Positions 1 to 64,000 of a stretch of DNA of 64,000 nucleotides are shown here, piece by piece (the stretch's first letter is position 1; each line of letters opens with the position of its first letter). The position numbers and the translations under genes are program-made. Origin of the DNA: Methanobacteriota archaeon (GTDB lineage: Archaea; Thermoplasmatota; E2; DHVEG-1); the NCBI GenBank assembly GCA_963769885.1, contig CAVYNH010000007.1, forward strand, positions 192,001-256,000, in the 5' to 3' direction. Below the pieces are notes generated by a model that saw only the letters and a list, made by a program, of their open reading frames with translations, was not told where the DNA came from and searched no databases.

Positions 1-23
1 CCCTCATACCAGGGTGATGACGA

Positions 24-281
24 ATGCAGGCAGTGGATAAAAGACTCGACCAGATTTGCGACGGCTTAAACATGATCAGCGAAGACAGCGCTATCCCCAG
101 GAACATCCGCCGAGGCGCCGAAGAAGTCAAAGCACTCCTTCTCAAACTCGACAACCCCATCGACCTCCGAGTCGCCTCAGCGACCTCAAGACTCGACGAA
201 CTCGCCAACGACCCAAACATCCCGCTCCACGGTCGAACCCTGATCTGGAACATCATGAGCCGATTGGAGGAATTGGCGTAA
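24..281 (+). CDS. UPF0147 family protein
   Basis: 85 aa; IPRNIRR...LDELANDPNIPLHGRTLIW signature of the archaeal UPF0147 family. Confidence 0.85.
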   Translation: MQAVDKRLDQICDGLNMISEDSAIPRNIRRGAEEVKALLLKLDNPIDLRVASATSRLDELANDPNIPLHGRTLIWNIMSRLEELA

Positions 282-336
282 GACCCCTATTCTCACCACA
301 CCCATGAAATCGACACCCAAACCCTCTGGAGGAAGA

Positions 337-1209
337 ATGATTCGGATCGGCCAAGCAGGCATCCCCCTCTCCTGCAAAGGACGCACCAACAAAGACGGCA
401 TCGTCTACACCCACAAAAACCTCGACCTCAACGCCATCGAAATCCAATTCGTCCGCGGTCTCTACGTCATGCCCGAAGAAGAAGCCGACTTCATCAAAGA
501 CTACGCGATGAAAAACAACATCGAAATCCACGTCCACGCCCCCTACTACCTCAACCTCGCCGGCGACCAAGAAGAAGTCGACATGAGCTTCGACAAAATC
601 CTCAAATCCGCTCAAATGGCCCACAACATCGGCGCCAAAAACCTCGTCATCCACCCCGGCTTCTACGGCGACAACGGCGAACGACGCACCCTTAACCTCA
701 TCGTCAAAAACACCACCCGCGTCGTCGGACTTCTCAAAAAAGAAAAAATAAAAACCAAACTCGCCCTCGAAACCATGGGTAAACAAAAAGTCTTCGGTAG
801 CATCGACGAAATCATCAACGTCTGCAAACACGTCAAAGACATCGTCCCGGCCATCGACCTCGGCCACATCCACGCCCGCTGCAACGGCTGCCTCAAAGAA
901 CGCGAAGACTTCGACGTCCTCTTCGACAAACTCAAACCACTCCGCCTCCGCCATTACCTCATCCACATCACCGGCGTCCTCTACGAAAAAGGAAACGAAT
1001 ACTACCACCTCCCCATCAAAAAAGGAGATATGCCCCTCGCTCCCCTCATCGACCTCATCCTCGACAGAAAACTCAACGTCACCCTCATCTCTGAATCCCC
1101 CCTCCTTGAACACGACGCCGTCTACATCAAACTCCAAGTCGAAAAGGCGATTATGAAACGCACCGGAAAGGAAGTCGCCTACTACAAAGATCTCTCAGAG
1201 GTCCAATGA
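337..1209 (+). CDS. nfo: Endonuclease IV-like TIM-barrel protein (AP endonuclease family 2)
   Basis: HAPYYLNL, HPG, LETMGK, DLGH and H-x-T-G metal motifs; GGAGGA RBS before ATG 337. Confidence 0.8.
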   Translation: MIRIGQAGIPLSCKGRTNKDGIVYTHKNLDLNAIEIQFVRGLYVMPEEEADFIKDYAMKNNIEIHVHAPYYLNLAGDQEEVDMSFDKILKSAQMAHNIGAKNLVIHPGFYGDNGERRTLNLIVKNTTRVVGLLKKEKIKTKLALETMGKQKVFGSIDEIINVCKHVKDIVPAIDLGHIHARCNGCLKEREDFDVLFDKLKPLRLRHYLIHITGVLYEKGNEYYHLPIKKGDMPLAPLIDLILDRKLNVTLISESPLLEHDAVYIKLQVEKAIMKRTGKEVAYYKDLSEVQ

Positions 1210-1766
1210 CCCACCCCTACCAAGCCTCCCAACACTTCATCCAAGACGGCATCAGCCGCATCCTTCCCACGGTCAGCGAAAACGACGTCAACCAGCTCAT
1301 CACCGCCTTCTTCGAAGCAAAACGCATCTTCCTCTACGGCGCCGGCCGCTCCGGCCTCGTCGCCAGAGCCTTCGCCATCAGACTCGTCCACCTCGGCTTC
1401 CAAACCTTCGTCATCGGAGAAACTATCGGCGCCCCCGTCCAAAAAGACAACCTCGTCATCCTCATCTCCGGATCAGGAGAAACCATCCCCGCCGTCATGA
1501 CCGCCGACATCGCCCACGGAATTGGCGCCAAAGTCGTCGCCGTCACCGGCGAACCACGCTCAAAGATTACCACCAACGCAGACCTCACTCTCGTCCTCGC
1601 CCCCACCAAGGAAAGTCGCGAACGCAAACGATACGCCCCCCTCGGCACCCTCTTCGAAGCCAGCGCCTGGATCTTCCTCGACAGCATCATCGCCGAACTC
1701 ATGGACCGCAAAAAAGAAACCGAAGAATCCATGCGATCACGACACGCCACCCTCGACCTCCCCTAG
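1206..1766 (+). CDS. hxlB: 6-phospho-3-hexuloisomerase-like SIS domain protein
   Basis: GAGRSGLV, ISGSGET, APLGTLFE and C-terminal RHATL motifs. Confidence 0.8.
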   Translation: MTHPYQASQHFIQDGISRILPTVSENDVNQLITAFFEAKRIFLYGAGRSGLVARAFAIRLVHLGFQTFVIGETIGAPVQKDNLVILISGSGETIPAVMTADIAHGIGAKVVAVTGEPRSKITTNADLTLVLAPTKESRERKRYAPLGTLFEASAWIFLDSIIAELMDRKKETEESMRSRHATLDLP

Positions 1767-1854
1767 CACCGACACATCTCCCCCCTCACTCACTAGAGAT
1801 ATCTTTTTATAACGTATCTTCTTCTACCGCAGTAGGAGCCAGAAAGGTGATGTC

Positions 1855-3606
1855 ATGGCAATCCGCCAACCCATTGTCAGCGTTCTCGGCCACGTCGACC
1901 ACGGAAAAACCTCCTTCCTAGACTACATCAGAGGATCAACCGTCGCCGCCCGGGAATCCGGCGCCATCACCCAACACATCGGCGCCACCGAAGTCCCCAT
2001 CGACGCCATCTACCACCTCTGCGGCAACCTCCTCGGCGGAAAAAAATTCTCCCTCCCCGGCCTCCTCTTCATCGACACTCCCGGACATCACGCTTTCACC
2101 ACCCTCCGATCCCGCGGAGGATCACTCGCGGACCTCGCCGTCCTCGTCATCGACATCCAAGAAACCGTCATGCCCCAGACCCACGAGTCCATCAACATCC
2201 TCAAACAATACAAGACCCCCTTCATCATCGCCGCCAACAAAATCGACGCCATCTCCGGTTGGCAAAAAACCGACAACGTCGGCAAATCACGCATTGACGC
2301 CCAACGCCCCCAGACCAAACAAATCTTCGAAGATAAACTCTACGACATCATCGGCACCATCTACGACAAAGGATTCGACACAGACCTCTACTACAACATC
2401 GCCGACTTCACCAAAGCCATCCCCATCATCCCCATCTCCGCCAAAACCGGCGAAGGCATCCCTGAGATCCTCATGGTCCTCGTCGGCCTCGCCCAACGAT
2501 TCCTCGAAGGCCGACTCGCCGTCGAAACCGGACCGGGAAAAGGCACCGTCCTCGAAGTCAAAGAAGACGTCGGCCTCGGCACGACCATCGACGCCATCAT
2601 CTACGCCGGCACCATCCACAAAGAAGACGAAATCGTCATCGGAACCCAATCCGAGCCAGTCGTCACCCGAATCAAGGCACTCCTCAAACCAAAACCACTC
2701 GATGAAATCCGCGACCCTCGAGAACGCTTCGATAGCGTCAAACAAGTTTCAGCCGCCGCAGGAATCAAGATCTCTGCACCTAACCTCGCCAACGTCGTCC
2801 CCGGCGCCCCCCTCCGAGTCATCGGTGGAGACCGACAAGCGATCATTGACGAAATACGACTCCAGTCCAAGGTCAACATCGAGCTCGACAAAGAAGGCAT
2901 CGTCATAAAGGCAGACACCATCGGATCCCTCGAAGCGCTTGTCAAAGAAGCTCGAGAACAAAAAGGAATCAAAATCAGGCACGTCGACATCGGAAACGTC
3001 TCCAAAAGAGATATTGTGGACACCGCCGCGGTCACCAACCCCCTCGACCGGGTCATCTTCGCCTTCAACGTCAAAGTCCTCCCAGAAGCCAAAGAAGAAC
3101 AAACGACGGCCAATGTCACTGTCTTCAATGAGGACGTCATCTACACGATCATGGAGGATTACGATGAATGGTACGAGAAGACGAAAGCCGAGATGGAACG
3201 GAAGCGCCGTGAAGACTACATCCATCCCGGAATGGTCAAGTTCCTCCCCCAGTACATCTTCCGTGCCAATAACCCTGCCATTATCGGCATCCGGGTGCTG
3301 GCCGGACGCATCAAGGTCGACACGCGCCTTATGAAGGAGGATGGGAAAGTTGTCGGCACCATCCGGGGGATTCAATCCCAGAACAAACCCGTCGAGGAGG
3401 CAATCCAAGGCGACGAGGTCGCCATCTCCATCGATGGACCCACCGTCGGCAGGCAGATTAAAGGCGACGACATCTTCTTCACCGTTATCCCGGAAGGCGA
3501 TGCCAAGAAGCTCCAGGAGCTCGACGTACTCAACGCTGATGAAAAAGACGTGCTTACAAAAATCATCGACATCAACAGGAAGCAGAACAAGTTCTGGGGC
3601 ATGTAA
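1855..3606 (+). CDS. infB: Translation initiation factor aIF5B (IF-2)
   Basis: IRQPIVSVLGHVDHGKT, ITQHIGA, DTPGH, NKID; ends in FWGM; GGTGA RBS. Confidence 0.97.
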   Translation: MAIRQPIVSVLGHVDHGKTSFLDYIRGSTVAARESGAITQHIGATEVPIDAIYHLCGNLLGGKKFSLPGLLFIDTPGHHAFTTLRSRGGSLADLAVLVIDIQETVMPQTHESINILKQYKTPFIIAANKIDAISGWQKTDNVGKSRIDAQRPQTKQIFEDKLYDIIGTIYDKGFDTDLYYNIADFTKAIPIIPISAKTGEGIPEILMVLVGLAQRFLEGRLAVETGPGKGTVLEVKEDVGLGTTIDAIIYAGTIHKEDEIVIGTQSEPVVTRIKALLKPKPLDEIRDPRERFDSVKQVSAAAGIKISAPNLANVVPGAPLRVIGGDRQAIIDEIRLQSKVNIELDKEGIVIKADTIGSLEALVKEAREQKGIKIRHVDIGNVSKRDIVDTAAVTNPLDRVIFAFNVKVLPEAKEEQTTANVTVFNEDVIYTIMEDYDEWYEKTKAEMERKRREDYIHPGMVKFLPQYIFRANNPAIIGIRVLAGRIKVDTRLMKEDGKVVGTIRGIQSQNKPVEEAIQGDEVAISIDGPTVGRQIKGDDIFFTVIPEGDAKKLQELDVLNADEKDVLTKIIDINRKQNKFWGM

Positions 3607-3666
3607 CAACAATTCTAACTATCAAAAAGGGGAAAAAAGAGGAAAAAAGAAGTAAGAGCGTATTTT

Positions 3667-4077
3667 TTACACTTCTTTTCCGATGTCGTAGATTGCCTTT
3701 ATCGCCAATATACCGGCGGCCGGGGCAATGAATATCGACAAGGTCAGCGAGACTCCAGCGAATAATGGGCCAAGCCAATATCCAATGGTATGGCTAAGAT
3801 TCTGGAACACGCCGTACATGACAAGCAGTGCGATGCTTGCCGTCAGGAACGCTGGGACTTCCGCTTTGGTGATTGTCCCTTTTCCCAGGAAAGCCAGGAT
3901 GCCTACTATCGCGCCAATCACTGCAAGCACCCAGGCGACCATAGATCCGGAATCGGTCGCCATGAAATTGTCTCCGTTCTGTATCGTGTACGCTTGGTAC
4001 AATCCCACGAGTAGGGCGATGATGGTGCCTATGATGAATGCCCATATTGCTAGCTTTCCTACAATTTTGTTTTCCAT
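3667..4077 (-). CDS. Hypothetical four-TM membrane protein
   Basis: Four hydrophobic segments; GAGGAG RBS upstream of ATG 4077. Confidence 0.7.
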   Translation of the reverse strand: MENKIVGKLAIWAFIIGTIIALLVGLYQAYTIQNGDNFMATDSGSMVAWVLAVIGAIVGILAFLGKGTITKAEVPAFLTASIALLVMYGVFQNLSHTIGYWLGPLFAGVSLTLSIFIAPAAGILAIKAIYDIGKEV

Positions 4078-4189
4078 AGCTTTGACTCTCCTCAACTATT
4101 CTTGGAGTTATCCGGCTCAATATTGAAGTCTTCTATTTAAGAGTTCCTCTTTTTTCAGACCAGGAGGCGTTATCCTAGGAGAAACCGTA

Positions 4190-4651
4190 TCACCGTTCTT
4201 CCGTCAACCATGCTTCATCAATGCGGGTATAGGAGGCGAGTTCCTCTTCGGAGAACCACAAGTCGATCTCTTTCTGCGCATTCTCAAGGCTGTCTGAGCC
4301 GTGGACGATGTTGCGGCCGATGAACTGCCCGAAATCCCCCCGAATCGTGCCCATCTCCGCTTTCTGAGGATCAGTCTTGCCCATCATATTGCGGGCCATC
4401 TCGACGGCGTTGAAGCCTTCCAGGACCATGGCGACGACCGGAGATGATGTGATATAGGCGACGGTCGGCTCAAAGAAGGGTTTCCCATGGTGGACACCGT
4501 AATGTTGTTCAGCTAAGGTTCGATCGACTGCGACTAGTTTCATGGCAACAATCTTGAGTCCTTTCCGTTCGAATCGGGTGATAATTTCGCCGACGAGGCC
4601 TCGTTGTACCCCATCGGGTTTGACCATGACGAATGTACGCTGCGTGGACAT
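4190..4651 (-). CDS. ndk: Nucleoside diphosphate kinase
   Basis: [22 protein letters not shown] and NIVHGSDS (catalytic His). Confidence 0.97.
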
Positions 4652-4700
4652 CGGTGACACCTACAGGTAGGCATCGTGCCCTGGCTTATGAAACTAACGT

Positions 4701-5450
4701 TTAGATGCCGATGGATTTCCCGAAGAAAAACAGGGTGATACTCGTCACATTAACGAGGATATGAGCGAGGATGGAGGAGTAGAGGTTCTTCGTTCTGATG
4801 ACAACGACGGCGAAGACGAGGCCAAGCATGGTAGCCATCACCGCGGTATAAAACATCCCATATGAGAGGTGGGCGATGCCGAAGAGAACGGCTGAGGATA
4901 CGACTCCGACCCAGGGTCTAGACAACGCGGAGATTTTTTCGAGGAGAAACCCTCGGAAGAAGATCTCTTCGGCTATCGGTTGGACGGTGATGAGGACAAC
5001 GAGTGTTGGAATGGAGAAGAGCTGTTCGAGCTGTGGGATGTTGCTCATCTTTGTGACGTCAACGCCAAATTGCAGGATGACGAGATCGAGGGCTACAGAA
5101 ATGACGAAGGCGGTGACGGCGGCGATAAAACCCCAGAGCAGGGCGTTTCCGAGACCTTCTCGGCGAAGGCCGAGCCGTTGGAATGTTTCCCGCAATCGGA
5201 GGTTGTTGACGAGGATATACCAGATGATGGGGATGACGACCATGAGGATGACGACGAAGAGTAAGGAAAATAGGAGAACGTAGACCTCAATGATGGTCTT
5301 TATGACTCCTGAATAATTGCTGCCTATCCCGTTTGAAGTTGGGAAGGGTTGGAAGTACGCTATCGCCGCATAGACAATGAGCAGGAAGAATGAGATTGCC
5401 ATGAGGAACAATGCGAGTATATGCTTTGGCTTACGGAAGTCAAAGTCCAT
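4701..5450 (-). CDS. CPBP (CAAX/Abi) family intramembrane metalloprotease
   Basis: EEIFFRG, FGIAH and AHILVN motifs; multiple TM helices. Confidence 0.9.
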   Translation of the reverse strand: MDFDFRKPKHILALFLMAISFFLLIVYAAIAYFQPFPTSNGIGSNYSGVIKTIIEVYVLLFSLLFVVILMVVIPIIWYILVNNLRLRETFQRLGLRREGLGNALLWGFIAAVTAFVISVALDLVILQFGVDVTKMSNIPQLEQLFSIPTLVVLITVQPIAEEIFFRGFLLEKISALSRPWVGVVSSAVLFGIAHLSYGMFYTAVMATMLGLVFAVVVIRTKNLYSSILAHILVNVTSITLFFFGKSIGI

Positions 5451-5561
5451 AGGCGGCTATCAACAGGCGAAGGCTAAATAAAGATTGTTACCAGGCTTCC
5501 TAAAGACTCATTAGACAGCTAGAAAATGGAATAATTTGTAAAGAAAAAAGGTGAAGCTGTT

Positions 5562-7760
5562 CTATGGTCCTGTCCAGAGTGCCAAGACATCTCCACCGCA
5601 ATCGGGGGTTTCTGCCTTCTTTGAAAGGTCTGATGGCTGTAGCTGCCAGACTCGATTCGTCGCCCCACCAATGTACAAATACACACCATCATAGCTGATC
5701 TCATCGATGGCACCACCATAATTGCTACTCTCTCCGACTTTCGTGAGATTCGTTGGCCAATACTTGAACACCTTCTGAGTGTTATGACCGCCCGCATAGA
5801 GATACGTGCCGTCGAAGCACAGGGTGTAGATGGTGCCTCCATATGGGGCGCTGTTGATTTCGGCTAAGTCAGATGCTCGATACTGTAACACCACCCCTCC
5901 CTGGTAGGGGCTGGTGGATCCAACGAATATGCTTGAACCTACCGCCAAGACGCTCCAAAAACGACCACCATCAACGTTAGCCACATGCCGCACGGTCATG
6001 TTCGAAGTCCAGAATTGGTAGATATAGCCATACCCCCAATCAAGCCCTCCGACAGCATACAGATAGCCTCCCTGGCAGCTCAAACCGCAGACGCCGTTAT
6101 CCGGCAGAACAATGCTTTCTTGTTTTTTCGTCAGGTTCGATGCCCAGAATTGAGCGACCCTATTGACAGAGGGCCAACCGCCAGCGTAGACATATGTTCC
6201 GTCACAGGCGAGGTCACTTACGATGCCCCAATTAGCGCTTACCGTTCTTATCGTAAGGTTTGACGGCCAGAGCTGCCAGATAGCCCCCTGGTTTCCGGCG
6301 GTATACAAATATTGGCCATCGCTGATAACATCGTTCAGTTTGGTCCCGTAGTTTCCACTCTCCAAATTCTTAGTGAGATCCTCCTTAGAATAGCGGGCTA
6401 TGGTTTGTGACTCCCCACCCACATATAAGTACGGATCGATTCCTTCCTTGATGACTGTGAAAGTGAAAACCTGATGGTTCGGATTGGTTCCATCAGTCGC
6501 ATTCAGATACCACGTGTATGTCGTGTCGTATTGAAGTAAGCTTGTTTGGATGGGAACACTGTACCGTCCATTACTGACGTGAGTGCCACTTCCCGAACCT
6601 ATTGCAGGATTCGTCTGTAATGTCCAGTCAATCGGATCATTTTGATGGTCATGAAGTGTAAAATTCAGGCTTGAGAGTGTAATCGGGACATAATACGCAC
6701 CGTTGATTGGAGCTGGATCGAGGATCTGAGGAGCGAAATATTCGGTGGTGAATGTGAAGGTCTTCGTGACTAAGTCTTTGGTATCGCTGACCTGGACCGC
6801 CCAGCTATATGTCGTCGAACTTTGGAGGCCGCTGATTGGGATTGTGTAGGTCCCATCGAGTTTCAGGTTGCCGTTCCCGCCGCCGACGTCCGGGGAGGTG
6901 GTGACGCTGTAGCTCATCCGGTCGCCGTCTGCGTCTTGGATGTGGAATTGGAGTTGGGTAGTGGTGATAGGGACGTAGGTTGCGCCGTTGAGGGGGTAGA
7001 CGGCAGAGATTTCAGGGGGGTTGTTGGGCGGCCATTGTTCGATGTAGTCTGCGGTGACTTTGGTGTAAGCCGCATATCCTATGAGGCCGTAGCCGCAGAG
7101 GGGCGGGAGGAACACGCTGAAGCCGATGCCCCAGAAGCCGAGGGCGAGGCCCTGCTGGCTTCCCTCAGCGATGAACCCGGTCCGGGAGACAAGGCCGCCG
7201 ACTGAGGTGATCCCGTATGAGGTCTTCCATCCGACGAACAGGCGGGGGATCGGGAGTTGGATAATAGGGATGAGCCTGGGGAGGATGATGATGGGGAAGG
7301 CGCTGCCGGACCCGGAGGTGGCGAAGTTACAGAGAAACTCTCGGTCGGTCGTCCCATAGGGGAGAAGCGAGGCGTGGGCTGCGGCGTGGGCGGCGAGGTG
7401 TTCGCCGTATTGCTGGAGCTGGGTGTGGACCTCGGTCGCGGTCATGCCTTTGGGGAGGAGGCCGAAGGCCTCCGCCTTAGCAAGGAGTTGCTGTTGGAGG
7501 GCTTGGGTTTTGGTGGATTGGGGATTGTCTGCGGTCGCCTTTGTATACTTGGTGAGAAGGGTCTGGAAATCTTGGGCGGCCTGCATTGTGACAGTGACGG
7601 TTTTTGGTGTACCACCGAAATAGCAGGTGATCTTCGTCACTTCGTTTTTCTCTTGCTCTATGGTGTTTGAGGCTTGGTGCGATATCCAGGAGGCTGGTAC
7701 AGTGGAGCTGGTCAATATGAGAATAATAATAACGATTGAGAGGAGTATCTTGTTTTTCAT
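5562..7760 (-). CDS. Secreted modular protein: signal peptide, N-terminal domain, two tandem Ig/FN3-like modules, C-terminal beta-propeller
   Basis: MKNKILLSIV signal peptide; duplicated P.NGA.YVPIT...TTY.W....D module; ~40-aa DG.YLY.GG repeats. Confidence 0.75.
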   Translation of the reverse strand: MKNKILLSIVIIILILTSSTVPASWISHQASNTIEQEKNEVTKITCYFGGTPKTVTVTMQAAQDFQTLLTKYTKATADNPQSTKTQALQQQLLAKAEAFGLLPKGMTATEVHTQLQQYGEHLAAHAAAHASLLPYGTTDREFLCNFATSGSGSAFPIIILPRLIPIIQLPIPRLFVGWKTSYGITSVGGLVSRTGFIAEGSQQGLALGFWGIGFSVFLPPLCGYGLIGYAAYTKVTADYIEQWPPNNPPEISAVYPLNGATYVPITTTQLQFHIQDADGDRMSYSVTTSPDVGGGNGNLKLDGTYTIPISGLQSSTTYSWAVQVSDTKDLVTKTFTFTTEYFAPQILDPAPINGAYYVPITLSSLNFTLHDHQNDPIDWTLQTNPAIGSGSGTHVSNGRYSVPIQTSLLQYDTTYTWYLNATDGTNPNHQVFTFTVIKEGIDPYLYVGGESQTIARYSKEDLTKNLESGNYGTKLNDVISDGQYLYTAGNQGAIWQLWPSNLTIRTVSANWGIVSDLACDGTYVYAGGWPSVNRVAQFWASNLTKKQESIVLPDNGVCGLSCQGGYLYAVGGLDWGYGYIYQFWTSNMTVRHVANVDGGRFWSVLAVGSSIFVGSTSPYQGGVVLQYRASDLAEINSAPYGGTIYTLCFDGTYLYAGGHNTQKVFKYWPTNLTKVGESSNYGGAIDEISYDGVYLYIGGATNRVWQLQPSDLSKKAETPDCGGDVLALWTGP

Positions 7761-8080
7761 ATGCTCGTCCTTCCTTTAACCCCGTAAATAAGAAGAATAT
7801 TCTCGTATTTATTTCTTTCCAAATGCTCAGATAAAGAACGGCGTGGAAACCCTTTGTGGAGGATGTCACGCTCTATATTCTTTTTACAATTTTTTAGTTT
7901 TTTTCTGATTCAATACGAGTTTACTCTTTCAATTGTGTGGAGGCAGTCTGGCGGTAACATGAAATTGGATCAGGGCTTTTCTTTTATACCCATAGTCGGA
8001 ATCTGTAATGATTTGTTTACAGATTTGATACCCGAATAAGTATTTTTAAATATCCCATGTCCGTTCACCCTTTCACTCCT

Positions 8081-8155
8081 GGGCCTGTAGGGTAGCTTGG
8101 TCCATCCTTTTAGCTTTGGGAGCTAGAGACTCCAGTTCAAATCTGGACAGGCCCA
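8081..8155 (+). tRNA. tRNA-Pro (anticodon TGG)
   Basis: Acceptor stem GGGCCTG/CAGGCCC+A; anticodon arm TTAGC-TTTGGGA-GCTAG; T-arm TCCAG-TTCAAAT-CTGGA; TTTTTAAA TATA box at ~8043-8050. Confidence 0.95.
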
Positions 8156-9256
8156 CTCCTTTTTCTCGGAGGGATTCTCCGAGACACCCCCGTTTTCTAT
8201 ACAAGTGTCTCTTTTCCCATCAGGCTTTCCCCCAACCAATGCTAGTGGTTGTCTGAGGGCCTGATGGAACAAATCCCGCCGTTTCCCCTTGACTTGGTTC
8301 TCTATTTCCTGTGAGAGAAAAACGTAGTGGTCTACGTTCTGGGTCTTCACGTGTCCGAGGCTGAGAGCAACCTTCTTGATGTCTTTCGTGCGGTCGTACA
8401 GGTAGGTCGCGTAGGTATGCCGCATGTCGTAGAGGATCGTGTCGTGGTCCTGCATGGTTTCCTTGAACACCGGCGCGATATGCCGTCTGAGGTACGCCCC
8501 GGTCACCCGCCGTCCGTTCGGCTCTAGGAACAGGGCGTTGCCGCTTCTTGCGTCGTCGTAGGCCAGGGGCCGCCATGTGTCCCGGTAATTCTTCGGAGTC
8601 CGGTAGACCCTGCTGGACAGCACCACGGGGTCCCAGGGGTAGACACGGCGGTTTTTCCCGTGTTTCTTATCCTCGGTCAATATGACGTACCCGGTCCCAT
8701 CCGGGTTAATCACCAAGTCGTTTACATCAAGGTTGCATATCTCAGATGGGGGCCGTGGCCCATAGTTGAATCCGAAGAACACGACGCTCTGGAGGAGCGC
8801 ATTCTCATAGGGGTCCGTGCTGTACTCTGCATGGTAGAGCCGGTTGACGATCGACGGCAGCGGGATCACGACGTCTCTATGGGCTTCTGAGGCTCGAATG
8901 CGGGGTGTTTTCACGTATTTATCCCAGTCTTCGGTGTACTGCCTGAATGCCTTCAGGAACATCAACACCGCTTTTTTCTCGTGGTACAACGCGTTCGGTG
9001 ACGCGCCCTCGTGTTCAATCCGGTAGTCCATGTGCCGCAGGAAATCCTCGGGCTTGAGGTCTCGGAAGTTGATGGGGCAGACATGGGTTTCCATCATCCG
9101 GGCGTACCGCAGATGCTTCTCGATGGTCGATAGTCCGAGTTCTTGGCGTACATGCGCGTGGACGGCGACGTCGTTGAAGGTCGCTGTCCGTGGGTCTAGG
9201 AAATAGGGGACGTCAGTTCGCCTGATATTGGTGAGTAGGCTTTGCAGGTCCTCCAT
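8123..9256 (-). CDS. int: Tyrosine recombinase/integrase
   Basis: GPRPPSEICNL (R), YDMRHTYAT (YxxR), LGH and DHY (catalytic Tyr); stop codon lies inside the tRNA; probable start ATG 9256 after GGGGA (ORF open to 9409). Confidence 0.92.
   Translation of the reverse strand: MEDLQSLLTNIRRTDVPYFLDPRTATFNDVAVHAHVRQELGLSTIEKHLRYARMMETHVCPINFRDLKPEDFLRHMDYRIEHEGASPNALYHEKKAVLMFLKAFRQYTEDWDKYVKTPRIRASEAHRDVVIPLPSIVNRLYHAEYSTDPYENALLQSVVFFGFNYGPRPPSEICNLDVNDLVINPDGTGYVILTEDKKHGKNRRVYPWDPVVLSSRVYRTPKNYRDTWRPLAYDDARSGNALFLEPNGRRVTGAYLRRHIAPVFKETMQDHDTILYDMRHTYATYLYDRTKDIKKVALSLGHVKTQNVDHYVFLSQEIENQVKGKRRDLFHQALRQPLALVGGKPDGKRDTCIENGGVSENPSEKKEWACPDLNWSL
8144..8155 (+). repeat. att core (attL), 3' end of tRNA-Pro
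   Basis: TGGACAGGCCCA, identical to 16529-16540. Confidence 0.85.
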
Positions 9257-9421
9257 GAGTTCCCCGGGTGGGGGTAATGTCGGGTCCAGTAGAGAGTGGC
9301 CTATCTGTCCTAAATTCTCGCAACTTTTTACACCTCCTCGCAGGTCAAACGATCTGCAAGGGTGTGAATCCTTTGAATCTATTTTAGGGTTTTCGTCGCT
9401 GGGTTTCAATTCTTCTGTACC

Positions 9422-11689
9422 TCACCCTGCTCTGAATCGTGATTTCGTTGTCACCGGCGGCTGTATGATCGTCGTCGATGTCGGCGTCCTGCCCGTCCGA
9501 GTCGTGACCTGTGTGCCTGGGACGAGGATGTGCGCGCCGGTCTTCCGGCTGATCACGTCCTGACTGGCACCGTTCGTGACTGAGAGGACACCGTTGGCGA
9601 TGCTGGCACCGAGACGTTTGCCCCAGTCCTCGACGCTCTGGCCATGCTCAAGCGTCGCATGAACATCTATTGAGACAGCGCAATTTATCACCCCAGACGG
9701 GCCGCCCTGGGCCACACCCGCTGGGACGACGTATTCGCCTTTGTGGACGATAGCGGCCCCCGTCTCTAGGATGCTGCCGCCTTCCTGAAGCCACGGCACC
9801 CGACCGAATAACCGGTCGGTGATCGGCGTCGACGTGCCGCCTACCGCGCTGACGCCTCCTACGTCCTGCCCGGTGAGCTCCAGCCATTCCCGGTACTTGT
9901 CGATGCTCGCCTGGACTGCTTTCACGTTGTCAACGCCGTACCATTTCAGCCACGCTTGAGCACCCTCAGAGCCGGGGAAGGCGGCCATAGTGGCCTCTAT
10001 CACGCTGATCTGCTGGGTTGTGGCGTCCTTTATCCTGGTGTTGAGCGCGGTGATGCTGTCGCCGTAGGCAGTCATAAGGAGTCCCTCGTGCTGGATACTC
10101 AAATCGAGCGACGAGATCTCCTGTTCGTAGGTGAACGCCCTGGTCTGCTGGGTGATATCCTGGGTTAGTCCGGTGCGTTCGAGCTCGGCCTGCATCTCCT
10201 GGATGCGCAGGCCGAGGTCCTGGTGTTGAAGCTCCTTGAGTTGAGCCTGTTGGTCTCGGTTGAGGCCATGCCGGGTGTCCGCGTTGTACTGCAGTTGCAT
10301 TTCCGCGATGCTGTTCTTAGTGAGTGCCATGCCTAGCGTGTTGATCGCGTCGTCCAGGACCCACGTCTGCTTCGTCTGGTCCTCAAGGCTCTTCAGGAAG
10401 TCGAGGCGGCCTTGGTCCTGGCTCATCTGTTGATTCAAGAGGGCCTGTTGCGAGGTGAGTTGCGGGTAGAGGTCGACGAGGTTCTGGATCTCGGTCCCGA
10501 GGTCCTTGGCGGCTCCCGCCATGTATTGGATCGGTTCGAGGCTCTGCGCGCTGGCGACGGCGGCTATCGCTTCTTTGATGCTGCCGCCGGCGAACAGGTT
10601 GATCGCGGGGAGGGTCGCTATCGTCTGGATGATCCGCGCGGGAAGGTCCAGCCAGCTGCCCATCGTTCGATATCCTGCCTCCCGTTGCTGTGTTTGTTTC
10701 TGGGTGACGAGGTCGGCGGTGTTCAGGTAATCCTTGTACTGCTGCAGAATCTCTTTTCCAGTCAACTTCGAGGTGTCGATGCCGCCGCCCGCTAGGATCG
10801 CCATGCCGGCCGCATAGCTCTGTACGCCTCCGACGAGGCTTTGGAATGCGCTGGCGTTCCCCGCGGTCGCCGTCTGAATCCTGTTAAGGATGCCTTCGAC
10901 GCCCATCGCCTTCAATACGAGACTGTCGTAGGCGATGCCCAAAGAGTTCATGGTCGCAACCTGGTCTTTCGACGGGCTGCTGAGGTTGCTGAGGACTTCC
11001 GTGAGCCCGCTGAACGCGCTCCTGGCTGGAAGGCCTTTCTCGGCCATGTCGCTGACCGCCGAGACCACCTGGTCGAGGCTCATGCCTGCCGCCTGCGCGA
11101 AAGGAGCAAGCCTTTGAATTTCGGTGCCCAGATCGGCCATAGAGATGTTTGTCGTCTGGTACGCCTGGGTGAGCAATTGGCCGACGTAGGCCGACGCGCT
11201 CGCGCTCAGGCTGAAGGCGTCCATCACGTCCGCCAGGGTTTTCGCGGCTGTCGTCTGATCCGTGAACGTCCTAAGGGAGAGCATCATGGACTCGGTGAGG
11301 AGCGTCATACTGTCCTGGATTCGGAACCCTGACTTCTCGATCTCCGTGAATGAGTCGGCGAGCTCCTGGATGCTTTTCCCGCCGCCGATGCTCAGGTTCT
11401 GGAGTTCTTTCTGAAGGTCTGGGAGGAGCGTCTTCTCCTGGTCGGTCAGGATGCTGCTTATCTTGAGCATCTCGGTCGAATAGCTGCGGTAGGATTGGAT
11501 GCTGTCCTCGATGCCCTGCGTCATGCTGTGGACGCCCTGCATGAGGTAGCCGATAGCCATATTCATGGCACTAAAGGCCGCGCCCATCGCCAAGCCTTGG
11601 ACTGAGAAGGCCTTGAATCTCTGTGCCGCTTGGTCCAGGACGCTGCTCATCTGGTCCCTGGCTTTTAAGTCCACACTGATCTCGGTCAT
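9422..11689 (-). CDS. Phage-type tail tape measure protein (TP901-like core)
   Basis: N-terminal ISVDLKARDQMSSVL; Ala/Gly-rich helical core (LAPFAQAAGMSLDQV...GL.A..A..GL...L..L..PSK.....M..LGI); coiled coil; C-terminal LQEGG....G.AIVHKGEYVVP motif. Confidence 0.85.
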   Translation of the reverse strand: MTEISVDLKARDQMSSVLDQAAQRFKAFSVQGLAMGAAFSAMNMAIGYLMQGVHSMTQGIEDSIQSYRSYSTEMLKISSILTDQEKTLLPDLQKELQNLSIGGGKSIQELADSFTEIEKSGFRIQDSMTLLTESMMLSLRTFTDQTTAAKTLADVMDAFSLSASASAYVGQLLTQAYQTTNISMADLGTEIQRLAPFAQAAGMSLDQVVSAVSDMAEKGLPARSAFSGLTEVLSNLSSPSKDQVATMNSLGIAYDSLVLKAMGVEGILNRIQTATAGNASAFQSLVGGVQSYAAGMAILAGGGIDTSKLTGKEILQQYKDYLNTADLVTQKQTQQREAGYRTMGSWLDLPARIIQTIATLPAINLFAGGSIKEAIAAVASAQSLEPIQYMAGAAKDLGTEIQNLVDLYPQLTSQQALLNQQMSQDQGRLDFLKSLEDQTKQTWVLDDAINTLGMALTKNSIAEMQLQYNADTRHGLNRDQQAQLKELQHQDLGLRIQEMQAELERTGLTQDITQQTRAFTYEQEISSLDLSIQHEGLLMTAYGDSITALNTRIKDATTQQISVIEATMAAFPGSEGAQAWLKWYGVDNVKAVQASIDKYREWLELTGQDVGGVSAVGGTSTPITDRLFGRVPWLQEGGSILETGAAIVHKGEYVVPAGVAQGGPSGVINCAVSIDVHATLEHGQSVEDWGKRLGASIANGVLSVTNGASQDVISRKTGAHILVPGTQVTTRTGRTPTSTTIIQPPVTTKSRFRAG

Positions 11690-11916
11690 GGCTCGTCTTC
11701 TTCCTCGCCGATGCTCACGTCCTCGTCGGTGATGAGCGTGTAGTCCTCAGGCTGAAAAACAATGGTGGCGAGGCCGACGCCGCCGAGGAGACACTCGACC
11801 TTCTCCCTGGTGACGGCAGGATCGAGATCATGCAAGGCGTTGTAGACCCTGGTCGCGTCAACCGGCGTCCGCACGTCGATCAGGACGCGTTCCACGAGAC
11901 CGCAAGGCTGGCTCAT
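11686..11916 (-). CDS. Hypothetical acidic protein coupled to TMP
   Basis: ATGA overlaps with both neighbouring genes. Confidence 0.6.
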   Translation of the reverse strand: MSQPCGLVERVLIDVRTPVDATRVYNALHDLDPAVTREKVECLLGGVGLATIVFQPEDYTLITDEDVSIGEEEDEP

Positions 11917-12572
11917 GCCACGGCTCCCTGGTCTTCCGTCTTCGAGTCAAGACCATGCTCCCGTTTTATCTGCTTTCGGAACTCTTCGCGGCTCATTTTC
12001 AGAGGCGTCGGCTGTGTGGTCTTTACCACGGGCGACCCCGCGCCAGGGGAGGACATCTGCCTTCTGAACTCGAAGGGGTCGCCTTTGTGGACGAACACGT
12101 CGCTGACGAACAGGTCTTCCGCAGCCATGTAAGAAGCGACATTGGGTTTCTTCCTGCCGTCCCGGATTTCGATGTTATGAAGCCGTAGAATCTGGCTGAT
12201 GCCTCGTACCCTCTCATTGGGCCGCATGTTTGTTGCGGTGAGAAGGCCCTTATTCGATATCCTGATTAAGGCTATCGCAAAACGCTCGGTGACGTCGCCT
12301 TCAAGGCAGCTTTTCTGAAGGTCGTCCCAGTATTGTTTTTCGACTATGTTGCGGGCTTGACCGACCTCAAACGCCTCTTTATCCCGTTTGGCTCGGAGGG
12401 CTTCTTTTTCCTCGGCGAGCCGTTTGAGTTCAGCGGCGGTGAGTTGGCTGGCGAGTTTCGTCTTCGTCTGGTCCCATTGCAACGCCGCGAGCTCTTCCGG
12501 GGTCTGATAGCCGCTCTCGGCCTGCTCTCTTCGTTCCTGTTCGATTCGTGCTTGTTGTTCTTTCTCATCCAT
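11913..12572 (-). CDS. Hypothetical protein with N-terminal coiled coil
   Basis: AGGAG RBS; 219 aa; operonic position. Confidence 0.7.
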   Translation of the reverse strand: MDEKEQQARIEQERREQAESGYQTPEELAALQWDQTKTKLASQLTAAELKRLAEEKEALRAKRDKEAFEVGQARNIVEKQYWDDLQKSCLEGDVTERFAIALIRISNKGLLTATNMRPNERVRGISQILRLHNIEIRDGRKKPNVASYMAAEDLFVSDVFVHKGDPFEFRRQMSSPGAGSPVVKTTQPTPLKMSREEFRKQIKREHGLDSKTEDQGAVA

Positions 12573-12579
12573 TTTTATC

Positions 12580-13077
12580 TCAACTCCTGATATTCCTCTT
12601 CTGTGTTGTCGCGGTAGTGATGGGTCGCAGGTCGTCCCTCATGGTTTCACCTGGACCCGTATATGAACTCTGACTGACTCTGTGACCGAGATACGGATCG
12701 TCGTCGGTGTCCTGGGAGTCCCGTGGCACGGTCCACCAGACCGTCCCATCCCGGGCGATGTCCACCCGCATGTAGCCCTTCACGTTTGATGAGCCGATGA
12801 TTGCGTTGTAGATCACGTCTGTGAGCGTGCGGCCTTCCGCATGGGACTCGAAGTGTTGGCCGCACGAGGGACACTGCCGGGGGATGCTCTGAATCCGGTG
12901 GATCTTCTGACATTTCAAACACATGATAACAAACGGCACGCCTCGCTTGACGACAGGTTGTTTTATCTCGATGAAATCCCGTAGGACACCGCAACGCGGG
13001 CAGTACCGCCGTGTGATGGGCTTGCGGGTCACGTAGATGGTCTCGCATTCCAAGCATTGCATCTTGATTTTAGGCAT
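12580..13077 (-). CDS. Double zinc-ribbon protein
   Basis: CLEC...CPRC and CLKC...CPSC; GGAGGAGG RBS; ATGCCTAA overlap with the upstream stop. Confidence 0.75.
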   Translation of the reverse strand: MPKIKMQCLECETIYVTRKPITRRYCPRCGVLRDFIEIKQPVVKRGVPFVIMCLKCQKIHRIQSIPRQCPSCGQHFESHAEGRTLTDVIYNAIIGSSNVKGYMRVDIARDGTVWWTVPRDSQDTDDDPYLGHRVSQSSYTGPGETMRDDLRPITTATTQKRNIRS

Positions 13078-13639
13078 GGTCCTCCTCCTCGTCGCCGTCG
13101 CCCGTGTACGGCACAAGGTCGTCTATATCTTCGTCCACGGGCGATTCCTGGGCACGTGGGGGCGTCATCGGCGTGCTGGTGGCCATCTTTCGCACCTCTC
13201 GCTGTTGATCGAGATCATGCAAGGCGTCAATCATAGCGTTGAATTCCGCAATGGTGGGTTTCTTGCGACATAAGACACAAGAGTCAGGTTCGGAAATCTT
13301 CACCTGTTCATGCCGTCCGAACTCAGTAGGATACTTGCGCTCCAGCAGCCATGCGCTTGCTTGCCATGAGCCGTTGTTGCTCGCCCTGGTGATGAGCGCG
13401 ATATGCCGTCTCTTGAACTCAGCTTCTCCTTTTCGCGTAGCGTTCACTAATTCCGCAAAAAGGCTGTCGGTGTTGTTGTCTGCATCGCTTGTGCCGATTC
13501 GCATCCAGTCGTAAAACGCGGTCTTCCCAACGCCCAAAAGCGCGCAGATGTCTTTCTTATTCGTCCCTTTTTTGACTTCCCGGTAGATCGTCGTTATCAT
13601 CTCGGGTGTGAGTCGGAGTTTCCGTCCTCGTTTAGCCGT
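13070..13639 (-). CDS. Terminase small subunit-like HTH protein (first ATG 13600; probable true start is ACG at 13639)
   Basis: GRKLRLTPE...ICALLGVGKTAFYDW (HTH)...FAELV...GEAE...SWQASAWLLERKYPTEFGR, a pattern typical of TerS-type proteins. Confidence 0.7.
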   Translation of the reverse strand, partial: TAKRGRKLRLTPEMITTIYREVKKGTNKKDICALLGVGKTAFYDWMRIGTSDADNNTDSLFAELVNATRKGEAEFKRRHIALITRASNNGSWQASAWLLERKYPTEFGRHEQVKISEPDSCVLCRKKPTIAEFNAMIDALHDLDQQREVRKMATSTPMTPPRAQESPVDEDIDDLVPYTGDGDEEEDHA

Positions 13640-13886
13640 AGCTGACCACGCTCCCCTGGAGTCGTTCCGTCATGGTGTCAACCTTGCTCGTGAGAAGCCT
13701 GTTCTGCCGCGCGAGGTCACAGAGTTCGTTCACTTGCTTCGCTACTAGTTCGTTCTTCATTTTGAGGAGCTCCCGGAGGCTTGCGATCTCATGCTCAAGG
13801 GCATCGATCCGGATGAACTGAAACTCCGTTTTCCGTAGGATTAACATTCCGTGTCCTCTAACTTCGACCCGTGGGCGTGTTTCCAC
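13632..13886 (-). CDS. Small coiled-coil protein
   Basis: Heptad pattern IDALEHEIASLRELLKMK; operonic position. Confidence 0.6.
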   Translation of the reverse strand: METRPRVEVRGHGMLILRKTEFQFIRIDALEHEIASLRELLKMKNELVAKQVNELCDLARQNRLLTSKVDTMTERLQGSVVSYG

Positions 13887-13940
13887 TTGCGGATAAAACC
13901 AGGTTCAAACTCCGGGTCCATCTCGCTGGGCATCATTTCG

Positions 13941-14879
13941 TTAGGTCCTCGCCTCGGCTGACGCCTGGGTTTGGCGTCGTTTGAGCATGGCTTCGGTGGC
14001 GTTCATCCAATCTTGGAGTCGTTTCGCCTCTTGTTTTTCCCGTTGTTCGCGGATTTCTATTATATAAGAAGTCTCGTTGTGGTCTTGGTGTTGTTGTCGG
14101 ATTTTGTCTCGGAGTATCTTGGAGAAGCGGATGAATATCTTGTAGAATCGTCCTTCGAGGTTGTGGAGGGCGTCCCATTGTTGTTTGAGGATGCCGTGGA
14201 GGTTGTGAGACTGCCTCTTGCCTCGTATCCAGTTGAATCCTTCTTTGGTCTTTTCGAGGAGTCTGGCGCGTCGTACTTCGAGGAGGCGGTAGAGGGTATG
14301 GAAGATGGCTGCTCGGATTTCGCTGGGGTCTCGTCGGCGGCGTTTGCTGACGTTGACGACGTTGATGGTGAAGATCTGGTGGTGCCGGGCTAGGGTGTTG
14401 AGTTCGAGGGGCGTGGTCTTCCCTTTGAGTTTCCCGGCGAGGAAGATGGTCATTGATGGTTTTTTGCCGGTGCGGTCGATGGGTGCTTTGTTGTTGTGGG
14501 TTTGCCCTGCTGTGAGTCCGGCGATGGTCCGGAGGTCTTCGCCGTAGTAGTAGGGTGTGGTGGCGAAGGCGACGAGGTGGTAGTGAAGGACGTTGTGTTC
14601 AGAGAAGGTCGGGAATTTGATCCATCGGACGGTGAGCGGCTGGTCGTCGTCGAGGTTTGCGGTGAAGATGCCGGTGAGTTCGTCGTCGTTGTATTGGCGG
14701 ACACCGATGATGCCTTCTGCCTCATGGTTCTGTTTTTTGACGACGTCTACGAGGCTTTCTTGGACGATGTCGAAGTGGTGTGCGTGAAGGCGGTTCTCTC
14801 GGTTGATGACGGTCTGCAGCTCCTGCCCGTAACTTTTATATCTTTGATTGTGTTTTATTTCTTGCAAAGTAGCTAGCAC
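13941..14879 (-). CDS. Hypothetical protein; possible replication protein (HUH-like HYH motif)
   Basis: 312-aa ORF; NVLHYHLVAF followed by a YYY cluster; the functional call is weak. Confidence 0.55.
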   Translation of the reverse strand: MLATLQEIKHNQRYKSYGQELQTVINRENRLHAHHFDIVQESLVDVVKKQNHEAEGIIGVRQYNDDELTGIFTANLDDDQPLTVRWIKFPTFSEHNVLHYHLVAFATTPYYYGEDLRTIAGLTAGQTHNNKAPIDRTGKKPSMTIFLAGKLKGKTTPLELNTLARHHQIFTINVVNVSKRRRRDPSEIRAAIFHTLYRLLEVRRARLLEKTKEGFNWIRGKRQSHNLHGILKQQWDALHNLEGRFYKIFIRFSKILRDKIRQQHQDHNETSYIIEIREQREKQEAKRLQDWMNATEAMLKRRQTQASAEART

Positions 14880-15020
14880 CTCTTTGTGTTATTGGCCCGG
14901 CGGTCACTCGCTGGGTCAGTATTGTTTTTGTTCTCTCCTCACCATTTTTTGGAGGCTAGGCGACCGGGATTCGCTCTCGGTCGCCGATGAGTGCATGTTT
15001 TCTTCAAAGGCAACTTCGGA

Positions 15021-15161
15021 TTATTGTTCGGGCGGCTCGAATTTTATGTGGATGCTTTCGTTCGGGTTTTCCCGAAGGTAGGACATGATCCCAGAACCCA
15101 CGATCCGCCTGCGGATCTCCTTGATTCGTTTCTTGTCTGCCTCAGATAGATTTTCAGTCAT
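15021..15161 (-). CDS. Small hypothetical protein (46 aa, MTENLSEADKKRIKEIRRR...)
   Basis: Read manually (below the ORF-track cutoff); AAGGAG RBS. Confidence 0.55.
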   Translation of the reverse strand: MTENLSEADKKRIKEIRRRIVGSGIMSYLRENPNESIHIKFEPPEQ

Positions 15162-15455
15162 TGTTTTTTTTCTCCTTTGATAGTTTATACTCTATGATTT
15201 TTTTAGCTAGAAATTCCCGGTCGGCTACCAGGGACAACAGGTAGTCGTGCCAAGTCTGCGTTTTGCAGTCTTTGGCTCGCTCCAGCCTTCGGAATTCAGC
15301 GTCGGTGAAGGTTTCATTTAAGTTCCTCATTTTTTTTACCTCGCTACCTTAGCTACCTTAGTCTCTACCTCATAGTAGCAAACTGTATTTTTCCGGACGT
15401 TTTTCTTTATATACTGTCCAGAAGAAAAAGCAAGGGAAATTAAAAAAAGGGGGGC

Positions 15456-15605
15456 CTAGCGTGTGCGGCGGCAGTCGCCGTCGAGGTGCACGCGTCGGCC
15501 TTCGATGAGTTGGTAACTGTTTGGGTCGATGGGGCCGCCGCATTTTGGGCAGCGTTTGTTCCGTGGGCGGCTCTGTCGTCTTGTGCTGGGGTTGTAGACG
15601 CCCAC
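15456..15605 (-). CDS. Small zinc-finger protein (49 aa)
   Basis: GTG start; RCPKCGGPI...VHLDGDC (CxxC...HxxxxC). Confidence 0.6.
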   Translation of the reverse strand: MGVYNPSTRRQSRPRNKRCPKCGGPIDPNSYQLIEGRRVHLDGDCRRTR

Positions 15606-15607
15606 GA

Positions 15608-15775
15608 TTAGCACCCCGGTTGTGTGCTGATCTCGCGGGGTTCCGTGCCCATGCTGACGTCGCCGACCGTGATATTGAGCCGGGTGCAGCCGAGGGCCTC
15701 CAGGGCCGCCTGGACGGCGTCCAGGGCACTGAGTTCGTCGCCTGGGACCAGGCCGGTGACGCGTAGGCTGTTCAT
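15608..15775 (-). CDS. Small hypothetical protein (55 aa, MNSLRVTGLVPGDELSALDAVQAALEALGC...)
   Basis: Read manually; ATGA overlap with the upstream gene; GAGGT RBS. Confidence 0.55.
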   Translation of the reverse strand: MNSLRVTGLVPGDELSALDAVQAALEALGCTRLNITVGDVSMGTEPREISTQPGC

Positions 15776-16137
15776 TCGACCTCTCGGATCTCGACCGGCG
15801 TGACGATGAGGCGGCTGCCGACGATCTTGACGCTGCAGTAATCGGTCGGATGCCCTGCCGCGAGGACTTTTTCCTCGAGGGTCTGCAGCCAGTTCTGCTT
15901 GAGGACCTCGTCGATGTCATCCCAAGCGACTATCTGCGTGGGCTCGAAGTCGAGCTCGCCGGTGATCGTGACCGTCCCCTCGTTCCCATCGCCTATGGTT
16001 TCCCGCATGGGTGGTACCTGCGTCGGCATTTTGGGCATTCGACTGGGTTCGGGCTTCTCGGCCACCACTGATGCTTGCAGTGGGGGCATTCTTCCATCAA
16101 TGATTTTCTTTTTGCCATTCACTATATCACCGGGCAT
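15772..16137 (-). CDS. Hypothetical protein, first gene of the element's leftward operon
   Basis: 121 aa; immediately downstream of the AT-rich divergent promoter. Confidence 0.6.
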   Translation of the reverse strand: MPGDIVNGKKKIIDGRMPPLQASVVAEKPEPSRMPKMPTQVPPMRETIGDGNEGTVTITGELDFEPTQIVAWDDIDEVLKQNWLQTLEEKVLAAGHPTDYCSVKIVGSRLIVTPVEIREVE

Positions 16138-16154
16138 ATGTATGACACATCAGT

Positions 16155-16205
16155 ATTTAATTATTACGTGTAAATTACGTAATACGTAATATTAAAAACG
16201 TAATC
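16155..16205. promoter_or_regulatory. Divergent promoter with ATTACGT/ACGTAAT operator repeats
   Basis: ATTACGT 16163-16169, palindrome ATTACGTAAT 16174-16183, ACGTAAT 16184-16190 and 16198-16204, in an AT-rich spacer between divergent genes. Confidence 0.7.
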
Positions 16206-16223
16206 AGGGTTTCTCCCTATGGG

Positions 16224-16376
16224 ATGCCAAGACCATCGAAAAAGAAGAAGCCGGAGCCGGTGATGACGATCACGATGCCGCCGGAAATCAGGGAAAAGCT
16301 ACGTCGGATAGCGAAGAAAGAGAAAAGGAGCAAAAGTTCGATGATTCATTACCTCATCGAGCATTACCAAGAATAG
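16224..16376 (+). CDS. Ribbon-helix-helix (CopG/Arc-like) regulator, 50 aa
   Basis: Read manually: MPRPSKKKKPEPVMTITMPPEIREKLRRIAKKEKRSKSSMIHYLIEHYQE; alternating beta strand plus two helices with an S-x-S motif. Confidence 0.8.
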   Translation: MPRPSKKKKPEPVMTITMPPEIREKLRRIAKKEKRSKSSMIHYLIEHYQE

Positions 16377-16528
16377 AAAAAGAGAGGAGACGTCCCCGCC
16401 TGGATGCCATGGGCAGGGACGCCCCCCATGTTTTAGTGAGGAAGAGAACTGACAACCCTATTTTTTGGAGACTACGTGTTTTTTCTGCAGGTGTCTCCGA
16501 TTTCCTCTCCTGTTGACCAGACCACCTT

Positions 16529-16540
16529 TGGACAGGCCCA
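16529..16540 (+). repeat. att core (attR), duplicated tRNA-Pro 3' end
   Basis: TGGACAGGCCCA followed by a pyrimidine trailer, located between the RHH gene and the stop of the host C25 peptidase gene. Confidence 0.85.
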
Positions 16541-16602
16541 TGTCCTTTTCTCCCCCACTTTTTACACAATAATGAAAAGAAGAACGGATTGGAAATCGGG
16601 GG

Positions 16603-19248
16603 CTAAGTGAGACCGACCCAGAAGAGGAACACGAAGCCGGTCGCTGTTTTTGAGTGTTCCGGGGCGTCGTCTGCTTTCACGGTTACGGTGATGAGGATCG
16701 AACCAAGGCCGATGATTGGCATTGCCTGGATGGCCTGTTGCGTCCCGGCTTCAAGAGAATCCAGGGTTCCAGTAACAGATCTTCCTTTTAGGATAATTCC
16801 GCCAGTTAGATTGACGATCCAGGAGACATTTGTGGCTGGTCCCGTCCCGTTATTTGACAGCTCGGTGGCCACTCCGAAGAATCCTCCGGTGAGGGGACCG
16901 AGGGTGAGGTCTGGTTTGTATTCATTGATCGTGACTGTCAAAGGTGAAGACCAGTTGCTTTGGAATCCGACGGTGTCCTTGGCTTTGACCTTCACGTCAT
17001 AGGTGCCGGGGGTGACCCAGGTGAAGGAGACTTCGACGGTCGCGCCTGAGTCGAACGGCCCCGCCCAGTCCAGTATTGATGAGCCGAACTGCCATTGGTA
17101 CCAGACTTGATCGCCGTCAGGGTCAGTGGTGTTCGTTGAGTAGGTGTACTCCACATTTGTTTTTCCCGCGGTGGCTCCTGCTGGTTTCATGGGCGTTGCT
17201 GGCGGGTTGTCATCTCCGACGATGACGGTTGCGGTGTTCTCTGAAGGGAGGTAGTTCTGTTTTGTGACGGTGACAGACATGCTGCCTGGTGTTCCCGGGG
17301 AGGGGGTGAAGCTGGCGACGCCGTTTTCATTGGTCATGCCGACGAGGTAGACTTCGGAGCCTTTCCAGAGGCAGACGGTCGCTTGGTTCACGGGGCTTCC
17401 GTTGGCGGTGACGGTGACGGTGAAATCAGTTGTTCCGATGGGGAGCTGTGTGGGGTAGTTGACGGCGAGCGTGCCGGGGTCGGCGAGCCAGATCGGCAGC
17501 TCCGGGTCTCCGAGGAGCGTGAGCTCGGTGAAGATGTAGCGGTAGTAATCGTCGATATTGACGGCATCGTTCTTATGGTCGGTGAAGGCTTCGCCGAGTC
17601 GGTAGTAGCCTTGGTTGAAGAGGGAGCGGAAGAAGTAGGTGTCGAACTTCATGGAAAGGGTGTTGTAGGATCCGGCGCTGTACCATCCGTAGCGGCTGTT
17701 ACCGATGAAGGCGATGCCACCGCCGTTGCTGTCACGGACGAAGTGTTCGGCGATGCAGTTGGAGGCGTCGAAGGCGCACGGGTCACAGCCCATGCTGTAG
17801 AAGATGCCTTGTTTGTTGCCGTTATTGAGGGCGTCCATGTCGCTGGGGCTGAGGCCCCAGTTGTGGTTGAGGTAGCCGGTGCCCATGTAGTCGTCGGCGG
17901 AGTGGTCGGCGTGGTTCATGAGGTTCTGGCCGGCGTTGATGGCGGCGATGACGTTGGTCTTATGGTTGCCGGTCTGGCTGTCGTAGACGTTGGTCATGGT
18001 CCAGCTGGCGGGGATATAGGTGTTGTCAATGGTGATCTTGCATTGTTCGGCGTGGGTGCTGGAGTCGAGGTCGAAGCCGAACATGGCGGCTTTGGTGGCG
18101 TAGTTCGTCAGGGGCGGTGATTTCTCATAGGTGAGGATCTTGTTGATGAAGGTGCCGATCTGGCCGGTGCCGGTGCCTGGTCCGGTGACGGAGGCGCGTC
18201 CGACATTGACTTCGCAGAGCCAGTCGCTGTCGAAGTCCGCGTAATAGGTGTCGTTGGGGACGGGGTCAGGGTCGACGCTGGAGAAGGTCCGGGTGCTGCA
18301 GGGGACGGTGCCGGTGTCGCCGCCGAGGAGGAAGAAGGTGGCGCCCCAATTGGTATAGGCGTCTTGGATGAAGGCTCTGATTTTTTCTTGGTTTGTTCCG
18401 GTGTAGCCGCCTTGGTTGTAGATCCAGTCGGTGGTGACGATGGTGGCGGGGACGCCTTTTTCGGTCTTCCAGTCAGCGAGAGGCTGGAAGGCGGTGACCC
18501 AGCTGGAGGAGGTGATTATGACGTAGTCGTAGTCTCCGGCGGGGACGCCGGTGGTGTGGGGCCGGGGGTCGGTCTGAAGTTGGACGTTATTGGTATTGAT
18601 GACCATGTTTTTTACATGACTGGTGAGGGTCTGTCGGTCCGTGGTTGTTATCCGGCGGGGGAGGTAGTCTCCGTAGGTGTAGCCGGGGGTGGTTTGGATG
18701 GTGAGAGTGACGGAGGTGAGGAGTCGGAGTTGGTGGGCGTGTCCGACGTAGCGGAGAGGGTAGACGGTGAGTTCGGCCATGGCTTGGCCGACGAGGTCGG
18801 ATTGTCCCGTGAGGGTGATGAATGTGTTGGGGTAGGGGCTGGTGGATTGGTAGACGGTGGGGTCGGGGGCGGCGAAGGTGGTGTCTTTGGAGTTCATGGT
18901 TGTTGGCGGTTGGGCGGGGTAAATGGTGTAAGTGCCTTGGAGGGTCTGTTCATGGGTGTCGGTGACTTTGACGGCGGTGGCGGTGACGTTGGGGGGGAGG
19001 GCGATGCGGATGGGGACAGTGGGGAGCATGGGTTTGGCGGGGTCGGTGAGGAGGCTGCCGTTTTGGATGCTGACGCGGTTGTAGCCGTTGATGGTGTCGA
19101 AAGTAAAATCGGATTGGGTGAAGGTGAGGGTCACCGTGATGTTATCGGTGGGGTCTGCGCGGGCTATGTTATGGGTGAAAAATGGGCAGGTGAGAAGGGT
19201 GCTGATGGCGAGTGCGACAGCGAGTGATTTAATAAAGGTCGCGTGGAT
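16603..19248 (-). CDS. Secreted gingipain-like C25 cysteine peptidase with propeptide, Ig and PKD domains and a C-terminal tail domain
   Basis: YVIIT, LLGGD, DTYYAD, VGRA, NHADH, SMGC and LLGDPEL motifs; the signal peptide lies upstream of GTG 19134 in the same open frame (candidate ATC start 19248). Confidence 0.88.
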   Translation of the reverse strand: MHATFIKSLAVALAISTLLTCPFFTHNIARADPTDNITVTLTFTQSDFTFDTINGYNRVSIQNGSLLTDPAKPMLPTVPIRIALPPNVTATAVKVTDTHEQTLQGTYTIYPAQPPTTMNSKDTTFAAPDPTVYQSTSPYPNTFITLTGQSDLVGQAMAELTVYPLRYVGHAHQLRLLTSVTLTIQTTPGYTYGDYLPRRITTTDRQTLTSHVKNMVINTNNVQLQTDPRPHTTGVPAGDYDYVIITSSSWVTAFQPLADWKTEKGVPATIVTTDWIYNQGGYTGTNQEKIRAFIQDAYTNWGATFFLLGGDTGTVPCSTRTFSSVDPDPVPNDTYYADFDSDWLCEVNVGRASVTGPGTGTGQIGTFINKILTYEKSPPLTNYATKAAMFGFDLDSSTHAEQCKITIDNTYIPASWTMTNVYDSQTGNHKTNVIAAINAGQNLMNHADHSADDYMGTGYLNHNWGLSPSDMDALNNGNKQGIFYSMGCDPCAFDASNCIAEHFVRDSNGGGIAFIGNSRYGWYSAGSYNTLSMKFDTYFFRSLFNQGYYRLGEAFTDHKNDAVNIDDYYRYIFTELTLLGDPELPIWLADPGTLAVNYPTQLPIGTTDFTVTVTANGSPVNQATVCLWKGSEVYLVGMTNENGVASFTPSPGTPGSMSVTVTKQNYLPSENTATVIVGDDNPPATPMKPAGATAGKTNVEYTYSTNTTDPDGDQVWYQWQFGSSILDWAGPFDSGATVEVSFTWVTPGTYDVKVKAKDTVGFQSNWSSPLTVTINEYKPDLTLGPLTGGFFGVATELSNNGTGPATNVSWIVNLTGGIILKGRSVTGTLDSLEAGTQQAIQAMPIIGLGSILITVTVKADDAPEHSKTATGFVFLFWVGLT

Positions 19249-19325
19249 TAGGAATACCCCCTTTTTGATTCTAATACGTCTTAGTGGATATATATAGTTT
19301 CCTGGAGTGCCCCAGAAGGAGGGGG

Positions 19326-20795
19326 CTAGGGTTGTTTCTTGGGCGTGATTGTGATGTTTTCGGTGATGTCGGCGAGGCGTTTGGCGAGGGCGATGTAGTG
19401 GTCAATGTCGATGGCGGTATTGATGACGTGTTTGGCGCCGTCGGGGCTGCCGCCGCCGTGCATGCAGCCGGGGACGCCGCTGCCGATGGTGAGCCATTCG
19501 ATGAGTCGGGCGATCTTGGCGCGGGTCTCGCCGGTGCAGTTGGCGGTGAGGTATTTTTTGAGGAGGTCGCCGTAGCGGGGGTCGTTGAGGTCTGTGCAGC
19601 TGGGGAGGCAGCCGGTTTCGGCGATGCCGCCGGCGATCTCCTGGGCAAGGCGTTTGGTTTCGTAGGGGAGGGTGGCGACGTGGACTTTGTTGATGTTGGA
19701 GAGGAGTTGGCTGGGGATCCAGACACCGGAGGGATGCTTGGTGCCGAGGACGCCGGCCGCGATGCCCATACCAAACGTGGTCTCGTTGTTGATGACCATC
19801 TGGGTGAGTTTGTCGCGGAAGGTTTTTTCGCTGAGGCCGTTGGCGCGGGCCATGAGGGCGGCGGCGCCGACCATGACGTCGCCTTGGCCGGCGACGCAGC
19901 CGCCGATAGCGGCTCGATAGGGGGCGATGAAGTTCATGACGGCGGCGGCGGTGTGATCTGCTTCGCCGTTGAGGAAGACGCGGTCGGTGGGGATGAAGAC
20001 GTCGTCGAAGAGGAGGTAGGCTTGGGTGATGCCGCCGATACTGACGGGGTTGTCGAATCCTTCTTCGAGCTCGCGGGTGTCGCTGGGGCGGCGGGCTTCG
20101 ACGATGGTGAGGCCTTGGATGTCGCGGGGGATGGCGAAGCTGACGGCGTAGGCTTTGTCTGGTTCTTTGTAGCCGGAGCCTGGCATGATGAAGAGTTCGT
20201 TGGCGGCGGCGACGCCGCAGATCATGACTTTGGCGCCGCGGACGGTGATACCGTCCTTGGTTTCGTTGCTGATGTGGAGGCTGAGGTCGGGGTCTTTCTG
20301 CTGGCTGGGAGTTTTGCTGCGGTCTCCTTTGGGGTCGGTGAGGGCGCCGGCGAGGGTGATGTCGCGGGTTTGGGCGTCCTTAAGCCAGGCGCGGAGGCGG
20401 TCGTGGTAGTGGGTGTGTTTGGCTTTGTCGATGTCGTAGGTGGCGGCCCACATGGCGTTGAGGGCGTTGAAGCCGGCGCAGCGTCCACCGGTGCAGGTGC
20501 CGGTGAGGTTGAACATGAGGCGTTTCATTTTGAGGTTGGCGATCATGTCCTCAGGGGATGAAATGATGGAGAGATAGCGGCTTACACGGGTGTTAGTGAG
20601 AGGGCTGATGGTGGTGAGGATATCCTGGTACTTGGGGTCGAGAGAAGCTTGGAAGATCTGGGCGTGGCCTTCGACGGTGCGTCTGGTGGCGGGGTGGGTG
20701 GTGACGTCTTTGATGAGTTCGCCGAATTTGTAGATGTTGGCCCGCATTTGTTGAAGGCTGCGTTTGTATTCCTCTGGTGTCTTCATTGAGTTCAC
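19326..20795 (-). CDS. Divergent 4-hydroxybutyryl-CoA dehydratase (AbfD)/HpaB-fold family protein
   Basis: LTDPKGDRS, VRGAK, GGC and MHGGGSP motifs; several catalytic positions substituted. Confidence 0.8.
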   Translation of the reverse strand: MNSMKTPEEYKRSLQQMRANIYKFGELIKDVTTHPATRRTVEGHAQIFQASLDPKYQDILTTISPLTNTRVSRYLSIISSPEDMIANLKMKRLMFNLTGTCTGGRCAGFNALNAMWAATYDIDKAKHTHYHDRLRAWLKDAQTRDITLAGALTDPKGDRSKTPSQQKDPDLSLHISNETKDGITVRGAKVMICGVAAANELFIMPGSGYKEPDKAYAVSFAIPRDIQGLTIVEARRPSDTRELEEGFDNPVSIGGITQAYLLFDDVFIPTDRVFLNGEADHTAAAVMNFIAPYRAAIGGCVAGQGDVMVGAAALMARANGLSEKTFRDKLTQMVINNETTFGMGIAAGVLGTKHPSGVWIPSQLLSNINKVHVATLPYETKRLAQEIAGGIAETGCLPSCTDLNDPRYGDLLKKYLTANCTGETRAKIARLIEWLTIGSGVPGCMHGGGSPDGAKHVINTAIDIDHYIALAKRLADITENITITPKKQP

Positions 20796-20927
20796 CTTTG
20801 TTTAATGCTCCCTTATGTCTGTATTAACGAGGGTAAAGAGAGGTTATTGAATAAATGTCGCCCTTTGCAAAGTCGGATAGTGTTATTAAAGGGAAGGTTG
20901 TTCTAAGATTGAAAGGAGGATCTATCT

Positions 20928-22862
20928 ATGCTTAAGAAAGGGTTTGCTGTCGGCATCGTTTTCTTATTTCTCATCACGATTTTTCCATATAGTTACCTTT
21001 TACATTCTGAAGTCGAGGCAACGCATTCTGAGTGCAACTCCTCTGGAAATTTTTCAGCATTGGTTCGTTTACTTTTTCCTCATCATATGAATAATGAGAG
21101 CTTGAAACCTTATATCGAAAAATATTCTTTGATTGAACGGGATAGAGAAAAGGAATCATTGCAGGATGTTTCGCCAAGCAACTATGTTCAGGCTTTATCT
21201 CCGAAATCCGAAGAAGGACTAATGGATTCACCATGGCCGATGTTTTGCCACGATCTCAATCATTCAGGGCAAAGTCCTTTTAGTACGGAAAATACCACCG
21301 TTTTAGAAAAATGGAGATTTATAACTTCGTACGGAGTCGAAGGATCGCCTATCCTTGGAAAAGATGGGACGGTTTATGTTGGTGACTTTGAAGGATATTT
21401 CAACGCACTTCTCCCCAATGGGACCTTAAAATGGAGATTCCCAACAGCCGGAGATATTTGGTGTGCAGCTGCCCTGGACGATAATGAGACCATATATTTT
21501 GGAACCTTCGCTAAGGGCTTCTATGCCCTTTACCCGAATGGCACTCAAAAGTGGTATATTGGTGGAAAAGGGAAAGCTTCTTCACCAGCGATAGCCAGTG
21601 ATGGCACTATTATTTATTCGGATATGGGGGGAAAAATTACATCTCTGTATCCGAATAATGGAACTATCAAATGGTCATATCAGACCGGAGATACAATTAC
21701 TACTTCTCCTGCCATAGCTCAAGATGGTACGATTTATTGTAGTTCATTTGATGGCTACTTATATGCCTTGAATCCTAATGGAACTTTGAAGTGGAGATTC
21801 CTTTTTCATGCTTGGGAATGGAGTCATGGTTCACCAACAATAGCAGCTGATGGGACCATTTACTTTGGTGCAGATGATGATTATCTTTATGCCGTTAATC
21901 CAAATGGGTCTTTGAAATGGAAATTGAGAACAGGTGCGTTCAGTCAGAGTCCTGCTCTTGATAAAAACGGGATTATCTATATTGGAACTGTATGGAATTG
22001 GGTGGATGCCGTATATCCTAATGGAACAATGAAATGGTCTTTCAACCTTGGTTCAGGAGATACTTGGTTATCCTCAATTGCTATTTCAAAAGAAGGAACA
22101 CTGTACGTAGGTGTACAAGATGGTGGAGCTTATGTCGGGGGCGGAGATATTCTTGCCCTTAACCCAAATGGAACACAATTGTGGAGAAAAAGGATTGGAA
22201 CAGCTTTCGCCGAATCAGCGCCTTGCATTGGAAAGGATGGCACCGTTTATATAGGGTCTAGTTCGGATAGAAGAAAAGGACCTGGAAATAATTGGATGTC
22301 AATTGGGTATGTCCACGCTTTTGGTCCAGTGCAATCAAATCACAAACCCAATCCTCCACTGATTTTAGGTGATAACTATGGCTATCCCAGAGTTGAAAGA
22401 GACCATTGGTTCAAGGGGTTTGACCAAGACAACAATCCATTGGAACTCTATGTAGATTGGGGCGATGGCACTTTTGCTAACTGGAGCGGCGAGTACGCGC
22501 CTAATGAGCTTGTTGTGCTGGCTCATAAATGGACGAGGTATGGCAATTACACCGTTCGAGCAAAAGTCAGAGATGTTTTTGGTGAAGAAAGTGATTGGAG
22601 CACTTTCCACTATAGAGTATGTGGAATCCCCTTACATTTGGCTCTCTACAATGGAACAATCTATGATTGGTATGATTATTGTAATGGTGTAGTTCGCTTC
22701 AAAGCTAAAGACCTCGTTCTATTCAATCTATTTCCTCCATTAATTCGACATTGTCAATCAGGCGAAGAGATATACATTATAATAGGACAAGAATTTCAAG
22801 CCCCTCACAACAATTATGATTTCGGCATTATTTATAAAGGATTTGTCAAGATTCGAGATTAA
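20928..22862 (+). CDS. Secreted PQQ-like beta-propeller repeat protein with PKD domain (AT-rich gene)
   Basis: SPWPMFCHD; repeated SP.I..DGTIY.G..D.YLYA.NPNG.LKW; DWGDG...W...GNY.V.AK.RD. Confidence 0.85.
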   Translation: MLKKGFAVGIVFLFLITIFPYSYLLHSEVEATHSECNSSGNFSALVRLLFPHHMNNESLKPYIEKYSLIERDREKESLQDVSPSNYVQALSPKSEEGLMDSPWPMFCHDLNHSGQSPFSTENTTVLEKWRFITSYGVEGSPILGKDGTVYVGDFEGYFNALLPNGTLKWRFPTAGDIWCAAALDDNETIYFGTFAKGFYALYPNGTQKWYIGGKGKASSPAIASDGTIIYSDMGGKITSLYPNNGTIKWSYQTGDTITTSPAIAQDGTIYCSSFDGYLYALNPNGTLKWRFLFHAWEWSHGSPTIAADGTIYFGADDDYLYAVNPNGSLKWKLRTGAFSQSPALDKNGIIYIGTVWNWVDAVYPNGTMKWSFNLGSGDTWLSSIAISKEGTLYVGVQDGGAYVGGGDILALNPNGTQLWRKRIGTAFAESAPCIGKDGTVYIGSSSDRRKGPGNNWMSIGYVHAFGPVQSNHKPNPPLILGDNYGYPRVERDHWFKGFDQDNNPLELYVDWGDGTFANWSGEYAPNELVVLAHKWTRYGNYTVRAKVRDVFGEESDWSTFHYRVCGIPLHLALYNGTIYDWYDYCNGVVRFKAKDLVLFNLFPPLIRHCQSGEEIYIIIGQEFQAPHNNYDFGIIYKGFVKIRD

Positions 22863-23386
22863 ACCCTTAACTTTAATTCCCATTCGCACCAGTTGTCGGG
22901 CTGGTGGGGGTCGGGGGGGCAATGAGCGCAGGTGAGCTGAAGGGCGGGGTTGAGTTCGTGGAAGAAGGCGGTGAGGAAGCCGAGGCGGACGGGTTTGCAG
23001 CCGAATTCGGTGAGTCCTTTGGAGAGCCTGGTGGTCTGGACGCGACAGCGGCGGTTGCGGATGACGGCGTTGATCTTGTCGATTTCGACTTCTTTGTCTT
23101 CGAGGTCGAGGGCCCAGCCGGTGAACTGTAAGAGTTTCATCGCGGTCGGGACATCGATGGTCTTGGGTTGGAAAAATTCTTTGAGCTTGAGGGCCTCGAT
23201 TTTACCCATGACGCTCCAAACTTTGGCATCGATCTCGGTGGCGGTTTCTGTGCCGTATTCTTCTTCGATGCCGAGGAAGTAGAGGCCGTCGACCGCCCAG
23301 AGGTTCCGAAGCTGCATGAAGAGAAATTCGGTCTGTTTTTCTGCGGGAAGCTCTGCCAGCAATTTTCTATCGAGGGCTCGAGTCAT
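22859..23386 (-). CDS. DUF6125-like protein
   Basis: W.AVDGLYF..IEE.YG, CRVQ..R...G...F.C and CPPD......CEW motifs. Confidence 0.7.
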   Translation of the reverse strand: MTRALDRKLLAELPAEKQTEFLFMQLRNLWAVDGLYFLGIEEEYGTETATEIDAKVWSVMGKIEALKLKEFFQPKTIDVPTAMKLLQFTGWALDLEDKEVEIDKINAVIRNRRCRVQTTRLSKGLTEFGCKPVRLGFLTAFFHELNPALQLTCAHCPPDPHQPDNWCEWELKLRV

Positions 23387-23439
23387 TCAACGATCTCCTG
23401 GGAAAAGACAGAAAAAGGGGAGATAAGGGCAGCGGCGGC

Positions 23440-24393
23440 TCATGCCGAGTGCCCTTTCACGGCTTCGGTCAGTTTGGGGAGGACCTGATACAAGTCACCG
23501 ACGATGCCGTAGTCCGCGGACTTGAAGATGAGCGCGTCGGGGTCCTTGTTGATGGCGACGACGACGCCGGAGTCGCGCATGCCTGCGATGTGCTGAATCT
23601 GCCCGGAGATGCCGCAGGCGACGTACAGCTTCGGCTTGACCTTGTGGCCGGAGAGCCCAATCCAGTGGTCCTCGGAGAGCCATTTGAGGTCCGCGGAGAT
23701 GGGCCGACTGCAGCCGATTGTTTTGCCTTTGAGGGCGGCGGCGAGGTCGCTGATCAACTGAATGTCGGTCTTGTTCTTCAGGCCGCGGCCGCAGGAGACG
23801 ATAATCTCCGCATCCTCGACGTGCACGCCTTCGCTGGCGGCCTCGTGGACGGACTGGATCTTCGAGGGATACTCCTTGAGCGTCACCTGTTTTTTCATGA
23901 TCTGCGCATGGTGCTGGGGATTTTTTGGGAGGGGGTCGGTGGCTCGCGGCGGAATCGTGACGATGGCGGGGGTGGCAGTGAACTGTTCGACGGCGATGCC
24001 GGTGCCGCTGTAGACGATGCGTTCGGCGGTGACGGTCTTGTCGTGGGCGGTGACGTTGGTGGCGTCCATGATGCAGCCGGTGTTAAGGAGAGCGGCGAGC
24101 CGGCCGGCGAGCTCCTTGCCGTTCTTGTCGGAGCCGATGAGGACTACGTCTGGTTTATGCTCGATGATGAGGTCTTTGAGGAGGTTGGCGTATTCCTCGG
24201 CTTTGAATTTCGGGATGTTCGTGGATAGCTCGTGGACGACGTCTGCGCCGTGCGCACCGTACTCCTGCGCGAGGGTGTCGGGGGCGTTGATTGTGACGGC
24301 GTACACCTTGTCGCTGAAGCTGGGTGCGAGTTTCTTGCCGAGCGCGATGAGTTCGAGAGAAAGCCTTTTATCATCTGAGTAGACGAGCACCAT
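23440..24393 (-). CDS. etfA: Electron transfer flavoprotein alpha subunit
   Basis: GRG, IGCSRP, IGLSG..VKPKLY.ACGISGQIQHIAGM, AINKD. Confidence 0.93.
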   Translation of the reverse strand: MVLVYSDDKRLSLELIALGKKLAPSFSDKVYAVTINAPDTLAQEYGAHGADVVHELSTNIPKFKAEEYANLLKDLIIEHKPDVVLIGSDKNGKELAGRLAALLNTGCIMDATNVTAHDKTVTAERIVYSGTGIAVEQFTATPAIVTIPPRATDPLPKNPQHHAQIMKKQVTLKEYPSKIQSVHEAASEGVHVEDAEIIVSCGRGLKNKTDIQLISDLAAALKGKTIGCSRPISADLKWLSEDHWIGLSGHKVKPKLYVACGISGQIQHIAGMRDSGVVVAINKDPDALIFKSADYGIVGDLYQVLPKLTEAVKGHSA

Positions 24394-24398
24394 GGGAA

Positions 24399-25163
24399 TC
24401 ACCTCAGCACTCCTTCCTTTGCAAGGTCGTTGACGAGTTTATGAATGGAGGCGTCCAGGTCATCTTGGTAGACGATGTTCTTGCGGCTCATGGGTACGCC
24501 TTTGATGTCGACGGTCTTCACCTTCGGGGTGAGGAGGCCGCCGGCGAGCTCTTCTGCCTTCCATTCTTTGAGCGGTTTACTGGAGGAAGCGAGGATCTGC
24601 ATGAGGCTGGGCAGTCGGGGCGTGTTGATCTCCTTGGTAACGGTAATCAAGACAGGGTAGGGGGAGGTCTCGGTGACGGCATGGTCGCCGAGGTTGCGCT
24701 CTGCGGTGACATGGTCCTTGTCCACGGTCAGTTTCGTGGTGTAAGTCAACTCTGGGATATCGAGAAGCCCTGCAAGGCGAGGACCTAATTGTCCTGAGAA
24801 GAGGTCGATGGAGGCCTCGCCGCAGAGGATGGCGTCGACCTGCCCGAGTTTCTTGATAGCTGCAGCAAGCAAAGTTGCGGTCCCCGCGTAATCGATATCT
24901 GCGGGGGCGGCAATGACGATTCCTTCGTCCGCGCCCATCGCGAGCAGCTCCTTGATTCGGTCTTTCGCGTCAGGGGTGCCGACGGTCATGACCGTGATGC
25001 GCCCCCCGACCTTCTCTTTCATCTTGATGGCTTCTTCCATCGCGTTCTTGTCGATGTCGCTGATCTTCTTGGCGACGCCGGTGAGCACGGGTTTCTTCGT
25101 CGAGGTATCGACCTTGATTTCGGAGACGTCGACGACTTGCTTGGCACAGACGACAATGTTCAT
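24399..25163 (-). CDS. etfB: Electron transfer flavoprotein beta subunit
   Basis: MNIVVCAKQVVD, LAMGAD, CGEASID...GQ.GP, INTPRLPS. Confidence 0.93.
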   Translation of the reverse strand: MNIVVCAKQVVDVSEIKVDTSTKKPVLTGVAKKISDIDKNAMEEAIKMKEKVGGRITVMTVGTPDAKDRIKELLAMGADEGIVIAAPADIDYAGTATLLAAAIKKLGQVDAILCGEASIDLFSGQLGPRLAGLLDIPELTYTTKLTVDKDHVTAERNLGDHAVTETSPYPVLITVTKEINTPRLPSLMQILASSSKPLKEWKAEELAGGLLTPKVKTVDIKGVPMSRKNIVYQDDLDASIHKLVNDLAKEGVLR

Positions 25164-26788
25164 TTCACTCCTCCTTTCCTCTGCTGTTCTCGCTCCCGCA
25201 AATCCTTCCTTTTAATTTTCCCACTCTGGGTCTTGGGTAACTCGGTGACGAACTCGATCTCCCGCGGGTACTTGTATGGGGCGGCGACCCGCTTCGCATG
25301 CTCCTGAATCTCGGTGACCAGGGCAGGAGACGCCTTCGAATGGTCCTTTAAAACGACGAAGGATTTGATGATCGTGCCGCGCATCGGGTCCGGGCTGGCG
25401 ACGACCGCGCACTCCAGCACCAGGGGATGGGAGATGACCGCGGACTCGACCTCGAAGGGCGAGATCCGGTAGCCGCTGGCCTTGATGAGGTCGTCGTTGC
25501 GGCCGCTGAACCAGTAGTAGCCGTCTTCGTCCTGGTAGAGGACGTCGCCGCTGAGGAACCAGTCGCCGCGGAAGCACTCCGCGGTCTTCTCCGGCTTGTT
25601 CCAGTACTCCCGGAACAACCCAGGGTCGTCCTTACTTACCGCCAGGATGCCAGTTTCGCCGACCGGGACCGGTTTCCCCTCGTCGTTGACGAGGGCACAG
25701 CGGTGCCCCGGCTGGGGTTTTGCACAGGATCCGGGCTTGATGGGGAGGATCGGCTGGTTTGAGACATAGACCATGATCTCGGTCATGCCGATGCCATCAT
25801 AGATGTCGAGGTTGAAGCGTTCGCGCCATTGCTTGAGGACTTCAGGGTTCAACGGCTCGCCTGCGGAGATGCAGTGTCGTAGCGCGGAAAGGTCGTAGTT
25901 TTTCTCTGCATCTTTGATTGTGAGGAACATCCGATAGGCAGTCGGGACTGAGGCGAGGTTCGTCACCCGGTATTTCTCCAGGAGTCTGAACCAGGCTTCG
26001 GGGTCGAACTTCCCGGCGTAGACGAGGGTCGACAGCCCCCAGCGCCAAACATAGAGGAAGCCGTTGCCGAGGGGGTAGATCCAGTTGAGGTCCCCGGTGT
26101 GGGCGATAATGTCGGTCTCTCTGCCGTCCTGCCAGTAGTGGACGCTGGGGTCATTTCCAATCGCCCAACGGTGCAGGTGGACCGCGCCTTTCGGGTTGCC
26201 CGTGGTCCCCGACGTGTAGCAGAAGAACGCCATGTCCGTGCTCGTCGTCGGCTCAAGGGTGAGGTTCTTGGAGGCGGATTTCACAAGGTCTTGGAACGAC
26301 AGCTCGTCGCCCTTGGGTTCGTCGGTGACAATGATGTGCTTCAATGTCGGGCAGTTCTTTGCGATGGCGTGGACTTCCTTGGCATATTGCGCGGTGGTGA
26401 TCACGGCCTTCGCCTGGCTGTCGTTGAGGCGATACTCCACCTCATGTTCGCGGAACATCACACTCGAAGGAATGGGGACGGCCCCGATTTTGACGCCGCC
26501 GACGAAGGAGATCTGGAACGGCGGGATGTTTGGCAGCCGGATGAGGAACCGGTCGCCCTTCTTGAAACCGAGGCTGCGGAGCGCATTTCCAAACCGATCG
26601 GTGAGGACTTTGAGGTCTCCGAAGGTGAACTGCTCGGTCGCGCCGGCCGCGTTTTCCCAGAACAAGGCGACCTTGTTGCGGTTCGCGGACGCCGCATGCT
26701 TGTCTATGACGTCGGCGCCGAGGTTGTACTGCTTTGGGATTTTCCATTTCCACTGCTTACAGGCCTGAACGTACTCTGACTCCCCCAT
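25160..26788 (-). CDS. Short/medium-chain acyl-CoA synthetase (AMP-forming)
   Basis: YTSGTTGNPKG, SAGEPLN, GMTE, GRNDDLIKASGYRI, LPKTQSGKI. Confidence 0.92.
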   Translation of the reverse strand: MGESEYVQACKQWKWKIPKQYNLGADVIDKHAASANRNKVALFWENAAGATEQFTFGDLKVLTDRFGNALRSLGFKKGDRFLIRLPNIPPFQISFVGGVKIGAVPIPSSVMFREHEVEYRLNDSQAKAVITTAQYAKEVHAIAKNCPTLKHIIVTDEPKGDELSFQDLVKSASKNLTLEPTTSTDMAFFCYTSGTTGNPKGAVHLHRWAIGNDPSVHYWQDGRETDIIAHTGDLNWIYPLGNGFLYVWRWGLSTLVYAGKFDPEAWFRLLEKYRVTNLASVPTAYRMFLTIKDAEKNYDLSALRHCISAGEPLNPEVLKQWRERFNLDIYDGIGMTEIMVYVSNQPILPIKPGSCAKPQPGHRCALVNDEGKPVPVGETGILAVSKDDPGLFREYWNKPEKTAECFRGDWFLSGDVLYQDEDGYYWFSGRNDDLIKASGYRISPFEVESAVISHPLVLECAVVASPDPMRGTIIKSFVVLKDHSKASPALVTEIQEHAKRVAAPYKYPREIEFVTELPKTQSGKIKRKDLREREQQRKGGVK

Positions 26789-26838
26789 AAATTCTACCTC
26801 GTGTATCAAGTTGTGAATTCGTAATCAGGAATCGGCTG

Positions 26839-27978
26839 TTATCCGAGGAGGCTTGAGGCGATGACCATGCGCTGGACTTCCGAGGTGCCTTCGTAGATCT
26901 CGGTGATTTTTGCGTCGCGGAAGAGCCGCTCCACGGTGTACTCCTTGGTGTAGCCGTACCCGCCGTGGATCTGCACGGCGTCGATGACCGCCTGCATTGC
27001 GGTTTCCGAGGCGAACAGCTTCGCCATTGCCGCCTGCTTGCTGATCCGCTCGCCCTTGTCCTTCGCATACGCGGCGTTGTAGACCAAGAGCCTTGCGGCC
27101 TCTATCCTCGTCGCCATGTTCGCGATCATCCACTGGATCGCCTGGAACTTCGCGATGGGCTGGCCGAACTGCTCCCGCTGCTTCGCATACGAGATGCTCT
27201 CATCTAAGGCGGCTTGGGCGATGCCGACCGCCTGACAGGCGATGCCGATCCGGCCCCCGTCTAAGGTGCTTAATGCGATCTTGAACCCGTCGCCCTCTTT
27301 GCCCAGGAGGTTCTCCTTGGGGACCTCCATGTTCTCAAAGATGAGCTCGGAGGTCTGCGAGGCGTGGACTCCGAGTTTTTCGAAGATGCTGCCTACCTTG
27401 TAGCCCTTGAACGTGTTCTCGACGATGAACGCGCTGATGCCCTTCGTCCCGGCGGCATTGTTCGTGATGGCGAATACGATAATGATGCCCGCCTTCGGCC
27501 CGCTGGTGATGAACGTCTTGCTCCCATTCATAATGTAGTGGTTGCCCTGGAGGACCGCGGTGGTCTTCATGGCGCCGAGGTCTGAGCCCGCGTTGGGCTC
27601 GGTGCCTGCGAACGCCCCGATCCGCTCCCCCTTCGCCAACAGCGGGAGGTACTTCTTTTTCTGTGCTTCGTTGCCGTATTTCATGATCGGCCAGGCGGTC
27701 AATGAATTGTGAACAGAAGTTATTACACCAGTTGACGCGCATTTCCGCGAGATCTCCTCGATTACGGTCGCATACGAGATGGTGTCGAGGCCGGCGCCTC
27801 CATATTCAGTCGGAATAATGATTCCAAGAAGCCCAAGACCCGCCATTTTTTCAAGCGTCTTCGTCGGATACTCTTCCGTCTTGTCCAGCTCCGCGGCGAT
27901 CGGCGCAATCTCCTTTTCGGCGAACTCACGGACCATGTTGCGGATCATCTTTTGCTGCTCTGTCAGTTCCAGTTGCAT
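26839..27978 (-). CDS. Acyl-CoA (butyryl-CoA-type) dehydrogenase
   Basis: TEPNAGSD, NGSKTFIT, LDGGRIGIA, QIHGGYGY, IYEGTSEVQR. Confidence 0.95.
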   Translation of the reverse strand: MQLELTEQQKMIRNMVREFAEKEIAPIAAELDKTEEYPTKTLEKMAGLGLLGIIIPTEYGGAGLDTISYATVIEEISRKCASTGVITSVHNSLTAWPIMKYGNEAQKKKYLPLLAKGERIGAFAGTEPNAGSDLGAMKTTAVLQGNHYIMNGSKTFITSGPKAGIIIVFAITNNAAGTKGISAFIVENTFKGYKVGSIFEKLGVHASQTSELIFENMEVPKENLLGKEGDGFKIALSTLDGGRIGIACQAVGIAQAALDESISYAKQREQFGQPIAKFQAIQWMIANMATRIEAARLLVYNAAYAKDKGERISKQAAMAKLFASETAMQAVIDAVQIHGGYGYTKEYTVERLFRDAKITEIYEGTSEVQRMVIASSLLG

Positions 27979-28070
27979 GGCTGAAGGGAATTCGATGAAT
28001 GGACATAAATCTATCGGTGAAAAGACAGGGGAGAAACGCCATAAAATTAGGGATGAAACCGGTCGAAAAC

Positions 28071-28143
28071 AAGCGAGGGTAGGAGAGAGGGCCTATGAAG
28101 ACAAAAGAAGAAGGGGGAAAACCTCTCTCGCCTCCTCACTCTC
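28071..28143 (-). ncRNA. Candidate ~75-nt hairpin sRNA with CU-rich loop (copy A)
   Basis: TATA-like TTTTTAAC (28166-28173, minus) ~26 nt upstream; long stem; loop UCCCCCUUCUUCUUUUGUCUUCAU; followed by GUUUU. Confidence 0.55.
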
Positions 28144-28267
28144 AACATAACAATAACAATACCGCGTTAAAAAAACTTTCCATGAAGAAATTGTAACAAA
28201 AAAATACTCCACAACTCCGGCAACGAAGTTTAATAATCCACACCCGTTTCCTAGGACCAGCAGACCC

Positions 28268-28792
28268 ATGACCATAGACTACGGCTGCATCCATATCTAT
28301 ACCGGCAACGGCAAAGGTAAAACCACCGCCGCCATCGGCCAGGGCATCCGCGCCGTCGGCCACGGCCTCACTGTGTATATGATCCAATTCATGAAAGGAC
28401 GCCGCTACAGCGAACTCAACACCCTCGAAAAAATCCCCGGTTTCACCATTAAACAGTTCGGCCGCGACGAATTCGTCAACAAACAAAAACCAGACCAAAT
28501 CGACATCGACCTCGCCCACCAAGGACTCCACCACGCCACACAAATAATCACTGCAAACAAACACAACCTCGTCATCCTCGACGAAATCAACGTCGCCATC
28601 GACTACCACCTCATCCCCCTCCAAGATGTCCTCGCCCTTCTCGACCACAAACCACCGGCAATGGACCTGATCCTCACCGGCCGCTACGCACCCCCCGAAC
28701 TTATACAGAAAGCGGACCTCGTCAGCGAAATCCTCGAAATCAAACACCCCTACCAAAAAGGCACCCCCTGCCGCCAAGGAATCGACTGGTAA
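28268..28792 (+). CDS. cobO: Cob(I)alamin adenosyltransferase (CobA/BtuR type)
   Basis: [35 protein letters not shown]...GID. Confidence 0.93.
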
Positions 28793-28794
28793 CT

Positions 28795-30417
<1,623 letters not shown>

Positions 30418-30443
30418 AAAAAGAATAAGGAACCACGACCACC

Positions 30444-30839
30444 ATGACAAAAAAGATCCGCGTCCTCATCGCCAAACCCGGCCTCGACGGCCACGACCGC
30501 GGCGCCAAAATCGTCGCCCGAGCACTCAGAGACGCCGGCATGGAAGTCATCTATACCGGCCTCCACCAGACCGCCGAACAAATCGTCGCTAGCGCCATCC
30601 AAGAAGACGTCGACGTCATCGGCCTCAGCCTCCTCTCCGGCGCCCACATGACCCTCTTCCTCGACGTCGCCACCCACATGAAAACCCACCACCTCACCGA
30701 CGTCCTCCTCATCGGCGGCGGCATCATCCCCCAAGAAGATATCCCCGCCCTCAAACAAGCAGGCATCAGCGCCGTCTTCGGCCCCGGCACCCCCGTCGAA
30801 GACATCGTCACCTACATCCAACAACACGTGAAACGATGA
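30444..30839 (+). CDS. Acyl-CoA mutase cobalamin-binding small subunit
   Basis: [12 protein letters not shown] (DxHxxG), SLLSGAH, GGGIIP, FGPGT. Confidence 0.95.
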
Positions 30840-31774
30840 CCGACCTCACTACCAACATCCTCAAGGCAGACCACCGATCCATCGCCCGCCTCATCACCCT
30901 TGTAGAAAACGAAGACCCAACAGCAATCACCACACTGAAAAACCTCTACAAACACACAGGAAAAGCCCACGTCATCGGCGTCACCGGTGTCATGGGCAGC
31001 GGCAAAAGCAGCCTCCTCCTCGAACTCACCACCGCCTACCGACGCCAAAGCAAAAAAATCGGAATCATCGCCATCGACCCCACCAGCCCCTTCAGCGGCG
31101 GCGCACTCCTCGGCGACCGCATCCGCATGACCGAGCTGTCCACCGACCCCGGCGTCTTCATCCGCAGCATGGGTACCCGCGGCGCCCTCGGCGGCCTCAC
31201 CACCGCCGTCTACGACGTCGTCGACATCCTCGACGCCGCCGGCATGGACATCATCCTTATCGAAACCGTCGGCGTCGGCCAAGACGAAGTCGAAATCATC
31301 AAAGTCGCGGACACCACCATCGTCGTCACCGTCCCCGGACTCGGCGACGCCATCCAGACCATCAAAGCCGGCCTCATGGAGATCGCCGACATCTTCGTCG
31401 TCAACAAAGCAGACAAGCCTGGCATTGAACAGACCATCGCCGAACTCCAGTCCATGGTCGACCTCACCGAAGACCGCGACTGGAAACCACCAATCATCCC
31501 CACCTCCGCCAAAGAAAAAAAAGGAATACCCGACCTCATCGAACACATCACAGCCCACGACGAGTACCTCCACAGCAGCGACCTCTTCCAAGAACGGCGA
31601 CGTAGCCGCTACGAAACCGAGCTTATTGACCTTCTCAGAAAACGTATCATCAGTTACGTCCTGGACGACAAAAAACTCAAGGCTCAGGTCGACGACTGCC
31701 TCAAAAAAATCAGCCTCCGAGAACTCGACCCGTACACCGCCGCAGACGAAATCCTCAACGCCCTTTTGCAATAA
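30836..31774 (+). CDS. meaB: MeaB/ArgK-type GTPase chaperone of the mutase
   Basis: [38 protein letters not shown]. Confidence 0.95.
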
Positions 31775-31789
31775 AAAAGGGGAGGGGGC

Positions 31790-32569
31790 TTACTGCCCCG
31801 AGAACTTCGCCGGCCGTTTCTCCAGGAACGCGCTCATGCCCTCCTGCTGGTCATGGGACATGAAGCTGGCGGCAAACGACGCAATCTCCAAGTCGGAAGC
31901 AACCGAGAGCGCCACATCACGGCCGCGATTCACTAAGGCCTTGATATACGAAATCTGCAGGGGGGATTTCTCCGAAATCTGCGCCGCGAGAACCCCGGCT
32001 TCTTCCATGAGCTTCTCGGGAGGAACGACCCGGTTTATTAGGCCGATGCGGCAAGCCTCTTCCGCCGTGACTGGCGCGCCGGTCATGAGCAGTTCTTTCG
32101 CCTTCGCCGCGCCGACGAGCCGAGGGAGGCGCTGGGTGCCGCCGAACCCCGGGTGAATCCCAAGGTTGATCTCCGGCTGCCCGATTTTCGCAGCGGTTGA
32201 AGCCACAACGATGTCGCAGGCCATGAGGACCTCGCATCCCCCGCCGAGAGCGAATCCGTTCACCGCGGCAATGACCGCCAGTCGATTGGCCTCGAGACGG
32301 CGCATCACGCGGTGTCCCAACTCCCCGAATTCACGGGCCTGTACCGGGGTCATCGCCTTCATCTGGCTGATGTCCGCCCCGGCGATGAACGCCTTGCCCT
32401 CACCAGTGAGGATCAAGACTCTGATATTCACGTCAGCTTCGAGAGCGGTAATCGCCTCTTCAAGCTCCTTGAGTGTTTCGATATTGAGGGCGTTGAGGAC
32501 CTGGGGGCGGTGGAAGGTGATAGTCGCAACTTTGCCTGAGGTGGTGACGAGTAGGTTCTTGTAATCCAT
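31790..32569 (-). CDS. crt: Enoyl-CoA hydratase (crotonase)
   Basis: AFIAGADI, NGFALGGGCE, GQPEINLGIHPGFGGTQRL. Confidence 0.93.
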   Translation of the reverse strand: MDYKNLLVTTSGKVATITFHRPQVLNALNIETLKELEEAITALEADVNIRVLILTGEGKAFIAGADISQMKAMTPVQAREFGELGHRVMRRLEANRLAVIAAVNGFALGGGCEVLMACDIVVASTAAKIGQPEINLGIHPGFGGTQRLPRLVGAAKAKELLMTGAPVTAEEACRIGLINRVVPPEKLMEEAGVLAAQISEKSPLQISYIKALVNRGRDVALSVASDLEIASFAASFMSHDQQEGMSAFLEKRPAKFSGQ

Positions 32570-32574
32570 ATGGC

Positions 32575-33435
32575 TCACCCCTTCTTTGGGTAGTCGTAAA
32601 ATCCTTTCCCGGTCTTTCGTCCGAGGTAGCCTGCCTGCACCATCTTTTTTAGGAGTGGGCAAGGGCGGTACTTGGAGTCATTGAACCCGGTATATAGGAC
32701 GGTCATGATGCTGAGCGCGGTATCGAGGCCGATTAAGTCTGCAAGCTCAAGTGGGCCCATGGGGTGGTTCATGCCGAGTTTCATGACGCCGTCAATGGCC
32801 TCGACGCTAGCGGTGCCGTCTTGGACGCAGAAAATCGCCTCGTTGATCATCATGAACAGCACGCGGTTGGAGACGAACCCGGGCCCGTCGTTGACCTCGA
32901 TAGGGATCTTGTCCAGCTTCGTAGACAGCTCGATGACGGCCTGCGCAGTTGGCTGTGAGGTGCGTAGGCCGCGGATGACCTCGACGAGCTTCATGAGCGG
33001 CACGGGGTTCATGAAGTGCATGCCGATGAACTGTTCCGGGCGTTTCGTCGACGAGGCGAGGTCCGTAATCGGGATTGTCGATGTGTTGGAGGCGAGGATG
33101 GCCTCCTTCTTGCAGATGTGGTCGAGCTTCGCAAACAGCTCTTTTTTCACGGTCGGGTTCTCGACGATGGCTTCAATGACCAAGTCGCAGTCCGCGAACC
33201 GCTCCAGCGCAGTCGTCGTCCCGATCTTGGCAAGCAGCGCGGTCTTCTGCTCCGCTGTCATCTTGCCTTTCTCCACACTCTTGTCGCAGAACCGCTCGAT
33301 TGCAGCGTGTCCTTTCTTCACGAGGTCCTCGGTAAGGTCCTGCAGGACGACGTCGTAGCCATGGTGCGCGCAGACCAGGGCGATGCCATGGCCCATGGTC
33401 CCGGCGCCGACGACTCCAATCTTCTTCATGGTCAC
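32575..33435 (-). CDS. hbd: 3-hydroxybutyryl-CoA dehydrogenase
   Basis: [34 protein letters not shown]. Confidence 0.95.
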
Positions 33436-34610
33436 CTCTCCACCACGAAGGAAACTGCGTGACCGCCGCCCAGGCAGATCGTGGCGAGCCCACGGTGCTT
33501 GTTCAGCCGTTTCATGTTATGCAAGAGGGTGACGAGGATGCGTGAGCCGCTGCTGCCGATGGGATGCCCCAGGGCGATGGCGCCGCCGTTGATGTTGAAG
33601 ATCTCCCGGGGGATGCCCAATTCTTTGATTAGCGCCACCGACGCAGAGGAGAACGCCTCGTTGTGCTCCACGAGGTCGAAATCAGCGATTTTCAGATGCA
33701 TCTTGCTCAGAAGCGCCCGGACACCGGGAATCGGGGCCTCCATGACCAGCTCCGGCCGGACGCCATAAGTCCCATAGCCAGCGATCCGCGCGAGGGGCTC
33801 CAGGCCGAGGCTGTCCGCCTTCTTTTTGCTCATGACGACGACCGCGGAGGCGCCGTCCGTGATCTGCGAGGCGTTCCCCGCGGTGATCACGCCGCCCTCT
33901 TTGAAGAAGGGCTTCAGCTTCCCCAAGCTCTCGGCCGTGGTGTCCTTGCGGATACCTTCGTCCTTGCTAAACACAACGGGCTCGCCTTTTTTCTGCGGGA
34001 TGGTGATGGGAATGATTTCGTCTTTGAACGCGCCGGACTCGGTCGCCCGGGCAGCCTTTTGATGGCTCTCTGCGGAGATTTGGTCGCAGTCCTGCCTCGA
34101 GATATGGTACTTCTCCGCGACGATCTCCCCGGTCATGCCCATGTGGAAATTGTTGTAAGCGTCCCAGAGGCCGTCGTGGACCATGGCATCGATGACCTTG
34201 CCGTCGAAGATGCGGTACCCGAACCGGGCCTTGTCCAGGATGAATGGCGCGTTGGTCATGCTTTCCATGCCGCCGGCCACTAAGCAGTCGGCGTCCCCGC
34301 ATTTGATCGCCTGGGCGGCGAGGACCACGGCTTTCAATGATGACCCGCACACCTTGTCCACGTGCAGGCACCCGACTTCGTAGGGCATCTGCGCGGCGAC
34401 CGCGGCCTGTCTGGCGACGTTCTGCCCGAGGCCTGCGGAGACCACGTTTCCCATGATAATCTCATTGACTTCTTGAGGGCTGACACCGGCTTTTTTCACT
34501 GCTTCTTTGATGACGATGCCGCCGAGCTGAGGGGCGGAGAATTCCTTGAGTGTCCCGTCGAATTTCCCCTGGGCTGTGCGGACTGCTGCGACGATTACCG
34601 CTTCGTTCAT
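33432..34610 (-). CDS. Acetyl-CoA acetyltransferase (thiolase)
   Basis: [34 protein letters not shown]. Confidence 0.95.
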
Positions 34611-34687
34611 AACTTCACATGCCTCCTCCGTTGACAAAGGCATGCAAGCTATCGCCAAACAATTTAAATCACTTTCCGAAAATAACG

Positions 34688-34788
34688 GAGAATATCCGGT
34701 TGTGGAAGAAGGAAGGGGGAATTTGTAAGGGGGATAATATGAAGAGCAAAAGAAGCATCCCTTCCTCCTCTCCTCCCGGACACTTCTC
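34688..34788 (-). ncRNA. Candidate ~100-nt hairpin sRNA with CU-rich loop (copy B)
   Basis: Stems GAGAAGUGUCCGG/CCGGAUAUUCUC and GGAGGAAGGG/CCCUUCCUUC; loop contains CUUCUUUUGCUCUUCAUA and UCCCCCUU, shared with copy A; U-tract downstream. Confidence 0.55.
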
Positions 34789-34900
34789 TACTTTAGCTTG
34801 ACAAGCCCTTCAATACATATCCATATTTGCTATTTGTTAGCATGCAGTATGCAGTTTCTCTTTATAAATTTTACCTTCAGGGAACCTTCAACACAGGTCG

Positions 34901-35257
34901 CTATTTTTCCTCCAAATACGTGGCGATGGCTGGTGAGAGCCTGAGTCTTTTTCTCCCGGTCGTGCTCTGAAGCGTTAGAATATCTGATTTGAGAAGCTCG
35001 GTGATGATCCGGTATTTCGTCATGTGGCTGAGGGCGGGATCCATGCCGAGGCGATGCGCGAGGGCGTCCGTGCTTCGGATCACCCCCTCTATGCTGCGGC
35101 TCAAGGCGGTTTTATGTCGGAAGAACACGATGGTGGCGAGGCTGGCATACGTGTAGGATTTCATCTGGATCCCCCAGGCCTGTATCCCATATTTGATATT
35201 AATACTGGCAGGGCTCGACGCCCTGCCAATTTTGTTTGGATCGTTGATTTCGGTCAC
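34901..35257 (-). CDS. Hypothetical protein, possibly winged-helix
   Basis: LAHRLGM....TKYRIITELLKSDIL...G.K.L.L pattern; start uncertain (may be ATG 35164). Confidence 0.5.
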   Translation of the reverse strand: MTEINDPNKIGRASSPASINIKYGIQAWGIQMKSYTYASLATIVFFRHKTALSRSIEGVIRSTDALAHRLGMDPALSHMTKYRIITELLKSDILTLQSTTGRKRLRLSPAIATYLEEK

Positions 35258-35426
35258 CTTGAAGGTACGGATTGTGGACCGTACGATGTTTGCCTGTAGG
35301 TCTTGCCACCGTCTCCAAGGATCCTCCCCTTACAGTGCTACGAAGCGGCTTTCCTAGCTGATGCACATATTCATTGAATTCGAGGGGAAAAATGGTTAAG
35401 AACCCTTCAATCCTTGCGGAAGACGC

Positions 35427-36302
35427 ATGAAGATCGATGCACAGTGCGTCCCCTGCCTGCTAAAACGGGTGCTGTTCGAAACCGGACTGGCCTCGTCCTC
35501 GGACTCAAAGAAGACCAAGGCGGTGAAAGAGGCTTGCCGCGCACTCTCCCTGCATTACGATTCACGAGGCTGCAGCGCCGCCATCGCGACCGCCGTCCAC
35601 CGCGCCGTCTACGATGCCCTCGGCACGACGGATCCATACTATGACCTCAAGCGCCGCAGCACCAGAGAAGCGATGGGTCTCATGCCGACCGTGGAACGCC
35701 TCCTCAATGAGTCGGCAGACCGTATGAAGACAAGTCTGCTCTGCGCCGGAATCGCCAATATGCTTGATTTCGGGATAGAAGGCGCCGAGGCTACCCCTGA
35801 GCAGCTCTCTCAGGTCTTCACCCGCCTCTACCAAGAGGGGTTCGGTCATGACGATTCACCGCTCCTGAAGCAGCTGCTGAGTCGGTCGCGACGGCTGGTG
35901 TTCTTTGCCGATAACTGCGGGGAGCATGTCTTTGACAAAGTCCTCTGCCGCGAACTGCGCCGGGCCTATCCGGACCTCTCCATAACTCTGGTGGTCAAGG
36001 GCGTCCCGATCCTGAGTGATGCGACGCTGGAGGACGCCGCTGCCGTCGGCTTCTCAGAGGTCGTCTCGTCGGTTCTGACGACAGAGGCGTTCGCCGTCGG
36101 GGTCCCTGTCCCCCTGCCGAAAATCGTGGCGTCGGCGGTCGCTGGTGCAGACCTCGTGCTCTCCAAGGGGATGGCGAACTACGAGTCGCTGTCGGAGACT
36201 TCCATCCGGCCGATAGCGCACCTGCTGCGCACCAAATGCGCGCCGATCGCCGCTTCCCTAGGGCTTCCGGCCCACATCAGCGTCCTCAAAGTCTACGACT
36301 AG
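35427..36302 (+). CDS. ARMT1/DUF89 damage-control phosphatase
   Basis: CVPC, DPY..LK, ANMLDFG, DNCGE, SKGMANYESL, KC.PIA. Confidence 0.9.
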   Translation: MKIDAQCVPCLLKRVLFETGLASSSDSKKTKAVKEACRALSLHYDSRGCSAAIATAVHRAVYDALGTTDPYYDLKRRSTREAMGLMPTVERLLNESADRMKTSLLCAGIANMLDFGIEGAEATPEQLSQVFTRLYQEGFGHDDSPLLKQLLSRSRRLVFFADNCGEHVFDKVLCRELRRAYPDLSITLVVKGVPILSDATLEDAAAVGFSEVVSSVLTTEAFAVGVPVPLPKIVASAVAGADLVLSKGMANYESLSETSIRPIAHLLRTKCAPIAASLGLPAHISVLKVYD

Positions 36303-36421
36303 CCATCCTTGCAGCACATTGTATCTGATGACGTTTTAGCCCTCTCCTTATAAAAATAATATTATTTGAATAATAAAATTTAAATATTAAATAATGTATA
36401 ATTATATAATAGAGGGTTTCT

Positions 36422-36553
36422 ATGAACGAAACTGCTGTCCAAAACCTCTATCGCGATGCGCTCTCCGTCCATCTTCGAGGCATGGGACTCCCAGACTACA
36501 TCGCAGACTTCGAAGCAAACCGCATTCTGCGCCGCTGGCTCAAACTCGACTAA
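36422..36553 (+). CDS. Small protein (43 aa, MNETAVQNLYRDALSVHLRGMGLPDYIADFEANRILRRWLKLD)
   Basis: Read manually; host-like codon usage; preceded by AGAGGG and a very AT-rich promoter region. Confidence 0.55.
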   Translation: MNETAVQNLYRDALSVHLRGMGLPDYIADFEANRILRRWLKLD

Positions 36554-36607
36554 CCGCCACACAACAAAGCAGCCGCTCTTCTTTTCGAAAAAAAACACTT
36601 CTTGAGA

Positions 36608-36682
36608 ATGGGAGAAGGATCTGGAGGGGTAGGGGTTAGGAGAGATGGAAGGGAGAAGGAACGGAAATTCCAGATCCTCCAT
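36608..36682 (-). ncRNA. Candidate ~75-nt hairpin sRNA with CU-rich loop (copy C)
   Basis: TTTTATAT TATA (36705-36712, minus); perfect 10-bp stem AGGAUCUGGA/UCCAGAUCCU; ~43-nt pyrimidine loop; U-tract at ~36588-36595. Confidence 0.55.
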
Positions 36683-36743
36683 GTTATACTTTACTACTCA
36701 AACTATATAAAACTTACGAGAAAAACCGCCACAACCCGCCAAA

Positions 36744-37253
36744 TCACCGCCGCCCCTCACACCAAGAAAACGCCTGCTCCACCGCCTCCGCCGCGGACCC
36801 AGCAACTGAAAACCGACAGCCACACGACGACAGCGTCTGACTCGTCACCACATCATCCACACACCCCCCCGACCCCCGCACCAACACTAGCGGCCGACCG
36901 AAGATCTGCGCAAACGAAATCTCATTCAACGTCCCCCACCGACCATTCACCGCAATCACCACATCCGCCGCATAGACAATCAGCATGTTCCGTCGCGTCC
37001 CCAGGCCAGTCGCCAAGGGCACATCCACCCACGCATTCGCCTCATCCTTAGACTCCGGCAACACCCCAACCGTCAAACCACCGCCTGCCTTCGCGCCTTT
37101 GCAGACAGCCTCCATGACCCCACCGCGACCACCGCAGACCACGATGCCACCCCGCGCCGCAATCAACCGACCAATCTCTTCAGCCGTCTGCAACGTCGAC
37201 GACGCCAACTCCTCACACGTATCGCTCCCGCAGACCGCAATCAGCCACGGCAT
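36744..37253 (-). CDS. TIGR00725/LOG-family nucleotide-binding protein
   Basis: CGGRGGVMEA..KGA...GG.TVGVLP, ANAWVD, RN, GTLNEI. Confidence 0.88.
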   Translation of the reverse strand: MPWLIAVCGSDTCEELASSTLQTAEEIGRLIAARGGIVVCGGRGGVMEAVCKGAKAGGGLTVGVLPESKDEANAWVDVPLATGLGTRRNMLIVYAADVVIAVNGRWGTLNEISFAQIFGRPLVLVRGSGGCVDDVVTSQTLSSCGCRFSVAGSAAEAVEQAFSWCEGRR

Positions 37254-37305
37254 ACAACCGACGGCAACCCACCGAGGGCTATATATGATTTCCGTTTAAG
37301 AAAAA

Positions 37306-37510
37306 CCGATGCCCGACCGTGCCAACCACCTCACCACCTCAAGGTCTTGAGCGAGCCGCACGAGGCCTGCCGCCCGCTTTAGGAATTCACATCAGAGATT
37401 GACACGGCGCATCGATTCCCAAGCCCGATGTCCACCGACAGGATAAGGAGCGTCGGCCGGCCGCAAGAGCTAGCAATAAAGTTGAGGACACCGCAGCCAT
37501 GGCATCAGGC
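37306..37510 (-). ncRNA. Candidate ~205-nt structured ncRNA
   Basis: TTTAAGTC TATA at 37533-37540 (minus); long closing stem joining the 5' and 3' ends; internal hairpins; T-tract at 37301-37305; no plausible ORF. Confidence 0.5.
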
Positions 37511-37574
37511 ACACACCCAACAACGGCAGGTAGACTTAAACGACTTATGGAGCGGTTTTTTGACCCCCGCCCGC

Positions 37575-38933
37575 CTACACGTCATCAACGACGGGCGTCC
37601 CCTGAGCCGGACCCGCCACGGGCTCCGGCGGATAGCACCGCGTCTTGCGCCCCCGGCGCTGCACCCGGATGAGTCCCGCCTGTTCCAGGACCTTGACGTT
37701 GTAGTTCACGGTCTGCGGCTTCTGCCCCAGACGCCGGGAAATCTCCTTCTGGGTCCCACCGGGATGCGCCGTGATCTCGTCGATAATTCGGACCTGCAGC
37801 TCCGTCAACCGGAACCGTTCCTCCTTAGGAAACATCATGTCCGTCGGGTAAAACGCCCGGTACTTCAACCCCTCACGACGCGACTTAATCAACTGCGTCT
37901 TCTCCAAGACCCCCAGATGATAGGACAACGTCCCGTTCTTCACCCCAATCTCACGGAGGATCTGGTTGTAATGGACCCCAGGGTTCGTCTTAATGTACCC
38001 ATAAATCTGCCCGCGGACGAACTGATCCAGGACATCCTCCTTCTGAATCCGCGTATACATCGGGAAGAACAACGCCAGGAATGACAGCAGCCGGTACTTC
38101 CCACTCTCCGTGAATACGAACGCGCTCACCACAAGCAGCCCCAGCCCCGCTGACCCCATGGCGGCCACCGGCCCCTCGTTCTTCTTCGCCCACAGGTACG
38201 TATGCGCCACGTTCCCCTCATAGTTCACCTGATACACCTGCACTGTTGAATACGTGACCCCTAGGCTATCCGTCGCATGGATCTTCATGTAATACACCCC
38301 GCTGCTTTGATACGTATGCTCCGTGGTGACCTGCCCCCCAGGATAGGAATCCTGCGCGCCGTCACCCCACTCAATCGAATACCGAGCAATAACCACAGGC
38401 GACTCCCGATTCATCGCCAACGGGAAAATCACACTCACATGATATGCATCCAGCTCCGGCACCGCCTGATACATCATCGCCTTCTCAGTGAAATTCTCTA
38501 ACGGCGACACAATAATAGCAGATACCGCAATCGCAGTCTGCCCAGGAACCTGAATACATGGCGACCCGCCGTACTCGGTCACCGTACTCCCATTCGGCAA
38601 CAGGCTCAACGCGTCATTCCCGTACTTCACCGCCACCCGATAATCAGGCAACAGGACACCAACGCTCTCCCGCGGCAGCGAAAACAACTCCGTCCGCTCC
38701 CCGTTCAACGTTACCGTCCGCTGATCAACCGATGGATCACGGGCAACCGCCGAGAAAAACGCAGATAAGTTCCCAGAATCCGAGGCATTCCCCACACGCA
38801 GCGAATGCAGAATCGGGACCGCAGCATAATCCCCGTTCGCCACCGCAGCAGATCCACTCGGAACAAAGCATAAAAAGAAACCGATAAGAATCATCGAAAA
38901 CACGATTGACTTGCACAATCGACCAGGCTGCAT
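37575..38933 (-). CDS. Membrane-anchored regulator: signal peptide, extracellular PKD domain, TM helix, two winged-HTH domains (COG3398-like)
   Basis: IEWGDG...HTY...GVY; TM segment; RGQIYGYIKTNPGVHYNQI...GTLSYHL.VLE; second HPG.TQKEI...QTVNYN...LE. Confidence 0.85.
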   Translation of the reverse strand: MQPGRLCKSIVFSMILIGFFLCFVPSGSAAVANGDYAAVPILHSLRVGNASDSGNLSAFFSAVARDPSVDQRTVTLNGERTELFSLPRESVGVLLPDYRVAVKYGNDALSLLPNGSTVTEYGGSPCIQVPGQTAIAVSAIIVSPLENFTEKAMMYQAVPELDAYHVSVIFPLAMNRESPVVIARYSIEWGDGAQDSYPGGQVTTEHTYQSSGVYYMKIHATDSLGVTYSTVQVYQVNYEGNVAHTYLWAKKNEGPVAAMGSAGLGLLVVSAFVFTESGKYRLLSFLALFFPMYTRIQKEDVLDQFVRGQIYGYIKTNPGVHYNQILREIGVKNGTLSYHLGVLEKTQLIKSRREGLKYRAFYPTDMMFPKEERFRLTELQVRIIDEITAHPGGTQKEISRRLGQKPQTVNYNVKVLEQAGLIRVQRRGRKTRCYPPEPVAGPAQGTPVVDDV

Positions 38934-39331
38934 GGGTGACCGGACTCCCTACCTACTAGCAAAGGTATTACACCTTATAAATATATTATGTGACACTTTT
39001 TTGATTCATTCAAAAATCCATCAACTTACCTTATTGTACCGTTGATAGCCCTCATGGACGTTCTTACAGGCTCGTCACAACAAATGACGGCAGGGGACGA
39101 GGAATTCGATGTGCATGAAATCGCTGTTCCGGGGCATCGAGGAGGGGGTGTTTCTGCCGGCGTGGGGCTACGCACTCTTGGCTAGGGGTTGGTTCGTTGG
39201 TCCTCTCCTCGCCGTGGTCTTGGTGTCTGAGCGGCGGGAGGAGTAGGGGGGTTTTGCTCTTCGGAGCGGTGCCCACAACTTTTATAAATAAGACTTTCTT
39301 TTCCTACCCACCATCTACTGGAGAACACCCT

Positions 39332-39697
39332 ATGGCGAAGCTGGTACCAAAGACCAATCCTCACCTCATTGCGTTGATTCAGGATTTGAAGAAGATTTCC
39401 AACGAGCAGCAGGCACCCATCTGGAAGGATGTGGCAGAACGGCTCGAGAAGCCGCTGCGCAACTGGCCCGAGGTCAACCTCTCGCGCATCGAGAAGAACC
39501 TGGGCGACAACGAGACGGCCCTTATCCCTGGTAAGGTACTATCGCCTGGTGCATTGACCAAAAAGGCAAGCATCGCCGCCTGGTCGTTTTCCGAGAGCGC
39601 CCGTGAGAAGATCAAGAAGGCTGGCGGTAAGACGCTGTCGATTGATGAGCTAATGAAGCATAACCCGAAAGGGAAGAACATCCGGATTCTGGGGTAA
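39332..39697 (+). CDS. rpl18e: 50S ribosomal protein L18e
   Basis: KTNP.L..LI..L, IWKDVAERL.KP, VNLSRI, PGKVL. Confidence 0.95.
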   Translation: MAKLVPKTNPHLIALIQDLKKISNEQQAPIWKDVAERLEKPLRNWPEVNLSRIEKNLGDNETALIPGKVLSPGALTKKASIAAWSFSESAREKIKKAGGKTLSIDELMKHNPKGKNIRILG

Positions 39698-39704
39698 TGA
39701 GACT

Positions 39705-40118
39705 ATGGTGACGATTATTGACGCTGACGGCGCCGTCCTCGGACGACTTTGTACGGTGGTCGCGAAACGCCTCCTGAAAGGGGAGGAGATTGCCGTCGTC
39801 AACTCCGAAAAAGCGATTGTGACGGGGAAGAAGACGATGGTGAAAAACCATTATCGGCATGAGCGCGAGGTGGGGACCTACCGGAAAGGGCCGTTCTACC
39901 CGCGGATGCCGGACCGTCTGGTGAAGCGTACGGTGCGCGGCATGATCCCATATCAAAGTCCACATGGCCGTGCGGCGTACCGCCGGCTGAAATGCTACAT
40001 CGGGATCCCAATCGCGCTGGCGAACCAGCCGGTGGAGAAGGTTCCCTCGGCCCAGAAGAAGGTGGCCAACTATATGACGATTCAAGAGATTTCACAGTTC
40101 TTAGGGGCGAAATGCTGA
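39705..40118 (+). CDS. rpl13: 50S ribosomal protein L13
   Basis: IDA...VLGRL...VAKRLL.GE, GPFYPR.PD...KRTVRGM.P. Confidence 0.96.
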   Translation: MVTIIDADGAVLGRLCTVVAKRLLKGEEIAVVNSEKAIVTGKKTMVKNHYRHEREVGTYRKGPFYPRMPDRLVKRTVRGMIPYQSPHGRAAYRRLKCYIGIPIALANQPVEKVPSAQKKVANYMTIQEISQFLGAKC

Positions 40119-40522
40119 TGACGAAGAAAGTCGTGAATACCTCGGGGAAGCGGAAGACCGCGATCGCCAAGGCGACAGTGACCAAGGGACAGGGCCGCGT
40201 CCGGATCAACAACAAGCCGGTCGAACTCTATGAGCCTCAGATAGCCCGGTTCAAGATTATGGAGCCGCTTACCATTGCGGCGGGGCGGACTGATGACCTC
40301 AATATCGAGGTGACCGTGGCCGGTGGGGGGTTTATGAGTCAGGCGAACGCCTGCCGGACCGCGATTGCGAAAGGGATCCTCGAATATACCGGGGATCCGG
40401 CATTGAAAGTGTCGTTCCTGGACTTTGACCGTAGTCTGCTGGTGAGTGACTCGCGGTTTAAGGAGCCGAAGAAGCCGTTGGGCCGTGGTGCCCGCAAGAA
40501 GCGGCAGAAATCCTATAGGTGA
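40118..40522 (+). CDS. rps9: 30S ribosomal protein S9
   Basis: SGKRKTAIA, GGG..SQA, GAR..RQKSYR. Confidence 0.96.
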   Translation: MTKKVVNTSGKRKTAIAKATVTKGQGRVRINNKPVELYEPQIARFKIMEPLTIAAGRTDDLNIEVTVAGGGFMSQANACRTAIAKGILEYTGDPALKVSFLDFDRSLLVSDSRFKEPKKPLGRGARKKRQKSYR

Positions 40523-40525
40523 GCT

Positions 40526-40750
40526 ATGATCATCCCTGTCCGTTGTTTTACCTGCGGTTCGGTTATTGCGCCGCTGTATGAGGAGTACCGGAAGCGTTGT
40601 GAGGAGTACTCGAAGGCGGTGGCGGCGGGGGAGAAGCCGAAGGAGACTCCGAAGCAGATCCTCGACAACCTCGGGGTTGAGCGGTACTGCTGCCGCCGGA
40701 TGATCATCTCCCACATCGACTTGCTGAAGGAAGCCGCGCCGTACGAATAA
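40526..40750 (+). CDS. rpoN: DNA-directed RNA polymerase subunit N (Rpo10)
   Basis: MIIPVRCFTCG...RYCCRRM. Confidence 0.97.
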   Translation: MIIPVRCFTCGSVIAPLYEEYRKRCEEYSKAVAAGEKPKETPKQILDNLGVERYCCRRMIISHIDLLKEAAPYE

Positions 40751-40807
40751 CTCGTTTCGAAAAATCATCAGGCGGCGCAGCCCGAATTCTCTTTTCTAAA
40801 ATGGTTT

Positions 40808-40909
40808 CTATTGATGCATGATTTTAAGGAGGTACCGGTAGAGTGAGATTACGGTCATTGTCAGCAGGCCGGCCATGAATCCAAGGAGGACGTAGAGCGC
40901 GGCCGGCAT
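40808..40909 (-). CDS. Small single-TM protein (33 aa, MPAALYVLLGFMAGLLTMTVISLYRYLLKIMHQ)
   Basis: Read manually; GGTGA SD directly upstream; one hydrophobic helix plus a basic tail. Confidence 0.45.
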   Translation of the reverse strand: MPAALYVLLGFMAGLLTMTVISLYRYLLKIMHQ

Positions 40910-41208
40910 AGTCACCGGCGCCTCTCTGTGTTTATGTTTTTGCGGTGGTTACCGATGGACATCACCTCATTGCTAAATTTTATCACGATATTATGTGTCA
41001 TTCTCAGTATTTATATCTTTCCTGAAAAAACGACCTTAGAACCTGTTCAAGCCGCCGGTTTTTATACCTGCGCAAAGCATATAATCCGACCACGGATTCT
41101 CCTCCTGGGTGATGTGGGATGCAAAAAACCTTACTCGATTTTATGGACCTCGAGTGCGCGCCAAAGAAGAAGCCCTCGGCTAAATAACCATGGTCCAGGT
41201 GAAAACCC

Positions 41209-41784
41209 TTAGATTTTCACGGACCTGTTTGCTTGGTACCGCCATATCGCAACACAGCACACCGCGATGAACACGGCGAAGCAGGCGACCGCGGCATAGA
41301 GGAACAGTGGATCTTGGAAGAACACGGCCCCGACTGTAGTCGGCGCCGGCACGGCCAGCTCATTGGTGCCCGTGCCGCCTCGGGAGGCGACCCAATCTTT
41401 GACTGAGTTCTCGGCTTGTATAACGTGCGGCTGGATCAGCGTCCCTTTGATGTAAGAGACGATATTTAGGATGCTGACAGCAAGCGCCACGAACGTCATC
41501 GTGAAAAGGACGACGATTCGCGTATTCTCGGGGTGCAAGAGGCTTTCACCCTTCCACGTCAACCGGTAGTACACCCACTTATGGCCCTCGCGCTCCGACC
41601 GTTTTATCAATCCGGCCTCGTTGAGCTTCGTCAAATGCTCATGCAAGGTCGCCTTGTTAAGGTTCGTCACCTTCGCGATATCGTTAAGGCCCATCGGCCG
41701 ACCGTCAAGATTCTTGAGAATATCCAGCCGCGTATCCGAGGCGAGTGCCTTGAAGGTCTCACGGTCAAGCGTGATCTTGGTCAT
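41209..41784 (-). CDS. ArsR-type winged-HTH regulator with C-terminal TM helices
   Basis: FKALASDTRLDIL..L...T..EHL.KL..AGLI....KWVYY.LT.KG, followed by two TM segments. Confidence 0.85.
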   Translation of the reverse strand: MTKITLDRETFKALASDTRLDILKNLDGRPMGLNDIAKVTNLNKATLHEHLTKLNEAGLIKRSEREGHKWVYYRLTWKGESLLHPENTRIVVLFTMTFVALAVSILNIVSYIKGTLIQPHVIQAENSVKDWVASRGGTGTNELAVPAPTTVGAVFFQDPLFLYAAVACFAVFIAVCCVAIWRYQANRSVKI

Positions 41785-41921
41785 TGAAGTCTCCTATAGT
41801 ATCAGTCTATATCTTAAAACCTTAAAAAGTATTGGTTTACGTTTGGTGTTTTCCAAACACGGTCCAGAAGGCCGGTGAGGCAAATATCTAATATGCATGT
41901 TTCGATACGGTAACCCTAAGT

Positions 41922-42455
41922 ATGACGAAGGAGGAGCTTATTCAAGGATTGAAGGACTGCGGCGCCATCAAGTTCGGCCGCTTCGTCCTCACCAGCGGCG
42001 CCATCAGTGACTACTACATCGACATCAAGAAAGCCAGCACGGACCCTCGAATCCTGAAGACGATTGCCCATGAAATGAGCACCTACGCCGACGGTTACGA
42101 TTTGCTGGCGGGTATGGAGCTGGGCGCGGTCCCCCTTGTCGTCGCCGTCGCCCTAGAGACCGGCATCCCCTACGTTATCATCCGCAAGGAGAGACGAGAG
42201 CACGGGACCGGCAAACAGATCGAAGGCCCTGACGTCGGCGGCCACCACGTTCTCCTCATCGAAGACGTCACCACCAGCGGTAGCTCGGTCGTGAAATCCA
42301 TCGGCATCCTGCGGGCAGGCCACGCGTACGTAGATAAAGTCCTCACTGTCGTCGACCGGGAGGCCGGCGCACGGGATATCCTCGGCAAACTTGATGTCAC
42401 CTTCACTCCGTTACTGTCAGTCAGTGAAATTCTTCACAAGAAGAAAGAAGCATGA
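41922..42455 (+). CDS. pyrE: Orotate phosphoribosyltransferase
   Basis: FVLTSG..SDYYID, RKE...HG, IEDVTTSG, VVDR. Confidence 0.93.
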   Translation: MTKEELIQGLKDCGAIKFGRFVLTSGAISDYYIDIKKASTDPRILKTIAHEMSTYADGYDLLAGMELGAVPLVVAVALETGIPYVIIRKERREHGTGKQIEGPDVGGHHVLLIEDVTTSGSSVVKSIGILRAGHAYVDKVLTVVDREAGARDILGKLDVTFTPLLSVSEILHKKKEA

Positions 42456-42472
42456 GGGAAAGGGGAGAAACG

Positions 42473-43807
42473 ATGAACGTTCTAGTGGTCGGTGGTGGAG
42501 CCAGGGAACATGCTATTTGCTCAGCCGTCGCCAAATCGAAGAACGCGACCTTGTTTTCAGTCATGGGAAACCGTAATCCGGGTATCGAACAGTTGGCGAC
42601 GGAGATCCTCATAGAAAAGGAGACGGACATCGGAGCGGTCACCAAGTTCGCCGTTGACTGCCATATCGATCTCGTCTTGGTCGGCCCGGAGGCACCGTTA
42701 GAGGCCGGGCTCGTTGACGAATTGCAGAAGGCGGGGGTCGCAGCTTGTGCTCCGACGAAGGCGGCGGCCCGTATCGAGACTGACAAGGAATTCATGCGCT
42801 CTCTTCTGCAGCGGCATCATATCCCGGGGCAGCTCGCCTATGAGGTTGTGACGAACCCGGCGGATGCGAAGGCGTTTATCGACAAATTCCATGGAGAAGT
42901 CGCCCTCAAACCGATCGGGTTGACCGGTGGGAAGGGCGTCCGCGTCGCCGGCGATCATTTCACGGGCATCCAGGAGGCTCTCAACTACGTCACTGAGGTG
43001 ATCGAGAAGAAGATCGGCGGGGCCGCGAAGATTCTGCTTGAGGAGAAGGCCACGGGGGAGGAGTTCACGCTGCAGGCGTTCACGGACGGGGAGCATCTCG
43101 CGCCGTTGCCCGCGGTCCAGGACCATAAACGGCTGCTGCCGGACGATAAGGGACCGAACACCGGAGGTATGGGGTCGTACTCCTGCATCGACGGTCTGTT
43201 GCCGTTCCTGCGGGAAAACGAGTACAAAGAAGGCCTGCATATCCTTGAGTCGATCGTTCAGGCGTTAAGGAAGGAGGGCCACCCCTACATCGGCCCGATC
43301 TACGGGCAGTTCATGCTCACGCATTCAGAGGTGAAGTTGATCGAGATCAACGCGCGGTTCGGAGACCCTGAGGTGATGAACGTGCTGCCCTTACTGCAGA
43401 CGGATTTATTGGAGGTCTGCTCTGCGATGCAGACGCAAACACTGGCAAAGCATCCGTTGGTACTGGCGAAGAAATCCACGGTCTGCAAGTACGTCGTCCC
43501 AGAAGGCTACGGGGTGCAGAGCATGAGCGGGTATCCGATCTCCGTGGATGAGGCTGCCATAAAGTCGCTGGGAGCCCTCGTGTTCTATGCGTCTGTGAAC
43601 AAGACGGACCAGGGGATTCTGACGGGGATGAGCCGTGCGGTCGCGGTCGTGGGCATCGCGGATACCATCGACGCTGCTGAGAAGCAGTGTGAGGCCGGAC
43701 TTTCGTATATCACAGGCGAGCATTTGTTCGTCCGGCATGACATCGGCACTCGTCCGCTGCTGGAGCGGCGCAGCACCCATATGCAGAAGATCCGAGGGAA
43801 GCCATGA
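42473..43807 (+). CDS. purD: Phosphoribosylamine-glycine ligase
   Basis: GGGAREHA, GPEAPL, QDHKR...D.GPNTGGMG, EINARFGDPE. Confidence 0.95.
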   Translation: MNVLVVGGGAREHAICSAVAKSKNATLFSVMGNRNPGIEQLATEILIEKETDIGAVTKFAVDCHIDLVLVGPEAPLEAGLVDELQKAGVAACAPTKAAARIETDKEFMRSLLQRHHIPGQLAYEVVTNPADAKAFIDKFHGEVALKPIGLTGGKGVRVAGDHFTGIQEALNYVTEVIEKKIGGAAKILLEEKATGEEFTLQAFTDGEHLAPLPAVQDHKRLLPDDKGPNTGGMGSYSCIDGLLPFLRENEYKEGLHILESIVQALRKEGHPYIGPIYGQFMLTHSEVKLIEINARFGDPEVMNVLPLLQTDLLEVCSAMQTQTLAKHPLVLAKKSTVCKYVVPEGYGVQSMSGYPISVDEAAIKSLGALVFYASVNKTDQGILTGMSRAVAVVGIADTIDAAEKQCEAGLSYITGEHLFVRHDIGTRPLLERRSTHMQKIRGKP

Positions 43808-44583
43808 GTGGCGAGGAACCGATCTATGTGTATTTTATCGGGACCGCAGGGTCGGGGAAGTCGACGCTTGCGGCGAATTTCAAGAAATGGATGGGCCTGC
43901 GCAGCCTGGATGCGATCACCGTGAACCTCGACCCAGGCGCGGAGCACCTACCGTACGAACCTGATGTTGACATCAGGGATTGGATCAGCCTTGAGGAGGT
44001 GATGGAGACCAATGAGCTAGGGCCGAACGGCGCACAGGTCGTCTGCGCGGACATGATTGCCCTTAACACCGGCGAGGTCGAGGAGAGCATCGGCACGTTC
44101 AAACCAGATTATATCCTGATGGACACACCCGGGCAGCTGGAGCTGTTCGTGTTCCGAGAGGCGGGGAAGTACACCATCCAGTTCCTCAGCCCCTGCAACG
44201 CCGCGGTCTGCTACTTGCTCGACCCCCTGTTGGCACGGACGGCGTCCGGGTTCGTGTCTCAATTGTTGTTGTCACTGACGACGCACTTCCGGCTGAACCA
44301 GCCGCAGGTCAACGTCCTCAGCAAAGCTGACGTGCTCGCGCCAAAAGAGCTATGGCTGGTGCAGAAATGGTCGGATAACCCTGACGAGCTAGAGACCGCG
44401 CTGATGACTGAGGCGTCCTCAGTTTATCGCGAATTAAGCGAAGGTATCCTGCGACTGCTCAAGGAGGTCGGCGGCTACACGCGACTACTCGCCTCGTCAA
44501 AGGAGAATCTCAAAGGCATCGACGACATCTATACCCGCCTTCAGATGCAGTTCCACGGCGGGGAAGACCTTACAAAAGACTGA
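43804..44583 (+). CDS. GPN-loop GTPase
   Basis: GTAGSGKST, NLDPG, LGPNG, DTPGQ.ELF, SKAD. Confidence 0.93.
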   Translation: MSGEEPIYVYFIGTAGSGKSTLAANFKKWMGLRSLDAITVNLDPGAEHLPYEPDVDIRDWISLEEVMETNELGPNGAQVVCADMIALNTGEVEESIGTFKPDYILMDTPGQLELFVFREAGKYTIQFLSPCNAAVCYLLDPLLARTASGFVSQLLLSLTTHFRLNQPQVNVLSKADVLAPKELWLVQKWSDNPDELETALMTEASSVYRELSEGILRLLKEVGGYTRLLASSKENLKGIDDIYTRLQMQFHGGEDLTKD

Positions 44584-44630
44584 CCAGACGTCTCTTCACA
44601 TCCAGTCATTTTTCAATCAGAGAAGGCAAT

Positions 44631-45560
44631 TTAGGTTGTTTTGATCGTCCCGAGCACCGGCTCGAAGACGAACCCCTTGTCCATCAGTCCTGTGAGCGCC
44701 TCTTCGACCGCGGTCTCGGTCAATCCCTGCTTCTTGCATTCCTCCACGATCGCGTCCCAGGGCGCGCCTTCTGCGCTCTCCAGGCTCTTGACAACCTCGA
44801 GCACCACGGTCTCCGCGTCCTTCGCCTCCTCTTTCTTCGCGGCAGGTGCTTTCTGTTTCGTCTTCTTCGCTGCGGGAGGGGCTTTCTCGCGATGTTCCTT
44901 GGCCTCGGTTGCTTCTTGCGTCTTGGCTTCCTCGAAGTCCTCTTTTCCGGTCGGCGCGATGTACTGCAAGGATTCGCGGATCAAGGTGACGTACTTCGTC
45001 GTATCCAGCGACCCATACCGCTTCAACGCGGTGACGACGCCCTCCGCCAGGTCCTTGCTGACTCCGACCTTACGGAGGTCGTAGACGTTGGGCTGCACCA
45101 TCTTCATCGCCTCAGTAATCGCGAGGATCCGCTGCCGCGTCTGCTGGCACGTTTCGATGATCCAGCGGTCGCGAGCCTCCGCCGTCACCTCGTGGACCAT
45201 CTCCGGGCGCACCGATAGATACAGCGTCCCTGGCTCCGGCTCATACGTGCGGACCTTGCCGACGATGGCGACGAACGCCGGGACCTCGATACGTTGCAGA
45301 TGGTTCGTGGCCTCCTGCTGGTACTGCCCAGAATAAATGGTGAACACCCCGGTGGGATCGGAGATGTGCGCGCGAAGATAGTCGCCGCCCTCGGTGACGT
45401 TCTCCACATCGGTGAGCACCCCGGTGATGTAGACCCGGTTTATCTTCCCCCCAAGCGGGGTGACGATATAGGAGGGAACTTTCTCGCCGGTGCCTTTCAG
45501 CTCGATGGTCGCGTCGTTGTACTCCGCGGCGAACACCCGCCAGGCCGGCTCTCGCTTCAT
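44631..45560 (-). CDS. RPA-associated OB-fold/winged-helix protein (RPA2-like)
   Basis: REPAWRVFA.E, TP.G..NRV...G.L, DPTG.F....GQYQ; C-terminal EEAL..LMDKG..FEP. Confidence 0.85.
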   Translation of the reverse strand: MKREPAWRVFAAEYNDATIELKGTGEKVPSYIVTPLGGKINRVYITGVLTDVENVTEGGDYLRAHISDPTGVFTIYSGQYQQEATNHLQRIEVPAFVAIVGKVRTYEPEPGTLYLSVRPEMVHEVTAEARDRWIIETCQQTRQRILAITEAMKMVQPNVYDLRKVGVSKDLAEGVVTALKRYGSLDTTKYVTLIRESLQYIAPTGKEDFEEAKTQEATEAKEHREKAPPAAKKTKQKAPAAKKEEAKDAETVVLEVVKSLESAEGAPWDAIVEECKKQGLTETAVEEALTGLMDKGFVFEPVLGTIKTT

Positions 45561-46848
45561 CGTAGGTCCTCCAGCTGTTCCGTGATCGCCTCGGCCTCCT
45601 TAGTAATGTCGAAATCATGCAGGCTGGCGTCATGCGCGATGATGGTGACGCCGAAGTTGTCGCCCAGGGCGTTGCCGGCGACGAGGAGCCGATGGCCGAA
45701 GAGCGTCTTCGATAGAGTTTCTTCCAGCGTCGCCGCTTGCTCTTGTAATTCGGAGAGGGATTTGCCTAGGAGTTTTTCGGTCTGCGGTCGGCCCAGGATC
45801 GTGCCGATCGAGCCGCTGCCGTCGTCCACGGTCAGTTTCAGGCGGACGTCGGGGATGCCGGTGACCTGCCCATGGGTCGGGCAGCCTGTCTCCAGTAGCA
45901 CGCGGTTGCAGTCGGGGCAGCGTAGGACGACGCCGGAGCCGCGCCGGACCTCGATGATGGTTCCTTCCACCTCGATGTCAAGTGCACCGTTGCGGTCCAC
46001 GAGTTCCGAGAGTGAGATCCGTTGGGTCTTCACCTCTTTCTTGGGGATGATGTCCGCGTCGACTGTTTCGACCGCGGATTTTTCGTCGAACGAGAGTTGT
46101 GGGATGCCTTTCCAGGTCTTGACGTAGCCGCCGGAGACCTTGATGACCATGTCTTCTTTGAGGCTGAAGTCATGCCAGGCGGTGAACTGGGCTTTGCCGG
46201 TTTCGTCGCCGATCAGGCCGGAGTAGACGGTCTTTTTCTGTCCATTGGCTTCGACCTCGCGTGTCGTCAATTCGAGGATGCGGCCGGTGAGTTCGACGGC
46301 GGAGAGTCCCCCGCGGAGGTCCTTGACCTTGAAGGCGCGTGGCTCTGAGCTGATCTCGGGGATTCTGGCGTCGTCGGTCTTGGTGAGTCGGGTGCGGTCG
46401 CCGAAGTTGAGTTTGACTACACCTTGCCATTCCTTGGTGTAGGCGTTGGCGATTTCGAGGACGTCGCCTTTGTTGATGTCGAAGTCTTTCCAGGCGGTGA
46501 AAGCGACGGTGCCGGATTCGTCGCCGAGGATGCCGTAATAGATCGTGCGTTTTTCTCCTTTGACGGTGATCTCGCGGGGGTTGACGGAGACGATGCGGGC
46601 GAGGATGTTAACGCTTTGGAGGTTGGGTTTGAGGTCGACGATGAGGGTGCGTTCCGTGGATGGCCGTGGGCGTTCGGTGGTCGTGTATTTCTTGACGAGG
46701 GTCTGTTTGGCGTGGTCCGCGGGGACGCCGTAGTCGAGGAAGCGGCGGAGCTCTTTTCCAGCTCCTCGCGGCTGACGTCTCTGCCTTGGTTTTCGCGGAG
46801 TTCTTCGAGGATGTCGTCGATGTACTGCGCGAACTCGTCGTCGGTCAT
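45557..46848 (-). CDS. rpa: Replication protein A (multi-OB-fold with Zn finger); 1-nt frameshift near 46755
   Basis: GDESG/GDETG OB motifs, RCPDCNRVL...C..HG, DDGSG; the N-terminal 32 codons are in another frame, joined across GGAAAAG. Confidence 0.85.
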
Positions 46849-47345
46849 GGCCCTCAATCCTCTCCCATTCTATTCTCGATGGTGGAATAGGTACACGCTA
46901 TATAAAACCTAAGGAGCAACCATTTTCTTACAGAAGAACAATATTCACTCCGCACGGCCTTCGAGGGTGCGATACTATTTCTTCTGGGAAATCACTATGC
47001 GAACTTTGATGCGCCTCGCGCACGTTGTCCTTCTCGACCTGGTTCAACGAGATGTCATGTTTTTGCTCATGCGTCCTCAATACACGGTATCTCACGGGGT
47101 GTTAACAGGAGATGATTACTAAAATGAAAAATCATTGACCATTATTCTTTTCCTTTTTCAAATATTCAGCGGTCTCAGGTAATATTTCGTCTTTTATTGA
47201 AGAGTATGATTGATTACTAGTCCTGCACCTCCCCGAGAAACGCTATTTATTGGTTATTTTGTATCGAATACAATCAATGATAAATGTTAAATATAAAATA
47301 GGGTTTTCTCAATTTACATAATTTTTGACGGAGGAGGAATAAACA

Positions 47346-48527
47346 ATGGAAAGAAAAATTGTAGGCATGGCTATTTGTATGCTGATGATAGTCGCTGCCA
47401 TCGTACCAGCAGCAATGACGCGAGAGAACAGCAGCTCACAGCAGATGGATGCTGCTACCGCGGTACCCGAAACCGAAAACGGCTGTGGTTGCTTCGGTGA
47501 GTCGGTAGTCGCATGGGAGCAGCTGCCCGACATAAATGAAACGGGCATTGATATCTGCGTGGATCGCATCGAGGGGAATATTACCCGGATGATTGCGGAT
47601 GACTTCCGCTGTAATTCGACTGGGCCGCTCACCGATATCCATCTCTGGGGCTCCTGGTTGAATGATATCAAAGGGAATATCACTAAAATCCATCTGAGTA
47701 TCCACTCGGACATCCCTGTTGGACCAGGCCAGAATTATAGTATACCTGGTCAAGAGCTCTGGCAAAAGGATTTCTACCCTGGACAATTCACCGAGTGGTT
47801 ATACTACCAAGGGAGCAATTACCCAGAATGGTGGTGGGATCCCTGGACTGGCTTGCTGCTTCCCCATAATCACGTCAATATCTGGGAGTACGATATCACT
47901 GTTCCTGACAATCAGACGTTCAAGCAGAATGGGACCACGCAGAAGCCTGTCGTCTACTGGCTTGATGTCTATGTCGAGGTGCAGGGCGGACGATTTGGGT
48001 GGAAGACCTCGTGGCAGCACTGGAACGACGATGCAGTCTTATATAACAGTCAGCAACCCCCGCACTGGTTTGAGTTGCGGTACCCTGAACCGCATCCTAA
48101 TTATGGGAAGTCTATCGACATGGCATTCCGGATCACCAAGCCGAAATGCTGTTTCATACAGACGTGGCCAACATTGAAGCGAAAGCTCTTCATCGGGACA
48201 TTCCAGATTCCTGTCCTTAACATCTGCAATCAGAGCTTCCCCAGCGGTTCTGTGCGCGTCACGTGGACGTTCACAAACACAGGGCCTTCGAACATGATTT
48301 GTTTCCCGGCAAGCCCCTGGTTGGTTCCAACTACAGTTACAGCGACGAGAACCTTCATGCTCACATACTCGGGCAGTTGGGTGTCAGGGGGGACAGAACC
48401 CGTTAAGACTCCGATATTAATAGGGTTGCCGAGGAACTCTTTTATTGTCACCCTGCAGATAGATGACTGCCCACCAGAAGTCCACCACGGTGGAATGTTA
48501 TTCCTCTTTTTCGGCTGGTATCAGTGA
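47346..48527 (+). CDS. Secreted protein (ADDF.C...ITD.HLWGSW repeat-type domain) with C-terminal tail domain
   Basis: Signal peptide; WEQLPD, ADDFRC, GWKTS..HWNDDAV, DMAF; GGAGGAGG RBS. Confidence 0.75.
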   Translation: MERKIVGMAICMLMIVAAIVPAAMTRENSSSQQMDAATAVPETENGCGCFGESVVAWEQLPDINETGIDICVDRIEGNITRMIADDFRCNSTGPLTDIHLWGSWLNDIKGNITKIHLSIHSDIPVGPGQNYSIPGQELWQKDFYPGQFTEWLYYQGSNYPEWWWDPWTGLLLPHNHVNIWEYDITVPDNQTFKQNGTTQKPVVYWLDVYVEVQGGRFGWKTSWQHWNDDAVLYNSQQPPHWFELRYPEPHPNYGKSIDMAFRITKPKCCFIQTWPTLKRKLFIGTFQIPVLNICNQSFPSGSVRVTWTFTNTGPSNMICFPASPWLVPTTVTATRTFMLTYSGSWVSGGTEPVKTPILIGLPRNSFIVTLQIDDCPPEVHHGGMLFLFFGWYQ

Positions 48528-48612
48528 AAATTGATATCGCCTTCCCCCCCTTTTTTTTATCTTTTTTTATCTTAAATTCATTTCATGAATCATTTTCTGG
48601 AGATGATACCCC

Positions 48613-50514
48613 TTGATAGACCATCGACCGAAGAAAAGCAATCACCACGGATTTTTGATAATAGCAGTCGCCGTCGTCGTGTCGTTGACCTTGGTTTTGC
48701 CAACGGAGGCTGCTATAGTAGGCGAAAAAACACCCCGCCCGGGTCCGGTTCTGAATGAAATAAAAGAGTATCGAGTGATAAAACCACTAGCAGGGCGAGG
48801 CGACGACATTTTAATCTCAAATTCATCAGGCGATAATATTCTACCGAGTATCACAAAAGACGCAGCAGGCAATACCGTCGTTACCTGGACCAACCAACAG
48901 AACCCAACAACATGGAACATGGGAATCGCGTACTCCCCCACTCCTACAAATCCGATGTCTTGGACTGGTTATGTCATAACCTTACAAGGAACTACCAAGG
49001 TCTATTCCTCTGATACTGCCTACGTAAACGGTCCCGGCCCCAATGGATACCAAGGACTATATGGAGTCGACATATACTCTGACACTCAAAAAGTTGGTTA
49101 CTACCAAATTGCAGATATTACAACTGATCCAAACACCTGGCTCTTCTACTACAGGAATAACACAGCTGAAAATTCAACCTATGCAACTGTTGAAGATCAA
49201 GGTTACTACTCTGAACCCTATATGAACAATACCGGCCCGGTAAACATGTATATCTATCACTGGAATTCATCGGGTCATAACATCCCTGACTGTCCAATAT
49301 ACCTGCTATTTGACCCGTTCAAAAACTCATCTACCACATTCTTTGATGGGCAATCTCACCTCTGGACTGCACCTGCCAAAGACCCGGCCATGGCGATGAA
49401 ACCAAATTGGTTCCATCTTATTTGGCAATATCACAATGCAACCACGAATAAGGATCAGATTGTGTATAAGAAGATAAAACCGTCTGTAGAAGCAAACATC
49501 GAATCTACCCCCTATCAAATGTACATAGGGAATGGAACGAACCCTGCTATCACCTCTTATGTGAGCAGAATTTCAAATATTTCCAATCACACTGCGGTGG
49601 TCTATATCGCTGGCGGAGTGATCGTCGTCGTCACAACAAGAGATGATGCAGAGGAATTAAAATGGACACCTCCGGTCGTCATCGGACCAGGAGCGTTCCC
49701 CGATATCGTGGCAAGAGGTGACAAATTATATTGTGCATATGTCAATAATGGGAACCTCTATGTTACCATGTCAGCGGATGATGGGGGAAACTGGACGACA
49801 CCTGAACAAATCAATGATGTGAACGGCACAGTTTCCGCAGAAGAAAACGAAATTGACATACACTCTGCAGGCGTAGTATGGGTGGATACTAGAGGTGCAG
49901 ACAAGGAAATATACTATGCCCCTCTCCCTGGTTTGGCAAATGACCCACCGAACCCCCCAACCATCGATGGCCCAACAAGTGGAAATGCGGGGGCTCACTG
50001 TCAATATGGGTTTACTGCTTTAGACCCAAATGACGACAATGTCTCCTATTTCATCGATTGGGGCGACCACACAACTAGCGGCTGGCTTGGTCCCAACCCT
50101 TCAGGACAAGAAATAGTTGTCAACCATACCTGGACTCAAAAAGGTGCTTATACAATTGCCGCGAAAGCACAAGATATCTATGATGATGAAAGCAACTGGT
50201 CGACGTTCAACGTTTCTATGCATGGCCCACGGACGTTTCTCATTGGACTCATTCACAATTTGACTTTTTCAGGGGATTATATCACCTTCAATCCAACCTT
50301 GGTTCTGGCGGTATGGCTGTCTCCATTCAGTTTCACTACGTATGCTAGCGGGCAGATAATGATTTCAAAGAATCATACTGGAGTCTTGGGGAAACGGTTC
50401 ATCGTCGGTATGTTCAGCGTGACTGTGCTCACCAAATTTTCATTATCAAAATTTGACCACAATAGACATTCATCTTTTCCTCTGGTTTTCCCTCGAGAAA
50501 TCATAGACCTTTGA
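48613..50514 (+). CDS. Secreted protein with BNR/propeller-like region, PKD domain and C-terminal tail domain
   Basis: Signal peptide; SADDGGNW Asp-box; NDPPNPP.IDGP.SG...DP..D..SY.IDWGD. Confidence 0.75.
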   Translation: MIDHRPKKSNHHGFLIIAVAVVVSLTLVLPTEAAIVGEKTPRPGPVLNEIKEYRVIKPLAGRGDDILISNSSGDNILPSITKDAAGNTVVTWTNQQNPTTWNMGIAYSPTPTNPMSWTGYVITLQGTTKVYSSDTAYVNGPGPNGYQGLYGVDIYSDTQKVGYYQIADITTDPNTWLFYYRNNTAENSTYATVEDQGYYSEPYMNNTGPVNMYIYHWNSSGHNIPDCPIYLLFDPFKNSSTTFFDGQSHLWTAPAKDPAMAMKPNWFHLIWQYHNATTNKDQIVYKKIKPSVEANIESTPYQMYIGNGTNPAITSYVSRISNISNHTAVVYIAGGVIVVVTTRDDAEELKWTPPVVIGPGAFPDIVARGDKLYCAYVNNGNLYVTMSADDGGNWTTPEQINDVNGTVSAEENEIDIHSAGVVWVDTRGADKEIYYAPLPGLANDPPNPPTIDGPTSGNAGAHCQYGFTALDPNDDNVSYFIDWGDHTTSGWLGPNPSGQEIVVNHTWTQKGAYTIAAKAQDIYDDESNWSTFNVSMHGPRTFLIGLIHNLTFSGDYITFNPTLVLAVWLSPFSFTTYASGQIMISKNHTGVLGKRFIVGMFSVTVLTKFSLSKFDHNRHSSFPLVFPREIIDL

Positions 50515-52147
50515 TGTTGCCTTTGCTATCTAGCGTGATCTTCGCGGAGTGCGGGGTCGGCGGGAGTCCCGGCATAGTGGTGATCTTGCCGGTCATGGGG
50601 ACGAGGAACCCGGCGCCGGCGGAGAACTTAATCTCCCGGATCGTGATCTTGAAGCCGGTGGGCCTGCCGAGGAGCGCGGGATCGTCGGAAAGGGAGTACG
50701 GCGTCTTGGCGATGCAGATGGGGAGGCGGCCCAGGCCGAGTTCTTCGGCGAGTTTGACGTCGCTTTCCGCGGCGACCGTGTAGATGACGCGGTCGGCGCC
50801 GTACATAGTGATAGCGATGGTCTCGATCTTCTCCTTGATAGGGAGTTTTGGGTCGTAGAGCATCTTGAAGTGAGAGGGGGTGTTGTGGATGAGGCTGATG
50901 AGTTTTCCGGCGAGTTCGACGCCGCCTTCGCCGCCGTGGTCCCAGACTTCGACGGGAGCGACGGGGATGTGTTTCTGGTTGCAGTAGGCTTCGACGACGT
51001 CGATTTCCTGGTCGGTGTCGTCGAGGAAGCGGTTGATGGCGACGATGACCGGTACTTGGAAGCGGGCGATGTTCTCGAGGTGTTTTTCGAGGTTGGCGAA
51101 GCCTGCTTTGACGGCGTTGAGGTCGGTGCCGCCGCCGTGGCGTTTGAGGCCTTTGATCGTGACCACAAGAACGACCGCGTCGGGTTTGAGTTTGCCGGTG
51201 CGGCAGACGATATCGAAGAATTTCTCGGCGCCGAGTTCAGAGCCGAATCCGGCTTCGGTGACGAAGTAGTCGGCGAGCTTCAATCCAATGGTATCGGCGA
51301 GGAGGCTGTTGGTGCCGTGGGCGATGTTGGCGAAGGGGCCGCCGTGGACGAAGGCGGGGACGCCTTCGATGGTTTGGACGAGGTTTGGCATGATGGCGTC
51401 TTTGAGGAGGACGCTCATGGCGCCGACGGCGTTGAGCTCGGCGGCGGTGATTGGGGTGCTGGTGTAGGTGTAGGCGACGATGATGCGGCCGAGGCGTGTT
51501 TTGAGGTCTTTGAGGTCTTTGGCGAGGCACAGGATCGCCATGACCTCGGAGGCGGGTGTGATGGCGAATTCGACTTCGTGGGGGACGCCATCGCTGGGGC
51601 CGCCCAGGCCGATGACGGTGTTACGGAGGGCGCGGTCGCTGATGTCGAGGACGCGGGGCCAGACGATGTAGCGGGGGTCGATGTGGTAGGTGTTGCCGTA
51701 GTGGATGTGGTTGTCGACGAGGCTGGCGAGGAGGTTGTGGGCGCTGGTGATGGCGTGCATGTCGCCGGTGAAGTGGAGGTTGATGTCTTCCATGGGGAGG
51801 ACTTGGGCGTAGCCGCCGCCGGTGGCGCCGCCTTTCATGCCCATGATGGGGCCGAGGCTGGGTTCGCGGATGGCGAGCATGGTTTTTTTTGCGAGGTGTT
51901 GGAGTGCTTGGGCGAGGCCGATGGTGACGGTGGTTTTTCCTTCGCCGGCGGGGGTGGGGTTCATGGTGGTGACGAGGATGAGCTTGCCCTGTTTTTTATT
52001 AGCAAGTTTGGGGAGGATGTCGAGTTTTACTTTGGCTTTGTGTTCGCCCCAGCAGATGTAGTCGTCGGGGGTGAGGCCGGCTTTGGCGGCGATCTCGCTG
52101 ATGGGGAGGATGGTGCTGGTGCGGGCGATCTCGAGGTCGGATTTCAT
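50501..52147 (-). CDS. fhs: Formate-tetrahydrofolate ligase
   Basis: PTPAGEGKTT, KGGATGGGYAQV, NLHFTGD, HGGPFANIAHG, TEAGFG, TMPGLP. Confidence 0.97.
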   Translation of the reverse strand: MKSDLEIARTSTILPISEIAAKAGLTPDDYICWGEHKAKVKLDILPKLANKKQGKLILVTTMNPTPAGEGKTTVTIGLAQALQHLAKKTMLAIREPSLGPIMGMKGGATGGGYAQVLPMEDINLHFTGDMHAITSAHNLLASLVDNHIHYGNTYHIDPRYIVWPRVLDISDRALRNTVIGLGGPSDGVPHEVEFAITPASEVMAILCLAKDLKDLKTRLGRIIVAYTYTSTPITAAELNAVGAMSVLLKDAIMPNLVQTIEGVPAFVHGGPFANIAHGTNSLLADTIGLKLADYFVTEAGFGSELGAEKFFDIVCRTGKLKPDAVVLVVTIKGLKRHGGGTDLNAVKAGFANLEKHLENIARFQVPVIVAINRFLDDTDQEIDVVEAYCNQKHIPVAPVEVWDHGGEGGVELAGKLISLIHNTPSHFKMLYDPKLPIKEKIETIAITMYGADRVIYTVAAESDVKLAEELGLGRLPICIAKTPYSLSDDPALLGRPTGFKITIREIKFSAGAGFLVPMTGKITTMPGLPPTPHSAKITLDSKGNIKGL

Positions 52148-52239
52148 AAGGATTGGTGTTGGGAAGGGGTGGTGGGTATTTAAAAAAAACGATTGTTTTC
52201 TACTTGTTTAATCTCCCTTGAAGGTGTATTCAAGGGAGG

Positions 52240-52629
52240 TTACTGTGAGGATGATGGTTTTCGCATCGTCCAGAGCCGGTCCGGCAGGCTCGTGTAAATC
52301 GTGCCTCTCGCCCGGTGACCGACGACCGTTCCTTGGATAAACGGCTTGACTTCTTCCGCGATCGCCAGCCGCTGCAGGATCCAGAGGTGGATTCGCCATG
52401 TCCGCCCGTCGTGCAGGACGAACTCCTCCCGCTGGGACTTCACTAGGCCTCGCTCCTCGAGCAGATAGAACAATTTGCGGTCCGTGTTGTCGAGGAGGTT
52501 ATCCAAGACGCAGTCGTCGAACCCGAACAGATCCATGACGATGCCCGCAAACCGGTGCGCCTCCTCTGTGTTGATGGCGAGCCGTAGCTCGATAGCCTTT
52601 GCTAAAGAATGAATCGTGATAACCGGCAT
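52240..52629 (-). CDS. DUF6015-like winged-helix protein
   Basis: LFGF.D...DN.L...DR..FY.LEE.GL....EE..L..G..WRIH.W...IY..LP...W. Confidence 0.7.
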   Translation of the reverse strand: MPVITIHSLAKAIELRLAINTEEAHRFAGIVMDLFGFDDCVLDNLLDNTDRKLFYLLEERGLVKSQREEFVLHDGRTWRIHLWILQRLAIAEEVKPFIQGTVVGHRARGTIYTSLPDRLWTMRKPSSSQ

Positions 52630-52768
52630 TCCGCGTCAGAGCCCCCCGAAATCCATTAATACATGTTTTTATCTCAAGGTTTAAATAATTTTTGATTCCG
52701 TTTAAGAACAGGAGGGAGCCTTGGAGGGTGAACAAACCCTTAAATCACACGGACCGATTCCCAGCCCC

Positions 52769-53599
52769 ATGGCCCCGTTCACCGTCGCCTTAGCCAGCCT
52801 GCAGCCCCACATCGCGGACAAGAAACAAAACCTCGCCCTCATGCAGCGCACCCTGAAGAAGGTCAAGGCGGACATGTACATCTTCGGCGAGTTCTTCCTC
52901 ACCGGCGACCGGTGCAAGGACGAGTACCGGGACCTCGCCGAGCCGCTCACCGGGCCGACGCTCGCCGCCGTCTCAGAGCTCGCCCGTAAGCACAAATGCT
53001 ACATCATCACCGGCATGGCGCTTAAGGACGACAAGGTGCGAGGCCTCATCTACAACGGCGCCGTCCTGGCCCACCCCTCTGGAAGCCTGGATGCCTACCA
53101 CAAATGGTTCCTCCCCACCTTCGGGCCGTTCGAGGAGAAGATCTTCTTCGACCAAGGCGAAGACCTCAGGGTCTTCCCGACGTCCTTCGGCAAGGTCGGT
53201 CTCCTCGTCTGCTACGACGTCTTCTTCCCGGAGCTCGCCAAAGCCCTCGCGCTGCAGGGCGCGGACTTCATCGTCTACATCTCCGCGGCCCCCTCCGTGA
53301 GTCGCCCCTTCTTCGAAACCATCCTGCCCGCCCGCGCCATCGAGAACACCGTCTTTGTTGCCTACGCCAACCTCACCGGCACCCAGGAGGACCTGGTCCA
53401 CTGGGGCGGCTCGCAGCTCTACGGCCCTCTTGGCAAATGCCTCGTCAAGGCACCCTATTTCAAGGAAAGCGTCGTCACCTGCACCATCGACCTCGCCGAC
53501 GTCGAAGTCGCCCGCGCCCGACGACCAGTCCTCAGAGACATCAGACCAGAAATCTACCACAACCTCTACACCTTCGCACGGACCCATAAAAAACAATAG
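52769..53599 (+). CDS. Carbon-nitrogen hydrolase (nitrilase superfamily)
   Basis: Catalytic triad motifs FGE, YHK..LP and CYD..FPE; ARAIEN. Confidence 0.9.
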   Translation: MAPFTVALASLQPHIADKKQNLALMQRTLKKVKADMYIFGEFFLTGDRCKDEYRDLAEPLTGPTLAAVSELARKHKCYIITGMALKDDKVRGLIYNGAVLAHPSGSLDAYHKWFLPTFGPFEEKIFFDQGEDLRVFPTSFGKVGLLVCYDVFFPELAKALALQGADFIVYISAAPSVSRPFFETILPARAIENTVFVAYANLTGTQEDLVHWGGSQLYGPLGKCLVKAPYFKESVVTCTIDLADVEVARARRPVLRDIRPEIYHNLYTFARTHKKQ

Positions 53600-53702
53600 A
53601 CTCAGCCTCGGAATTTAGAAGTCATCCCGCCGTTTTCTCACCTGATTCCAAAAAGTAATATACAGACAAAAGATACAGACCCCAACGGTTACCAAACGAA
53701 CC

Positions 53703-54578
53703 ATGGGCGGGGCAACACCAGTGAAAAAAGAACAGGCATCCTTTATAAAAGAACTCGACCTCATCGCCGTCAAAATACGCAAACACGTCATCGAGATGCT
53801 CTACCGCGCCAAATCCGGCCACCCCGGCGGCAGCCTCAGCGCCGTCGACGCCATGGTCGCCCTCTACTTCCACCACATGCACATCACCCCCAACAACCCC
53901 CAGGATCCCACCCGCGACCGCTTCATCCTCAGCAAAGGACACGCTGCCCCCACCCTCTATGCCATCCTCGCCGAACTCGGCTACTTCCACACCAACGAAC
54001 TCCAATACCTCAGACAAATCAATCACATGCTCCAAGGCCACCCCGTCTGCACGCACATCCCCGGCGTTGAAGCCAGCACCGGCTCGCTCGGCCACGGCCT
54101 CTCCTTCGCCAACGGCGTCGCCCTCGCCGGCAGACTCGACCACAGAACCTACCGCGTCTACGTCCTCCTCGGCGACGGTGAAACCGACGAAGGCCAGATC
54201 TGGGAAGCCGCCGCAGCCGCCTCCCACTACAGACTCGACAACCTCTGCGCGCTCCTCGACCGCAACTACCTCCAGATCGACGGCAACACCGAAGACGTCA
54301 TGAAACTCGAATCCATCCGTAACCGCTGGGAAGCCTTCGGCTGGCACGTCCTCGAAGTCAACGGCCACAACATCGCCGAAATCGTCGACGCCCTCCTTTT
54401 GGCCAGCGACCTCAAACACCAGCCCACTATCATCATCCTCAACACCATCAAAGGCAAAGGCGTCAGCTTCATGGAAAACAACATCGACTTCCACGGCGTC
54501 GCCCCCAACGAGATGGAATACAAGCTCGCCATGAAAGAGCTCACCGCCCAACAAGAGGCACTCGAGGCCGCCCAATGA
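53703..54578 (+). CDS. Transketolase N-terminal subunit
   Basis: SGHPGGSLS, RDRFILSKGH, STGSLGHG, GDGE..EG..WEA, TIKGKG. Confidence 0.93.
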   Translation: MGGATPVKKEQASFIKELDLIAVKIRKHVIEMLYRAKSGHPGGSLSAVDAMVALYFHHMHITPNNPQDPTRDRFILSKGHAAPTLYAILAELGYFHTNELQYLRQINHMLQGHPVCTHIPGVEASTGSLGHGLSFANGVALAGRLDHRTYRVYVLLGDGETDEGQIWEAAAAASHYRLDNLCALLDRNYLQIDGNTEDVMKLESIRNRWEAFGWHVLEVNGHNIAEIVDALLLASDLKHQPTIIILNTIKGKGVSFMENNIDFHGVAPNEMEYKLAMKELTAQQEALEAAQ

Positions 54579-55525
54579 ACAAAAAAACCATGGCAAACCC
54601 CCGAGATGCCTACGGCGAGACTCTCGCCGAGATCGGCGGTAAATACCCCAACATCGTCGTCCTCGATGCTGACCTCTCCAAATCCACCAAGACCGTCTTG
54701 TTCGCCAAGAAATACCCGGACCGGTTCTTCGAAATGGGCATCGCAGAGGCAAACATGATTTCCACCGCTGCCGGTCTCGCCAGCACCGGAAAAATCGCCT
54801 TTGCCAGCACGTTCGCTGTCTTCGCCACCGGCCGCGTCTACGACCAGATCCGCATGGACGTCGCCTACAGCATGGCCAACGTCAAGATCTTCGCGACCCA
54901 CGGCGGCATCAGCGTCGGCAAAGACGGCGCCAGCCACCAGATGATCGAGGACATCGCCCTCATGCGCGTCCTCCCAAACATGACCGTCATCACCCCCAGC
55001 GACGCCCCGCAGACCCGCTGCCTCGTCGAGCTCATGGCACAAACTCCTGGGCCGATGTATGCCAGGGTCGGCCGCGCGAACGCCCCCATTATCTACAGTG
55101 CCGACAACCTCGCCGGCCTCAGACTCGGCAAAGGAATCATCACCCGTGACGGCGACAACCTCACGATCATCGCCTGCGGCACCATGGTAGACCAGGCCAT
55201 TGACGCCTACGCCAAACTCAAAGAAAAAGGCATCAACGCCCGCATCGTCGACATGCATACCATTAAGCCCCTCGACGAAGCCTTGGTCCTAGACTGTGCG
55301 AAGAAAACAAACGCCATCATCACCGTCGAGGAACACTCCATCATCGGCGGCCTGGGCAGTGCCGTCGCCGAAGTGCTCGCCGAGCACGCCTGCGCCATCC
55401 CCTTCACCAGGATCGGCGTCCGCGACGTCTTCTGTGAATCCGGGGAGCCCGAGGAGCTCCTCGACAAGTACCAGCTAAGCTCCCCCCACATAGTCGCCGC
55501 TGCCCAACGGCTCCTCAAGCACTAA
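54575..55525 (+). CDS. Transketolase C-terminal subunit
   Basis: LDADL..ST, GIAEANM, DGASHQ..ED, EEHS..GGLG. Confidence 0.93.
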   Translation: MNKKTMANPRDAYGETLAEIGGKYPNIVVLDADLSKSTKTVLFAKKYPDRFFEMGIAEANMISTAAGLASTGKIAFASTFAVFATGRVYDQIRMDVAYSMANVKIFATHGGISVGKDGASHQMIEDIALMRVLPNMTVITPSDAPQTRCLVELMAQTPGPMYARVGRANAPIIYSADNLAGLRLGKGIITRDGDNLTIIACGTMVDQAIDAYAKLKEKGINARIVDMHTIKPLDEALVLDCAKKTNAIITVEEHSIIGGLGSAVAEVLAEHACAIPFTRIGVRDVFCESGEPEELLDKYQLSSPHIVAAAQRLLKH

Positions 55526-55656
55526 CTACTTAAGGATTTCTCATACAACTGTTACCCGTTTTCAACAGACACTCCGATTGTTTTTAGGAGAGAACCGTCC
55601 AACAACCCTTTTATAGTTATATAGGGAATAAATATTACCCTCCAGTAGGCCTCCCT

Positions 55657-57657
55657 ATGGACCGCGAGAACTTCCCTTCCTATATACCAGCTGACAAGGA
55701 AATCCCGGAACTCACAGCACGGGCTATCCTCGTCGGCATCTTCCTCGCCATCGTCCTCGGAGCAGCCAACGCCTACCTCGGCCTCTACGCGGGCATGACC
55801 GTCTCCGCCATCATCCCCGGCGCCGTCATCGCCCTAGGCATCCTCAGACCCTTTAAACCAACTATCCTTGAAGTCAACATCGCCACCATGGGCGCCTCAG
55901 CCGGCGAATGCATCGCCGCCGGCGTCATCTTCACCATCCCCGCCCTGCTCTTGCTCGGCACCTGGTCTGAGATCAATTACCTGCAGACCACGATTATTTC
56001 CCTCGTCGGCGGAATGCTCGGCGTCTTCTGGATGGTGCCCCTCCGACGGGCCCTCGTGGTCAAAACAGACCTCCCGTTCCCGGAAGGCATCGCGGTCGCT
56101 GCCGTCCTCACCACCACGGTCGGGGGAAGAAAAAAAGATAAAAGAACCGCGCGCCTCAGCGGCATCTGGCTCGTCTACGGCGCCGTCATCGCCGCCCTCT
56201 TCAAATTCTTCCAGCTCACCCTTGTCCTTTTCCGCGAGACCGTGGACGGCATCGTCAACATCGGAAAATACGACATCGTCGGGAAAACCAGAGAAGCCTG
56301 GTTCTACGGAGGCACCACCCTCTCCCCAGCACTAGCCGCGGTCGGCTGGATCATCGGCCCGCAGATTTCCTCCTACGTCCTCGTCGGCGGCCTCATCGGC
56401 TGGGTCATCATCGCCCCGCTCATGATCCTTAGCAACGGACTCCCCGCTCCCCTCCCCGAATATTCAGGATTGGGGCCGCTCATTGGCGGATTCTACACCC
56501 TCTGGGGGAACCAAGTCCGCTACATCGGCGTGGGCACGATGCTTGTGGGTGGGCTCTGGGCGGTCTACTCGATCCGCAGCAACCTCGTCGAAAGCGTCCG
56601 CGAAGCCGTCATCGGCATCCGTTCTGGCGGCGGCCCCGCCAGGAAACGCACCGAACAGGACCTCAGCTACAAGCTCGTCTTCGTCGCCATCGGCCTGCTC
56701 ATCATCCCGACCTTCTTCCTGTACCAATGGCTCTCTGGACTCACCCTCGTTTCATTAATCATGGCAGTCCTAACCGTGTTTCTCGCATTCATCGCAAGCG
56801 CCCTCGCCGGATACCTGACCGGACTCGTAGGATCCTCGAACTGTCCCATCTCGGGGGTCACGGTCACGGTGCTGCTCATCGTCAGCCTCCTGTTGTTCGC
56901 CCTTGGAGTCCGCGGAGGCAATGGCATCGCGATCGCAATCTTCATCTGCGCTGTGGTCAGCATCGGCGCCTCAATCTCAGGCGATCTTCTGCAGACCATG
57001 GCGTCGGGGCAGATGATCGGGGCGACGCCACGGCGCCTGCAAATCTCCATGATCTTCGGCGTCATCACGGTCTCCGCAATAGTGGGCGTCATCGTCGGCG
57101 TCCTCAATCAAGCGTTCAAGATAGGGAGCCAGAAGCTACCCGCGCCTCAGGCGTTCCTCATGAAAGGCATCGCGGAGCAGTTCTTCGGAACCGGGGGAAA
57201 TGCGCTGCTGCCGTTCTTCATCGTCGGCGCGGTGCTCGCCTTCGTCCTTATCCTCATCAACCTGCCGGTGCTACCGGTTGCCATCGGCATCTACCTTCCC
57301 TTCACGTTGTCTGTCCCGATTTTTATCGGCGGGGTGACCCGCTATCTCCTTGACCGAAGCCTCATGAAACGCTACGGGAGCGCGGGAGAAGAAGAGCTGA
57401 CCGCCTGGGAGGCGGCAATCCAGGACACAGGTATCTCAGATAAGCAGAAGGCGATCCGCACTGGGCTGCTGTTCACCGCCGGCCTCGTCGCCGGCGAGGC
57501 GCTCATGGGCGTTGTCGCCGCCGTCCTCATCGTCCTCGGGTTGAACCTCGCGGTCTTCACGGACGCCCCAGTCTGGCCAGGGCTCCTGCTCTTCAGCTAC
57601 ATCTGCGTCATGCTCGTCTACATCCCCTTCCGAGTCCTGAAAAAAAAGAAAGCATAA
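55657..57657 (+). CDS. OPT-family oligopeptide transporter
   Basis: ANAYLGLYAG.TVSA.IP, LPFPEG.A, GSSNCPISG, GATP, LPAPQA, GL.AGEAL.G. Confidence 0.93.
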   Translation: MDRENFPSYIPADKEIPELTARAILVGIFLAIVLGAANAYLGLYAGMTVSAIIPGAVIALGILRPFKPTILEVNIATMGASAGECIAAGVIFTIPALLLLGTWSEINYLQTTIISLVGGMLGVFWMVPLRRALVVKTDLPFPEGIAVAAVLTTTVGGRKKDKRTARLSGIWLVYGAVIAALFKFFQLTLVLFRETVDGIVNIGKYDIVGKTREAWFYGGTTLSPALAAVGWIIGPQISSYVLVGGLIGWVIIAPLMILSNGLPAPLPEYSGLGPLIGGFYTLWGNQVRYIGVGTMLVGGLWAVYSIRSNLVESVREAVIGIRSGGGPARKRTEQDLSYKLVFVAIGLLIIPTFFLYQWLSGLTLVSLIMAVLTVFLAFIASALAGYLTGLVGSSNCPISGVTVTVLLIVSLLLFALGVRGGNGIAIAIFICAVVSIGASISGDLLQTMASGQMIGATPRRLQISMIFGVITVSAIVGVIVGVLNQAFKIGSQKLPAPQAFLMKGIAEQFFGTGGNALLPFFIVGAVLAFVLILINLPVLPVAIGIYLPFTLSVPIFIGGVTRYLLDRSLMKRYGSAGEEELTAWEAAIQDTGISDKQKAIRTGLLFTAGLVAGEALMGVVAAVLIVLGLNLAVFTDAPVWPGLLLFSYICVMLVYIPFRVLKKKKA

Positions 57658-57690
57658 CCACATCACCAATGAGGCATTGAAGAATCCGTT

Positions 57691-58074
57691 CTATGACTGC
57701 TTCTCGGTCAGTTCGTAAAGATTCCCTGCAACGTCCCGCACGAAAGACAAGGTTTTCTCTCCCCGCGGCACCGTGAAACACTCCACCCCATGCTCCTTGC
57801 ATGCTGTAAAAACCCTGGCGAGATTATCAACCTCAAGCCCCACATGCAGATACCCGATGGCCGCCGTCGACGACGTAATGAACGCCTCCACCCTCATATG
57901 CCCATTGTCATAAACGAGGACCTCGACCGCCCCAGACGCCCTGAAGATCAGGGACGACAGCTCAGAGGACACGGAGAACGACCGCGTCCGCGGCACCCCA
58001 AGAATCGTGCAAAAGAACACGTCCGCATCCCGCCGACTCCGGCAGGGAACCCCAAAATGACTCACCGACACCAT
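57691..58074 (-). CDS. VOC/glyoxalase family protein
   Basis: H.G...FF..ILG, VE.F, H.GLEV, FVRD..GNLYEL. Confidence 0.8.
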   Translation of the reverse strand: MVSVSHFGVPCRSRRDADVFFCTILGVPRTRSFSVSSELSSLIFRASGAVEVLVYDNGHMRVEAFITSSTAAIGYLHVGLEVDNLARVFTACKEHGVECFTVPRGEKTLSFVRDVAGNLYELTEKQS

Positions 58075-58240
58075 ACCCCACCCATACCCTTCCACCGTAC
58101 ATAAACATGAGCATAAAAAAACGGACTACGAAACGAGAAAGAAAGGGGGATGGCAGATCCTCACCACGAATCAACCACGACTCGAAGACACTCCCATCCA
58201 GATCCGAAACAACAAATTCTTGGACTTCTCAGATAACCAT

Positions 58241-58414
58241 TTAGTACCGCTTCGGCCGATGATTCTGATAACAATCCTTGCAGTACACCGGGCGCGACCC
58301 GTCGGGTTTGAACGGAACCTGCGTCTGCTTCCCGCAATCCGCACACGTCACATCATGCATCTCACGAGGCGCACCAAAATTCCGCCCTCGATCAAATCTA
58401 CGTTGTCTTTCCAT
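58241..58414 (-). CDS. CxxC-x17-CxxC zinc-ribbon protein
   Basis: PREMH.VTCADCGK..QVPFKPDGSRPVYCKDCY. Confidence 0.9.
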   Translation of the reverse strand: MERQRRFDRGRNFGAPREMHDVTCADCGKQTQVPFKPDGSRPVYCKDCYQNHRPKRY

Positions 58415-58595
58415 AACAAACACTTCCTTACACAGTTCTTCCAAGCCCCTAAATCCAAACCGGGGCCCATACCCACAGCGAATCCCTATTCAGTTTATAA
58501 TAATATCCGACACCCCAAAAAAACCACCACCCCACAGCAATACATTTTTATAACGACACAACCTTAAAACTATGTACAGAAAAGGGGATCACCAT

Positions 58596-60517
58596 ATGAA
58601 GACCATCACCAAACCAGCCATCAGCCTCCTTATCCTCACCCTCATCGCCTTCAGCGGCACCACCGCTCTCGCCACACCCCAACCCAGCACCCACAGCATC
58701 CATGACACCATCACCACACCCACCCCAACCCTCACCCCCACCACGACCGGAACCAGCATCACCCTCACCACCGCCGACACCTACACCAGCACCCCCGGCG
58801 ACCCCCAACTCCCCACCATCCACCGCACCTACGAGTTCCCCCTCGGCACCACCATCGCCTCCATCACCGCCATCCCCCAAGTCATGATCACCATCCCCCT
58901 CATCGGCCTCGTCACCACAACCCCACGGCCCCTCGCCGACCCAGCCTCACAATCCCCCGTTGTCACCCTCAGCCCCGCCTACACCATGGACCAGGCATAC
59001 CCTCTCACTTGGTCGTCATACTACCTGACCGGTGGTCTAAACCGCCAAGACCAGTCCACCGCATTCCTGACCATCGAACTCCACCCAGTCCGCTATAACC
59101 CCATTCGCCAGACACTCCAATATACCACCGAATTCACCCTCGACATTAACTACCTCTTACCTCAGTCAACCCCCACTCTCACCAACGAGACCACGCTCGT
59201 CATCCTCACCGCTGATAATTACAAGCATCTCCTGACTCCCCTGATGAACCATAAGATCGCCTGCGGCATCAGCACTAAAATCGTCACCATCGACGACATC
59301 AAAAAAGGAGCCTATTTCCCGGCCAACGGGCGCGATATCGCTGAACAGATGAAGTATTTCATCAAGGCCGCGCACGAAAACTGGGGTACCTGTACGTGAT
59401 GCTGGTCGGCGACTTCAGAAAAATCCCGACCCGGGACGTCTGCATCGAGACGGATACCGGCGGACTGTATCAAGAACTTGACTTCCCATCAGATCTCTAC
59501 TTCGCCGATCTCTACGACGGAACTGGTAACTTCTCCAGTTGGGACACCAACGGTAACGGCAAGTACGGCGAATGGCCGTTTCCAGAGGGTCATGCCATGG
59601 TCGACGCTATGGACTTCGTCCCGGATGTCCATGTCGCCAGACTCGCCTGTCTCTCCAAAGCAGAGGTACGAACCCAGGTATCGAAGATCATCCTGTACGA
59701 GACCATGACCGCGAACGCCAGCTGGTTTTCCCGGATGGTCGTCGCTGGCGGCGACACCTTCGATAAAGCCATGGAGGGCGGCACCGACTACAATGAAGGG
59801 GAGGTCACCACCCAGGCGGCCCTCGACGTCATGGACAGCTTCACTCCAATCAAGATTTGGGCATCATTGGGGAACCTGACCACGGCCAACATCCAATCGC
59901 AAATCGACCAGGGCGCGGGGTTCCTCTACCTCTGCGGCCACGGCAGTCCGAAGAACTGGGGAACTCACAACAATGGCGACTATAAGAACTGGACTGAGGG
60001 CATGCACAACTCTGAGATCAGGGAGCTAACGAACAGGAATAAATGCCCGGTGCTCATGGTCGGTGGCTGTCACAACAGCGAAATTGACGTCGCACCCATC
60101 AACCTCATCAAAGGCATCCTGACTGAAGGACGCGATTACTTTACGATTACGGCTGACCATCTTGGCGGCTACTTCCTCTACAACTACGCGCTTTGGACTT
60201 GGAGCTGGGTCTTCGTCAAGGACTCTACCGGCGCGATCGCCTCCATAGGAAGCAGCGGGTACGGGTGCGTGGACATCGGGGACCACGACCATGATAACAT
60301 CCCTGACTGCACCGAGCGGTACGATGGATGGCTCGAGATCGAGTTTTTCCGACTCTACAGCCAGAATCACCTCACGGTCTTAGGGCAGACGTACGGCGCA
60401 GACATCACCGAGTACGCCCACAACTTCCCGGTCCTGACGAACAGGTATGATGCGAAAGTCGTGGCCACACACGTGCTCCTCGGCGATCCATCGCTTCTTA
60501 TCGGCGGATACAAATAA
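58596..60517 (+). CDS. Second secreted C25 (gingipain-like) peptidase; 1-nt frameshift near 59390
   Basis: Signal peptide and propeptide (PG.PQLP), then YVMLVGD, SDLYFAD, GHGSP, GGCH, LLGDPSL; frames join at GGTACC/TGTACGTG. Confidence 0.82.
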
Positions 60518-60553
60518 AAAAAATGGAAGGAGGAAGAAAAAAGACTCCTTGCC

Positions 60554-60907
60554 TTAGGTATTAGAAGAGTGGACCAGCCAGGCATCCCGTGGGATCTTGT
60601 CGTAGATTGCGTAGGGTGTCTCCTCAGCGAGCCTGCGTTTCGCGCCGCCGCGGATGCCGTCGATGTTGAAGGACCAGTAGAATTTGCGGACGTACTTGCC
60701 GTTTTCTTTGATTTCTTCGCGGCGCAGGTTGAGGAGGTTTTTCTGATGGAGTTCGTAAAAGAGCGAGCGGACATGCTTGTCCAGACTCATGTCCTCGACC
60801 TCCTTGCGGCCTCGGAAGGCCTTTGTGATGGTCCTTGCGAGCGCCTCTGCGTCCTCGCTTGACATGTCGAAGCCGTTTTTCAGTGCCCGTTTAAAGAGTG
60901 TGTTCAT
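60554..60907 (-). CDS. DUF6015-like winged-helix protein (paralog of 52240-52629)
   Basis: R.LFYEL....LL..RREE....G...R.FYW...IY.KIP..AW. Confidence 0.7.
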   Translation of the reverse strand: MNTLFKRALKNGFDMSSEDAEALARTITKAFRGRKEVEDMSLDKHVRSLFYELHQKNLLNLRREEIKENGKYVRKFYWSFNIDGIRGGAKRRLAEETPYAIYDKIPRDAWLVHSSNT

Positions 60908-61043
60908 ATCCTCGTCACCACACTCTTCCCTTTGCCAAGTCTTCTTATTAACGAGTTATGCGACGGGCCTTACCCGGTTCCTGTACAACTGTTGCCTGAA
61001 CCAAAAAACTTGAAAAAAACAGGTCAATGCATAGTCAGTCTAA

Positions 61044-61235
61044 TCACTCGTTCTTGACAATGCCGAAGAGGGCGATAAAGAAGGCGACGATCTCGATGAT
61101 GACCAGGGGGAAGAGGAGGTCGTTGATTTTCGCGGCGCTGAGGTTAACGCTACCCAGCGACGAGCTGAAGATGAACCGAAGCAGTAACATGACACCCCAG
61201 ATGCCGACGCCGAGTGCGATGAATGTCTTGTTCAT
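61044..61235 (-). CDS. Small two-TM membrane protein
   Basis: 63 aa with two hydrophobic helices. Confidence 0.6.
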   Translation of the reverse strand: MNKTFIALGVGIWGVMLLLRFIFSSSLGSVNLSAAKINDLLFPLVIIEIVAFFIALFGIVKNE

Positions 61236-61343
61236 AGACTCATCCCATTTCTCCTTGACAGCAACTCAATATTCATGGCGACATTATAAGACCTTCGGCA
61301 GAGGCGAAGCCTATTAAGGATTCATCGAGATTCCTTGGTCACC

Positions 61344-62009
61344 ATGCCTTCCTATGTCATTCAAGGGTCCCATCAACGCCTCAATGTGGGGAAGATTATC
61401 GGCCTCGCCCGGACGTACCGAGCGCATGCCGCGGAGATGCATGCAACGGTCACCGAAGAGCCTCTGCTGTTCCTGAAGCCGGAGAGCGCGGTGATCTTCA
61501 ACGGTGACAGCATCATCATCCCGCGATTATCACACTGCCTGCACCATGAGGTCGAACTCGGCGTGGTCATCGGGAAGAGCGGGACCGCGATACCAGAAGA
61601 AGAAGCCCGGAATCATGTTTTGGGATACCTGGTCGCATTGGACATCACCGCTCGCGATATCCAGGATGAGGCGAAAAAGAAGGGTTGGCCGTGGGCGATC
61701 GCCAAGAGCTTCGACACCTTCGCCCCTATCAGCGACGTCGCGCCACGCAGGCTCGTCCCTGACCCCATGAATTTGGAGCTATCGTTGCAGGTGAATGGGG
61801 AACGCCGTCAGCATGCGAATACTAGCCTGCTGATTTATTCCCTCGATCACATCATCTCGTTTGTCTCAGAGGTCATGACCCTGTGTGAAGGTGACCTAAT
61901 TATGACGGGGACGCCGGAGGGTGTTGGTGAGCTGCGAGAAGGGGACGTGCTGGAGGCCAGGTTGGAGGGGTACTGTACCCTGCGGGTTGATGTGCGTCGG
62001 CATCTTTAG
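61344..62009 (+). CDS. Fumarylacetoacetate hydrolase family protein
   Basis: FLKP, HHEVELGVVIG, DITARDIQ, KSFDTF.P, GDLI.TGTPEGVG. Confidence 0.92.
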   Translation: MPSYVIQGSHQRLNVGKIIGLARTYRAHAAEMHATVTEEPLLFLKPESAVIFNGDSIIIPRLSHCLHHEVELGVVIGKSGTAIPEEEARNHVLGYLVALDITARDIQDEAKKKGWPWAIAKSFDTFAPISDVAPRRLVPDPMNLELSLQVNGERRQHANTSLLIYSLDHIISFVSEVMTLCEGDLIMTGTPEGVGELREGDVLEARLEGYCTLRVDVRRHL

Positions 62010-62924
62010 GCGATTTTGAGGCGTTCTTTTAACATACAGGTTTTACAGGTACTGCTGGGAGGTCGGCTCCTGGCAGCCTTTGCAGTGGTTCAGAGGGACA
62101 GCCGGATATTTCTCTAGGAGAAGGCCTCTGAGACCGTCGTAGCTTTTCAGGATGCTGTGGCGAGTCCCAGGACTGGCGTCCTCGAGCTTCGCCAGGATGT
62201 CGCGGTAGGTTCCGCGGGCAGCGCGGACCGCATAGGGGCATTCAGCGTTGTGGAACTCGAAGCCGCGCAGAATTGCGTAGAGCATGACTTCCTGTTCAGG
62301 GATCGTGCGCAAGGGCAGGCCGCGGGGGATGAACCCGGGCTGGATCCGGCTGTGGGGGCCGAGTCGGGTGAGTTTTTCGAGGTCGGCGTTGACGAAGTTC
62401 ATGAGGATGGATTGCGCCATGTCGTCGAGGTTGTGGCCGGTCATGAGCCGGTCGACACCCAGCTGCCGGCTGGCGTGGTTGAGGCAGCGGCGGCGGAAGA
62501 CGCCGCAGTAGCTGCATTCGCCGATCTCATCGTGCCGCGTAGCAATCTCATCCATGGTCGCGCCGATGAGGTCTTTGAATGGGATGATGTGGTGTTCGAT
62601 GTCGAGAGCGTCGCAGGTTCGTTTTGTAATCGGGAGGCTGTGGTCGCGGTAGCCGTGGATGCCTTCGTCGACGGTGATGGCATGGAGGGTGATGCCGCGT
62701 CTTTTGGCGAAGATCTGGTGGGTGAGGTGGAGGGTAGTGGTGCTGTCTTTGCCGCCGGAGAGGGCGACGGCGATGGTCTCCTGGCCTGTGGTCTTCCATT
62801 GTTTCTTGAGGTCTTTCTTGACGCGACGTTCCACGTAGTCCTGGAAGTGGGCGGCGCAGAGGTGGGCTCCGCTGTAGCGGATGTAGGTGGCGGCAGGGGC
62901 GCGGCATTTGTCGCAGGTGGTCAT
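62006..62924 (-). CDS. tRNA 2-thiolation protein TtuA/Ncs6 (TIGR00269 family); 1-nt frameshift near 62048
   Basis: N-terminal CxxC...CxxH; SGGKDS, CSYCGVFRR, GHNLDD, CPY; the final CxxC (CKTC) lies in a shifted frame ending at 62006. Confidence 0.88.
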
Positions 62925-63146
62925 AGGTGGGCGTTGGTCCTGTGGATGTTTGGTGCTGATTCTCTGGTTGTATTTAGAAGTTTCCTCTTTCGGGGAGAGG
63001 ATAGTGGGTGTGTTATCAGGAGGTGCGGATGGTTTTTCTCGGAGGGTGGTGTGTTTTTTCCAAGGTTTTATATTTCACGAGCGTATATCATCAGGCAAGA
63101 TACACTCTAACTAGTCGTTCGTGTGAGAAGAGTCGAGGAGAGTGCT

Positions 63147-63905
63147 ATGCCGGTTAAGCGTGAAGTATGTAGCACTGGGATTGAAGAGTTGGATTTGAAG
63201 ATGGAAGGCGGCATCCCCCTGGGGAGCACGGTGTTGATCACGGGCTGCAGTGGGTCCGGGAAGACGACGCTGTGCATGCAGTTCCTGTTCAATGGAGCGC
63301 GGAAGGGGGAGCGTGGCGTGTTTTTCACGATCACGGAGCCGCTGTTCAAGTTGACGAAGAACCTGGAAGGGTTCGGGTTCTATGACAAGAAGCTCATCGA
63401 GTCCGGCATGGTGAACATCATCGACCTGCGGATCATCAGTGAGCGGCTGGGGCTTGATGCGGAGAAGTACACGGTGGAGGACGCAGGCGCCCTCTTGGAT
63501 ATCTTGAAGGATATCGCGGATGAGCTGGATGTGAAGCGGCTGGTGATGGATTCGATTACGGCGCTGTGTTATCGGCTGCAGACGCGGGAGATGATCCGGG
63601 ATTTCATCTTTAAGCTGGGGACGTCGTTGGCGGTGATGAACTGTACGACGATGTTGACGTCGGAGGTGCCGCCGCAGACGTTTAAATTTTCTCAGTATGA
63701 GATCGAGGAGTTCATCTCCGATGGTATCTTTTTCCTTGGCGATGTGGAGCGGAAGGGGGATTTGATTCGGACACTGCAGGTGATCAAGATGCGTGGAACG
63801 CCGCATTCCCGGACGAAATTCTCCATGAATATCTCGGCGCAGCGGGGCATCGAGCTGATGCCGCTGTTGAAGTCCAGTGAGTTTGAATCCTTCTTGAAGA
63901 GGTGA
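63147..63905 (+). CDS. Single-domain KaiC-like (RecA-superfamily) ATPase
   Basis: STGI..LD....GG.P, GCSGSGKT, RLVMDS, EEFISDG, KMRGT.H. Confidence 0.9.
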   Translation: MPVKREVCSTGIEELDLKMEGGIPLGSTVLITGCSGSGKTTLCMQFLFNGARKGERGVFFTITEPLFKLTKNLEGFGFYDKKLIESGMVNIIDLRIISERLGLDAEKYTVEDAGALLDILKDIADELDVKRLVMDSITALCYRLQTREMIRDFIFKLGTSLAVMNCTTMLTSEVPPQTFKFSQYEIEEFISDGIFFLGDVERKGDLIRTLQVIKMRGTPHSRTKFSMNISAQRGIELMPLLKSSEFESFLKR

Positions 63906-63913
63906 GTCATAAC

Positions 63914-64000
63914 ATGGCGGATGCAGTCATCGAAGGCATACGGGATCGGGTGTCGGCCGCGATCCGGGTGAACAACTCGGTGGGGATCCAGGTCCCGGAG
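63914..64000 (+). CDS. Partial gene downstream of the KaiC-like ATPase (truncated by window end)
   Basis: GAGGTGA RBS and ATG; frame open to the window edge. Confidence 0.5.
   Translation, partial: MADAVIEGIRDRVSAAIRVNNSVGIQVPE

Follow-up and report, generated by a model that had tools for sequence, protein, structure and literature searches.

We describe E1, a discrete 8.4-kb unit at the 3′ end of a tRNA-Pro gene, integrated by its own tyrosine integrase, within a 64-kb window of DNA from an uncultured Thermoplasmatota archaeon (the whole stretch analysed here). We tentatively read E1 as a plasmid- or island-type integrative element that carries two virion genes from tailed archaeal viruses, a small terminase (TerS) and a tail tape measure protein (TMP), and that is most probably a satellite of a virus of this kind. 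To our knowledge, satellites of tailed viruses, known from bacteria, have not yet been described for tailed archaeal viruses.

A discrete element at the 3′ end of a tRNA-Pro gene

The 8,385-bp unit (window 8144-16540; Table 1) is flanked by exact 12-bp copies of the 3′ end of tRNA-Pro(TGG), as had been proposed from first inspection. The copies at 8144-8155 and 16529-16540 are the only two exact occurrences of TGGACAGGCCCA in the 64-kb window, and allowing up to one mismatch gave 3 matches against 0.43 expected, a count that 0/100 shuffles reached. When the tRNA-Pro was compared with that of a same-genus genome (G015), the two were 95% identical and the homology ended at 8155. The base 3′ of the attR core is a T, the same as the native base after tRNA-Pro in G015. 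Moreover, G015 retains the synteny of tRNA-Pro with a C25-peptidase gene and is devoid of E1. However, a different gene follows the tRNA in G015, and this is not a clean empty site; therefore, synteny directly backs the left edge only of the insertion unit that was originally suggested. As in PICI-type elements, an integrase and att sites bound a small island. The E1 sequence is known only from low-depth assembled contigs of one sediment metagenome.

The integrase ORF is 428 aa in the integrated state versus 440 aa in the circular form, with the final 11 codons extending into the tRNA and attL. An SSV-type split integrase was considered and ruled out; the catalytic domain of the E1 enzyme is complete before the att site.

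Table 1. Features of E1 and its integration site (window positions)
Feature	Position	Strand	Basis or remark
tRNA-Pro(TGG), integration target	8081..8156	+	ARAGORN
attL core TGGACAGGCCCA (tRNA 3′ end)	8144..8155	+	
Tyrosine integrase, 428 aa from TTG start	8123..9409	-	PF00589 E 1.3e-7; phrog_1 E 5.6e-13
Tail tape measure protein, 755 aa, full length	9422..11689	-	PF10145, TIGR01760, phrog_1533 E 6.7e-27
76-aa acidic protein, ATGA-coupled to TMP gene	11686..11916	-	no family matches
219-aa orphan, predicted all-helical	11913..12572	-	AF2 single-sequence model, poor (pLDDT 53), helices only
Double zinc-ribbon protein, 178 aa	12580..13116	-	weak matches to several Zn-ribbon families
Small terminase subunit homologue, 176 aa: N-terminal HTH, central helices, acidic tail	13070..13600	-	phrog_4102
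84-aa coiled-coil protein	13632..13886	-	weak coiled-coil family matches only
312-aa protein, rare family, RNase H-like alpha/beta core and long flanking helices	13941..14879	-	AF2 pLDDT 82
Leader block of small ORFs (121, 55, 58, 46 aa and possible Zn-ribbon ORF)	15021..16137	-	ORF list; no family matches for scanned ORFs
AT-rich divergent control region	16138..16223	.	four ACGTAAT/ATTACGT half-sites at 16165-16204
Divergent RHH (CopG/Arc-like) regulator, 50 aa	16224..16376	+	PF07878 E 6.6e-8; phrog_3431 E 5.2e-9
attR core, exact 12-bp copy of TGGACAGGCCCA	16529..16540	+	repeat family D4

Two virion genes on a probable plasmid- or island-type backbone

E1 is arranged as one tightly coupled leftward (minus-strand) operon and one divergent RHH gene (plus strand); ORF coordinates and overlaps agree with the gene string as first described, and profile matches confirm the integrase, TMP, TerS and RHH. 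The TerS and Zn-ribbon genes overlap, the 219-aa/76-aa and 76-aa/TMP overlaps are 4 nt each and the gap between the TMP and integrase genes is 12 nt, with no gene fragments visible anywhere in the element. The Zn-ribbon gene probably starts at an ATG near 13077.

The original prediction took the 755-aa protein for a TMP and the TerS-like protein for a small terminase, and named failure of either to match such profiles as grounds for rejection. Both passed. The TMP scores 84.4 bits against PF10145 (cut-off 33.2) and 73.4 bits against TIGR01760 (cut-off 28.8), and matches 19 PHROG TMP families. It can be aligned end to end with the 754-aa protein P0001 (27% identity, 100% coverage; tblastn segments 1-237 and 436-755), and phrog_15478 matches the C-terminus over residues 606-661. 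It has the architecture of a full-length TMP, with an N-terminal conserved helical domain, a long coiled region and a conserved C-terminal motif. The TerS match is to phrog_4102 (E 4.6e-24) and spans positions 22-152 of the 166 in that profile; among the Pfam TerS families there is no match at E ≤ 0.1. In three cases, relatives of this TerS are encoded directly upstream of the large terminase (TerL) in viral genomes: on phage contig L033 (P0012, then GP88, then TerL), in the isolated archaeal Methanobacterium virus PhiF3 (where ORF8, the TerS relative, precedes ORF9, the TerL) and in a complete Thermoplasmatota provirus from the archaeal family to which the E1 host belongs (G059:C176), whose TerS relative is 34% identical and is followed by TerL, portal, protease and MCP. 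The nearest relatives of both E1 proteins, TMP and TerS, are only 27-34% identical.

The PLEs of Vibrio pair tmp with a tail assembly chaperone (TAC) gene; in E1 the TMP is preceded by the 219-aa and 76-aa ORFs, neither of which matches a family. A word search of 5.8 billion clusters returned no homologue of the 219-aa protein, which, judged by its position, could be a TMP chaperone or scaffold. We looked for a -1 slippery site joining the 76-aa ORF to the ORF upstream of it and found none.

The E1 integrase shares 55% identity with one located at tRNA-Pro(tgg) in genome G016, and its family is found at tRNAs with unrelated cargo (G016, G115 and contig C4); the cargo of its relatives, toxin-antitoxin-like genes and surface proteins, is of a kind typical of islands. 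The RHH regulator has a 63%-identical copy in another small element, on contig C4, and the palindromic half-sites at 16165-16204 are probably its operator. The 312-aa protein belongs to a family with 15 relatives among 1.84 billion representatives, which adjoin an integrase, RHH or HNH gene on small contigs. Foldseek searches with its model gave weak matches only: unnamed viral proteins at E 4e-4, and the cores of retroviral integrase and Hermes at E about 0.008. This protein was initially described as a possible Rep; the family alignment (A1) contains no conserved HUH motif and no conserved acidic triad. The 312-aa protein is a backbone gene, and a role in replication or maintenance is only a guess. 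Profile searches of E1 turned up no primase, helicase or Rep family, and repeat scans for a pac site gave nothing interpretable. The integrase, RHH and rare 312-aa protein thus recur in small non-viral integrative elements, which makes it likely that E1 is a backbone of plasmid or island type to which two virion genes were added.

Missing head genes and the search for a helper

No E1 ORF matched TerL, portal, capsid, protease or tail-tube families at E ≤ 0.1 (Pfam, PHROGs), bearing out the absence of recognisable TerL, portal, capsid and tail tube reported at the outset. As a positive control, the G059 provirus yields PHROG matches for TerL, portal, protease and MCP. Thus, E1 has none of the TerL, portal and HK97-fold MCP by which a complete tailed provirus (Caudoviricetes) is recognised. 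The possibility raised earlier, that E1 is an internal deletion of a close provirus, was not borne out: no close relative that we found proved to be a complete provirus. In 118 genomes of the order and the public contig collections there was no second element with the integrase, TerS and TMP layout. Because no such second layout was found, that E1 is a satellite is something we infer.

We identified no helper virus in E1's own genome (92% complete); PF05065 capsid has no match in that genome, and the sole clear TerL match lies inside a neighbouring element, E2. This second element (C7:166622-179481) is 12.86 kb long, lies 21 kb upstream of E1 and is bounded by a 19-bp att repeat at tRNA-His. 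It is without a capsid gene and carries, besides TerL, a 734-aa TMP that is close in length to the E1 protein and distantly related to it.

A satellite and its alternatives

The expectation that E1 is a satellite with its own TerS and TMP is upheld as regards the discrete unit, the genuine TMP and TerS and the missing capsid, and falls short as regards a helper and a second element of the same layout. Taken together, several features that can be read from the sequence make a satellite the most likely reading: a bounded insertion, a full-length TMP and TerS, TerS relatives located upstream of TerL, and head genes that are absent despite the positive control. Added to these are a genome in which PF05065 has no match and the one clear TerL lies in E2, tight coupling without gene fragments, a backbone typical of non-viral small elements, the second capsid-less element E2 and the precedents of known satellites. 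Counted against it are that no helper in the genome, no element of the same layout and no replication protein or pac site were identified, that the closest TMP and TerS relatives are distant, and that the comparable element NitKor-E1 has been read as a probable relic (PMC6563490).

Under this reading, infection by or induction of a helper virus would switch on the leftward operon, and E1 would excise and replicate. Its TerS would bind a site on E1 DNA and recruit the helper TerL, such that E1 DNA, at 8.4 kb probably as multimers, is packed into helper capsids. The E1 TMP, perhaps together with the two small coupled upstream proteins, would replace the helper TMP in otherwise helper-built tails, as experiments have demonstrated for the Vibrio PLEs. 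Such a swap may aid DNA entry or allow TMP-directed exclusion to be evaded, and helper yield may drop as a side effect.

A somewhat unlikely alternative is that E1 is a cryptic relic, the remnant of a tailed provirus or of a provirus/integrative-element recombinant after loss of the head and most tail genes, in which TerS and TMP have no current role. Just two virion genes are left, E1 is a singleton without a family of like elements in the genomes and contigs searched, and the TMP homologues in related genomes sit within long, complete virus-like arrays. A comparable thaumarchaeal element, NitKor-E1 (TerS, TerL and integrase), was read by Krupovic et al. as a probable relic (PMC6563490). However, both TerS and TMP are full length and free of frameshifts, and a relic would have required two or more clean deletions, every one of them with translational coupling across the new junction and without leftover gene fragments. 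Moreover, the non-virion genes are typical of small non-viral elements rather than of proviruses, and E2 repeats the pattern of a TMP and a terminase subunit without a head.

We consider it unlikely that E1 is instead a defence island that is not packaged, with TerS and TMP kept as decoys that poison packaging and tail assembly of infecting tailed viruses, a form of superinfection interference. Satellite- or island-borne blockers of these steps are known, for instance Rta of PLE11 (PMC12987554) and the Tai systems (PMC11364771), and the island cargo of the integrase relatives fits such a role. Yet no E1 protein has a convincing match among the PADLOC defence families, and a decoy would not need a TMP that is complete at 755 aa and includes the conserved C-terminal motif. 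Defence is also compatible with a satellite, given that PLEs are transduced and at the same time hamper their helper. Lastly, an autonomous miniature virus with a capsid, portal and packaging ATPase that have diverged beyond recognition is highly improbable and close to refuted: many archaeal virus proteins do evade profiles (proteins of the G059 tail region and of contig L009 have no or weak PHROG matches), but the unassigned ORFs (312, 219, 178, 121, 84, and 76 aa or less) are all too small for portal or TerL, Foldseek gave no HK97 capsid match for the 312-aa model, which folds as an RNase H-like alpha/beta domain, and the 219-aa model is all-helical. None of the unknown ORFs looks like the capsid or portal protein that would have undone the original prediction, and 8.4 kb is below the smallest known tailed-virus genomes, 11.6 kb (PMC13669383).

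Several of the known systems closest to E1 are bacterial. With PICIs and SaPIs, E1 has in common an integrase that acts site-specifically, a divergent regulator and a TerS of its own unaccompanied by TerL. In SaPIs, this TerS redirects the helper TerL to the island pac site. E1 differs from PICIs in its archaeal host, in its size (8.4 kb versus about 10-18 kb), in that no homologues of Pri-Rep, AlpA, Ppi or Cpm were detected, and in carrying a TMP, which classical PICIs are without. Some cf-PICIs do carry TMP genes (PMC12987554, Extended Data Fig. 10). The Vibrio PLEs, as reported in Nature in 2026, all encode tmp and tac and build chimeric tails; the PLE TMP, with TAC and BhuB, enters otherwise helper-made tails and is required for transduction (PMC12987554). 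Like E1, PLEs are small, integrated, capsid-less elements with their own tape measure gene. Unlike E1, they are bacterial, replicate as RepA_N replicons and encode both a recognisable TAC and a baseplate hub. In E1 neither a TAC nor a hub can be recognised, the backbone is of another kind, and there is a TerS; the likeness is one of gene content, and sequence kinship is not expected. Putative E. coli satellites described by Barth, Dunham and Seed in 2023 also have TMP genes (PMC10448857). At about 13 kb, these are tRNA-integrated with a tyrosine integrase and a putative TMP and lack most tail genes, as E1 does, but they are its reverse in encoding capsid and decoration protein without terminase genes.

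Archaeal satellites so far described combine a plasmid backbone with an incomplete virion module from the helper (bioRxiv 10.1101/2025.02.15.638363). In this, pSSVx, pSSVi and the haloarchaeal SRCEs resemble E1, but the viruses they exploit are spindle-shaped, and what they carry is a spindle-virus MCP or an AAA+ ATPase, whereas the virion genes of E1 are those of tailed viruses (Caudoviricetes). NitKor-E1, from Ca. Nitrosopumilus koreensis, is like E1 an archaeal, tRNA-integrated element with integrase and terminase genes and no capsid (PMC6563490); it has its own TerL, which E1 does not.

It is possible, and we put it forward with some reserve, that E1 is a functional satellite that joins two bacterial strategies in 8.4 kb on a plasmid-type archaeal backbone, namely packaging redirection by TerS (PICIs/SaPIs) and TMP replacement (PLEs). 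The strategy is not wholly new, since satellites with their own TMP are already published for bacteria (PMC12987554, PMC10448857); the novelty lies in the archaeal setting and in the pairing of a TMP with a TerS-only packaging module. If E1 is such a functional satellite, it and E2 would show that capsid-less elements in Archaea independently came to hijack Caudoviricetes virions. The two elements are alike in being tRNA-integrated and capsid-less with an integrase, terminase gene(s) and a TMP. However, E2 has TerL and a D5-type primase-helicase whereas E1 has TerS only and the 312-aa protein, and their TMPs are about 24% identical.

Integration site of the tRNA-Pro element

The window is part of a 2.09-Mb genome (G000, 92% complete; G000:C7:192001-256000), in which the 8.4-kb element at the tRNA-Pro gene (E1) is flanked by ordinary chromosomal genes encoding an aIF2/EF-Tu-type GTPase, a CAAX protease, a C25 peptidase, HpaB, ETF, acyl-CoA dehydrogenase and methylmalonyl-CoA mutase. 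The original prediction that a 12-bp duplication of the tRNA-Pro 3′ end bounds the unit holds exactly, with 8,385 bp between the repeats. Allowing up to one mismatch, the 12-mer matches the window three times, where 0.43 matches are expected, and in 100 shuffles that number was never reached. The same-genus genome G015 retains the order CAAX protease, tRNA-Pro, C25 peptidase, HpaB. Its similarity to the window ends at base 8155, E1 is wholly absent from it, and the T following attR is the native base after tRNA-Pro in G015. An unrelated 663-aa gene lies 3′ of the tRNA in that genome, so there is no clean empty site; judged from this comparison, the tRNA-Pro locus is a variable insertion point, since the two genomes carry different genes after the tRNA.

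Upstream of tRNA-Pro, the 732-aa ORF is missing from the syntenic position in G015, where ~0.8 kb replaces the ~2.5 kb of the window; therefore both sides of the tRNA are variable. Fragments of E1 and of its flanks were both found in one low-depth freshwater-sediment run only (X1, ~3x, Logan contigs), and none of these contigs spans an att site. The AT skew of E1 (8000-16500) is strongly negative, like that of the neighbouring minus-strand host genes (16500-20500), and E1 is without the strong positive GC skew of those genes. This contrast may bear on the residence time of E1 or on its transcription level.

Coordinates of features in the window and of related loci elsewhere
Feature	Position	Remarks
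732-aa ORF	5562-7760	just upstream of tRNA-Pro
tRNA-Pro(TGG)	8081-8156	sole tRNA in window (ARAGORN)
12-mer TGGACAGGCCCA, first copy	8144-8155	tRNA 3′ end
12-mer, second copy	16529-16540	exact; no third in window
Exact direct repeat pair	8473-8488/13396-13411	RRHIA (int, TerS)
Exact direct repeat pair	9735-9750/12079-12094	VHKG (TMP, 219-aa protein)
Exact direct repeat pair	11820-11840/13207-13227	ALHDLD (76-aa protein, TerS)
312-aa family gene	13941-14879	alignment A1
Low-G+C block	20500-23000	41-44% vs ~58-60% around
644-aa PQQ/beta-propeller surface-protein gene	20928-22862	coincides with low-G+C block
E2	C7:166622-179481 (L003 16622 to L004 9481)	~21 kb upstream of E1; 12.86 kb; 19-bp tRNA-His 3′-end repeat at borders
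Small element at tRNA-Arg(CCG)	G000:C4 ~128500-133550 (L042 ~8500-13541)	integrase 28%, RHH 63% identical to those of E1
Complete tailed-(pro)virus head module	G059:C176 (L055 1-17415)	TerS (phrog_4102), TerL, portal, protease-MCP-like protein, MCP, then unrecognised tail genes

Virion genes and backbone of E1

The leftward gene string and its tight packing are as first described: 4-nt ATGA overlaps join the 219-aa gene to the 76-aa gene and the latter to the tape measure protein (TMP) gene, the small terminase (TerS) gene overlaps the Zn-ribbon gene, and 12 nt separate TMP from the integrase. Both virion proteins named in the original prediction pass profile tests. The 755-aa protein matches PF10145 with 84.4 bits (cut-off 33.2), TIGR01760 with 73.4 bits (cut-off 28.8) and 19 PHROG TMP families, and on these profile matches is a bona fide TMP. 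Its gene is not truncated, because its best relative (P0001, 754 aa) aligns across 100% of the length; the contig carrying that relative (L009) has an uninformative PHROG annotation. The match of the 176-aa protein to the TerS family phrog_4102 (E 4.6e-24) spans most of the profile. A phage contig has a homologue of this protein directly ahead of the large terminase (TerL) gene. In G059, which belongs to the same archaeal family, a homologue (34% identity) opens a TerS–TerL–portal–protease–MCP array, and in the isolated Methanobacterium virus PhiF3 the homologue, ORF8, immediately precedes the large terminase. Going by gene order, these homologues occupy TerS positions exactly. A PDB sequence search with TerS and the 312-aa protein gave no match below E 0.5.

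The integrase is a tyrosine recombinase (PF00589) whose catalytic domain is complete before att. An SSV-type split integrase is ruled out, as only the last few residues differ between the integrated and circular ORFs across att. The divergent 50-aa gene encodes an RHH regulator. Four ACGTAAT/ATTACGT half-sites lie in the AT-rich stretch that separates it from the operon, an arrangement resembling a simple genetic switch. A gpG/gpGT-type −1 frameshift between the 219-aa and 76-aa ORFs was rejected, the −1 frame being open for just 31 nt and the slippery heptamer absent. Complex prediction for the 76-aa protein and TMP scored 0.00, a value with no bearing on binding either way. Three pairs of exact direct repeats of 16-21 nt are shared between E1 genes that are not homologous, and the two copies of a pair encode an identical short peptide. 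They are unusual rather than extreme, because 21 of 243 equal-sized segments of the genome have at least three repeats of at least 16 nt.

No E1 ORF matches TerL, portal, protease, capsid, tail-tube or baseplate families in Pfam or PHROGs (E ≤ 0.1). The absence of head and packaging genes is meaningful because the same PHROG library picks up TerL, portal, protease and MCP in the G059 provirus. The unassigned ORFs encode 312, 219, 178, 121, 84 and 76 aa and below. For the 312-aa protein, a model built from a 14-sequence alignment (pLDDT 82) predicts an RNase H-type core (β1β2β3-α-β4-α-β5-α) with long helices either side. Foldseek matched this model weakly to the cores of retroviral integrase and Hermes and found no HK97 capsid, and a wide VIA-align search returned coiled-coil matches only, confined to the C-terminal helix. 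A DDE or RNase H-type nuclease thus fits weakly by its fold core, and the acidic residues are not conserved. For the possible Rep of the original prediction, an HUH rolling-circle type was rejected, since the family alignment shows no conservation of the 'HYH' and a conserved Tyr motif is absent. Motifs that the family does conserve include RW(V/I)K(I/F)PTF and TIFL(S/A)GK. The 219-aa protein is an orphan, with no homologue in the cluster search. It is all-helical in a weak single-sequence model, and its look-alikes in the ESM Atlas are unnamed viral clusters only, with recognition below threshold. Judged by the predicted folds of these two proteins (that of the 219-aa protein at low confidence) and by the small size of the other ORFs, none of the E1 unknowns resembles a capsid or portal, in line with the initial account.

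The remaining genes have different affinities. Several genomes of the family have an integrase 37-55% identical to that of E1 at a tRNA gene. The nearest (55%) is at the same tRNA-Pro(TGG) in G016, which is without a TMP or TerS match, and the cargo of another, in G115, comprises genes for an HTH/IrrE-like M78 peptidase, a DUF4411 protein and surface proteins. The small tRNA-Arg element of G000 carries 300-aa and 188-aa ORFs, unlike E1, and no virion genes. The 312-aa family is very rare (15 relatives among 1.84 billion representatives), and where context exists its members adjoin an integrase, RHH or HNH gene on small contigs; no TerS or TMP lies beside them, every such contig being at most 7.1 kb. 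By homology, the non-virion genes of E1 are those of small non-viral integrative elements. TMP homologues in G093 and G027, meanwhile, lie within long colinear virus-like arrays that have nothing else in common with E1. E1 is therefore, as far as these homologies tell, a mosaic of an island- or plasmid-type backbone and two tailed-virus virion genes.

Outside E1, the 644-aa propeller gene in the low-G+C block was probably acquired recently; similar propeller genes are cargo of the integrase island in G115.

A second capsid-less element and the satellite reading

A neighbouring element of G000 (E2) encodes an integrase, a 619-aa BNR propeller, a 734-aa TMP, a D5-type primase-helicase, a 181-aa protein and a 419-aa TerL, and here too capsid and portal genes are absent. 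An IS200-like transposase gene lies just past its right end. The TMPs of E1 and E2 are ~24% identical at both ends. Tail length follows TMP length at ~0.15 nm per residue, by which rule E1 (755 aa) would specify a tail of ~113 nm and E2 (734 aa) one of ~110 nm; such similar lengths are compatible, speculatively, with both sharing one helper type. That two unrelated backbones in one genome each carry an intact TMP and one terminase subunit without a head is hard to explain by random decay. Capsid-less TMP-bearing elements thus recur, and why they carry their own tape measure becomes testable across domains.

The best-supported reading, which we hold tentatively, is that E1 is a satellite of a tailed archaeal virus. 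Its gene content and integration are observed directly; from these we infer all the dynamic steps. E1 would sit integrated, silenced by the RHH switch, until a helper virus switched on its leftward operon. TerS would then steer the helper TerL onto E1 DNA, and TMP would be incorporated into tails built by the helper. The TMP step has direct experimental precedent in Vibrio PLEs: all PLEs carry tmp and tac, PLE11 virions hold the PLE TMP, shut out that of ICP1 and have tails 10 nm shorter, and tmp deletions lower transduction by 96-99% (PMC12987554). Genes for tmp also occur in other putative satellites and some cf-PICIs (PMC12987554), and Barth et al. found them in putative E. coli satellites (PMC10448857). 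TMP-bearing satellites, whose novelty the original prediction had raised, are therefore already known in bacteria; for tailed archaeal viruses we found none described in the literature. The literature that we found names pSSVx and pSSVi as archaeal virus satellites, both on spindle-shaped viruses, with SRCEs proposed as further satellites of such viruses (bioRxiv 10.1101/2025.02.15.638363); a 2026 preprint adds one putative Asgard element. pSSVx and SRCEs have the same backbone-plus-virion-gene design as E1, but for spindle-shaped viruses. Satellites that have no capsid but bring their own TerS and/or TMP are thus a kind known from bacteria, of which E1 would be a convergent archaeal variant with a new combination of parts.

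That E1 is instead the relic of a provirus, as NitKor-E1 was interpreted (PMC6563490), would suit a singleton for which dynamic evidence is absent. However, E1 has intact and coupled genes and a backbone of non-viral type, and E2 is a parallel within the same genome; we consider a relic unlikely. We are more doubtful of a pure defence island with TerS and TMP as decoys, a role compatible with a satellite; PADLOC returned no convincing family match in E1. An unrecognised mini-virus is made very unlikely by the ORF sizes and predicted folds.

The observation behind the original prediction is thus confirmed, and its satellite interpretation partly supported. If E1 is a satellite, PICI/PLE-style parasitism reaches the third domain, with packaging specificity and tail ruler both stolen from a tailed archaeal virus.

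Candidate helpers

A helper provirus elsewhere in the host was not recovered: the PF05065 capsid has no match across the whole G000 genome (92% complete), and the sole clear TerL match is that in E2. A lytic helper virus would be missing from the host genome anyway. Searches for other int+TerS+TMP elements with TerS, TMP and the 312-aa family likewise gave nothing, or contigs shorter than 3 kb only. Neither CRISPR spacers nor any other short match to E1 turned up in its own genome, and a 37-nt match (86%) in another genome, G089, lies outside any repeat array. If the satellite reading is right, E1, with its TerS, TMP and att sites, is a tractable candidate for helper finding in Thermoplasmatota, in which we know of almost no cultured virus-host systems. 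The (pro)virus of G059, from the same archaeal family, might serve as a useful reference for the type of helper open to exploitation by E1.
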